From Perna viridis (lineage: Eukaryota), in assembly GCA_037379345.1 (NCBI GenBank), contig CM074519.1, positions 40,344,851 through 40,408,850 on the forward strand: a stretch of DNA of 64,000 nucleotides, given 5' to 3'. Of the stretch, positions 1-64,000 are shown one piece after another. The notes under the pieces were generated by a model. The model ran no database searches. It was not told the origin of the DNA and was given only the letters and a program-made list of their open reading frames with translations. Both the position numbers and the translations under genes were made by a program. Each line of letters begins with the position of its first letter. Position 1 is the first letter of the stretch.

Positions 1-139
1 ATGTTTTGTTTCACTTTATGATATTTGCAGTTGTAACAAACAGCGTTGAAAGAACGGGATAAAACTTGTTTTAATTTTTTTTAATTGTTTCAAAACCAAA
101 TGCGTATATAAGTATTTTGTTTAATTATAATATTATAGG

Positions 140-703
140 GTTACTGCATGAATAATGGTGAGCTTCCGAGTGCAATATTATATTCTGCGAGGGACAATAC
201 TCACCAGTATTCATGCAATAACTCTTTTATTATATAGTAATAAATATTTCAGTAAACATTATGCTAATTTATTGGATATAATGCATTTGACAACGTTGTA
301 AGTGTTTTATTGCGCTAGTTCAAATATGATGCATAATAAATATATGGAATAGTGCAAGATAAATTTATGAATGTTTGATAAATTGTAGTAAAATTGACAG
401 GAATGAATTTGTTGTTTCTATTATTTGAAAGGAAAATGGAATCACCATAACTGTCACCAAACACGGAAATATGTAGACCCATATAAAGAGGTCATTGTCA
501 TTTTTATAACAACCTGTCAATCTTCCGTTCAGCCATATATTTTTTAGCAGACGACAACAGTGCAATAAATTTAAAAACATATTCGAACGTCTCCGAATTT
601 TTCCGGATACGAATGAAAGTTAGCGTGCAAATACCGGGATATGTTGCATGCTGCGTTTTCTATTGATTTTAATAGACAAAATATTTATTACTATATAATA
701 AAA
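140..703. mobile_element. Non-autonomous fold-back element (perfect 25-bp inverted repeats plus adjacent hairpin), family uncertain
   Basis: TTTTATTATATAGTAATAAATATTT (225-249) is the exact reverse complement of 679-703. An imperfect hairpin GTTACTGCATGAATAATGGTGAG...CTCACCAGTATTCATGCAATAAC lies at ~140-222. No coding capacity. Confidence 0.55.
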
Positions 704-729
704 TTGATGTTTTGTATCTTATAAAACAG

Positions 730-3607
730 TGTGCATGATGCTAAGTATTCTGTCTGCTATCTTTATGGCACCAACCCTGGTCGTTTTAGAGTTTGCAATC
801 GTAAGTTCTGCATAACATAACTATAAAAAGGGGCAATATTTGCAAACAAGACTTATCTTTTGTTTTAGTGCTGTGTTAATATTAAAGTAATCAAATGTCG
901 CACCGCTGATGTCCAATTTTAACGATCAAATAAGGCAAAATTACATTTTCATCTCCAGAAAAGATCCAAAACTCCTTTTTATCGAATTTTCTATTTTGTC
1001 TGTTCTTTATCATTAAGTAATCTTAAAATGTCGTCAATAATATATGTATATGAAATAAGCAGATTTTAAACGTGTTATTCGTAAATGTCATGGTCATGAG
1101 TTTAGTATACTGTCAAGGAAACTACCATGAACTTAAGATGATCTTTTTTCATAATTAGGTCATGTTTTTATTATAAAATGCAAACGTCGACTATGTTTGT
1201 GAATATAAGATTAAAGTCTTTGAAATAGCGTACACACAAGCATATGAGTTTAAGGATGTCAATCGTGGAATTGATACACGAAATAAGCCACGTTTTCAAA
1301 AGAAATCTAGAGTTACAATAATGATCATATTAGGACAAAATTAATTAAATTAAATTAATCAATTAAAAATAATATAAAATTTGTTATATCAGAACAACAG
1401 TTATGTTTAATTTAAATGTGTCTTTTATCGTAGATAATTGTGATGAAAAAGGAAAGCATCCAACATACCATTTTGATAATAAGTGCTTCATTTGAACTAT
1501 TGGTTGCTATCATATCAGCATCAATATGCTGTTGTTGTTCATCGTTAGATGATACAAGAGTCTATGTAAGCACCTTTCTGAAATGGTTAGATTTCTACGA
1601 GCGCAATATATTTAAAAAGCAATTTATCGAAAGCAGTTGGTAAAATAAGTTCAATTTAAAGAACATAGTTTCATCTGCTACATACTTAATGTATCATAAA
1701 GTGGCAAATTGTAATAAACACTTTTTAGGGCTAACCGGATTAAAGGCTTCCAATGCACACGACACAAAAATAGGTCGAGTTGTTCTTTTAAGTATGGTAT
1801 AATATTTTATATACACAGGAAAAGTATCGTAAGCTATTCTTCCTGTTTTAACTTGCTATTTTTGTTGGGACTCCGAGTGGGGATATGGACCAGCTAGCCC
1901 TACATATGGTGTTTATATTTCTCTATTGTTAAGGTACACAGGCAAATTTTTTTCACTTGAAATTCATGTAAATCGAGCGTCATCTGAAATTCATCTGAAC
2001 TTCACATGAAATTAACATGATTTTTCACAAAAAAATGAACTTGACACGACTTTCATGTGAACAATTCACGTGAATTTCACATGAAAGCTTGATTCACCAG
2101 AATTTCACATGAACTCTATCACAAAGTTTAGTCAGGTGAAAATCAAGTGAAATTTGTCTGAAAATCATGTGAAATAATTTTGCCTGTGTATATCAGAGAT
2201 ACTAGCGACTTTTCTGTCTTTTGCAAATATTGTCCAAGAGATAGGCTTTTAGGCCAGGGTTATGAGAAAATACGTCTCAAACGCTGCCTATAAAAGTTTT
2301 ATTTCCGATATCTATATCTAATTGAAAAATATTCTGGTTCTGACCAACAGATAAAAGATGATGGATTTTTATTATGTCCTCAACTTAATTTCTGTAGTTT
2401 TTACTCGTACATTATCACAATTTCTTGAAGTACCTTCCACGCAAAGTTCAAGACTTTTTGGCTAAGATAAACATCAGGTTTATTGTATTTTACTAATATA
2501 TTGTTCAAACCTTTTGTAGTGTTTTGACTACTGATTTTATTGATTTTGATGGATGGCAATTTGATCCTGCCCATTTGAGTCGAAATATACCGGACATAAT
2601 GAACCACAATAGAAGCGGGAGGTTTAACGCGTTAAAGTACCTGATTTAAGCCACCTTTCATTTTGAAATACCTAAATCTAGTACGGATCATTGCGGTGGG
2701 TTTCCACCTTTTCGGATTTTGTCGTAATATTGTCATTTGTTATACGGACTATCTTTTTAAAATATTCATTTTAACAGCTGCCTAGATTTATCAGTTCGGA
2801 AATTTTGTTATCACCCTTAATTTATCCAAATCAACAATTATTTCATGCTTATTTTATTTCCACTTTTTGTCTACTTCTAATTTGAATGTATGAGAAAAAA
2901 ACAGGGTTTTTTTTGTTTGTTTGCTTGTTTGTCTTGGTTTTTTTTCTGCCCGTTTTTTTCTAATGACACAAAATTTATGAAACATATATTTTTCAGTCAT
3001 TGAAAATATTTAAATACTGTAGAAGAACAATTGTTCGTGCACTGCCAATTTTTGTATTGTTTATGATTTAATCAAACCACAAAACCAATGTACGTTTCCG
3101 ACCAAAAGTAAAAAATTGTGTTTAAAACGTAGAGGCTTTCGTATAATCCATGAGTTCAAAGCTGTGAATGAACGAAATTTCGACAAATCAAGAATATATT
3201 TTACTTTACAGTAGATATACCTATTGTATTTCAGTAGTGACGGAGCATGTTATCTTACTACAGTTGGTCAAGATCCACCTCAATACTCAGAAATTCAACA
3301 AGAGATGCTGGCCAACAACTACGAAACTTTAAATGGAATTGGCCCCCAGCAGCTTTATGATCATCTGCAGAATACATATCTTGAATTAGGTACCAAAACT
3401 TCTATCGACACTTATGACCAGTTACAAAACGCCAATGGCAAAGAAATCGGTCAGAAGGATAGAGAGCTGTCGGTAGAAAATAAAGCTACCGAACCAATAC
3501 AGATCGTTGCTGTAGCAATTACTACAGGAAAGTTTGAATGCGACATAGGTGAATTAGAGAATTGGAAATCGACTTCCGTTCAAAATAAATGTGCATTAAT
3601 TAAATAA
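730..3607 (+). CDS. MS4A/CD20-like tetraspan membrane protein, 3' exons only (exon junctions partly uncertain)
   Basis: Hydrophobic exon ~730-800 (VCMMLSILSAIFMAPTLVVLEFAI, donor GTAAGT at 801). Exon 1434-1565 after TAG acceptor (IIVMKKESIQHTILIISASFELLVAIISASICCCCSSLDDTRVY, donor GTAAGC); E-x(5)-S-x-S-x-CCCC ending TM4 resembles MS4A-like proteins. Terminal exon ~3215/3235-3607 encodes a hydrophilic tail with PPQY and five Yxx(L/I) motifs. The first acceptor and the phase of the last junction are ambiguous. Confidence 0.55.
1840..2360 (+). mobile_element. Decayed Penelope-like RT 3' fragment, interrupted by a MITE
   Basis: Degenerate translation resembles P-x-Y-G-V-Y-I-S-x-L-x-R-Y and R-L-L-G-Q-G-Y-x-K-x-R-L-K of the better copies at 26 kb and 54 kb. 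Confidence 0.5.
1937..2188. mobile_element. MITE with TIRs and TA target-site duplication (Tc1/mariner-type)
   Basis: TA|CACAGGCAAA...TTTGCCTGTG|TA, with an interior of repeated TTCACATGAA/TTCATGTGAA. Removing the element plus one TA restores AGG TAT ATC AGA (RYIR) of the host RT. Confidence 0.8.
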
Positions 3608-4039
3608 CATTATTATATCTAAAATTTAATGATGGTTTAAATATACAACACTGTCTCAACATCTACATACTTTTTTCTAAATTTGAAGGAGTAATCAAGG
3701 AAACCAACGTTATAGTGAAGTGTTGTCATTTATTTATGCTAAAGTTCAACATTTTTGTAGTTGAGTTATCTTTATTACAAACTTTTTGAAAAAAGCATTT
3801 ATTTCATATAAAGACTCTCATATAACATATTTTTTTTCAATCCGAAATTTTTGTGGATTTATAAGAAAAGTTTTAATTTTATCCCCTTTTACAGGCAATG
3901 TACAAACATCTCCAGTAAACATGTCACAGTTGCATTTCGATATTTTTGCCGATACTTAGTGGCATGAATTTGTATATTTGTATATTGATTGTTCGATGAT
4001 ATTGTCGATTGAGTTTGTGCTTAAGCCAGTGTTTCTTTT

Positions 4040-4680
4040 ATTTCAAATATAAACTGACCTTCCATCGTACAAAATCGTTACGCGGTTTTAATGGCTGGTA
4101 ATGTGAAGATGGTAGTGTTAAGCTTGCTTACCCATCCTGGCACCTCATGTCACTTTTTCATGTATTGGTCAAGCCGTTGGTGTCTGATTACTCTGAATCT
4201 ACTCTCTCTTTTGATAATTCGGCATTTTCTCGATGTTTATTACCTACACTATAAGGTAGAACTTGCCAAAACTACACGGACTTTTTTGTACCCTGCAGGA
4301 CTTCTCATAATCAGGCTCCTGGAACATGGTTAGGTTGTTACAAGATTAAAGGAGTCACTACTACAATATTTTAAACGTCGACACCTTTAGGATCGTTAAT
4401 AAATATCCTTCTCACCATGATAATTATTGATTTGCTCATTGCGTTGTAGCTATCCTTACCTCTTTCATCTCTCCTTGACGTAATATGTTTAATAACCAAC
4501 TCGATAAGTACTCCTAGAAAAGCATTGGATGCTTACCCTACCGGATGACCTGGTCTATGATCCCAGGTTTTTTTGTTGCATCTGCATCGCTCGTATTCTT
4601 TTGTTTTCTTTGTACGTGCTATTTTGGCTATTACATGTTTGTTGTTGTTTGTGTCAGCTGTCCTGTCTAAAATTATTTTT
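4040..4680 (+). mobile_element. Decayed Penelope-like retroelement 3' part
   Basis: Contains AGGCTCCTGGAACATGGTTAGGTTGTTACAAGATT and CTAGAAAAGCATTGGATGCTTACCCTACCGG, matching the 3' region of the copies at 10.4, 26.6 and 54.4 kb. Confidence 0.6.
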
Positions 4681-5601
4681 AGTTCCGTTCGATTCCTGGT
4701 ATAGATAAGTTCAGTTTTATATCATATGTTGGTGAAAGCAGTATATGCTAAATCGTTATGTCTGTTGTAAATATAAATTTGAGGAATTTCATTGATATAT
4801 TTATATTAAAAATGAAATTGGTATTTAGTTAAATAGAACGGTGTAATTTTCATAGAGAATAGGACTTTAATTAAGGAATTTGAAAATAAGAAACAGCTAA
4901 TGGGGATTTCGTTAGTACGATAAGAAATGAAGTTTTTGGGTAATAGAAAGATGATTTATTGGAAGTTTACATCAGTCCAGAGCTAAAAACCTTTATACAA
5001 ATATATAAGACTTTAAAACCCAATGGGGAAGCCGAAGTGCGATGGTCACTGACATGCGCGGATAATATAATGCTTACGCGCGGATCTACACCAGACTGCT
5101 AGGGTATTTTAAGAGTAGTAGTGCGTTTGATATGCATTCGGTGTATTCATGAAATTGTACCACATGTTTATATTCTGTACATACACTACTTACGTATATA
5201 TTTTTGATGTTTTTTTTTCTGTGGAATACAGTCACTAGTAAAGGAAGTTTAACAAAAACAAAAGAAATAGTAAACTCGAAGATGAAAAAGTGTCTGAAAA
5301 CTAGGAGAATGTACATTTACAAATACTGTATGAACAATGAATCATCCAGATTTATAACCGCTTAGACTCCAATTTTTCCATGTACATTTGATAGTTGGCG
5401 CCCGTGATTGTTCAATTGATATTTCGCTTCCATGACAGTACATGTGTTATTTGGCCCCATGATTGTACATGTGATAGTTGGCTGCCGTGATTATACATGT
5501 AAATGTACAAGTTCAGAGATCTTTGAATTCCTTCTCGCTGCAAACATATTTACTGAACTGAATAACAGATGTTGTGACATTTATAACTGGATCGAGTTTA
5601 G

Positions 5602-5760
5602 AAAAGAGTAATCAAGGGAACCAAGGTTATAGCGGTAATCAAAAGAATGCAATCCAGGGTCAACGATCAGACATGAAAAATAGACATACACAACAAGAAC
5701 ACAAAGTAACTAAAATCATACACACAAAGCAACAAAAAGGAACACTGGTAAAAAGCTAAG
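5602..5760 (-). mobile_element. Penelope-like element 3' tail fragment
   Basis: AAGAGTAATCAAGGGAACCAAGGTTATAGCGG... is the reverse complement of the shared family terminus ATAACCTTGGTTCCCTTGATTACTCT. Confidence 0.7.
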
Positions 5761-8353
5761 GTAATCTGAGAGTTCAAACAGATTTTTTTGGTAGCTATAC
5801 ATGAAGGAGATACAAAGATTTGCCAGACCTTTAATTTTCTGTTTAAAACTTAAAGTTTGAGTCAACAATGACACCTAATGATTGAGTTTAATTATGGTTT
5901 ACTGAAATATTTTAGTGTGGATGCAAAACGTGTGCCTTCTTAAATATAGATGAAGTTTGGGGTTTATTCTCTTGTTTCCAATGGACAAAATGATCGCCTG
6001 ATGAAAAACTTTCGTAGTGAATGCCTATAATTTTGCAAAAATATCATGACTGTCACAACATAATATTTCAGAAAAGGTTGTAATTGAGTAGTATGGAGAA
6101 AATCTTGGATCTGAACGTTTGCTTTATTCGTGTTTAAATTTGAGGTAACACAAAAATAATCTTGAAAATCCACTGAAACGAAAAATTATCAGCCAAAAAG
6201 TTGGATTATCTGTGATTAAAAAACTTATTAGATCCACCTTAATATTTATTACAAACCTACCCCGAAGCAGAAAAATAATTGAAGTTGCTGCATGGATCTA
6301 AGTCAATGATCTTGTCTTTCGAATACTAATCAGTTTTGTCTGTCTGTCGAATTTCAATCATACAACAGGTTCGTTGTTGTAAAACAATTCTAACATTACC
6401 AACAACAGGTATAATACCAAGTTTTTTATTTGTCAATGTCAATATAAACCCATGTGCAAATAACAACTTCTACTATATATGAAAAACAATGTCGAAACGT
6501 CAATAACGGGACATTTCTGATTAATCAAAATTTAAGTACATTGTACATAGCCTTAAACGTGAAAACAGGAAACAGGGTCAATTTATGTATACAATGTAAA
6601 CCAAATAAAATATATTACTAATTGAAAATCTGGAGAGAAGGAAAACAAGACGTGAGTTGTTTGAATGTATTAAATCAACTCATGCAAATTCATTGTGCAG
6701 GTAATTCATTCTATTTCGATTATGATAGCATAAAAGAAATGCTCAAAGCATGCAAATATTTTGTCATTAGTTTTGTTAAATAAAACATTTTCTATTATTG
6801 TTAAAACATATCATCCACAATACATATTTTTATTAAAGGAGATATTATACTTTGGAGGTGTATAAAACGGAATCGAAAATGCAATGTGCTATGAAATGAT
6901 AATTTTATTGTAGAAAAAAATTAAATTACTCAACAGTTAAGGTTATGAATATATATATGCTAAATTTCCTCTTTAAAGAACGAAAGAATATACCTGTTGA
7001 ACATCTGTCCTATGATCTAAAAACCGACTGCTTAGCAGTTTTTTCCTTTGATTCTGACCAATAAATTTAAGAATATCAGTTCTAGGAATCGTCATCCATG
7101 CTTTATCCTGTTTTATGAAACAATTTCTACACTTTTAAGACTTTCACATTTAACTCATTTTATAGCATTCTAAGATCACGGGCAATTGTTTTTTAAACAT
7201 TTTAAAACGTCATATAACATGAAATATTAACAATTGTAAACGAAACGACTTTTAAATAGTTTATTAACATTTAAAACTTCAGAAGCAGACAGGGGGTTCA
7301 TGCACATCAAAACCAATAAAATACAATTACATATAAAAAACCAGTCTCAGTTTTAAATACGCTTGTTTAAGCTTGGAGATAAAAATTACGCAGAACACGT
7401 AAGAAATTTGTAAATTTCAAGAGTTATTGTTCTTTCCTTGGCTGATTTAAGTTGTTGATGTAAGTATAGTTCTCTCCAAAATACAGATCTGCATACAAAG
7501 AGATTATAGTTACGTAAAATATGGTTGATTCATATATGATTTGTTTGTAGGAATTTCTGCGTCATTAATAACCTCTATAAGAAACAGTGTTTGATTTTGT
7601 CTGATTTTTTGTGAATAAGCACTGAAGCAGAACAGAATTCATACAGTCGCAAGCAAATGATCTCACAAACATGAACTGCGACACCAAGAAGATCATCTTG
7701 CACGATAGTTATATTTATAAAATACTAGGACTTGATATAGACAACTGTTGGACCTGGTTCAAATTATTATAAGTGTCGGCAAAAAAAATGTAAGTAGATT
7801 GACTTTTCTTTCCTTTCAAATACGAACTGCGTAATAAAGATTAAATATGATTTTATAATTTGCAAATTCATTCAGGTCGACCTAATCAAGTAAATTTACA
7901 ACGCATCACAGAACCATTGAAGATACGCTTTTCCACTGCAATGGTATTCTAAATAAGCTAAAAATTTATGTAGTATAAGAATAGTCTTATATGTCAATTG
8001 TTCCACAGTCATCAAATAAAAATAAATAAACTAAATGATGTATTCATTTTGAATTGGATCCGTTGATTTTTTTTTATACAAACTTGTGCCTGAAGTGCTT
8101 AACGAGGCGAAAATTGTCCAAAATTAGGGTATTTTGCATAACTTGGTAAACAATTAAAAGCAATCCTCACAAATAAGAAAACTCAGACCTTCGATATCAG
8201 CAGACCATTTTCCATCCTTCCTAAAATAAATTACGCAGTATTAAAAACTTACCCTTGATCTAACAACGTAGTATTGTAATTCGGCGCAGAAGGTTATCCT
8301 AATTTTACTTCGCTACAACAAAGTGGGTTTAGTGTATAACTTATAATAGTAAA

Positions 8354-10192
8354 ATGGTCGTACATGTATCTGCAGCACTGTTACTAAGCTGTTACGCTAG
8401 TATTGTTTTAGCATCAGGTATGTTTAAGAAATAATTCGTGAAGGGGGTAGATTTTTACTCATTTTAACATGCGTACGGCATTTGTATTAGATTATGTAAC
8501 ACCGAGCGAAAGAAAAGATACAGCGCGCAGATGATAAAGGCGGGGTTGTACTGGCATATACTGTTTGACGATATGAGAACGTCATATTAGAATATATAAC
8601 TTATGTCTTTCAATATGTACATTTACTGTTTCGTGCTTAGTTAATTTCTATAAACAAAACAACCTAATTCGCATTCAGGCCATCCTTGTAAATTTATAAG
8701 TTTATTAAAACAGAAAAAAAACTTTTTACCATATCTATTGCACATTTGCTATTGGATTATTTTGATAAAAGACAAAAGAAAGTATACCATATTAAGATTT
8801 TTCCCGAGTCAAGTTCTAAGACACACATATACACACATTAGAATGTCAATATACTATTTCAAATGTTATGAACTGAAATGGTTTATGAATTTTTATACTT
8901 TGCATACTTCATAATACTTTCTCAAAAATGTGTGAACATAAATCATTGGGAGGACTTTATCAGGATGTCAAGGGAGACATTAACATATATTTTGCTGTAA
9001 ATTTTTCATTTTTTTTTTTTTTTTCGCTTTTTACTGTGCATTTTTTTTAAAGAAATCCGAAATCGCATACAAATATGTACCCTGAAAACCTTATTTTAAA
9101 TATTTTGGGTGAAAAAAAGCTATATTAGCCATTACAATCTCAAACAATATTGAAAGACAATTCTGTTTCAATTTCATTTTAGGTTTAAAAAAAACATTTA
9201 TGTAGATAAAATATATTAAAGATTGAAAAATGAATTTCTTTAAAAACATGAAGTCTATCAAAAAGTATATAAAATGCTCCAAATATTCTTAAATATATTC
9301 AACCATTTTCATAGTTTTTACATTAAGAACCTTTGTTGAATTAATTGAGGTCCCCAGGTGTGAATCGCAAAGAATTGCTTCATTGTTGTGAATGACTTCT
9401 TTTTGACTCCGCCTTAACAAAACGTTTAAAGGGCGCATTATTGTAGCTAAACTTTCAGCGGATTTGACCCACTTCCAATGTGACGGCTGACAATTGCGGA
9501 ACAAGACATGATTACCCTTCCTGAGCATCTGATGTCACATCCAGATATTTTTAGAAGTGGATGTTGTTTTTGCTTTAGTTTTTAAGTGATGTATTATTTT
9601 CCTTTTAATAGATTTAATTATAATTGCAAATGTATTTTATTATGTTCGCTACATTATATGTATAGTTAGTCTCTGTTTCCTGCTTTTATGTTTAGGTCTT
9701 GAATTTTGATTTCAATGTATCTGAGTCGTCCTTTGTTTAGGCTTTAGAATTTTTGGCCGATAGCAAGAAGAATTTGTTTCTTGCACATTTTCAGGAAGTT
9801 ACAGTTCTGGTCAATGTGGAGTACAGGGAAAATGGATAAACGACCTGGGATCCAACATGACCTTGACCTGTCAGCCTGATTCCTCTTCATCCGACGTCGG
9901 TAGCCTCGACGGCAGATACAACACGGCTGTTGGTAGGGCTGATGGCTACTACAAACTCTCTGGGAGGTACGCAAGATCAGGCAACGGGTTAAAGAACTGC
10001 CTTGTCGGATTTACCGTTACCTATAATAATAATGTCTATGGCAATTCTAATTCTACTGCCAGTTTTACGGGCAGTTATTTTGCTGTTGACGATACTATTT
10101 ACACACAATGGGTACTAGTGCGCCACACCAAACAAGAGAATATGTGGCTAAACAGTTTGCTTGGACATAACGTTTTTAATAGAGCGAAATAA
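8354..10192 (+). CDS. Secreted avidin/streptavidin-family protein (avidin-like 1, intact, 153 aa)
   Basis: Exon 1 8354-8417 encodes signal peptide MVVHVSAALLLSCYASIVLAS + G (GT donor, phase 1). Exon 2 9795-10192 follows TTTTCAG: GSYSSGQCGVQGKWINDLGSNMTLTCQ...GRYNTAVG...GFTVTY...STASFTG...TQWVL...NMWLNSLLGHNVFNRAK*. Matches avidin motifs CxxxGKWxNDLGSNM, GFTV, FTG, WxL and W...GxNxFxR. Confidence 0.92.
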
Positions 10193-10433
10193 AAAGATAT
10201 CAGATTGTTTGTTTGTTTGTTGTATGTTTGTTTGTTTTTTTTTTGTTTTTTTTTGGGGGGGGGGGGGTTGCGCCTTTTTTTCCTTCGTTCTCGTTTTTTA
10301 TATCCATTTATTAATGATACATAATTTGCTTAGCTCTGGTCTTCATATTCGACAGTGTGCAGAATGATAAACCGAAAAGTTTTGTGGATGAAATGAATTT
10401 TTTCAATACCGCAGGTGACATAATTTATTAATT

Positions 10434-10960
10434 GATAATTTTCATTCAGTATTGTCAACTTTCCTTTCATCTGTGGCAATATTCTTTTAGAACCTACGTA
10501 TGGTGTTTTTTATCACAACTAATACGCTATGCCAGAGCTTGTCCTTACTATACAGACTTATTGTATCGAGCTAGACTTCTTACAGTTAGGCTTCTGGAAT
10601 AGGGTTATGTTGCTACAAGATTGAAGGTATCACTACAGAAGTTTTATGGTCGTTATCATGAACTCGTCGATCGTTACGGTGTATCCGTCTGCACCATGAA
10701 AACGGATTTGTTAAACGTGCCATAGTTTTCCTTTCTCTTTCATCTATCCCGGACTTGACTTTACTGAGCAAGTCGTCGGCATTCCTAGAAAAGCATAGGA
10801 AGCTTACCCTACCGAGTTGCTCATTTACTTTTGTTACTTTGTATGTATTATTTTAGTTACTTCTTGTTCTTTGTTGTGTTTGTATGCTTTCCATATCTGA
10901 TCTCTGTCCCTGGATTACATTCTTTTGATTTCCGCTATAACCTTGGTTCCCTTGATTACT
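10434..10960 (+). mobile_element. Penelope-like (Naiad-type) retroelement 3' fragment
   Basis: Translates to IVNFPFICGNI...YGVF-SQLIRYARACPYYTD...KFYGRYHELVDRYGVSVCTMKTDL, then the family 3' tail ending GGTTCCCTTGATTACT. Confidence 0.85.
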
Positions 10961-12268
10961 AGTTGTATGCTACATACTGAATTGCTCTTAGCATCGGCAA
11001 GTTTATCTTTGTCATAATCCGTTTTTGCAGGTATGTAAAGTCTTAATTCGTCAATAATGTTCACGTAAAAAAATGGTACATTGCTAAACATATCACATTC
11101 TGATATGGTAGAGATACATTACATGCATTCATAATGCAGTACTTAAAACATTTTGATGACTTTTAATATGTTTTATGCGTTACATTTGTTGCTGGTAATA
11201 TTTTTGTGTTCTTGCTTTTGTTTTCATTTGTTTAAATGAATTTTTTTGAGTTAAGCTGTATAACGAGAATGGATATGTTGGACATATCAAAGAGACAACA
11301 ACCTTACCGAAATGAAAAATGTCAGCCCAAGGCCACCAATTGGCCTTCAATGAGCGACAATGAAACCGACGCACTACCTAAAAATCGGTTTAAAAAGGTC
11401 TGATTCCGCTCATAAAACAGAAATAAAGAAACTGATTATACGGTACGCAAATGAACAAAGGACGGATTACTAGTGCTTAACTGACATATCAGCTCCAGAT
11501 CAGTTTAAAAGTACAAAAAGTTATATCCTCATTGTATGTAACCTTCTTACGGAAATACACACACGTTAATGCTTTTAAAAATGTACATCGCATGAAACAT
11601 AAAACATTTTATAATTTATGTTTGATATGAGTTATATTATATTTTGTATCACAGACTTTTTACCGTTTGATTTTTGAAAAAAAGAGAAAAACTGCAACAA
11701 TGTTTTCATTGGCTTCACTTTCATGTCAATTATACAAATACATGAATGATTAATTACATTACTATATGACATGTGTGCAGTTCAAAACAGTACCAAAATT
11801 ATAATACTTCAGAGAAGATTTTAAAAAGCTAAAGGGTGTTCTTGGATAAGTAAATACAATTAGAATTGAAATCTCGAGATACTTTGTCATCAGACGTATT
11901 CTAAAATACGCCTTATCTGCTCATTTCCAAAGTATACTATTGGAACAATCACATAATATTTTTAGTACTCAAGTCGTCTAGTCGATTGCTAAATTGATTA
12001 CTGTTTATCAATTTTGACTCTTGTGTGCATAGCACAATCTTACACTGGAACTCATACATGTATGACAAAACTATTGAGGTAGGAGGTCTAGCTAGCCCTA
12101 AAGCTTAGTTTAACCGATCATTTCAATAGAAGAAGCATGTCAGGTTTTACTTTCAAATTCTGATTGCTTCTACTACACTTTTAATATACTTTTAAATAAT
12201 TCTGACTGTAAAATATGTTGATAACCAAGATATATTTTAAAATTTATTCAAATCAAAGATCATGCATG

Positions 12269-15200
12269 TCATAGATCAAGTAATACGGATATCACCATTG
12301 TATCGGCCGTGAGATAATCTGAAAAATGGAGTATAGAACTTATCATATATCATATACTGCAATTAAGGATGTTCGCTTGTCATGTTCGGTCTTTTTGTCA
12401 GATGTTCGCACTCTTCTGGTTTAATAAATTTCATAGCATTATTATGTTTTGCTAGTGACCCCCACTTTTCATAATTTCTTTAAACACACCTTTGAGAGTT
12501 TGTGAAATTTAAGAGACCCTTGTTATTTCTTAAGTGGTTTTAATTTATAAAACATACCAAGACAAAAGCTATGCAAAATCTAGATAAAATCCTTTTCCCA
12601 CCAAAATTTCAAACGCTTATATCTCAAAGACGAGCCCACTAACTCGTATATCTTTTTTCTTCATATATTTTTCTACCCTTTGAAATCCTTGTTATAGTGA
12701 AATAGACCAGCGAACATCCTTAGTCATAGTACATAAACCTGAAACATACAAACGTTTATGGTTTTAAACCAAACTACTTTTAAACGAAACTTATTCCGAA
12801 GAAATGAAACTTACTCAACACTTCTAAATTCCGATCATATGTTTATTAACTATTTCTTTTAGTTATTCGACAAGATTTTTTTTACTCGTTTTAAATCACA
12901 CCTTTTTAAGCGAAACGTAAATATCCATTTTCCATAACGATTCTATAAAAAGCATTTTTTTTATTTCAGTTCTTTGACAAGATATTTTTCCTCAAATAAT
13001 TATTAAGATCTCATTTTTTGATAACATTGCATCTAAATAATGGTGTATGTGTACTTATATCTACTGATTTTATTTAAGTTTACCTGTTAGAAAATCACGT
13101 GGTGTGTGATTTTTTGTATAAATGAAGGTTGGGCGTGGTCCTCTCATTTCCCATGGACAACCGTTTTCGTTATCAATTATGGCTAACCATCCATTGTCTT
13201 TTGGACATCCACCGTATGATCGACAGATGAAAAACTTTCGGCGGCCACTCCTAGATTTGATATACATATGTAGAATGGACAGATTAATATGATTTATGTT
13301 ATTTCACAAATCTAAAGGGTTCTATATTTGACTGAGTTAACAGTCTTTTCTATATCTGTTCACGTCTTATTCATGTACGACTTACATGCTCATTTTATTT
13401 GATAAAACTACAAATACCAAAATCACGACTTATATATTTATAAATATATAGGTAAATCATTGACACACATAAAGATTCAATAAAAAAGAGTACTAGTTGT
13501 TTAACAAAATGAAATATATAGTTAAAGTCTACAAAAATACAGAAGTAAAATGAAATGACAATATAGGTAGAAGGCCAAAATACATAGTTCATGTAAATAA
13601 TCCTTATACTTACCCTTGAATAGAAAAATAGTTTGAGTTGCTACATGGTGCTAAGTCATTAAAACTGCTATCAAAAAGCCTTTCTTTAGAGAACCAGTCC
13701 ATTTTGTCTGTCCCATTTCCATCAAATTTCACCCACGCAACACGTTCATTGTTTTCAAACAATTCTAACTTGACCTGTAATAGTTGTACTTAGTATCTTG
13801 CAATATACATGCGTAAATGTATTTAAGTATCATTTGGTGTAAGAATCGGACAATTGGTGGATCATCATTGATCTCAATTTGGTCTTTTTCATTTATATAC
13901 ATATATTCAAAAATCTAGAAAAAAAAATTTTAATTTACCCTGAATGATCTGTGTAATATATTTTACTGCTTATATAGGAAAAAACGTGCCGGAAAACGTT
14001 TCCGCCATTTCAATATTGCATTTTCACCTATCAATATTTGAAAGCAAACTTTACAAATACTTTGTTTGTTAAATCTGTTTATTATAAGGTAAAATACTTG
14101 GATAATGCAATAAAATATCTGCTTCTTTTCATGTGCCAAACCTAATACCGTACAGCGGGTTATTTTCGCGGAATACTAATTTGGCATTTTTTAGCGTTTA
14201 TGAAACAAATAAAATTTCGCGAAATATTTACTGTGAGCTTAAGTACGGAGTGCACCACTTAGGGTCCACCAAAAGCAACATCGACAAATATTTTAGTATA
14301 CGTTTCTGCCATAAAATTTCCAAAATTCAAACCAGTCACACGGTACACATTTTGCTTGATTCGTAGAGAAAGAGCTACACAGCTCCACAATGAAGAAACA
14401 TCAACGGTCTGTTTTAAATCTGTTTTCCTCGTGTACACATAAATGCCTACTGATATGATCAATGCAAGAAATACAGAAATAGCCATTTCAATGAATATTT
14501 TTTTATGATACTACTTTATTTCATATAGGAAAATAAGTATAAGATCATATCTTTTATTATTGAATATATTTTTCTGTGTTATTAGGATTTGTGACAAAAT
14601 CGAAGGCTTGGTTCAATATCATTATGTCGTGGGTCAGTCACAGGCCTTATCGAGACACCTTGCTCACTATGGCTTACAGAGACCATAACATTAAGAGCGT
14701 CCATGCAAAAACAAGGTGGTAGAGGCACATGCCAAACTTTGTCTAAACAAATTTTCATCCATTTCATACAACAAATGCATCATTTCTCAAAGTTGAATGT
14801 TGGTTTTTGAATAACTGCAGTTGTAAAATAGAAATAGATTACAAGATGAAAAATGAAATTTTGTGCAAAATTAGGTTGCTTTCTTAGGGAACTTTAACAT
14901 CATTTTATAAACAATATGTTTTTGAAAAAAAATACTTTTACTATTTGAGATACATATTATACACACATTACATTGCAACAAAAAATTCAGTGGGATGAAA
15001 TTTACCATGTGCTACCCATATTATAGGAACTGCCTGGTTTCCACATGTACAAACTCTTAACAGAATAACTTTAACTTTAAACATATAAGTCCCTTCTTTA
15101 CTTTAACTATTTTTTAATTATCCACCTGTTTGACATCAGTCCAATGGTCTATGAAATGATTCCTAAGATGATTTTGTCCTTGATTCTGACCAATAAGTGT

Positions 15201-15818
15201 TGGTATATCATTGCTCATTGACGGTCCGACCCATGCGTTGTATACCGATTGTCCGTTACCAGCATAAGCTACAAACACTGGGAAGTACACTGGAAATTAA
15301 CGAATGATGAATAAGATATAATCTTAACATTTTGATGGTCTAAAATCGCATGCTGTGGTAATGGTACAGTAACATAAATGGTTGAACTTTACCACTTATG
15401 TCAATAGAATAATTCACAATCTCTCTTGACTTCAGTTTGAAATTTCTACTTTTGTCCATCATGAATAAAAAATGAATATTTCAAAGTCTTGATTTTAAAA
15501 TTTATTTGAATCACATGTGATGCATTCGTAATTTTAAAATAAAATAAAGGCAGTAAGAATTGTAAAGGAGTGCAAATTAAAGTACACTTTTTATTATCAA
15601 TATTTTTTAATAAATATCTACCTTGTCTATTTACTTCTTATGCAATACGAAATCCAAAAACAAGAAACGTAAAACTTAAAGGTTATTAGATGAGCGGCCA
15701 GCATATATAACAATATGTAGAAGTTAATCAAGCTATAATACGAGCTATGGAAAAAGTTATACTTACAGTCACAAACAACTAAATCCAAAAACAAGAATTG
15801 CAACGCTAAGAAGTTCAT
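12269..15818 (-). CDS. Secreted uncharacterised single-domain protein, paralogue A (5 exons, 197 aa)
   Basis: Exons 15818-15767 (signal peptide MNFLALQFLFLDLVVCD), 15289-15126, 13774-13614, 13250-13084 and 12318-12269. All introns are GT-AG with compatible phases (1,0,2,1), the ORF is open to TGA, and AATAAA lies at 12248-12243. Core: YFPVFVAYAGNGQSVYNAW...HLRNHFIDHW...VKLELF...FDGNGTDKMDWFSKERL...YFSIQG...RKFFICRSYGGCPKDNGW...CPWE...ADTMVISVLLDL. Confidence 0.9.
12367..12719. mobile_element. MITE with TIRs, TTAA-type target (Kolobok/piggyBac-like), in the last intron of paralogue A
   Basis: TTAA|GGATGTTCGCT ... AGCGAACATCC|TTAG. Confidence 0.65.
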
Positions 15819-17543
15819 TGTTGATGACCAGTCAGTATAAATTACCCTGCTGTCAAGACTTAAAACGGAAAATCTGTTGGCGCTGTTTCAAAAATATTTA
15901 CGTTTCACATGTTTCCTTACATGTTCGAAAAATGGCGATTTATTTTACATAGTATAATTTGTTAAGAGGGACAAGTATCAATATTTCTAATACATGTAGT
16001 TATCATATAAAGACAAAATCAAAACATAAATCATTTATTAATGTTGTAAATTCCGGTATGCTGTAAATTCCGGTATGCTGAACATGTGTTTCAAAAAGCA
16101 GTACCTTATCAGTAGCATGAGAACTAAATACATGGCAAAAATTAATTGTATTCAAAAAGTACTCAAAACAAAAACAAAATATTGAAATAGGAGAGAGAAG
16201 ATATACAATGTGCAATACAAGGACTGGAATTTCGATGTTTTGAGTTTTGTGGTACTGTAAAGATCATTATATCATTTATGGCAAGTATGATAAATACAAT
16301 GGGCTAATAAATACACTCAGCAGCTTTGGACCACTAGCAATGGCATCAACGACGCGGCTTTTAAATACACAAATATCAATAATATAAATGTTGCAATTTT
16401 CTGTGCGCAACTCACGTGTTTCAATGGTAACATCGTCTCAATAGCAGAAGAACTAAAAGCAAAGCAAAATATATTGTAAACAAAAAGTACTCAAACAAAA
16501 GACAACATGGAAATGAGTAGTCATTCCCAGACCCGAGAAGTTGTACAATGTTCGTTACATGGCTTTCCATGTGGGCTTAGGTTTAAACGTGGATCATGTT
16601 GTTTTAAGTTTAGTGAATATTAACCTAATGATTGTCATTTTCAAAATAAAAAAAATCTTTTGTTTACTGATTTTAGGTATTTATAATCCAATACTTCTGT
16701 TTGAAACATATCGCATTAGAGTCATAACCGAATTGATATCAATATGTTGACGTAGATGGGCATACGTTGTTAGTGATTTTGGATGTTGTCCAATATCAAC
16801 TTATTTTTCATTGAAGGTTTTTTTCATATAGATAATGATATTATTTTCATCGCCTCGACGTGCTTGCCTTCTTTGTTTTCTGTAGTTCAATTGTTTTTCA
16901 GTAAGATGTCGATAATAACAGCGGCTCAGCTGATAGCAATATTCTTACTCAATGTTGATTTTTTGACATGGTCTCATTAAAATTACTGGCAAATTTCGCC
17001 GATTTAGGAATATTTTTTTCTAATATCTTAATCTTGCTTTTTGCAATTGATTGCAAGAGTTGCTTTGATTCCTATTCCATATAATTATGACTACACATTT
17101 TCCGTGTCAGACTCTGACAAACTTTGGCTTTTTAACATTCAATATCTAGACGACATATATTATTATTTTATGGGTTCACTGAAGTCATAGTGGGTCAACT
17201 GGACTAATAAAGTAAAAATAATAGCTTTTCCTTTCCTGGTTTCATCGTTCCATCTTATAACGAGCACTTTACAGATTACATACAAACGATCAACTAACTT
17301 AATGCACAAACAATATTCTTCCTTCTTGTGTTGTCAAATTCCTAATCGCTTCAATAGCTACTGTTCAATACAAACGTGTAATTCTAGTAACATATATTCC
17401 GGTTTGGTTGTAGTTGATTTTTCTTTTTTTCCCCAAAAAGACTTGGTCTATATAAGCTTCAGGATAAAAAAAAGTAACCAAAATTACACTGTTTATTTAT
17501 TGTATCATTTATTAAGAATAACTACTTGACCCACTTCATCTCT

Positions 17544-20500
17544 TCAAATGTCAAGTAAGACTGATACCACAATTGTATCCGCTGTGAGTGAGTCTGTAAA
17601 GTAAATCACATTTGTAATGTGATAAGTATTTCTGTTGACATTTTTAGTATGATAGTTTGAGCTAATACAGTATCATTGAGATGGCTGCTATTTTATAATA
17701 AATAAATAAAATATAAGAAGGTGATAGAGCAGTTTCTAAACCCGAGAAAATTGTTGTCCCACCGAGGCATAGCCGAGGGTTACAATGTGTTTTCAAGGGG
17801 TAACAAACTCTCTATTACCCTTGAATTTATATGTTACTAAAATGAATGTTCCATTGTCGCTTATTTCAAAGGGAGCATGTTTGTGTAACTTCTGTCTTAT
17901 TTTTCTCATTAAAATTGTTTTACTTTCATTCAAGTTTGCAATAATGTGAAGTTGTAAACGTCAACTGTGGATCACACTCCATTTTTATATTTATTAAATC
18001 AATGCTTCGAGGTGGACCTCTTCTCTGGTCACTGACATAAATGTTATTTGTTATTGTTTTTTTTTATTTGTGCTGTTTTTGAGTGTTCGTTTGTTTGTTA
18101 TTTTTTTTCTTTTTGTCTTGTTGTTTTTCTGTATAAAGTTGTTTACCTTAGATCTTTACAAGGAAGCATCAACAACAACAACAAAACAAAACAAAACAAA
18201 AATGATTAAGAATGCACTGTATGGACATGTAACAACAATATCATAAATTATCATTTGAACACTTTCATTTCAAGATCCAACCTTAGTCACTTTTTAATTT
18301 GACAATACAATTAGAAATGTTGGATTGCAGGTTCGTAGTATATTGGGTATCATAAGTAAAAACAATACGTCTATTAATCGATCTTATCATATTTATTTGT
18401 AAGGACGTTGCTCATATTACTTCTCCTTCAAACGTAAAATTGACTAAGATTGAACTGGTACCTAATTTTACCTGTACGCTTTTTACGAGTGGGTAATAGA
18501 CAAAAAACTATCAGACTTTCAGCCATTTGATATTAACGTCGTATTCAATCAAAATTCATCAAATTGATACGAAGTATTATAAACATATTTATTTTACGTA
18601 TATAAGATCAAAAACTGGAGTTTTGATATTAATAATAATGAAAACCACAAGTTACATGTTAACATCATTTTCGCAACATGTTGTTACTTACATAAAATTA
18701 CCTAATTATTGAATCGTTACAGAGTTATCCATATTCGGAATGTGGTATCAATCGCCACTACTGAGTGATGTAGTAAATGACATCATTTTTTTCTTATATT
18801 CCTAATTATATAGTATTATTCATACCTGTATCGTATTTACGTGGTGTGTTGTTTATCGTATAAATAAAACTAGGAGGTGCTCCACGTTTCTCCCATGGAC
18901 AATGCTGGTGTTTGTCAGCAATACAAAACCACCCCGCGTCTTCGGCGCATCCGCCATATGATCGATTAATGAAGAATTTTCTATCCAAAGGATTACTTCC
19001 TGCCCTGGCCTCTCTACAAACAAATTTAATTACTATTTAGGCTTTTGTAGTAAAACCAATAATAACAAGGAAACAAATACAACATAGGAAAAGGAGAAAA
19101 TCCTGAATCTTCCGTATAAAATATCGAGGGCAGCAAAGGGAAACTGTCATTGATTTTCTTGAAACATTAAAACATTCAAATATGACCAGTGGTTTGTTTA
19201 TGCAAGTCAGCAAATTGATAAGAGAAACTACCGTATTTTAATACGTCCTGTGTTTTACGCACCATTTTTATCGGTAAATGGTAATTTTTTGCGAAAAGGA
19301 TGTTAGCTTGTAACTTGTGGTTTTCAATATCGTTGGAAAAATTCGATTTTTTTTAATTATTTTTTTAATCATGAATCAAGCTGGCTATATATTGAACTGA
19401 ATCATTATCAAAATATTTTATATTTTTTTTCTAATCAAGCTGTACATGTTTATCCTTAAGGTGCAAATTTTAGATTGTGTAGGAATAATGCACAATGGAG
19501 CATATAAATTGTCACGGGATATAAGCTTTTTTTTCTGTAATAATACATACAATTAATTTTTTTTTCAGTTTTTTATTTGGTTTCTATCCATAATCAGATT
19601 TCCTGGTGGTCATTTCAATCCCCTTGGCCGTTCCACACATGCCATATTTTACAGTTCGTAAAAATATCAGCAGAGAAAACCCAAACAAGAGACAAACCTA
19701 AGCTTGTTATTTTACAGAGTTCATATTCAATCATTATTCAATGGTCATTATACATGTGAAAATTCTCAAGCTAATATTAAATATGTAATACCGTAGAATC
19801 TCGTTAATCTCGATACTTGTCAATTGGACAAATTTCAGTTTTACAAAATAAAGGGTAAACTTAGATGACATACCATGTGAATGCAATTTTACATAAATCA
19901 CAGAAAAAAAAGACGGAAGAGAGAGTCAAATGCGTAAACCACACGCCTGGGATTAGATATAATTAACGGGATACCCTGTTGTTTTATTAGTCTCAGCAAA
20001 CGCTAGGACGCTAAGAATTCTATTTATATTTTTTTAATAATTAGGTCATGAACTGTCAATACATCTGAAGCGCAAGATGTCTGTTATTGGAGATCTATCT
20101 GACCCAAATTTACTATTAATAGTTAACAAATATCATGGGTTTTATTTTATAATAGTCTACTTAAATCTTTCCAAAAAATAATTATCAGCAATATTAACAC
20201 AAGCACCTCAATCCGAGCCTATCGCGCATTAATACAATTGTTTAAAAAATGTCAATGAACACTTTAAATGCTTAGTTGCGTGGAAAGATCCATCAAGTTA
20301 TAATTTTTATCATTTCTCTAAAATCGATTAATTGTAAATACAATGTTTATTTGTGATTATGATCATATTTCAATGCGCACTATATATTTCCGCATGTAAC
20401 GATTTTGAGTTCGAACCTAAAAACAATTATAAAGCATGCATAGATATCTATGCAAAGATTAAAATAAAAACAGAAGTTATGAATTTAAATGGTTTCGTTA

Positions 20501-23500
20501 CATATATAAGCTCTCTATTTAAAATCGAATTTTGATTATTGTAAATCTAAGTTTTTATCAGATTTCTTCGTAAATGATGTAAACATGTTTGTATATATAA
20601 TTTCCGAAGCCAAGCTTGAACACGAAAACAAATTAACTTTTATTTCTTTATGATTTAAACATATCATGTGATACCTGTCATTGATATAAAATATGTTCCT
20701 AACTTTGTTATAGTTTTTGTGTGTTATGGTTGTGTTTATGCCTTAACATAATCATTTAACCTACCCTTCAAGAGAGAAATAATTAAAGGTGCTACAAGGT
20801 GCCAAGTCATTAAAGCTACTGTCTTCAAGGTTCTCCTTTGAAAACCAGCTTAGATTGTCCGTTCCATTACCATTGAACTTAAGCCACATTACTCTTTCGT
20901 TATTGTTAAATAATTCCAGTTTTACCTAAACATACACAAGATATTTGAACATATGAACATATGCTAGCATTTTCAATGTAATACACTAGTCACAAAACTG
21001 GGATGTTGACTAAAACTTTCGATGCTTTTATATGCATCACAATTTGAGAAAATGCTTATCTGGTATCTTCAAGTTTTCGCGAATCTTTCGCCATTACCTT
21101 GAATCCAGTGTCGACTACTGTATTGTGTTCGACAGCTGTGATCAAAGAAGGCTACTAAAGGGTAGAGCATCGGATGAGTACCTTGGTTCGTTTGCCTATT
21201 GTCAACATTCTATGAAACCTTTATGAATCTTTTTCGAAGAGATTCAAGACAACCACTGTGTAATTGACGCTCTGATCCAGTTATTGTTTTTGTCTAAAGT
21301 GGTTCACAAGCCCCCGTAAAAATGAGTTTGAAAATGATTAAAAGGGCTGCGACTTGAACGTCACTTAAACCTATAAGTTCAATTAAAACTACACATTCAT
21401 GCTCATTTTAGCTTTTCAAGTTCACCCTTTTCAAGGATAAACATCAATCACTTTTTGTTTACCTGTATATGTGTCTTAGAAATTACCTTTCTTTGATCCT
21501 TGACACCTACCCCAGGTAAATTACACAGAATACAAAGGACGTCGATTTGACGTAATTGCAGAAATCCGAAAGAACAAATCTTGACGTTAAAAATCAGGTA
21601 TATCAATTACCGATAGTAACAGAGTTTTTTTTGTAACTAGAGTACTGTATATAAAATAGAGTACATGTATATAAAATAGAGTACATGTATATTAAGATTA
21701 CAATAAAGGCTTTCTCTCGACGTAAGGAATTTTCCAACAAGAGTAAAGAATACATATAAGTATACGGTTTTATCAAGCCAGTTTTTCCTATCCTGAGCTA
21801 TATTAGCCTATTTGCAAATATCATCCCTCAGCTTACCTAAAAAATTCCTTTCAGGTCATTGAACAAAGTGACACTTTTTAATATTCTCCGTTACTAACAA
21901 ATTTCCGGAAATCATCAAAAAGAAATATATTGGCTTCATAACCATCTCAAACCATGGTTTGCCTTTTACCTGTTTAACGCCTGTCCAGTGATCTATGAAA
22001 TGATTCCTAAGATGGTTCTGTCTTTTGTTCTGACCAAGTATTCTCGGTATATCATTTCTCATTGATGGTCCAATCCAAGCTTCATAAACAGATTCCTTGT
22101 TGCCAGCAAATCCAACAAATACTGGAAAGTAAACTGAAAACAGATTATACATTTACTAAAATCAAGTTTGTTTGCAAAGTTAGTCCATCAAGTAAGGGTA
22201 ACAACAAAATTACCGAACACCAGTCCGATCCATAATCAAGTCAGGTCCAAAATAAATCTGACAAAAAAGATATTACATCACCGGAGTAACAATCAATCAG
22301 TTTGATATTTTTTCTTTATTATAATATTACAACATCGAATGTTCAGAATTTATGCATATATATGAGGGATTTACTTTTATTTTGAAAAAAGCATTCCCAA
22401 AAATTAATTATTTCAGAACATCACAAATGCTAGAGGAGATTCAACAGGAAGAAATATCAATTCACTTAAACGTATAAATTCATTTTTGTGCACCTGTCAT
22501 GACACTATTTAAAAGAATGAGTTTTTCTCGTTTTCCTCGGAGTCTGGAAATGTAGATTTTGTACAGTCTTTTTCATGTGCCAAAATGGCAGTTAACAATC
22601 CTACAAAAAGGTTGACATCCGTATTTTTTTTTACATTGACAGCAATGGCAAATGGCAAATGTCTCTTTAGAATGTCCATTATATACTTGTTTAATTCACT
22701 GTGAGTAAGGTATCATTGTAATAAAAAATATGTTTACAGTTTTTAGAGTCCGAGTTGCTCATTTGCTTTTGTTACTTTGTATGTATGGTTTAGTTACTTT
22801 ATGTTCTTTGTTGTGTATGTCTGTTTTCTATGTCTGGTCTTTGTCCCTGGCTGGATTACATTCTTTTGTTTACTGCTATAACCTTGGTTTCCTTGATTAC
22901 TCTTACACAAAGGAAACTATTGTAACTAAATCACAAAGAAAAGATTTATTTTAAAAATCACAACAAAACAAATTTTTGCCATTCGAAGTTTGGCAAAATC
23001 ACATTAGAACATTTAAATTGATCTATGCAAAGAAAAAAGAAGGCCTATCGACAGATATAAGTTTAGGGATTATTAGAAACGGTCGGAAGCTAGAGACCTA
23101 TCAAACCATCAATGTAAAGAATTAATAAACCGTTCGGAAGTTTTAAGTAGATTATTGCATATTTGCTGACAGATGGGTTGTGCTATAAACACAATTCTTT
23201 TTTTTTTTTTTTTTTTTTTTTTTTGAATTTTTTCTGTTTCGTTGAAGATCTTGTCAGAATGTTAAGAGTAGTGCTTTTATGGAATAATTTGAAACTTTGT
23301 AAATGGCTAGCATTGCATGGAAAAGATCATTAAATTATGAAAATTGTTATGGTAGTATTAATTAGGAAGCTCTACCTCATAATGCAAAAATATGCTTAAC
23401 TGCACGTAATAGCTCTACATTGACTACAAAAAATTTACTGTATCATATCACTATTTTGATCATGTCATTGATTTTGATGAATCCTGGTAACGATCCCAAG

Positions 23501-23648
23501 CTTCATATTGGTCACTGTAAGGTTGAACAAGTTGAAGCCTACCTAAATCGTAGTTGATCAATGTGTTTCCGACATTATCATATAATAATTTCTTACCATC
23601 GCATAAAACATATTGAAATAACAACGCTTGTAATCCTAAACTTATCAT
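17544..23648 (-). CDS. Secreted uncharacterised single-domain protein, paralogue B (5 exons, 204 aa)
   Basis: Exons 23648-23597 (MISLGLQALLFQYVLCD), 22133-21970, 20925-20765, 19013-18826 and 17593-17544. Exon lengths match paralogue A (52,164,161,x,50) and phases are identical. About 70% identical by hand alignment; AATAAA at ~17497-17492. Confidence 0.9.
22740..22905 (+). mobile_element. Penelope-like element 3' tail fragment (intron 1 of paralogue B)
   Basis: GAGTCCGAGTTGCTCATTTGCTTTTGTTACTTTG...ATAACCTTGGTTTCCTTGATTACTCT. Confidence 0.75.
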
Positions 23649-24007
23649 TTGAGCAAGTTTGAACACAAACTACAATACATGTATTAGTAATATCGTAGTA
23701 ATGACTAATGATTGTGCTTGGTATTGATAAAACGTTGTTTACACGTCAAAATAGACGATCGGAAATAATACTCGCAACACCGCGTTCTTTGCGTTCCTTA
23801 TTAAACACAACTATTTCAATCACGTCAAGTATGAAAGTATTTTGCCTTAGATAATCGATTAAACTCACTCCGACCTTTGACAATTTTTTCTTAACTATTA
23901 TAGAGAGATATAGAGCTAGCGATAGACGTTGTTTTGTAAAATATTGGCTTTTATGTTTATTCTTTGAAAGATTCATATGAATTCTCCAATTATCATATTA
24001 TCATATT

Positions 24008-24312
24008 TACCTATTCCTTCACTCTTATGAGGCTGACTTTATAGCTGATCTGATCCGAAAGAAAGAGTATCGTTTTGATAGATCCTTCAATCTCAGTTTC
24101 CGCTATATAGATGACGTATTATCTTTAAACAATCCTAATTTCGGGGATTTGATACATTGCATCTACCCCAAAGAACTTGGTCTATTCCAGATTTGACTGT
24201 TTATCAGCAACTATTTCTAGAAAAGCAGAGGACGCTTACCCTATTGGTGCACCTGGTTTAAGTTGCTTTGTATATATTATTTTGGTTATTCTATGTTCTT
24301 GTTTTGTGTGAA
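24008..24312 (+). mobile_element. Penelope-like RT fragment joined to 3' tail
   Basis: Encodes LFLHSYEADFIADLIRKKEYRFDRSFNLSFRYIDDVLSLNNPNFGDLIHCIYPKEL (catalytic YIDD), then jumps to tail sequence. Confidence 0.8.
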
Positions 24313-24834
24313 CGACAAAGTTGAACATCTTACAACAACAAAAAGCGTCATATATAAATGTTAATGATTTAAAATTTATCTTCATGTATGTACGTATGTA
24401 GCGTTTTAGATTTTAGTTAACACATTCTAGATATTGCTACAAAATGTATGTAAAAGCCATTCCAACTTCACATATACAATGCTTGCTAGATCATAGCCTG
24501 AATTATCGACAATCACTTAATCAATCCTATATTACTTAGTTGTTGCACCAAAAATACAGATTTTGATTTCTCCTTTTGTAGAAACTACCTTATCTTAAAA
24601 AAAACACATATAGACTGCGTTCCGTTTCTTGGTCTGCAGAATGTAGTATCACATTTTCTAACCTACATATTTTGTTTAGACAACTATGATAAATGGCCTC
24701 TTAAATCAATGTTTTATTTGATATGATTAAAAATTACTTTGTGAAAGATTGCTCTAAGCCGAATGACAAAAAAACATTTGCTGAAACTATATTTAGAGAA
24801 TAGTGGACTTATGGAATCAAACAATTCCGAATTT

Positions 24835-25195
24835 TCTAATTACACAGAAGAAGATATCAAAATGCTTGAATTTATGACCGATTATATTTATTTTTATGTG
24901 TTTTTCAACAGACGATAGGCAGTCCAAAGGGAACAAATTGTGCCATGCTACCCGCTGGCTTATTCCTAATCTTAGAGGACATTGGAAAGCGGAAAATGAT
25001 GACCCAACTGAACGACAGAGACAGTGATTTTTCATTCCGTATCTACCTACCTTTCATCTGTGGCAACATCCCTTCAGCATGAATTTAACGTATTTTTATA
25101 CCATTACTCAAACTTAGATTGGTGAAACTACGCGGACTACAACACTGGTCTTCTTATGATTAAGCTGTTGGAACAGGGTTATAAATGATTGGAGA
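24835..25195 (+). mobile_element. Highly decayed Penelope-like RT fragment
   Basis: Remnants of DIKMLEF-DNI, VFQQTIGxPxGTNCA and PFICGNIPSA. Confidence 0.55.
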
Positions 25196-25489
25196 TGTGG
25201 CATGATTACCAGTGATATAGTCATCCACCAAATACCTAGCATTATACAACTAAACTTCATCATCAAATATTTATTTTCAAGAAAGAATTGAGTAAACACA
25301 AATTATGTTTACAAAAACCTTATCAATTTAAACTGAGATTTAATCATAATGATATAGGAATAAAAGTGCTTTTAAAGGAGCACAATGTGTGCCCATCTGA
25401 ATTCCTACAACATGCCGATAAACTTTATCACCGATATTGCTCAATGTGTGAATTCATCACTACAAACGTTCTATGGCCGTTAAGAAATC

Positions 25490-26982
25490 AATTCATGAAT
25501 TATATCCAATGTTTATCATCAGAGGTAGACGTAAAAAATAAAAGCAGTAATAAGAACTATACTGCTATCACAGTCTCTAAAGACGATATCGTGAAAAACC
25601 ATAAATCTGTGATGTCCTCTTTTGGTCTTTCTACCAAAGACGATTATTGTGATATACCGTCTATGCACTGGATTCCTAAACTCTACAAGAATCCATGCAA
25701 ACAAGGCTACATAGCGGGATCTACAAAATGTTCCATCAAACCGTTTTCAAAACTTTAAAATTCTATACTCACAGCTGTATAAGATAGTCTCCAGTTCTTC
25801 CACGACACTTGTTACTCTAGTAGTGGTATTAATTCAATATAAATCTTGATAAACTCGAAAGATCCTCTAGAATTCCTGGATTCAAGACTGTTATCAGAAT
25901 ATCATAGCATTAAAACCTCTGATTTTTCAACACTGTATACTTCTATTCCCCATACTCAGTTAAATTCTGTCGATCTCAAAAACATCGTTGTTTTTCAGCA
26001 AAAAGATGGTGACACCTAGATACAAATATATAGTTCTTTGTAGAGATTCCTCATACTTTGTAAAAACAATACTTCCATATCATCTTCCAAAATTGCAAAA
26101 GGGAAGTTTTAAAATGCTGGAATTTTTTATCGACAACATATCTGTCCAGAGTGTTGATTGCGTTTTTCAAGAAACGGTCGGCATTCCAATTGGAACAGTT
26201 TGTGCTCCTATACTTGCTGACCTATTCCTTCACTGTTATTAGGCTGACGTTATAGCTGATCTGATTCGAAAGGAAGGACATCGTTTAGCTAGATCCTTTA
26301 ATTTCAGTTTCCGCTATATAGATGACGTATTATCGTTAAACAATCCTAGTTTCGTGGATTTGATACATCGCATCTAATCCAAAGATCTTGAAATAAAGGA
26401 TACTACAGACACTGTGAAATCAGCCTCATATCTTGACCTACACTTAGAAATGGTAAGGGAAAAACTATTGACAAAACTTTACGACAAACGTGATGAATTT
26501 TCGTTCAGAATAGTCAACTTTCCTTTTATCTGTAGCAACATCCCTTCAGCACCTGCGTATGGAGTTTTTTTTTTTTGTCACAACTCATACTCTATGCCAG
26601 AGCCTGTCGTAACTACGCAGACATTGTGTATTGCGCTAGACTTTTACAATTAGGCTTCTGGAAAGCTATGTTGCTACAAGATTGAATTCCTCACTACAGA
26701 AGTTTTATGGTGGTAATCATGAAGTCGTGAATCGTTACGGTGTATCAATTTGCACCATGAAAACCTATTTGTTCAACGTGTCATAGTTTTCCCCCTATTT
26801 CGTCTACCCTTGATTCGACTTTTTATGAGCAACATGGCGGGTGTTTATAGAGAAGAACAGGACGCTTACCCTACTGGTGCACCTGATCCATGCTCCCATT
26901 TTTAGTTGAGTCCATGTTACTCATTTACCTTTGTTACTTTGTATGTATTATTTTAGTTACTTTTGTTCTTGTGTTTGTCTGT
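25490..26982 (+). mobile_element. Penelope-like retroelement (RT at C-terminus, Naiad-type), 5'-truncated, frameshifted
   Basis: RT motifs across frames: HWIPKLYKNP...IAGSTKCS, DFSTLYTSIPH, GIPIGTVCAPILADLFL, FRYIDD, SYLDLHL, KLYDKRDEFSFRIVNFPF, PAYGVF. The ORF ends right after the RT thumb with no C-terminal GIY-YIG, consistent with the N-terminal-endonuclease clade. Multiple stops. Confidence 0.88.
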
Positions 26983-28096
26983 TAAATCGCGAAAACTAAT
27001 ACCCGTAAATATGTTCACTTGATATAATCCGCGAAAATTAGCAACCACTAAAATTGATACATTTACAGTAATACTTCCAAATAAATATATTATGATCAAA
27101 ACGAAATATTGACCAGTTGTTCATGCTAGTTTGCCCAATCATTGAAAGGAACAAGTATCCACTGACAGCTAATAAGCCGTTAAAAGTGTGTTGCAAAAAC
27201 ATTTCATAAAAAAAAATTCTAAATATCAAAATTAATCCTGTATGCACGTTGATTAATTGAACGCTTTATAGTTGAAATTTTGTAAGCTTAGTACTAATGC
27301 GATTGACACATGTTATTAAAAAAGAGAGTTGGCTATTTTTGGTTACACTATGAACTGAAAAGGTACTGTCAATACAAAGGAGATAGTCTAGACTGGCTGT
27401 TAAGTGTACATTTCTGCCTATTGACTGCAAGATAGCAATGAAGTACTTTCATGATTTGGGACATTTGACAATACCTGGAAGTTACATTATTTCTTATATG
27501 AAATGTTCCCCTCCGTCACAGACCAATGATAAATGTTAACAAAACAATAACCGCATGTTATAGACTCTCCTGTAGCAGTTCAAAAAATTGCAACGGTATT
27601 CAGTACGTCTCGCATGACAGTTAATTGCCACAGGTGTTGATAGGTGTTAGATTGTCTTAGTAACAACATTTTAATAGAAACAATTTAGTCAAAGTAGTCT
27701 TAAACTTGCGGATACGTTTTTGTTGACACATTTCAATATGTTTATATATCATATTTGAATTTGATTTTTGTTCCTGTGGCTTTTCTGTTTTGCATTTTTT
27801 TCTTTTTCTTACATGTTTAATTTTGTTTCATCTTTTAAAACAATTTTACCACAGTATTTACATATGATAAACATCGTAATCAATTTATGAGTAAGAAGCC
27901 TTGGGACGATTATACAAAATATGACTGATTAAAACATTCAAACAGTCGAAAAATTACCCATAAAGCCAATGGCAATCAGAGACATAACAAAAACTAAGAT
28001 AAAATACAAATTTTATTTTCCTTGTCTTCACATTAGATTGCGGACAACACGACTAGAATTACAATAATTCTTTCCGTAATGTTAAGGATATTTGTT

Positions 28097-28658
28097 TTAT
28101 TTTACCCTAATGAATACAGAGCTGCCGAAATGGGTGTTTTTCCACATGTCATTGTACTCAGTGCTCCTTGATAGAAGCCATTTTGAATGAATAGAATCTT
28201 CAGTAGTATAATGAATTCCTGTCAAACTTGCTACACTGGAGTCACCATCGTCGTTACCTATAGCAACCGAGAAGCCGAGAACAACATCACCCCCGACCAT
28301 AGTGTATCTACCCGAGAGGTCATATCGATGTATGTCGTCAAACTCGAATCGTCCAGTAAGGTATCCTTCCGTTGGTACAACATTTCCTTCCTGACACGTG
28401 AAAATCATCGAAGCACCTAAATCGTTTCTCCATTTCCCAGAAATGCCACAAGAGTCTGTAACAGAAATTTGCAGACAAATCAGCCTAATAAATTCAATGA
28501 ACAAAAGCTTTTGTTTACGATGCACATTTAAAAAAAAAACGAATCAACACCGGAATACGCAATAAAAAATGTTTAAAATGTATAATATACATACCGTCGC
28601 TAGGTGCGGTCGACCCTAAAAATGCCTGCAGCAGCAAAAACAGGATGACAATCATCAT
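28097..28658 (-). CDS. Secreted divergent avidin-like protein 2 (intact, 140 aa; most biotin-contact residues replaced)
   Basis: Exon 1 28658-28595 (MMIVILFLLLQAFLGSTAPSD + G, GTATG donor), 139-bp intron, exon 2 28455-28097: DSCGISGKWRNDLGASMIFTCQ...LSGRYTM...LGFSVAI...SLTG...SKWLLSR...DMWKNTHFGSSVFIRVK*. AATAAA at 28017-28012. Confidence 0.9.
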
Positions 28659-29182
28659 TTTAATGGAAGTCGTCTATGTATTTTAATTATTGCAAAAAGT
28701 ACTAGGTTAGGTTTATTTATAACATTATAAGTCAATTGTGACCTTCGATATCGGAAATCATTTGTTTTACTGACACGTATTTTTTAAGACAATGCATGTC
28801 ATTAAAAAGGCATATAATAGGAGATTTTATTTTCATAAAAAAGTACATTTAGCACATAGCATCAAATATTTTATAAAGATAAACAAATTTTCAAAGCGTA
28901 TTTGTTTAGAAAAATGTACGTGAAGCGCCCATGCATTTTAATTGTTTCTACTCTTTTCATACTTGTCATACAGACTATAATATATAACCTATATGGTGCC
29001 TTCTTCCTGCAAAATACCATTCCCTTCCTCTTGGGTGTTATCTACGTTAAAAATTATCCGCATGCTCTTATCTAAAAAAAAAACACTGCGGTTTATTGTT
29101 TGTATTTTGTTGTAAGTTTGTAAGTTTTAAATTGTAACAGACAGAGTTAACTAATACAATATACTGACAGCAAACATCTGGT
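28659..29182. promoter_or_regulatory. Putative bidirectional promoter between avidin-like 2 and 3
   Basis: Only 524 bp separate the two divergent ATGs. TATAAATA lies on the minus strand at 28721-28714, ~56 bp upstream of the avidin-like 2 ATG. Confidence 0.5.
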
Positions 29183-30120
29183 ATGATGGAAGGCTTTGTA
29201 ATACTGTTACTTGGGTGTTGTTCAAGTCTTGTTGTAGCAAAAGGTTAGTTAGAAAACTATATGTATTATATTTTGTGCTAAAAAAACACAATACAACAAT
29301 GAAATCACCTCAGAAACACAAATTTATAAACATGTCAGTTTTCTCGGATCACTCGTAATGCACAATGGTAACATCAGTGTAATACAGACTGTGTTTTCCA
29401 CTCTCAATAGTTTTGTGGCACTTTAATCATGTGTTACTTGTCAGTAATACTCAAAATGACTCAAAATGATTGATGAGTTCTTTCCTCTTTTGTATTTCTA
29501 TGTGCATTTAAATTTAAAATTAATATTTCTTAAATTCTGTAATTAATTTTGTGATTAATAAAAAGAGACCAATATGTCGAACCAATCACAGTAAAATAAA
29601 ACAAAAATGGAAAGAATGATTTGTTTTTTTTTTTTTTTTTTGTTTTTGTTTTTTTTTTTTTCAAAGACTACTATATATGGTTATATACATATGATTACAT
29701 AGATGTATTATTAACATTCGTAGGTTCGGGAACAAATAAATTAAGACAATGTAGAGTCGCTGGAAGATGGATAAATGAACTTAATTCAACCTTGGATGTC
29801 AGCCTGATTCCCTCACATCAAACGTGGGTATTCTTAAAGGAAGATATAAGACAGCAGTTGGAAGAGCTAAGGGTTATTACAAACTCTCTGGAAGGTACGC
29901 TAGATCAGGCACCGGCTTAAACAACTGTCTTGTCGGTTTTACTGTGGCCTGGAATAATCAGGTGTATGGAAACTCCAACTCCACAACTAGTTTTACAGGA
30001 AACTATTTTGCTGTTGACGACACTATTCACACACAGTGGGCTTTGGTATACCACACCAAGAAGGAGAACATGTGGCTAAACAGCTTAGTGGGGAATAACG
30101 CTTTCCGTAGACTAAAATGA
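29183..30120 (+). pseudogene. Avidin-like 3 (paralogue of avidin-like 1) with a single frameshift at ~29795; null allele, young pseudogene or assembly error
   Basis: Exon 1 29183-29243 (MMEGFVILLLGCCSSLVVAK + G). Exon 2 from 29724: GSGTNKLRQCRVAGRWINELNSTLD / frameshift / CQPDSLTSNVGILKGRYKTAVGRAKGYYKLSGRY...GFTVAWNNQVYGNSNSTTSFTG...QWAL...MWLNSLVGNNAFRRLK*. AATAAA at 30184-30189. Confidence 0.85.
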
Positions 30121-31609
30121 TAAAGATTGGAGTTGCCTCTTTTTGCGTTCTTATTTTTAAATAACGCAAATACTTGATTGGTCAATAAAATTTTCTTTTT
30201 GTTTTCTCTTTTGTACGTTTCATGCCTTAGATCAGATTACTTGATAATCAGTGGGTCAGATAACGACAGCCCCTCCCCTACGCACAAGAAAAACTCAACA
30301 GACTTATATGGGTAATAGATATAAGCATTCGAAAATGTTTTTGGATTCTAATAACTTTTATTTCCCCTTTCTGTTGGTGCTTCGATAGGATTCTTCCTTT
30401 TTTATTTGAATCGCAGTTGATAATTTTAAGCCTAGTAAAATAAAATACAATAATGCTTCGAGCTAGGATTCAACATTATGAAAGACAAAAAATAAAATTC
30501 AAACTTTTATTTCCGGTGTTTTTGCACGGAAAGCCAATATTGCCCAATATTTATGTGACTGGTTTATTATCAATTTTGTCTATATTGAATAATAATAACC
30601 ACTTTTTTTATATCATGATACTTTGTTGAGTTGATTGATATTGCCGAAATGTGATTTTGTTATAGGGATATCTTTGTGACTTGTGTCGGGGACTGCATTA
30701 CTGCTTCTTGACTATTATCGGATCACACTTGTAATACAACAGGTGCTGCTGGCGGAATAGAACATGCTTCCGAGGCACCTAATTTTGATCCCTTTATTGT
30801 AGGACTTGCTAGTGCTTTAGTTTTTTGTGTTACATCTTGTTCTTCTTATCTTCAGTTAAACATAGATTGTATTTTATTTGATTCGCTACCTTGTGTATTT
30901 TGGTCGTCTTGGTTTCCTGCTATCATGTTCCGGCCTTGTAAATGGATTTGTCCCATTTTTCACGCTTCGGTATTTGTGTGCCGATATTTACATTGCATCA
31001 AAAGACTTTGTCTTAATCCAACTAATTATTAATTAGAAACCACCAGTAGATCATTTAAAAAATCACAGAATAAAGTACATATAACAACTGTAATACAGTT
31101 AGATTCATTTCCGCTGCCTATTTGTTTTGTATTTTGTGTTTTATGTTGTGTTGTTCTGTGTCTGTTGGTTTCGTCTCCGCTTCTTTGAGTCGTATATGTA
31201 ATAAGCATGATTAATTTGGATTTTTGTAAATCTTTCGAAGGTTCTTGGTGTTGGTGTTCTCCCATCTTACATTTTCTTGAGATATCGGAAATGAAAGCTT
31301 ACATTGTACATAAATCATCATCAAACAGTGAAATTTAAAAAAGTAAAAAATCAAAAATGTATTAAAAGGAACAAAAAGCAGTTACTAAATCAGTGGATTC
31401 CAAATATGTAGGGTAATTGGAAATCGGAAGTTGAAAGTCAAATATCGTACTAAGAGAATTTAATCATTTATAAATTTTGAATCATATTCAATCTGTATCG
31501 TAAGCATTTGGTCAGTTACTGGCAATAGGTCCAAATTCGTTTCAGGTATGCGATATTATAAGGCTGCACTATTAACTCAATATTAATTAAACCTTCAACA
31601 CTGCTTGAT

Positions 31610-32320
31610 CATATTTCACGTTTGATAAGTCAAGAAGTGAATGAGCAAGTCCGACTCCACTAAAACATGGATCATGGAACAGGTGCATTGTTAGGGTAAA
31701 CGTCCTTAAATAGTTCATCGCGAATTGGAACCATTTCGAGTCTTACATCTTTCATTTTTGCATTGGCGCATAGGTGTCCTAGAAAGGTTAGAGGCTACGG
31801 CTTAAGAAGTCATCGTGTTTTGTCGTATAACTTGGTTATGAGTTTTCCTTTTCATTTGTCTCTAAGTGTAGGTCAAGATATGAAGCTGACTTCATGGGGT
31901 CTGTAAAATCCTTTATCTAATGTTCTTTGTGCTAGATGCGACATATAACATCCCCGAAACTACGATTGTTTAAAGACAATACTTATAAAGCGAAGACCGA
32001 GATCAAAGTATCCGGCTACGATGTTTCTTCTTTTGGATCAGATCAGCTGTATCCATCCTCATAATTGTAAAGAATTAGAAGATGATTTGGAATCATTTTT
32101 CCAAAGTATAGATAATCTCTACCAAGTACTATTTAATTTTTAGAGTAATAATGGACGATGTATAATTCTTTTGAGTAAGGATACCAGTATGGGGAATAGA
32201 AGCATGAAGGGTTGAAGATCATATGTCTTGATGTTATTATATTCCGATAATAATCTAGACTTGAGGAATTCCAGAAGATCTTTAATTTTATTTCAGGATC
32301 CACAATGAATTGATACCACT
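31610..32320 (-). mobile_element. Decayed Penelope-like RT fragment
   Basis: Reverse complement matches GINSLWIL...DLLEFL, IKTYD, SASYLDLHLE and KLYDK segments of the 25.5-27 kb copy. Confidence 0.65.
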
Positions 32321-32673
32321 ACATAGGAATAACTGCAACATATCTTTTCAATTGAAAAATAGATATATGATACTCTCTCATTAATAGGTAAAAAAAAATT
32401 TCCCAGATCATTTGAATATGCAGTTTATGCGTTTTTATGGGCAAAAATAGATATCCTAAACATATGTTTCTTGATTGTGTCTTTGGCCTAGAGAAAGTGA
32501 AAACAAACAACTTTGTTTTACAACACATTGATTTCAAACCTCATTATGTGTTGACAAATAGATAAATTTGACAAATTGTTCTCTTGCTTAACCAAATATT
32601 TTACGGGAGATATGTTAACACTGTAAATTCACTTATTTTATGTCTGTTATTGTACATGTGTAATTTTGTTTAC

Positions 32674-32790
32674 ACATTTGTTTTGTTGTTAGTTATGACC
32701 GTTGTTTTGTGTCACATTTGTTTTGTTGTTAGTTATGACCGTTGTTTTGTATCACATTTGTTTGTTGTTAGTTATGACCATTGTTTTGTA
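32674..32790. repeat. Minisatellite, ~39-bp unit x3
   Basis: CACATTTGTTTTGTTGTTAGTTATGACCGTTGTTTTGT repeated. Confidence 0.75.
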
Positions 32791-33528
32791 TTATGCTATA
32801 TATGTATACCCTCAATCCATTTCACAGATCCAATTACTATTCCAACCTATAACCTCTTCCTGTTATACTACGTATCACCCCGCTACCTAATAGGTTTTGC
32901 TATACAAGATGAGACAAAAAATCAAAAGCTTTATGTATATAAGTAGTACTCATTATAAATCAGTAAAGTTTATTCCATTGTAGTGTATTAATTACAAAAA
33001 GAGTCAGTGTTTAGAACTGAGTATAATATTGGTGAAAAGCTTTTAAGTAGCGAATATACAATCTGCGCAGGAGATTGCTATTATTCAGTGTATAAATTGG
33101 CTCTTTTATTTAGGCTTCACTTAGCATGAGCACTACTTATTCAGAATCTGCAGAGCTCTTTAAATCCGATGTTTATAATCTTAGTTGGAATCGTTACTAC
33201 GTTTAGTTTACTGTACAGATTGCGGTAAAAAGGGAAATTTTGAATGTGGCATGACCTCAGGCAAAGGTGTTAAATCTTTGAAACAGAGAATACACGCTTT
33301 TTGTATCAACTCTAATGGTAAATATGTTGCTAAAATAATAATAAGTAGAATGATACATGAAAACCAGCAACAAGACCTTGGTTTCACTTACTATAAGTCT
33401 TATTATAGGTTGGAATTATTTGTAAATCGCTGCAATACGTGCTTCGGTGGAGAATATAGCAGAAAATCTTATTTCTTTTTAATTCTATAATAGACTACTA
33501 CACATGAAATGTATGAGCAAAGTAAATC

Positions 33529-34347
33529 TCATTTTCCGATAGCACCGCCTCCCTGTCCGCCTTTGTTTTCTCTTGTAAATATTGCGCTTCCAAAATGTGT
33601 ATTCTTCCACATATCACAATATTCAGTATGTTTTGAAAAGAACCATTGAGTGTGAATATTGTCTTCAGAGGCATAATGAATTCCTGTCCAACTTGTGATG
33701 TTCGAGTTACCATGGTTGTTGCCAGTAGCGATAGAAAACCCGAGAATTCAGTCGCCGTATATCATCGTGTAGGAAACAACCATTAAAGAACCAAACTGGT
33801 TTGTCCATTTTCCCGAAACACCACAAGGATCTGCATTTGAAGGAAAAACTTAAAGTTATTTTGAAAATACGAAACCAAGGTAAATGCAAGGTAAACTTTT
33901 AAAAACGCCCGTTCTAGTGTGACCTACGTCCTTTGAAATAAAATGCTTTCTACATTTAAATAAGGTCTATGAGTGTACTAAATTTGGTCAGAATCTTTGT
34001 TATAATAGTGATAACAACGATGTTTCGGAATTAAAAGGAAAGAGAGTGACCTAGACCTTTGGCCTATGACATATAGGTTCGGCGGTTACGATTTAATTTT
34101 CGCGTATGTTTATTAATTATCGGTTGTTCTGAAATTTCCTGTAGTAATCATGAACTCCTAAAAGATATAGAGTAAGAAATGTTTGTACTCACATTTTTAT
34201 TAAATAAAAGACAAAATGGGTAAGATGAATTAGATTCCAAAGTCCAAGTCCAGAGTTTTATCAACTATGTAAATTAACAAACTTACCGTTACCAGCAGAC
34301 ATCACCAAGGTAGTTTGCAAAACGCAAAGCACAAATAGAGGCACCAT
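33529..34347 (-). pseudogene. Avidin-like 4 pseudogene (paralogue of avidin-like 2)
   Basis: Exon 1 34347-34287 (MVPLFVLCVLQTTLVMSAGN + G, GTAAG donor). Exon 2 33830-33529: DPCGVSGKWTNQFGSLMVVS[~30 codons missing vs gene 2]YTMIYGD*ILGFSIATGNNHGNSNITSWTGIHYASEDNIHTQWFFSKHTEYCDMWKNTHFGSAIFTRENKGGQGGGAIGK*. In-frame TGA at 33750-33748. Confidence 0.88.
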
Positions 34348-35384
34348 TTTACTAGGGTGTTGTAGAAATATGGCGTAATAGCTTTTTTGCAGTTCGGTAT
34401 TGAAAACAATTTTATTAACGCTTATCTAAATGATTTATGTGATAGGATCTGATATAATGGAAGTGTGGGGTTATAATAAGGTTTCCATCTGTATTACATT
34501 AGCGTGTTCCTTTACATCGTTAGTCAGTTTCATAAGTGATAGATTTATATTTAAGAACCTCCTTCCCGTACTGAAATGCTCACGTTGCACAAACCGAAAT
34601 GTTAATTCTCAACGCATCTTTCTATCTATGCAGTGTCTGACCCATAGGATGCCTTCCTTTGTGTGGTGTCTTTTCTATTTTCAACTGTCACATAAACCGA
34701 GGCAGATATTAATTAATAAAGTTGTATGATTTTAGGGGATAGTTAACAATATCTTAAAACCAAGAGTATTAAGATTATAACTTGTATTTTTCATTGAGGG
34801 CAAGAAATGTTAATAGAATCGGGCATTATTTGTAGGACTTTCAGTGATGTTAAATGCTGTGTTTGGTAAGTAATTTTTAACGACATACCATGTAGAAATC
34901 ATGGCAGAAAACTGTTGTGATAAATAGAAAACGGTGACCAACAAAATCAATAACTATTGCGTCTTGAAATTATACATTGTCGCATACAAAGCACTGTAAA
35001 ATAATAATTTCACACATGTGCGAAATATTTAACTTGTAACAAAACATAGATGAAATATCACGCTTTGTATTTTCGATTTACTTTTCTTCATCGAATCTCC
35101 TTTATATACCTTTTGTTATCGCTATTTTAAGCAGTTACTGTTCGAGATTTCTTTGAATTAGTACAAATTTAAAAGTTTTCGGTCTTTTGACTATTCTTAC
35201 GCGTTTATCGCAAAATGGGAAAACGGTAATAAGTATCCAATCGTAGACCTCCGTGACAAAAATCTTTCAACATGTAATGATTTGTGTTTTCCTTCATTGT
35301 CCATTATACTCCTTGACTGTGTAACATGAATACTATTACACCAGCTGATCATATTGACAGTAAAAAGTCTTTGATTCTCTATTG

Positions 35385-35830
35385 TACCGGTGCACCTGGT
35401 CCATCAACCCAGTTTTTAGTGGAGTCCGAGTGGCTCATTTGCTGTTGTTACTTTGTATGTATGATTTTAGTTACTTTATGTTCTTTGTTGTGTATGTCTG
35501 TTTTCCGTGTCTGGTCTTTGTCCCTGGATTGCATTCTTTTGATTACCGCTATAACCTTGGTTCCCTTGATTACTCTTTCAATTCATTGGCATTGCAATTG
35601 GAACAAATTGTAGTCCTCTACTCACTAGCCTATTTCTTCACTCTAATGAAGCTGACTTTATTAGCTGACCTGATCCAAACGAAGGAAGATCGTTTAGCAA
35701 GATCCTTTGATCTCAGTTTCTTTGCTATACAGATGAGGTATTGTCTTTGAACAATCCTAGTTTATGAATACATGACATTCACTCCAAAGAACTTAAGATA
35801 AAGGACACTACTGACACTATTAAGACAGCC
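35385..35830 (+). mobile_element. Penelope-like element: 3' tail followed by RT fragment (pseudo-LTR/tandem-type arrangement)
   Basis: Family tail at 35385-35578, then EADFIADLIQ-KE-RLARSFDLSF and KELKIKDTTDT remnants at 35625-35830. Confidence 0.7.
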
Positions 35831-38800
35831 ATGTAAACCCATGGATAGGACAATGGGGAATGGGGGAGGGGATAATTTTGATTGGTCAATCAAAAAAATT
35901 GTTCTGCCTTTTTCATAATTCTATGACAGCAAATTAAAGAGTTTAAAAAAAAAAAAAAGCTTGTTTTAGAGTAATTTTAATGATTACATGTGTCGCAGTT
36001 CATTATTCATTGACATTTTTATTTTTTATTTTTACTGGAAGTACATTTGTACAGTATTTAATTTCTCATCATTATATGTTTGCGCTCATATGATTTCTGA
36101 ATGTCATTTTTTTTAAATTTGTTAAATTTGGACTGAAGTAATTTTGTGTGGGAGACACTTGAATGATTTTAATATTGACAAATTAAACATACTGAGCAAT
36201 AATTACAAGACCAATGATTTTGGACAATTATTGAAATTAAAATCGTTTGCACCCTTACAATCTGCAGAAATATGTCATTTTTTGAAGAATTGGACTGAAA
36301 TTAATGTGTCACAGCCAAACATGATACTTATTTTGTCACTTTTTACATTTGAAACAATAATATCAGTCCATCAGTATACATTTGGAAAAGTGTTTCCCTA
36401 CTTTAAATTTGAAATAAAACAAGAATACCCATTTTTAAGAATAATTTTAGAAATTAAATTCATTCACAATTTATACATATATCTATAGTTTTAAGAATAT
36501 TTGCATGATTATTTCTCATGCAGCTCGGAGTGGAGATAATACATGTAAACAATGCAAATATTGTGTGATTTTGGTAATTCTTGAACTTGGAGGGGAGATG
36601 GGGCATAGGGCATGGGAAAATGGGGAATGGGGCAATGGGGTATGGGACAAGTGGGAAGTTTATCCCATACAAGTGTAGGAACTGTATTACTGTTCATGGG
36701 GTACAAATTTTTGTAGTTTACATGGTTTTGCTAAACCGCAAAATTTCGTTTCAAACAAAATAGAAATTTTCCATTCATTTTCATAATAGGGGTATGAAAT
36801 CCACGAAATTCAAGAATCTACGAACTGATGTTTTTCCCCTAAACCATGTAAATTGGTATGCACAAAACATGGACAATAAATACATTATACAATGATTTTC
36901 ATTAAAAATAAAAAAGCAATGAACAAATGATGATTTGTTGTTATTTTAATAAAACATTCAACCAAAATTCTCAAATAGATAAAACATTTTGCAAAATATG
37001 TATTAAAAATATAATGAAATATCACATATGACCAGTATATAACTAAATCCCTTTATTTGTACAATGTTCTAATTTCTACTATACAGTCAATGATCTTTAT
37101 TGCCAAATATCAGAAGCCATACTTCAATTATTAATCAATTATTCTGTGTATATAAACATCAGTTACAGATCCATCCTAGTATTTGCTTATTTTTGCCAAA
37201 AATTTGCACAAAATTGTCAAATAAAAGTAGGGAGCTACAACTCAGGAACGATTCCCCTATGATCCACTATTGGGCTAACTCTATCAATAGAAAAAATGGT
37301 TGAATTACATTATACACTACTCAAACTTTCTACAAAACAAGAAGACGAAGTGTGTACATTAAAGTTCAATTTTCACAAAAATGGAAGCACCATAGCTAAA
37401 ACACTTAGACTAGACTTACAATGACCACATATTGAGATATAGTGATCATTTGTCATTACACTTGACCTATAAAATGAACTTATATGCAAATAAGTTGATT
37501 GGGAGAAAATTTGTTGTATTTGAATAAGCATATGTAACAACATTCTAACAATTAAACAGACAGTGACCTACTATTGTAGTAGAGAACCTGAAAATTAGTC
37601 ATCTAAAAACTGAGAAAAAACATCACTTGCTTTATGTGTAGTAGCTATTGTTATTATGCCACTGAGGTCAAAAGGGCGATGTCAATTTTTGTGAATTTCC
37701 ACTTAAAAACTTCCACTTGAGTTCCGTTAAAAAGGTCATAATACAACTTTCTATTATTTCAATTTTACATCAGTTGCATTTCATAATAATAAAACTTCTC
37801 AGTAATTTGTTATTTTACGAAAATAACTGAAAAAAAACATACAGGTTGGTGCTTTTTGGGCTGATGAAAAAATGGCACCATGATATAACAATTATTTCAC
37901 CCTTCTACAACTTACTGATGTACAGACATATATATATATATTACTGGGTTGAAACAAAACGAAATTTACAAATGTTGACAGCAAGTGCTAACCTATAGAA
38001 GTGAAAGAAAATATGAAAGTAGCTGTCACAATGCAATTTTCTAGCAAGATTACATAACATCTTGTTGGAACTATCTTTAAAATGAATTTTATACAACCAA
38101 CAAATTTGAACTACAAGAATTTGTACATGGCAAAGCTGTCATCTAATCGTAAGTTTCTACCCATAAAGTTCAAGATCATACAATATAAATTGTGATGGAA
38201 TGTCAAAACAACTATTGAGTTCAGGTTAAATCTGACTATTTACCCTGATAAGTAAACAGGAACACAGTCAATACATGAACATGAGTAATCATTAAACAAC
38301 TTAGGTATGAAGACTTGGCAATAGAATTAAAATTAGAACTAATTATTCCATTCCGTCACTGCTGTAGGGTCTAACAACACTCCATTCTACTGTCTGTTCT
38401 GATGACCTTTTTGGTCAGCCAATCAGACTTTATCTTTCCTGATTTTGAAAGCATTATTCAAAAGGAAAAACCTGAAAATTCTGTAAAGGTCATCGGAACA
38501 AAAATTAGAGTGTTGTTAAATTCTACATGCAGTGAATGAATCGAACAATTGATAGGTCTAATATTAATTAGATTGGAGGACTTATAAAATAAAACAGGGT
38601 ATAATTCAACATTACACAAGCACCATGGTTACAGACTTAGTTTTGACATAAAAATACAATGTCATTAATCAGCTGAAATTGCACACGTATATCATGCACA
38701 TAATTTTTACAAAAATACCCAGAATGTGAACCAATGTAAGGATTTCTACACTATGTAAGTTGTCATGGATTTCATGCAGTTACTGATGATAAACAATGCA

Positions 38801-39152
38801 GGGGGTCTGACTACCCTGAGGTTTAAAGGCTTAAGACATGGTTTACAGTTCATCTCTCAAAATGCACAAAACTCTAACCTAAGACATTCCACTTTTTGTA
38901 AATACTGATTTAACTACAAAAGTTAAAATAAATCATTTAAGAACCTCAAACAAACAACTCTAAATTCTCTGTATATATTTTACTACATACAGATCTATTA
39001 CAATACCACTTGCTCTTTAAATGCTGATATCACAGGAACACTTCAGAATGATGAAGTTTACTCAGTAATTAGAAACTTTCTTCTCAGTAACAATAAATAA
39101 TAGAGAAGTTGAAAGGTCAAGGACAGTTAACTGAACTAAATACTTTCAAGGA

Positions 39153-42100
39153 TCAGAAATTTCCTCCCTGTGAATACTGATGCTCAACTTTAATTCCTCC
39201 CCACTGTAGAATCTGTTTGTCTGGATTCTCATCCCAGTCTTGCTCCAACTTGAGCTAAAAATACAGAGAAAAAAAATACATGTAAATACATTTGAAGTGG
39301 TAACTAAAGGTATTAACATACATGTATCATTGGGATTTAAAAGTATGTCATTACTATTGCTAAATGAGTATCTGATGCCTAGAATCAGACACAAGTCCTT
39401 CCAAAAAACCATCGTGGGCACAAATTTCTAATATGTATAGAAAGCACAGCATTCTTTGTAAGTCACAAATAAAAGAAATTCACATTTGTATCAATTTTTT
39501 TTTTTTCATTTGCAAGTGAAAAAGAAGATCCTTCCTTCAATATACATACTTCAAATTCATGTTAAAAACAATTATTAAGGGTAAATATCGAGAAATTTTC
39601 ACATATAACGGGGTTGACTGTTAACTGACCTTCAGATTTACAATTATAAAAGAAAATATAAGTTTGTTATGATTTTAGCTACCATAAATTAAGAAATTTG
39701 GCATTTGTGTTAGTATTGGTGGTTTGCAAGGATGCTCACCTATAAAGTAATAATGATGTAAAAAAATAATTTCCCTTACACTACAATAGTTACAATTTCA
39801 CAGTTTGCTCAATTATAATAAACGAGTCTCATTGTCTCTTCTGCTTTTGTAGTTTTATGTCCATCTTATTTTCAGGTAAAATATTTATGGCATAAATTTT
39901 TTTTTTTTGTCTTTGATTTTGAATGGCTGCAAATAAACGTTTGAATAATTTAACAATAAGAACCATCATTATTGTATGCAGATAATTTTTCTTTATAACA
40001 ACCTGAAAAGTTAACTTTCAAAATTTCTCATCAATAGCTTGGCTGTAAACAATATGAAAATCAACTTCTTGCAATTTTTTTTCTTTTTTTCACAAAACCG
40101 TACATCTACAAATGTGTATATAAGTACAAAAACACATCATTTATCTTCAAAATGAATAAAAAAAAGATGATAAGAAAATAATAAATCACAACCACCACCT
40201 AAAATCTATTAAAATCTACATCTGTATTTGTTACATGTAAATCTTGATTATATTGCATGGATTGTCTCCCTTAGAAATAAATCGCAAATCTTTTTTATAA
40301 ATTTCAGACATATATAAACAACATCAAGTAGCTTAGAATAGCATTAAAACAGGATATTGTTCTTAAACTTTCAGAAAAAAATACATATTGTTTTATATAA
40401 AATTTTAAGTTAAAGAAAAATCAAGTTCAATTCATAAGCGTGTGGTGGCAGTTAAAGGGAGATAACCCATGTCAAGCTACTCATGGAAAAGGAAGAAGTT
40501 AGTATTTCTCTAGCTTTTAAGCTCACTTACTCTACTGAAACTTTTCTGCATCTGCTATAGTCATAACAGAACAAGGCAGTGTTAATATTAATAATTATCT
40601 ATAGGAGCAAAGCATTAGGTCGTATGTCGTGGAGAACAGTACCTGAACTGGTCCATGGAATAAAAATTGGGACCGGTCATCGATCACTGATCAGTTTCCA
40701 ATCAGTCAAAGATCTGTCACACAACAGTCAATATATTTTATGGATTCTGTTGTTTTATTTTTCAATTTACACATTTTAACAGTAGATTAAAACATCAATT
40801 AACACTTTTCTTTTACATTTCTTTAATTTTTAACAGATCGTCTGTCATTTTGCATAAGAAAACTGCAATCAGATCAGTCACCTGTCATCAGTTATCTATC
40901 TGTCAGCTATCAATCAGTCAGTGGTCATCGATCTGTCAAATCATTGTGCAGATCGGTTCAGGGACTGTAAAATATTAATTAAACAAGCACTGCACAATCA
41001 CACAGGTTATTAATTAGTTACATGGTAGGGAAATTTAAAGATGGAGAAATTATTCTAAGATAAGAGAAACTTTCATTTCAGTACTGAAATTGACTTCAGG
41101 AATTATAGTGAACAGTTCCCACCATATAATATATTCACATTTGTTATTAAAAGTAGTGTTAAAAAATACAATCTAATTTTTTTAAGCAACACTTGCTTTA
41201 TCTAATACTTGATGAAAAACATTCATTGCCTCAGGCACTACTCAGGCAGATAAACTCAATTAAGTGTAAACATTTAGCAACAGCTATATTAGGTTGTAAA
41301 TTACAAACTGTTAGAATAGTAAGAGATTAATGAACACACAGTAATAAGCTACGACAATAGATTAACTTTTAATCATTGATACCTTTCTCTGTTTATGTCT
41401 TTCTATATCTTTCTGTTCCCACGATTTCTGTTTTAATTGGGCTTCTTTTGTAGCTGTTGAACCACATCCCCATACCTTCAAGGCACCAGAATCAATGAAT
41501 TAATAAAAAATCATGAAGAATTAAAGGGCAATATCAGTAAAAAATTTTGTTGTCATAATATTAATTATATTCTCTATGATTTGGTCATTTTATCTACTTC
41601 TTGGATAGCTAGATATTCAAGATATCATATCATGGGAAGATGTGATGTGAACTATGAATATTTTCTTACATTGTCCTCCCATAACAACTGGTGATATCAT
41701 ATATGAATAATTACTAAAATTTCTGTCATGTCAGATACCAAATGTCAAGTAGTCAAATACTCCAGCGGAATAATAGAGAAAAAGGTTTAGTAACTCTTGA
41801 AATTTGATTATTGTGAAACATAAACTGGCATTATTTAATTTCAACATCATAAAAAATTCACTAAGGCAGGTTTGTTATCATGTTGAAATTGAATAACTCG
41901 AGATGATATTTTGCGATGCATTATGAAATCTATACGTATAATTAACTAATAAGTGTGAATAACATACAATAACTGATGGAACGGGTCAGTGAAAAACATG
42001 CAATAACTGATGGAACAGGTCAGTGAAAAACATACAATAACTGATGGAATGGGTCAGTGAAAAACATACAATAACTGATGGAACAGGTCAGTGAAACACA

Positions 42101-45100
42101 TACAATAACTGATGGAACGGGTCAGTGAAAAATATACAATAACTGATGGAACGGGTCAGTGAAAAACATACAATAACTGATGGAACGGGTCAGTGAAACA
42201 CATACAATAACTGATGGAACGGGTCAGTGAAACACATACAATAACTGATGGAACGGGTCAGTGAAAAACATACAATAACTGATGGAACAGGTCAGTGAAA
42301 AACATCAACTATTATTACATGTTTTATCAAATTCATTTCACTAAGAAAAATTGACCAATCACTACAATCTACTATTACGTAATAATATAACATACAAAAC
42401 TACATCCCACTTCTTAGATTACCTCCATTTTATTTATCATACAGCTGACTCCATAATGTTCTAATCTGTCAAAATCTGAAGGGATGACAATGACTAGAGA
42501 TTTAGGGTCTTTTCCAACAAATATTCCCTTCCTCATGTCTCTGGAGTGTTCATTCCAGAGCACCATGGGACCTCCAGCTGCAATGCAAAAATAAGTGAAG
42601 AAGCACATTCTCACTTAAACGTTATGTCTCCCTCCTTTGAAAGAGAGATAAATACAAACAAATACCATACATTGTACTATTCTCTGAAAAAAATAATAAT
42701 TTGTGGAATATCTAAATCTGGTCTGAGCTTCATTAAAAAAATGCAAATGAGATATTCCTTAAATCCTTCAGTTTTCCCTAAAATCTTCCATTTCATGCAA
42801 TCTGACTTGTGAAACTTGGAGAGGATTGAAGGAAATTTATTTGAAGAATTTTTAGGATACAAGATTCAGAAGTTTTTGTGTCATTATTTGACTTTTTAGT
42901 TTATTTTGAAGGTCATTGTTTAGTTACCATGGATTTTATCACTTTTGTTGTCAGGGCCTTTCAGAGCTTACTTAAAGAGGTGTGATCTCTTTAACTATTT
43001 ACTATTTAAAAGAGTAATCAAGGGAACCAAGGTTATAGCGATAACCAAAAGAATGTAATCCGGGGACAAAGACCAGACATGGAAAACAGACATACACAAA
43101 AAAGAACATAAAGTAACTAAAATCATACATACAAAGTAACAAAACCAAATGAGCAACTTGGACTCCACTAAAAAATCGTATAAATAAATTTTATACGATG
43201 GTGCATACGTTGTGTTTCACCACATCTGTTCCTAATTCTATTATATAAGTACAAAGTATTAAGACAGTGCCATCTCATTGTGATTTGATCTAACCATAGC
43301 TGTAGAAGTAGTCATCTCAGTTTCTATATATCGGTACATCTTATCCTGACTATATGCAAATAGAAAGAAAAAAACATGTACATGTCTGTATTCCTTGCTT
43401 TATTAAGGAGATTTAAGATACAAATATAATAAACTCACAAACTAAACAATAAAGTTTACCTTGAACAACCCTGAAGACAGGAGTTATCTGTAATAACATT
43501 GTATCTGCTCCTCCAAATCTCTGAGTTCCCTCCCTTAAATGAAAAAAAAGAATATTTTGCTTTGATGATATTTGTTTAGCTTGGAATAAAGCCTGAAATT
43601 AGATATAAATAAATACATTGATTATGGTATACCAATATTTGATCAATTTGACAGGTTTTCTTGTTATTTTACTGTTCTAATATATTATAGCGAGTAAAAT
43701 AGTTAACTTCAAGGAAGAAAGCACTGAATGACACTCACTTGATGAAATGTCTAATGTAGTGAATTGGATACTTGAGGAGATTTAAACTTTCGCTTAAACA
43801 CATATTAAAATGACAGTGGTACAATGAAAAAATTAATCTGTCAATTTTGAAGAAAGTTCATTTGGCAATAGTCAAATGAAGTTAACTATTTCATTAGTTT
43901 ATACAATAGGAAAAACATTATATTTTATGTGTACCATACCTCCAGCCAGTATCCTGAGCAACACAGTATACATTCCTTCCTTCAAATGACATGAGTGTGA
44001 TCGTTGGACCATGATATGATGTCACATGATGTGTAAACCTAGAACAATTTTAAAAATTAACATTACTGTTTAATGCTTTATAACAATCAGCGTTTGTATA
44101 TCTTATCATTTAACACCGTTACTACTCATTTTTGATCAATTTAGAGCTGAAAAAAATTTCATGCAATAATTTACCTTCTCTCATCATTTACAGTTTTGCA
44201 GCAAAATTAAAGCAATCACATAATTCTCCAGACAGCTAAAACATTTTCTTACATGAACCTTATGCTTTAACTGTCAGAAGCAAATACCTCAATTCAGAAA
44301 ATAATGGAAAAACGTAAAAGATTGTAATCACAGGTTTGATTGGCATCTTAAAATACAATGTGTGAAAAATAAGGAATTATACCCCACATGCCTATATATG
44401 CACTCTCTCTCCGTAAACCAGAAAAGAGCATTTTTCGGACAAGAAAAATAGAAATGGATGATGCAATCTGACCAAAGACAGATGATCAACCTATAGAAGA
44501 GTAATCAAGGAAATTAAGATTCTGGTGGCTACAAATTGGCTTTCAATACAAGCAGTGTGGACATTTTTACAGCCATTCTGCAGATGGCTATCACTGGACA
44601 CTTTTGGTGCAAAAATGATCAAATACTAAGAACAAAAACAATGTGATGTATTCAGATGAAATTCATCAGTTGTACAAAATATTTACCAAATTAGAAAATT
44701 TCTGTGAAAATCCCATTCAAGCCATTATCCAATGTTTGAAGAAACCTGTTCTCCAAGCAACAAGACAAAATATTTTCTTTTAATTAAGCATTTCTCAAAA
44801 CAACAAGCCAAAATATTTTTTTTATTAAGTATTCTCCAAGCAACAAGCAAAAATATTTTTATTTAAGTCTCCTTCTCAAAAAATGGTTCCCTAAGAAAAT
44901 CCAAGCTTCTACTGCTACAAGCCAGGAGATGTCATCTAGACAACAGGCCTTAATCAATAATTTTTAAAGATGTCCCCCTTCCAAATCAGTTGAACCCTTG
45001 GACAGATTTCTGTTATAATCAATCCATTTTAAGCTCTTACTATTATTATTATTCATTCACCAAAGTTAGGTGGGAAATTCCGAAATCCGTAAAAACTGAA

Positions 45101-48100
45101 GGCCATTCAAAGGCCACAACTTATAATGATACAATGACAGACGCACAATCACATGGACAGACAAACAGATTGGGCAAACACATTATATCCCAACAACTTG
45201 TTGAATGACTAATTACTAATATCTGGATATACAAGGTTTTATGTTCAATGTGTTGTATTTCTGGACTTCCCTTGGTTTTTACATTAAATTTACATATACA
45301 TGTATAAACCTGCAATTATTACCTATTGAGAGACAGCCCATCTTCAGTACTGTTATACAATGAAGTCCAGCTCTGACATCTACTGAGACGAGCCTAATAA
45401 ATAAACAGTTTGATGAAGAAATTGTTAGGTAGAATTAATTTTTTTTCAATGCCTTTAGGATATTTCTTTTCACTATATACATTTTTACAAGAAGACCAGT
45501 AATGTGCAAACTAAGAAAACAGGAATTTTCATCAAAAGACATCAGATATTTAAAACTGTGTGAAAGGTGATTAAATGAAAATAGTTCTCCATTTAAAGTA
45601 TTTAAATCAAATGCCAGAGAAATTAACTGATTTACATTATTTTATGGACAAAAATATTATGTTTCAAGCAGTGAAAAGACGACAGACAATCTGTTCACAT
45701 CTTTACTCTATAAATAAAGATTATAAGGTCAATAAACAGTTAAGAATCAATCATAGATTTATAGAAGCCAATAATAATGACAATACTACTGCTTGATATA
45801 AGTAAAAATATACAGTGTAATGTACAGTGTAGATATAAGTAAAAATATACAGTGTAATGTACTGTGTAGATATAAGTAAAAATATACAGTGTAATGTACA
45901 GTGTAAATAAAGTGGTTTTTCATTAATTGATTTTCTGTCAAGGGAAAATTGCAAAAATATTTTTCATTTGTTCTGTAGAAACATATGAAAAAAATCATGC
46001 ACAAAAATATATATTTCCAAAATGTCCTAAACATATGGAAACATATTTCATATGATAAGAACAACAATGACAATGATAACAGGGTGATTTAACGAAAAAA
46101 ATTTTTTTTTTGCTGTCACATGAAAACTTTTAGCAAAGCTTACTTGGTAATATTCCCTCTTCCTTTCATGGAAACAATATCAGCATCCCCAAAAGTCATT
46201 TAGATGAAAAAACATAATAGGAGGTGCACAATGACATATGAAAAAGAATGTGTGAAAGTTTTATCAAATTCCATTCAACACTTTTAAGAGGAGCTGATGA
46301 TTAGAAGAATCTGTCCCTTGGTTAACCAATTAAAAGGTCAATTTTTTGCAACAGTAAACCCCAAAATTCATTAATATGAAAAAAAAAACAAAAAAAAGAA
46401 AGTTCTCAAATGGTTTCATCATGACCAACCATTTTTCCTAGTAACTAAAACTGTTTCCTAGAATATGACATAATTTAGTCAAAAAGTTTTACACAAAATC
46501 TGATAAAGTGACTTAAAATTTTAAATTCCAGACAAAAATACTGCATGAACACTATATACCTCCTTCTTTTCAAGAATTCCAAAAACAAAGCATAGCTAAA
46601 CTTACAATTCTCATTAACAGATTGAAGGATGATAGTAATGGATTCCTGACACCCCCACTGGTATCTTCCTCTTTCTGATCGAGGTGTGTATAACTAGCTG
46701 GTATTACTGTTGATAAAGCCCATAACATACCCATACTCATACAGTGCTTAGCTTGTTCAAATTTCTCCAACTCAGGTACTCTGGCTGTCTCCTAAAAAAA
46801 GGGCAAGTGGATATGATTCATCCTCAGATCTAAACTAATAAAAAGGGACTTAATTTTAATTTTTTTATGAAATTCTTGAAAAAAAAATATCATATTAGTT
46901 GAACAGACCTTGTTCATTAGTTGATTTAGGTGGCAAGGAATTTTGTCATTTTAAGAAAAAAATGTTTTGACAAGAGTCAAGTAAAATTTAAAATATACTA
47001 ACCTGTTCTGAAGGCATCTTACACCCTGTCAGGATTCTATACACCCAGTTGTGTGTCCCACAGCCCCAGGCAGGAAGTGTTATATACATGTACTAACATG
47101 TTCGGAAGGCATCTTAGACTCTGTCAGGATTCTATACACCCAGTAGTGTGTCACACAGCCCCAGGCAGGAAGTGTTATATACTAACATGTTCTGAAGGCA
47201 TCTTACACCCTGTCAGGATTGTATACACCCAGGTGTGTGTCCCACAGCCCAAGGCAGGAAGTGTTATATACTAACCTGTTCTGAAGGCATCTTAAACCCT
47301 GTCAGGATTGTATACACCCAGTTGTGTGTCACACAGCCCAAGGCAGGAAGTGTTATATACTAACCTGTTCTGAAGGCATCTTACACCCTGTCAGGATTGT
47401 ATACACCCAGGTGTGTGTCCCACAGCCCAAGGCAGGAAGTGTTACATACTAACCTGTTCTGAAGGCATCTTAAACCCTGTCAGGATTGTATACACCCAGT
47501 TGTGTGTCCCACAGCCCCAGGCAGAAGTGTTATATACTAACCTGTTCTGAAGGCATCTTACACCCTGTCAGGATTGTATACACCCAGGTGTGTGTCACAC
47601 AGCCCAAGGCAGGAAGTGTTACATACTAACCTGTTCTGAAGGCATCTTAAACCCTGTCAGGATTGTATACACCCAGGTGTGTGTCCCACAGCCCAAGGCA
47701 GGAAGTGTTACATACTAACCTGTTCTGAAGGCATCTTAAACCCTGTCAGGATTGTATACACCCAGTTGTGTGTCACACAGCCCCAGGCAGGAAGCGATTT
47801 ATACTAACCTGTTCTGGAGGCATCTTACACCCTGTCAGGATTGTATACACCCAGTTGTGTGTCCCACAGCCCCAGGCAGGAAGTGTTATATACTAACCTG
47901 TTCTGAAGGCATCTTAGACCCAGTCAGGATTGTATACACCCAGTTGTGTGTTCCACAAAACATATGTGGTAAGTTGTTATGGGTCCACTTTTTAAATTCA
48001 TCATACCCCAGTTCTTCATGAGGTCCGAACTGAAAACATACAGAAAGTTGAGCTTTTATAATAATGTATATCATGATAGCTGAACATCTGAGAGGCAAAT

Positions 48101-51100
48101 CATAAGTTCAAAAATAAGAACATTCCTTTTTACTTTTTGATGCTTGGAACAAATTTTAAACATAAGTAAGTATATATGACCCATATTATAGAAAAGCAAA
48201 TCTTTTGAAATTCTTCAAAACCATTAATTGTCAGATAACATTTCATGAAAAAGTAAGACACACTGTGAGCAAAGAAACTACCCTGCTTCAGATGAAGTAA
48301 AACATAAAAAAAGGAGATGTGGTATGAGTGTCTATTAGACAGTCAATAAATATATAAACCCATTAGTTAACTATTAACCTAAACTTAATCTGTGTTCCAA
48401 GGTACTGAATACTGGTGCAATTTTGAATAGAGTGATCAAAACAGAATGACTCAAAAAGTAAAAATGGGCTTGTGCTGAAAATCAAATACGATCTTTATTT
48501 TATAGTACTAAATAATTGTGCAAAGTCGGAAAAAAACCTCTGAGAAGTTCACCAAGGGAAGGACAGACAGACAAATATGAATCAATTCCAAATGATAGTA
48601 TCATATAATAATGTGATGGTGTCAATGTTAATTAGGTATCTAAGATATTTTGTGTATTGCAGATGAATACATGTACAAATGTTCCTTAGGCTGAATTAAT
48701 ACAACAAGTACATATAACCAGGAAATGTGAACATTTCTAACATAACCACAGCTTGTAATGCAGGATGTTTTACATAACAAAATTTTCTTCCTCTTCATAA
48801 GAGTTCTACATGCTTTACATCTCATGACTAGGTTGAAATATTGACCTAAATATGAGCAAGAACAACTGTAGCATTAGAAAAGAAGAACAATCCAGAGACC
48901 CAAGGGACTAAATAAGGAGATGAGATACTTACACAATCAAATACAGTTACATACAATTTCCTTTTGTTGTTTGGGCCTTTTAGACCTTACTCAAAGGTGT
49001 CTTTACACTTACTGAAGACCTTTTGGTGATCTCTGAAGGTACCATATTTATTATTTTGTATTTAGTTAATACGCTGGTGCATTTGTTGCACTTCACCATA
49101 TCTGGTTTGTTTCTATTAGATTCTGTATTATACAGGATAAAAGAAAATAATTTTGGTCCTTTCCATATTTCGACCTGAATACTTTAATCCAGGTCAGCTG
49201 TTTTCTAATGTACAGACTGACATTTTTTCTAATGATTTAGATGGGTCATTATCCCTATAAATCATTGATTTTATGAGCTCCTTTATGATGTTCTAAAGAG
49301 TATGAGAAATCATTCTGATTTCTAGTATAGACATAAAGACAACCTTTATAATTCCACATGATACAAATCCACATAATGTGAGTGAATGAAAACACTGTGC
49401 AACCAATTTGTCTCTACCGACCATCCTTACCTTGGATGGAATGTTACATGGAAGAATAGCATTTCTTAAAATGGAGGAAATAATCAGAAATATATATGTT
49501 AAACAGATGTATAAAGTATATTATTTATTACGATAAGGATAAAGGATTAAGCCAGTAAAAAACAGCTGGGCTCCAGCACATGATATGCCAATCTCCCAAG
49601 TTGAGAATTGATAGTAAAATACCAATATAGATTTTTTTCTATTTTTTGAGTTATTGTATAAGATGTTGATGCTGGACAAACAAACAAACAGATTAACTGA
49701 CAGACATGGGTATACTCTAATATGAGGCAGGTGTAACCTGTAAGAGGACAAAGTTGAATGTATTGATATTTTTTTTTAAAGATAATGCCTTTTACAATTT
49801 TACATTATCTAGGATTTATTTTTCTTCATAATTTAACAAACTTAAAGACTTAAACATTTGATGTTGTTAAAGATACAAAACTATAAAAGATCCTTGCTTT
49901 ATATTACACTTGGTATTACAGATTAACTTCCTGTCAGACTGAAATCAGGCTCTCAATGCTTCTAAGGCCAAAGGTTAAATTCCGATTGACTAACATGCGG
50001 ATTTTGTCTTCCATTACATCTGAGTAATGACAAGGTATACATCTGTTCAAAGAAATGTGTACAAAAACCTTGATTCTATAAATCAGTGATTGATGAGTTC
50101 AGCTTATAACAATTAATCTAAACATAGCTTTAAAATCTCAAGTCATTCAATTCCTCATGTATAAATTTTTTGTTTGCATTACTTCCCAAAGTACTACATT
50201 CTTTTAATTTCATTGAAACAAAGTTGAATATTTTTGCTATCTTTAATTTTTGTATTAAAATATTTGAAGACGTCTAAATCTGTTTATTTTCTCATTGCGT
50301 ATAAGTGTTTTTTTTGTGAAGATTTAATATTTGCTATATCTAAGATTTCCAACAGGATACAAACATGAAAACATGATTTATTTCTCTTTTGCATATATCT
50401 GATATATTAAGAAAGTTACATTTTGTGAAAATAAAATGACCCATATTTATAACTTTTTTCCCATAAAAAATAAACTAAAAAAATATTTATACAGTACTAT
50501 TTCTTGACAGAGAGAAAATTTTCCAAACTGAAAATGGTATTTGATAATTGCCAACGACAAAACCCTACAGGTAGAACGGTACTATATTTTTCACATAGGT
50601 GACAATAATGAAACTTTAAAAAAAGTCACCTCTTTAAAACAATGATGGACCATAAACTTATGGCAAGCCAAAGTCGACAAATAACCATACTTTTTTTTCA
50701 GAATATAGGGGAGGCATTGCCTAAATCAGCAAGCAGTGTGATCTTTACCATATATGTACCGTCTGTGTGAGACTCGTAAAAATAATAAGGGACATTACAA
50801 AGGGGGGTTGACCAGGATGAAAATGTTTATTTCACAAATGCAATATTTTTATTTATATATAAGCAGCAAGTGAAATCAATATTTTTATTTGAAAATTGGC
50901 CTTGTTAATTAATGGGGGAGTTTTTTTTTCAATAAATGAATAACTCGAGAAAAGAAAGTTTTTTTCCAAAATTCCAACCCCATACCCCCTTTCCCCTTGC
51001 TCTGAAAATGGTCAGTAACTTTATAGCACTTTGCAAAACTTTACATACTCTATCCCTTAAAGGCATCTCTAGCAACATCCATTTCAGTTTTGGCCCGTCA

Positions 51101-54100
51101 GATTAATCTGTACAGATACCGGAAATATTACAGTTCTTCACGGATGGTGGGAATATTTTATACATATCATGTGACGTAAACAAAATTCAGACGATAGCTG
51201 CAAATTCCAAACAAGAAAATGATTGCCTTTCTTATCTTAGTAAAGCTATGCTTCGATTTGGATAATATGATAAGAGTTGTTTTTTTTTCAAGGCTGGTTA
51301 GGTTCTTGACAACAGCGACAGTGGAACAGCGAAGATACACGTACATATATCCATGTGTTTTGCAAACTTTTTAAAAACATCATGTTTACTTCTTTTAATT
51401 TATAAAAAAAAATAGAGAAAGACTTCAAATTTATCAGAAATGATGAATTTATTTTTAATGAAACGTAATCTTAACCTATGTATTTTTATTTGTTTGGTTT
51501 AAGGAAGCCATGAATTTTCTCCGTAAGGACAGTCACTTTTCGTTACTTCCGGGACATGACTTTTATTTTGTTAGTTTATTGGGGAACCCTAAGGGATTTT
51601 AGATAATACATATAAAATAACAGTAGAGCTCATAGCTCACTACTAAAAAATGATTTTGTAATACTAAAAAATAAATTTCTAATATTAAAAAATAATTTTT
51701 TACAACAAAAATTCATTTTTTAATATTAGAAATTCATATTTTTTACTGTTCTACCTCTATACAAATTATTGGTCATTACTCCTCATCTTCAAAGTTGATT
51801 TTATCAACCTAGTTTATACATACCCTCATTAACTCAAGTAATTTAACTTTGGAACTATAGGGGTTGAACATAAAATAAAATGAAACCATAGTTTTATCTA
51901 CTTCTGCAATTTAGGTAGTATTCATATGAAGCTAAATATATATATATATATAACCCTGAACCTCTGAGTCAGTACTCAAGTTTACATGACTGAGACATTC
52001 AATATTTGTTATGTATAACTGAATAACAATAATTACTAAAAGTTGATGAAATGTTAGAATGGTTTACAGGTTATTGCAGCATTATAGAAAATTCTGCTTG
52101 AATCTGTTATATTGCCTAATTTCTACACAGCATAATAACTCAGAAACTTAAGATTGAAAGGTGTTGGTGCAGTAAGGGCAAAATTTGGCCTCAAAATCAA
52201 AGTCTCCCTGAAGAAACTTTTATGATGTTTCTCCAGCTCTTTAATGTTTTTTATAGTTGATTTAATTAGTGTATGGTAATCATTAGAACATATACAATCA
52301 TATTTGCCCTTCAAACTTGGTTGAAATTGGAAAAAAAATTGTGAAAAAGGCTGGAAAACACCAGAATTTGAACAGTTTTCCACTTTTTTAACAATGGCCG
52401 CATGCATGTTTATTCTCATATTCATATTATTTTGAGTATAATTGTCAGTTACAACTCATGTGAAAATATCTTGATGAACAAATATGTGGCCTAATCCGTT
52501 CCAGTCAAATAACATCTTAAAAATAACTGAAATATGAAAAGTTTAAGGTTTTTGTAAAAGTTACATAAATACATACTGTTAGTTCTAAAATAACAACATA
52601 AATATTGTCCAAAATAGCTTGTTACAGTGTTTACAACCATTTTACTATATTACTACTACCTAGAAATCAGCTTTAATTAAATTTTTAAAATGCACAAATT
52701 AGGAGGCCAAAAGGGGTCCTTACTGAACTTTCTCCTTTCTCCAAAAAGAATACAGACCATTAGACCATTATAGACCAAGTTCTTTGTATAAAGGGTTCAT
52801 AAGAAAAAAAATCTTAGTGTACATCAAAATGACACAGGATTTTTTTAGGTTATCTGTATGTTCAATGTACATGATCTTTAACTTCTTTTACTTTAATTCA
52901 GAATACCTTAATGGGTTGGGTTTAATTTATCAATCTTTGAAACTGACAGTGACCAATCAGAAGCTTAGACAGCCTCTGGCAACTATGTTGTGAATAATTT
53001 GTAGATACTTCTGAGACATCATTCCAGCCAATTTCTGTTGATCATTTCTAAAAATGGTATATTTTCATATATTTGACATTGAGCAATATGATAAAAGTTC
53101 AAAGAGGGAAGATGAGGGGTGTAAACTGATTGTATATGCTCACTTAGACCTATGGAGAGATTATTATAGATACTCTCCCGTAAAAAAAATCATAGCTATT
53201 TCAGAAGTAGAAATGGAGTATATCTATGAAACTATGGTCAAAGTTCTGAAAAACTTTGTTTTAGGGGTAAAAATCTTGGAATGTTATATTTTACTTACCA
53301 TACCACTGACAATACTGTCAAAGACTTTGTCATCATTGGTACTTTTGGAATATTTTATGTTAGAAGCTCCAAGAGTCAGACAGTAACACACATTAACCAT
53401 CTGTACGCCATCTAAAATAATATATCTTATCTTTATTTTCAATTTCAAATTGTACTTAAAGTAGAAAAATAAAACTGTAAGCAAAGCTCACTAAAGGATA
53501 TCCCCTGCTCCCCATTCAAATACCATTATAGTCAAAATAAAAAGGATATCACCAAACAGGAAGTTAATGTTGACAAACAGAAGAACAAATGGACAGATGG
53601 ACAGACACCATGATCAATAAAGCTTGACAGGTTTAATAGTATCAATATTTCTTGGGGGGGAGGGGTGGTGCAGTGATGGATACTTAGTCGATTAAAGTTT
53701 CCATAGCAACTTGTCAATATATGAAAATAGGTGTGAGCTCCATTGATGGCATCTGTTTTTATGGTTATACATGTACCTTCATACAAAAATATAATTACAA
53801 CAAATATTTCCAAATTTTTACCTATAATCCACTACTTATATTTTTTGAGTCAAGAAACAAACAGAATAAATAGGGATCTAATACTGTATAAAGTTTTGAG
53901 AGAATCCACCATGTAATAATGGAGGAAATTCCAATGGGAACAAATTGTGCTCCTTTATTTGCTGACCTATTCCTTCACTCTTAAGAGGCTGACTTCATAG
54001 CTAATCTGATCCAAAAGAAAGAATATCGTTTGGCTAGATCCTTTAATCTCAGTTTCTGCTATTTAGATGATGTATTATCTTTACACAATCCTAATTTCGG

Positions 54101-55617
54101 GGATTTGATACATCGCATCTACCCCAAAGAACTTGAGATAAAGGATACTACAGACACTGTGAAGTCAGCCTCATATCTTGACCTTTACTTAGAAATCGAT
54201 GGTAAAGGATAACTATTGACCAAACTTTACGACAAACATGATGACTTTTCATTCAGAATTGTCAACTTTCCTTTTATCTATGGCAACAGCCCTTCAGCAC
54301 CTGCATATGGAATGTTCATATCACAACTTATACGTTACGCCAGAGCTTGCCGAGACTACACAAACTTTTTTTTTGTCTAGCATTCTAACAAACAGGCTTC
54401 TGGAACAGGGTTATGTTGCTACAAGACTGAAGTTTTATGGTTGTCATCATGAACTCGTGGATCGTTATGGTGTATCCATCTGCACCATGAAATCTGATTT
54501 ATTCAACGGATCATAGTTTTTCTTTCCTCGTTTGTCTACCCCGGACTTGACTTTTTATGAGCAACTCAGCAGGTGTTTCTAGAAAAGCTGAGGACACTTA
54601 CCCTACCGGAGCACCTGGTCCTTTCTCCCAGTTTTTAGTGGAGTCCGAGTTGCTCATTTGCTTTTGTTACTTTGTATGTAAGATTTTAGTTAATTCATAT
54701 TCTTCATTGTGTACGTCTGTTTTCCATGTCGGGTATTTGTCCCTGGATTACATTCTTTTGATTAATGCTATAACCTTGGTTCCCTAAATTACTCTTTCAG
54801 ATGATGCTATATTATAGACAAACAGAAGGACAGACTGAAACCTAAATTCCCTTGATTCTGTTTGTTAAAAGAAATGCCTTGAGGTACCACTAAATCAACT
54901 TTCAATCAGGTATCAACCATAGAGATAATAAAAGGATAAGTAATTCATTGTAATTACAGACAGACAGAAGACAAGGATGTAATACTTGTGATTCTTGTGA
55001 TACTAAGTCCCTAATTAGTTATTATATTTAATTTTAATTTTATCGGATTCTAAAAGGGCGTTGGATCTTTTATGTGTAAGAATATATTACTAGGAATACT
55101 GCAGGGACATATCACTCAAATTGGTATTAATATGGCCTACTAAAAGGAGGATCAGTATTCATACTCTATCATTATTTTTTTTTAATTATATAAGCTTCTG
55201 GTACAGCATACTGTATGAACATAAATTATTGGCACTACCGCACCTGCCATGCCTTCTGTAACCTCATGATACTGTGTATATTAAGTGGAAGATCAAGCAT
55301 AAAATATCAAATTTATGTCAATTTAATAAATCATTCTCAACAATTGCCACTTTCTATACAATTGTTTTTTTGTATCCTTACTCTAACTTCATAATTTATT
55401 TGTACAGACCTTCTTTCCTTAAATGGTCTTTCCCACCAGCAAATAGTTTAAAGTAATATTTATGTTGTGCATTTTCATCAAACATTTTGAGCAGTTCTTT
55501 CCCTGACTTAACAAACTGTTCCCTGGTAATTCTCTCACGGTCTCTCTCTGTATGACCATGACACATCTGTTTGTATAATAACTTCCCAAACGTGTGTAGT
55601 GGTCCATGGAAGGCATT
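39153..55617 (-). CDS. TLDc-domain protein (MEAK7/Rtc5-like family), 10 coding exons found, 5' end missing
   Basis: Exons 55617-55410, 53411-53299, 48029-47898, 46791-46606, 45393-45323, 44038-43940, 43533-43460, 42577-42423, 41475-41383 and 39254-39153. All are GT-AG and phase-compatible, giving 410 aa open to TGA. TLDc motifs WTSLYNSTEDGLSLNRF, YHGPTITL, W...FGG...LLQITP, GIFVG and EVWGCG, followed by a WDENPDKQILQWGG tail. Confidence 0.9.
41961..42305. repeat. Minisatellite, ~34-bp unit x10 (intronic)
   Basis: CATACAATAACTGATGGAAC(G/A)GGTCAGTGAAAAA head-to-tail, no unique spacers. Confidence 0.95.
43011..43175 (-). mobile_element. Penelope-like element 3' tail fragment (intronic)
   Basis: AGAGTAATCAAGGGAACCAAGGTTATAGCG...GGACTCCACTAAAAA is the reverse complement of the family tail. 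Confidence 0.8.
45795..45906. repeat. Minisatellite, ~37-bp unit x3
   Basis: GATATAAGTAAAAATATACAGTGTAATGTAC(A/T)GTGTA repeated. Confidence 0.8.
46995..47957. repeat. Minisatellite, 89-bp unit x~11, containing the 3' end and splice donor of a TLDc-gene exon
   Basis: Units start at 46996, 47091, 47180, 47269, 47358, 47447, 47535, 47624, 47713, 47802 and 47891. The last unit overlaps exon 48029-47898. Confidence 0.95.
52157..52739. mobile_element. MITE-like element with imperfect TIRs
   Basis: Left GAAAGG...CAGTAAGGGCAAAATTTGGCCTC pairs imperfectly with right GAGGCCAAAAGGGGTCCTTACTGAACTTTCTCCTTTC. Confidence 0.45.
53928..54796 (+). mobile_element. Penelope-like (Naiad-type) retroelement, 5'-truncated, relatively well preserved (intronic, antisense to the TLDc gene)
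   Basis: IPMGTNCAPLFADLFLHS*EADF...FCYLDDVLSL...KSASYLDLYLEIDGKG*LLTKLYDK...PAYGMFISQLIRYARAC...MKSDLFNGS*, plus the complete family tail. Confidence 0.9.
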
Positions 55618-55904
55618 CTGAAATAGAAAGTTCCATGGTAAAAAAAAGGTTAAAAAAGGTATATTATTTGTTACCTTAATACAGTTTTTATCAATATGTA
55701 TTAGGTCACAAAAGCAAGCTTGAATCACAGTCAATTTTTTTAGTTGAAGAAACATAGGTGGAAAAAATTTACCGTCAATATTCTATACCTTTATGTATTA
55801 AAACACACTGAAACAACACCAGTTGTAGTGTGAGTAATAGAAATATTTCACAGCATAATGCCTGTTTTTGGCCATTTTGCGCTTCTTTACTTACATTCAT
55901 CGGG

Positions 55905-57005
55905 TGAGTGTCTGAACATTCACACCTCAGACACTCAGACAGTGACTGATCACTTACACTTCAGACACTCAGACAGTGACTGATTGCTCACACAGCAGAT
56001 ATGCAGACAGTGACTGAACACTCACACCTCAGAGTCACTTAGACAGTGACTGATTATTTACACTCAAACTTTAGGCAATCAGACAGTGACTGATCACTCA
56101 CATCTCAGACACTCAGACAGTGACTGATCACTTACACTTCAGACACTCAGACAGTGACTGATTGCTCACACAGCAGATACGCAGCTAGTGACTGAACACT
56201 CACACCTCAGAGTCACTCAGACAGTGACTGATTATTTACACTCAAACTTTAGGCAATCAGACAGTGAATGAGCACTCACACCTCAGACACTCAGACAGTG
56301 ACTGATCACTTACACTTCAGATACTCAGACAATGAGTGAACACTCATACCTTAGACACTCAGAGAGTGAATGATCACTTACACAGATAATCAGACAATGA
56401 CTGAACACTCAAACTTAAGACAATCAGACAGTGACTGATCACTCACACCTCAGACACTCGGACAGTGACTGAACACTCACACCTCAAATAGTCATAAAGT
56501 GATGGTACACCCACACTTAAGACAATCACAGATTGACTGATCACTCACACCTATGACAGTGACTGTTCACTCACACCTAAGATAGAGATTGACAGCGACT
56601 AATCACCCATACCTCAGACACTAAGACAATGACTAATCTCATACACCTCAGACATTCAGATAGTGATGATCACTCACAACTCAGAAAGTGACTGATCAAT
56701 CACACCTCAGTCAGTCAGACAGTGACTGAACACTCACACCTCAGACAGTGACTGATCACTCACACCTTAGAAAGTGACTGATCACTCACTCCTCAGACAC
56801 TCAGACAGTGACTGATCACTCACTCCTCAGACACTCAGACAGTGACTGATCACTCACACTTCAGACACAGACAGCAACAAATCAATCATACATCAGTCAG
56901 TCAGATAGTGACTGATCACTCACACTTCAGACACTCAGACAGTGACTGATCACTTAGACATTCATCTGTGACTGATCACTTAGACATTCATCTGTGACTG
57001 ATCAC
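55905..57005. repeat. Degenerate satellite, ~22-34-bp units with higher-order structure
   Basis: More than 30 variants of CAGACACTCAGACAGTGACTGATCACTCACACCT. Confidence 0.9.
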
Positions 57006-58159
57006 TAATAGAACTGATTGCTCTCTTGATATATCAGGTCACAAGTGTTGATAAAACTGCAATAAGTAATGACCATAGCTGAAGTTCAAGTTTGACCATA
57101 GTTGAAATTCAAGTTCATCAGACAAATTTTATCAACTTAACACATTCTCAATTATCAAATCTCATTTTATAATACTTTGAACTGCAATACTACTAAGGGT
57201 ATTTAAGGTATATCTATCAATGGAGTAATGATAAACTGACATTGAACCACACAATTATCTTATTTTGTGTTATTAATAATATGTTTACTTGTTCACTTTC
57301 TCTGGACTGCCACAGTACTGTCTATATCATATCTCATAATCAAGGTCAAATTATTCACATTTAGGTTATTTGAGCAGGGAAAATAATAAAGTATCACTAC
57401 TTGTTACATGTACAGTTCCCATTAAACATAGTAAGAAAAGGTTTTAGAGAAACTATGCCATGACAAAACATCAGAATCCCCTGAGAGAGGACTCAAATGA
57501 ATCCTCAGAAATAAAAAGCTTCACAGAGCACAGCATGATAAGACTGCAGTGGTCAAACCCTGAACAGTTGGAAGAAGTGTGGACACAATATTAGTTTTTG
57601 ACACACTTAAGCACAGGAACTTAAACTTCATTATGGACACAACAACTGGTTTGGACACTACATTGCACAAAGTTTGATATTCAAATAAAAATTTTCAAAA
57701 TCAGACCGAAAATAAACAAGATGCTCTCAAAAACCTGAATAGCTCGCTTGGTTTAATAGCTTTAAAAAGTTGAAGACATGGAAAACCTAAAAATGGTCAA
57801 ACACCTAAACACACCAAATTAGCACAGAAGATATAAGTCATGATACTGAACATTTAAGAATCGACAATAACAAAATATTTGTCTATTGAAAAATAACATA
57901 AATTTTCCATGTGCATAATATGTTTATTGCCAATTCTTATAAATTAATTTTAAAACATATTTTTATCTTTAAACATGAGAAAATTAGCTCTGAATTTAAC
58001 TGAATAGGGGCATGTCAATATTTTTTCATCCACTGAGATATAACAAAACTATTTTAACCAATCAGTATTTATCTCAAATTAATTTATTTAAACATAATCA
58101 TCATTCTACTGATGATAACTGAATAATATGCTAAAAGTGCAAAAAATCATTAAAAATGC

Positions 58160-58900
58160 TAACAAGAGATTTTTCTCAAATTTGCACCAATAATAGGTCT
58201 TTACATACTTTTACATATATATTTTTATTCATATTAGAAAATCATGTTAACAACAGACAAAAACAGGGAAAATAGTCAAAATGACACTGGAGCCAACAAG
58301 AAAGGTCAACAGATTTTTTCTGATATTTGCACCAAAAATAGATATTAAAAAGCTGAACATTTTATCAATTTACATCAATCTTCAATCTGCTTTCATTTTC
58401 AAAATAATAGACAAAACCTGTTAAAACATCAAAAATAACACTTTCAAGGACCATAACTCCAAGAAAGGTCAACAGATTTTTCTGAAATTTGCACCAATAA
58501 TAGATAATGAATACTGAATATTTTATCAATTAACAATTATCATCAATCTGCTATTGTTTCTCTAAATACATGTACTAAGCAAAAACTGATAAAAACATCA
58601 AAAATGACACTTTTAAGTTCCATAACTCCAAGAAGTGTCAACAGATTTTTCTAAAATTTGCACTAAAAATAGATCTTTGAAATACTTATCATTTTATTAA
58701 TTTACACTTATTATCAATCTGCTTTTATTTTCTAAATACAAGGCAAGAAATGATAAAAGTGTAAAAAAAAAAAAAAACATTTAAGAACCATAACTTCAAG
58801 GAGGGTCAACAGATTTTTTCTGAAATTTGCAAACAAAAAAAATGACACTGAAATACTGAACATTTTATCAATTTACAATAATAATCATTCTCCTTTTGTT
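58160..58900. repeat. Diverged tandem repeat, ~165-bp unit x4-5, probably internal to a non-autonomous element
   Basis: CAAGAAAGGTCAACAGATTTTTCTGAAATTTGCACC recurs near 58297, 58460, 58629 and 58797. Confidence 0.7.
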
Positions 58901-60726
58901 TTCTAAGTAATAGGCAAAAAAAGTAAAATTAGCCCAAAAAAAACGTAACTCTAACATCAGTACATTGATTATCTTGAAATTTTCAGGGAAGATAAACCTC
59001 TTCCAGCCAAAGAATGTAAGACATCTAAGATTTCCTCTTTCTATTTTTGCTTTTGAGATATAAACAGAAATATATAGTGATACCCCATATGTTCCATTTT
59101 TAGTAACAGTGGCCATGTTTTTCAACAAAGGACCACAACAGATACAATTTTGGGAGTAGACATGCCAAGGATGATTGTCACCAAGTTTTTTAACATATTC
59201 TGTTCACTGGTTTCAGAGGAGAAGATTTTTTTCTTTTAAAAAGTGAAAAATTAACAATGAAGACAAGGATGAATGCCAAGTTGTGATTAAAGCTCACAAA
59301 GCCTTTTAGGCTAGATGTGCCTAAAAGGTGATTTTTTGGTTATCGTCCCATTGACCCCTTGAACCTCAAAAACCATAAGATATATATGAAATCTGATTGA
59401 AAATTGCAGGCAGGGACTTTCAAAAGGAATCCAATACAAAAAAGTTTTTGAAATCCTACCAAAAATTTTAAGAAGTTGATTATTTTAGGTTTGGCCACTT
59501 CAACCCATTGTCTTCAGAACAGCCCAAAACACATCTAATCTGTAATCTGCTTGATTTGTTTGTTGACAAGGACATCCAATAAGAAAAAAGAATACTTAAA
59601 ATCAGAAGAAAATGAACATTCTTCATGTGTTTTAATAAAACACCCATTTTTACATTGTTCGGCGCCTTATTCTAAAACAGTCGGGGCCACAAACTCCACA
59701 CTAAATAAGAAATTTCCTATAGTGGTTAGTAAAACCATATTAAATATTCTAACATTTGGTCAATCAAAACTAAAGTTATCGCACCGAATTTGTCTGAAAC
59801 AAAGTTTCCATAGATGACGACAACAACAACAAAGACAGTGCCATAACTACAAACTACAACAATTTTTTTACCATTGCAATTAATATTCATACTTGAAAAT
59901 TTATAGGTTTTGACCTTCAGTCTCTCCTTAAGAGAGACACAAAGTGTACAGAGCTTGGTTAAGATCCAGTAAGGAAATTGATTCTAGCTTCTTGAAAAAG
60001 ACGTTAGGATTCAACTAGACATCGTCCTAACAGGACTAATACCCCTGCTGCCTGCAGCCTTTAGAACCCTATACATATGAGGACCAACGTAGACACATGA
60101 TTCATAAAGAACTTATTTTTTAAAACACCCAATTTAAAACAGAAAGCAATAGTAATTTTTTTGTTGACAACACAATAACAGAATAAGACTGCAAATTTAC
60201 TGTAAGTTCCTGACACAATATAGTAATCTAACACTTGTTTAAGTTTCATTACAATCCGGCAATTCATTAAGAAAGAGTTGCCGAAATGAAAATGCGTAAG
60301 TCCAGCAGCATCATTTTTTCAATTTTAGCCCAAACATGAATTCTTGAAAAAATGCACATCCATTTATGGTAATTTAACACTTCATCAAGTTTCGTACCAA
60401 TGCTGCAAGTCGTTGAGCAGGAGTTGCAGACAGCCCATGAAACCAAGTTTTACAGAAGAATGCCTAAGTTCAACAGAAGTCATTTCTACAATTTTTGTCC
60501 AAACACAAAATCCTTACAATATGCACATCTCAATATGGTAGTTTAACACCCCATTAGTTTTTCATGACAAGCCCAAGTTTTGCTTAAAAACACCTATGTT
60601 TAAGAGCCATAATTTCTACAATTTTTATCCAAACATAAGTTTCTGAGAGTATACATGTCTCTATGTGGTTATTTTACACCCACAAAGTTTCATAACAATG
60701 CTGCAAGCTGCTTCAGAAACAGTTCA

Positions 60727-61370
60727 GACAGACAGACAGATAGATGGACAGACCAACAGGCAGGCTGAAACCTATATACCCCCTAAACTTTGTTTACAGG
60801 CAGATAGATGAACAGACCAACAGGCAGGGTAAAACCTAAATACCCCCAAACTTTGTTTACAGACAGATAGATAGACAGACGAACAGACAGGGTGAAACCT
60901 ATATACCCCCAAACTTTGTTTACAGACAGATAGATGGACAGACCAACAGACAGGGTGAAACCTATATACCCCCAAACTTTGTTTACAGGCAGACATATGG
61001 ACAGACCAACAGACAGGGTGAAACCTATATACCCCCAAAATTTGTTTACAGGCAGACATATGGACAGACCAACAGACAGGGTGAAACCTATATACCCCCC
61101 AAACTTTGTGTTTACAGGCAAACCTATGGACAGATCAACAGACAGGGTAAAACCTATATACCCCCAAACTTTGATAACAAGAACATAGATGTGCAGACGA
61201 ACAGACAGGGTGAAACCTATATACCCCCCAAACTTTGTTTACTGACAAATAGATGGACAGACCAACAGACAGGCTGAAACCTATATACCCCCAAATTTTG
61301 TTTACAGGCAGATAGATGGACAGACCCATAGACAGGGTGAAACCTATATACCCCCAAACTTTGTTTACAG
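60727..61370. repeat. Minisatellite, ~60-bp unit x~10
   Basis: GATGGACAGACCAACAGACAGGGTGAAACCTATATACCCCCAAACTTTGTTTACAG(G/A)CAGATA repeated; it explains the repetitive ORFs at 60772-61419. Confidence 0.95.
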
Positions 61371-62196
61371 GGGTATGAAAATAATGATAATCAATAAAGT
61401 TATTGATTTTCCTGAACATGTAAAGTCAAAGTTCTATTGAACAGTGATGTTTTCTCAGTGCTAATTAGGCTTTTACAGATAAGAAAAAAAAACAAATGTT
61501 ACTTTTTATCTCCTTCACAAATTTGCATCAAGGGATTAAAAAAGCTTTGAATATAGGAAATACATCTTTTCAATTTCAAATTATCTTTCCAATATTATTT
61601 ATTTGTCATGACTTGACCTTCAACTATGTCATAAATTATTTTTATATCCATAGGTCCAAGATAAGGTTTGATTTTCCAATTTTAATGGTTTTAAACTTAA
61701 CCTTGGAATTCTTATATTAATGCATACCTTGACATAAAACAATTATCTTTAGTATTTAAAACCTGACCTCACTGGTTTATGGCCAAGGTTCATACATGCT
61801 TAATCTATACAAATAACAGATTGAGAGGTCAATAATACAGTTTGTTTTGGCTTGAGAACTGGTCAGTGTAAATCCACATGGTCAACTCATATGTAAAATT
61901 TCATATCAGAGCTGATACACTATATATAGATTGGTCAGAGGCTTATACATATGGAGCCCACATGTGGACTTTCTTTATTCATGCATTAGTTTTAGCAAGC
62001 TGCAGGACACAAATTGTGAGGCAATACGTTAAATGAGATTTTTGGAATATTACTTCTGAACTGAACTGAAACAGTTCAAAGAACTGGGTCAATTTCTATC
62101 TAAACATGACAAGGAAGATAAGGTGTTGTTACACCATCAGTTTCTGTTTACAGTTTTGGAAGTGACTACTTTCTTATCACAATATAAGAAGTTTCA

Positions 62197-62539
62197 ATGT
62201 GTCTGGTGTGTAGAATAAACAAAGAAACAATGCATGCAGGGTTTTGTACCACCTTCAATGGACAATCTCAGAGACAAAAACACCATACACCACGGAGGCA
62301 TTCCTCATACACTTCTACCACACACCCAGATGTACCTGACATCAAATACTTTATAAAAGTGATTCTGGTTGGAGACCCATCTGTTGGAAAGACATCCCTG
62401 ATCAGAAAATACTGTAAATGCTCCTTGTGTTTATGTGAACAGACAATACGAAAACGATCATTGGCAAGCATGGAGTTCCATAATAAAGTGGTCAATGTGG
62501 AAGGAAGCAATGTCCAACTCAGGATACAGGATACTGCAG
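62197..62539 (+). CDS. Divergent Rab-like small GTPase, first coding exon (rest not found in window)
   Basis: IKVILVGDPSVGKTSLI (G1 P-loop), KVVNVEGSNVQLRIQDTAG (G3), then G|GTGAGT donor at 62540. Confidence 0.75.
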
Positions 62540-62569
62540 GTGAGTACTGATCTCTAGAGTAAGTAGTAA

Positions 62570-62810
62570 GTCACTTGCTCAGGGTCAAATCTATCAATTG
62601 TTATGTGTGGGCAATATAGGTGCCCAAAACTAGCCAGCTGAATGTAAAAAATGTCAACTGTTACAACATGTGTGGGCAATGTAAGTGCCAAAACCAGCTA
62701 GTTCTGGGTCAAATCTGTCCAATGTTATATGTGGGCAATATAGGTGCCAAAACTAGCTAGCTCTGGGTCAAATCTGTCAATTGTTATATGATGGGCAATA
62801 CAGTTGCCAG
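62570..62810. repeat. Diverged minisatellite, ~60-bp unit x4
   Basis: GGGTCAAATCTGTCAATTGTTATATGTGGGCAATATAGGTGCCAAAACTAGC variants. Confidence 0.7.
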
Positions 62811-64000
62811 CCCAATCTCACAGGGTAAAGATCATGCTCAGAGTTTTAAATTTTCTGCTGCTCACAAGAAAGTTTGGTATTAATATTTTCACTTTTCAAT
62901 AGAAATAAACATATAAAGGGTACATGTAATACCTTATGAGAATTCTAGAGCACAGATTTGAACTGTAGTATGGATGGAGCCATCAAGATTAGAAATTTTA
63001 GCAATTTCTTGCCACTGTCACTGCAATTAACTACAAACAAGTACACCTTCAAATCCTATTTGACTAACCATAACAGCAGGAAAAATAATATATTTGGAAG
63101 GTACAAAATGGCAAGGACATATTTGCATGTTAATATTTGCTTTGTTGGTTATACATGTAAGCAAAACTTTAACTTTTACATCTTTGAAATAGTGTCTTTT
63201 TTAAAGTTTCAAACTAACCCAAATACAGTTGCCTTCAATAAGAAACTTTATCAGTGAAGAAAACACATGGAAAGACACCTGATAATTAAAGTTTAAAGAC
63301 AATAAATCAGATTTAAATGCTTTCGAGGTTTCTTTTCTTTTGATGACAAGGAATATTTCTATGGTAAGAATTTCCTTCTTTTAGGATAAACCCAACTGAC
63401 AGACATTTATGTTTATGAATATTGATAGGATAATCTACATAATTAACATGATATTCCAATAAGTCTCTGAATACTTTTGCTCTCTCAGCTAAAGACTCTA
63501 AAACGTGAGTTAAATTGACCATAGGTAATCGGATGAAGACATTTACCTGTACAGCCAGGTAAAATACAATGAACCTTCATCTGACCTATACAGACACTAT
63601 TTCTGGCCATTATTTCTTCATACATTTTGACCTGAACACAAATCTGTACAGAGATAATGATTCTTTGTCATTATTTGAAACCTTTACAGATTAGTCCACA
63701 TTTCTAACTAGTGTCCAGAACATAGTTTATTTAGCTAAAAAAAACAGGAAAAGTATTTTGTCCACCCTAAACATGCATCATATTCAGTTAAAAGCTAACT
63801 AACCATGCTATTTATAATATAGCAAACAATTCTTTCAATTTATCTACTACTAACTTCAAAAACAATATATTACAGCCACACACTTGTATAGAAGATATTT
63901 AGGGACCAAAAATACATATTTTTATATATTTTTAAGTACTATTTCAAGGAGTCATAATGCCATAATTTGATATCTTCAGGCGAAGAGAGGTATCGCAGTA

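Follow-up and report, generated by a model that had tools for sequence, protein, structure and literature searches.

Genes 2 and 3 of a mussel avidin cluster: a remodelled, constrained paralogue beside a canonical avidin, and the weak case for a possible hetero-oligomer

Gene 2, one of four avidin-like genes in the Perna viridis window (the whole 64,000-nt stretch of DNA that was analysed), is on balance probably an old and constrained paralogue of secreted type, whose remodelled pocket would accept another ligand or none and whose product would assemble with its own kind. It lies head to head with gene 3, which encodes a canonical avidin pocket. The first-pass annotation of this DNA had proposed that the products of the two genes form a natural hetero-tetramer. 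What speaks for that proposal is the co-detection of the transcripts, the opposite charges of one loop and a weakly positive complex model, whereas the gene layout, the retained interface tryptophan and the net charge fail as arguments for it.

Tblastn searches with two exon-2 frames detected four avidin loci and no others in the 64-kb window, which consists of AT-rich animal DNA. Genes 1 and 3 are on the plus strand and genes 2 and 4 on the minus strand, so that the cluster reads A→ ←B A→ ←B from gene 1 to gene 4. Each of the four genes begins with a hydrophobic exon and is interrupted by a phase-1 intron; the means of the hydrophobic 10-residue windows of exon 1 are 2.4-3.5 in the four genes. 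The features referred to below are as follows.

8354..10192, plus strand: gene 1, type A, a paralogue of gene 3, 153 aa (exons 8354-8417 and 9795-10192)
28008..28096, minus strand: gene 2, 3' UTR, with AATAAA at 28012-28017
28097..28455, minus strand: gene 2, coding part of exon 2, avidin barrel with two Cys
28456..28594, minus strand: gene 2, intron of 139 nt, GT-AG
28595..28658, minus strand: gene 2, exon 1, with the ATG, a hydrophobic stretch like a signal peptide and a phase-1 donor
28659..29182, no strand: spacer of 524 nt between the ATGs, with both 5' UTRs and a read-free core
29183..29243, plus strand: gene 3, exon 1, with the ATG, a stretch like a signal peptide and a phase-1 donor
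29244..29723, plus strand: gene 3, intron of 480 nt, GT-AG
29724..30120, plus strand: gene 3, coding part of exon 2, avidin barrel, its frame shifted in the window because 7 nt are lacking
29795..29796, plus strand: the gap of 7 nt in the window, closed in each of the four public runs compared
33529..34347, minus strand: gene 4, type B, a paralogue of gene 2 (exons 34347-34287 and 33830-33529)

The region 27800-30400 was compared with four of the 24 public runs listed: X1, which is possibly the source sample; X6; X16, a contig set under another organism label; and X21, a raw bulk RNA run of which about 19% was read. Ten probable transcript assemblies contain 0.27-0.34 of the words and three contain hardly any; X16 is the only one of them that was used. 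Genes 2 and 3 are both live and transcribed outward, because they are represented by spliced stranded reads in X21 and by spliced contigs in X16. The junction 28455-28595 of gene 2 is covered by 89 RNA reads of X21 and one X16 contig, and the exon junction of gene 3 by 34 reads and one contig, both introns being the GT-AG introns that had been predicted. At the 3' end of gene 2, the X16 contig extends to 28008 and the X21 molecules begin at 28021. The X21 depth reaches 110 over gene 2 and 58 over gene 3, on opposite strands; the depth ratio of the two genes is about 2:1 in X21 and 17.1:9.82 in X16, where each has one spliced contig.

A recount places the two start codons at 28658 (minus) and 29183 (plus), divergent and with 524 bases between them, as had been annotated. 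Within the spacer, minus-strand RNA of gene 2 extends to about 28681-28756 in X21, with eight molecules ending at 28681, and plus-strand reads of gene 3 begin in the bin 29018-29104; the bins 28757-29017 contain no X21 reads. The stranded reads thus show outward transcription from starts less than 1 kb apart, as in a bidirectional gene pair. TATA-like words, which are common by chance in AT-rich DNA, are found 63 nt upstream of the gene 2 ATG and 202 nt upstream of the gene 3 ATG. The suggested co-expression is borne out to the extent that both transcripts occur in one bulk RNA run and one X16 contig set, but co-detection in bulk is not expression in the same cell.

The frameshift of gene 3 in the window disappears in the public data. 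Seven letters are inserted behind 29795 at full depth in X1 (32.1 of 32.1), X6 (84.2 of 84.2) and X16 (9.82 of 9.82); in X21, the insertion is carried by 14 of 52 reads, six more are clipped at this point, and the remaining reads are clipped or deletion-bearing. With the inserted letters the frame is open again and the protein gains one Glu. What the first-pass annotation assumed as a repair of gene 3 is therefore the natural allele in the public data, present in four of four runs, and the 7-nt gap is either an assembly error or a null allele of the sequenced animal. We rejected gene 3 as a fixed pseudogene, since the gap is filled in all four runs and the transcript is spliced. No intact gene 3 protein was among the matches listed in two protein searches.

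Pockets were scored at 11 positions that we take to be the core of the biotin site: N23, S27, Y43, S/T45, W79, S88, T90, W/F92, W108, L110 and D/N128. Streptavidin numbering was read off a streptavidin alignment and transferred via P0046. Gene 3, which matches PF01382 with 55.3 bits (cut-off 24), has all 11 of these residues and with them the residue pattern of high-affinity biotin binders; gene 1 has nine of 11 (W79Y, T90A). Type A, to which both genes belong, would thus be a secreted canonical biotin scavenger.

Gene 2 encodes a protein of 140 aa in two exons, with no N-glycosylation sequon in its exon 2 product. It matches PF01382 with 40.4 bits (cut-off 24), and its barrel is predicted to be intact (AlphaFold2 pLDDT 93.6, eight strands), the best Foldseek match of the model being tamavidin 2 (PDB 2zsc; TM 0.81); tamavidin 2 and streptavidin are the nearest solved structures. 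In common with the avidin/streptavidin family, gene 2 has the profile match, the eight-stranded barrel, W108 and W120; it differs from the family in its core contacts, in a 3-4 loop that is three residues shorter and in an identity of only about 30% to the solved members. Four of the 11 core contacts are kept (N23, S88, W108 and L110), and L25 is retained as well. Six others are replaced (S27A, Y43F, W79I, T90A, W92L and D128S) and S45 has no equivalent. The statement that gene 2 has lost its own pocket residues is thus correct for seven of the 11 positions but not for the other four. In this pocket most of the hydrogen-bond donors to the ureido group and two of the three inner aromatic residues appear to have been exchanged for small aliphatic ones; gene 2 is probably a poor biotin binder and may have another, more hydrophobic ligand or a scaffold role.

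The gene is under constraint: between genes 2 and 4, pN/pS is 0.29 (95%: 0.20-0.41; 88 codons) at a dS of about 2.2, which is near saturation. Gene 4 has suffered a 90-nt in-frame deletion after 33772 and has a TGA at 33748-33750, and still scores 31.7 bits against PF01382 (cut-off 24). P0004, an allele of gene 4, has the identical deletion and a Cys where gene 4 has the stop. Because I79, the altered 5-6 loop and a T-H-F-G motif are common to gene 2 and P0004, the remodelling predates a duplication that is near synonymous saturation, and judging from these shared residues the gene 2 pocket is likely to be old. An exhaustive protein search with gene 2 returned 49 matches, none above 63% identity and the best of them the gene 4 allele; a word-index search gave no candidate, and the ESM Atlas yielded avidin clusters only.

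In a tree of 42 proteins, from which P0004 was excluded as a fragment, genes 1 and 3 form one sister pair (100/97) and genes 2 and 4 another (99/98). The synonymous divergence of the two pairs is similar, with 41 of 89 same-residue codons for genes 1/3 versus 24 of 45 for genes 2/4 (Fisher p 0.47), and pN/pS for genes 1/3 is 0.28. A single tandem duplication of a tail-to-tail A/B pair would generate the order A→ ←B A→ ←B without any loss. Because one such duplication produces the head-to-head junction of genes 2 and 3, this junction is most simply a by-product of block duplication, and the layout, explained in this way, does not serve as an argument for a hetero-oligomer. This simplest history is not proven, because the upstream regions of the paralogues show no detectable likeness: none exceeds shuffles, and for the best pair, genes 1/3, 10 of 200 shuffles scored as high. 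Alternatively, the head-to-head pair may be ancestral and the outer genes may have arisen by separate duplications, and a junction formed by accident can still have turned into a shared promoter. The head-to-head layout is present in X1 (one contig over 27800-29608) and is tiled in X6; metagenome scans for the same layout in relatives gave 231 and 172 pattern matches, none of which was confirmed.

The motif DMWKNT of gene 2 aligns with streptavidin W120, which corresponds to avidin W110, and the tryptophan is present in genes 1-4. According to an excerpt of PMC1082904, the 1-2 interface comprises three residues, W110 among them, and homotetramers lose stability when it is mutated. In an alignment of 43 proteins (105-210 aa, most near-duplicates dropped, P0004 added), W120 is found in 42, and in all eight of those with six or fewer core contacts, including M. 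galloprovincialis VDI60964; these eight rows include alleles and isoforms, and the count is biased towards motif-bearing proteins, since the relatives were found via gene 2 or an alignment containing gene 2. The tryptophan that was expected to complete a neighbour's pocket is indeed kept in gene 2, but its retention gives no sign of service to a foreign subunit, as nearly all relatives examined keep it and it stabilises homotetramers too. We therefore rejected it as a mark of hetero-assembly, the residue being near-invariant even in pocket-poor proteins, and its retention is equally compatible with a heteromer and with a homo-oligomer that has acquired a new ligand. In fibropellin, a non-binder of biotin, the W110 position is occupied by Lys (excerpt of PMC8033661), and the comparison suggests that W120 of gene 2 still packs on something. 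Gene 2 most likely self-oligomerises, with W120 capping the pocket of a type-B neighbour, the arrangement common to all tetrameric avidins.

Among named proteins, the nearest relatives are hypothetical ones of Mytilus galloprovincialis with 68% identity to gene 1, which points to a mytilid mussel as the organism. VDI60389 and VDI60390 of this species are type A proteins and VDI60962 and VDI60964 are pocket-poor; all four are uncharacterised. The species has both a near-canonical avidin, at this 68% identity, and a pocket-poor one with two of 11 core contacts and W120 kept. VDI60964 and gene 2, identical at 41 of 108 residues, are not orthologues, and VDI60964 is encoded on another contig (54 kb) than VDI60389 (137 kb). 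An independent origin of the two pocket-poor groups, genes 2/4 and VDI60964, found no support, as a common origin is not rejected (p-AU 0.254).

The exon 2 product of gene 2 contains 16 D/E and 10 K/R (pI 4.97). That of gene 3, with X at the gap, contains 5 D/E and 17 K/R in this haplotype (pI 10.07), and the read-derived letters raise the acids to six; the first-pass counts (16 versus 10 for gene 2, 17 K/R and 6 D/E for repaired gene 3) are reproduced. Avidin interface positions were converted to streptavidin numbers with offsets that we assume to hold. At 22 such positions, mapped from the avidin list in PMC1082904 with N57 and R59 of the variable loop excluded, there are none of the 16 acids of gene 2 and one of the 17 bases of gene 3. 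Several of the gene 3 lysines are, in addition, polymorphic, with at least three changes among the 11 coding variants listed: K>E at 29738 (X6), K>E at 29836 (X6, X16) and K>N at 29850 (X6, X16 and 17 of 34 X21 reads), the last affecting one of the four bases of loop 3-4. We therefore rejected the idea that net charge marks the interface; the contrast between an acidic and a basic chain concerns mainly the outer surface. Other type A proteins are less basic, exon 2 of gene 1 having a net charge of +3 and P0002, the type A protein of M. galloprovincialis, one of +1 over its core. In chicken, moreover, AVR2 (pI 4.7) and avidin (pI 9.7) each tetramerise alone (PMC1282572, excerpt), and the contrast by itself is not a sign of a heteromer. 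The exception is the loop 3-4 segment, which has four D/E and one R in gene 2 and no D/E and four K/R in gene 3; the 3-4 loops are apposed across the 1-2 pair (PMC4047826, excerpt). The chains may thus be called charge-complementary in these loops, but their net charge lies off the listed interfaces and that of gene 3 depends on the allele.

Over their length, genes 2 and 3 share 42 of 116 residues (36%), and at the interface 9 of 22. Genes 2 and 4, by comparison, agree at 17 of 21 interface residues versus 34 of 67 elsewhere (p 0.02, in a post-hoc comparison in which the interface residues are strand positions). On this count the type B interface appears to be constrained and its own, although a partner common to both genes would explain the excess as well as self-assembly would. 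Both gene 2 and gene 3 retain W120, T/S123 and, at 125, a hydrophobic residue. Gene 2 has F125 and gene 3 the small A109, at positions that, going by streptavidin, are presumably in contact.

A complex of two gene 2 chains and two chains of the last 107 residues of gene 3, which lack the first two strands, was modelled with ESMFold2. It scored 0.36 against 0.00 for the best of three controls, a weak pass: of 157 solved complexes 116 attained this mark, as did 2 of 215 mismatches, and the range up to 0.60 contains only 18 of the 157 but the two mismatches as well. At least 89% of contacts agree between runs, with a partner pLDDT of at least 63, yet the pLDDT of gene 2 is 77 when gene 3 is replaced versus 64-73 when it is present. 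Because avidin tetramers are abundant among solved structures, the pass of the model may show only likeness to them. Of the homo- and hetero-tetramers that the first-pass annotation proposed to compare, this model covers the 2+2 form of genes 2 and 3.

Several elements of the proposal are already known from other systems: paralogous avidins of opposite charge, animal avidin domains that do not bind biotin, and dead/live tetramers made by engineering. The chicken avidin cluster (avidin, AVR1-7 and BBP-A) likewise comprises tandem paralogues of opposite charge and differing affinity; excerpts give pIs of 4.7 for AVR2, 6.9 for AVR6, 9.6 for AVR4 and 9.7 for avidin (PMC1282572), genes for BBP-A and AVR-A that face each other (PMC1282572, PMC1082904) and AVRs about 80% identical to avidin (PMC3105096). 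In contrast to the chicken AVRs, genes 2 and 3 are 36% identical, and the pocket of gene 2 is far more altered. In sea urchin fibropellin, a mosaic protein, the avidin-like domain carries Lys in place of W110 and Arg in place of W70 (excerpt of PMC8033661), whereas gene 2 is a stand-alone, secreted-type two-exon barrel with W110 kept and Ile at W70. The engineered "Dead" streptavidin subunit (N23A, S27D, S45A) does not bind and is used in mono- and divalent heterotetramers; as described in PMC4047826 (excerpt), it spares the neighbour's site, which is the role that had been envisaged for gene 2, but the interfaces of dead and live chains are the same and the two combine randomly when refolded, while genes 2 and 3 agree at only nine of the 22 interface residues.

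Against this background, a selected hetero-tetramer appears unlikely. It would make gene 2 a "dead" or second-specificity subunit whose W120 completes the gene 3 pocket across the 1-2 interface, with the acidic and basic 3-4 loops facing each other and a shared divergent promoter supplying both chains to a single secretory pathway. Co-detection, outward starts a few hundred bases apart around the read-free stretch 28757-29017 and the retention of an A/B pair through a duplication agree with it, as do the oppositely charged, apposed loops (4 D/E:1 R versus 0:4 K/R; apposition as in the excerpt of PMC4047826), the weak 2+2 model and, as a possible knob-and-hole pair suggested by the residues, F125 of gene 2 and A109 of gene 3. 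However, the layout and W120 are accounted for without a heteromer, bulk RNA does not demonstrate expression in the same cell, gene 3 is polymorphic at one of its four loop bases and at two further lysines, and neither gene 1 nor P0002 is strongly basic. The interface identity of 9/22 also argues against it, and the model, with its truncated gene 3 chain and a gene 2 that is more confidently placed when gene 3 is replaced, can have passed through likeness to solved tetramers. Even less probable is unselected mixing, in which the chains would form mainly homo-oligomers and a minority of functionless mixed tetramers, for example from one A-A and one B-B 1-4 dimer. Co-detection, the weak 2+2 pass and the shared W120, T/S123 and hydrophobic 125 would allow it, but the 36% identity and the divergent 1-4 interface do not favour it, and distant avidins combine poorly even if fused: in an excerpt of PMC3105096, forced fusions of avidin with streptavidin (about 30% identity) and with AVR2 are largely fragmented, while those of avidin with AVR4 are not.

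Gene 2 could also be a lower-affinity biotin binder, a releasable carrier or buffer like chicken AVR2, whose structure is that of a biotin complex and which therefore still binds biotin (PMC1282572, excerpt). N23, L25, S88, W108, L110 and W120 remain, and residue changes are no reliable guide to binding (Laitinen et al., PMC8033661, excerpt). We regard this as improbable to about the same degree as mixing, because gene 2 departs from the core at seven of 11 contacts, W79 and W92 among them, whereas three substitutions (N23A, S27D, S45A) suffice for a non-binding streptavidin subunit (PMC4047826) and two, W110K and W70R, nearly abolish binding by avidin (PMC8033661). Decay, with gene 2 a relaxed copy heading for loss and gene 3 a pseudogene, is largely refuted and deserves very little credence. 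The frameshift of gene 3 in the window, the deletion and stop of gene 4 and the 38 of 52 X21 reads at the gap that are not counted with the insertion would agree with decay, but the gap is filled in four of four runs, genes 2 and 3 are spliced, pN/pS is 0.29 (genes 2/4) and 0.28 (genes 1/3), and I79, T-H-F-G and the altered 5-6 loop, shared with P0004, predate a duplication near synonymous saturation. The preferred reading thus remains that of a constrained, secreted-type gene 2 with a rebuilt pocket that probably assembles with itself.

Among the matches listed from the open-access literature, there was neither a study of a mussel or bivalve avidin nor a natural avidin heteromer; "avidin" in PMC10137854 and PMC8217771 refers to reagents, and the available part of PMC13425791 contains no mollusc passage. 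If the hetero-tetramer is real, genes 2 and 3 would encode the first natural one among avidins, a divalent or two-ligand scavenger resembling the engineered dead/live streptavidins. It would be a natural counterpart, of practical use, to monovalent and divalent streptavidin with orthogonal interfaces, although the evidence for it is at present thin. Judging from genes 2/4 and the VDI60964 group, mytilids appear to keep secreted-type avidins with rebuilt pockets over long times; such proteins, small and directly expressible, would be natural cases of an avidin barrel that has moved to another ligand.

Gene 4, one of the two type B avidin copies in the window, is a shortened gene that also carries an in-frame stop codon:

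33529–34347, minus strand: gene 4, an avidin gene with a 90-nt in-frame deletion and a TGA codon

The deletion removes 30 residues, from the end of strand 2 to the middle of strand 4. The same 90-nt deletion is found in the ENA protein P0004, an allele of gene 4, which has cysteine at the position where gene 4 of the window has TGA. Clipped reads matching gene 4 were detected in the public RNA run X21, 27 of them with 28 of 30 letters identical and 20 with 26 of 30; these reads carry P0004-type residues, and the deletion lies outside them. With X placed at the stop, the predicted fold consists of six strands and the W120 helix (pLDDT 70.5). Gene 4 may be expressed as a six-stranded mini-avidin in which the interface strands are retained, or it may be a transcribed pseudogene.

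For the other type B copy, gene 2, alleles in X21 and in a second public run, X6, differ from the window at 28646–28665: the second methionine is replaced by isoleucine, and an isoleucine within the putative signal peptide by leucine. The first ATG is intact in both.

A second pocket-poor avidin group comprises P0061/P0062 (M. galloprovincialis VDI60964/VDI60962), P0014, P0010 and P0059, which cluster with 100/100 tree support. Its members have 2–3 of the 11 core contacts with biotin, tryptophan at position 43, and a retained W120. A single origin of this group and genes 2/4 was not rejected (p-AU 0.254).

The mature chains of the type A proteins (9795–10192; 29724–30120) contain three cysteines, an odd number, as opposed to two in type B gene 2. 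A free cysteine could link subunits or tetramers; such linkage is reported for the chicken avidin-related protein AVR6 (PMC1282572). Two ENA records close to the types of this cluster, P0003 and P0006, are near-canonical avidins with long C-terminal tails containing a hydrophobic stretch, possibly a membrane anchor.

The avidin genes are flanked by scattered copies of one broken repeat element, and the window contains further features:

10433–10960, 24009–26983, 31807–32322, 35385–35830, 53928–54799: copies of the broken repeat element
41955–42305, 46993–47957, 55907–57006, 58297–58943, 60732–61371: tandem repeat arrays, unit about 60 to 180 bases
62188–62550, plus strand: open frame encoding the first part of a GTPase domain, Ras/Rab type (Pfam PF00071, 34.8 bits)

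A Pfam search with two frames of the broken element returned no match; by eye, it resembles reverse transcriptase.
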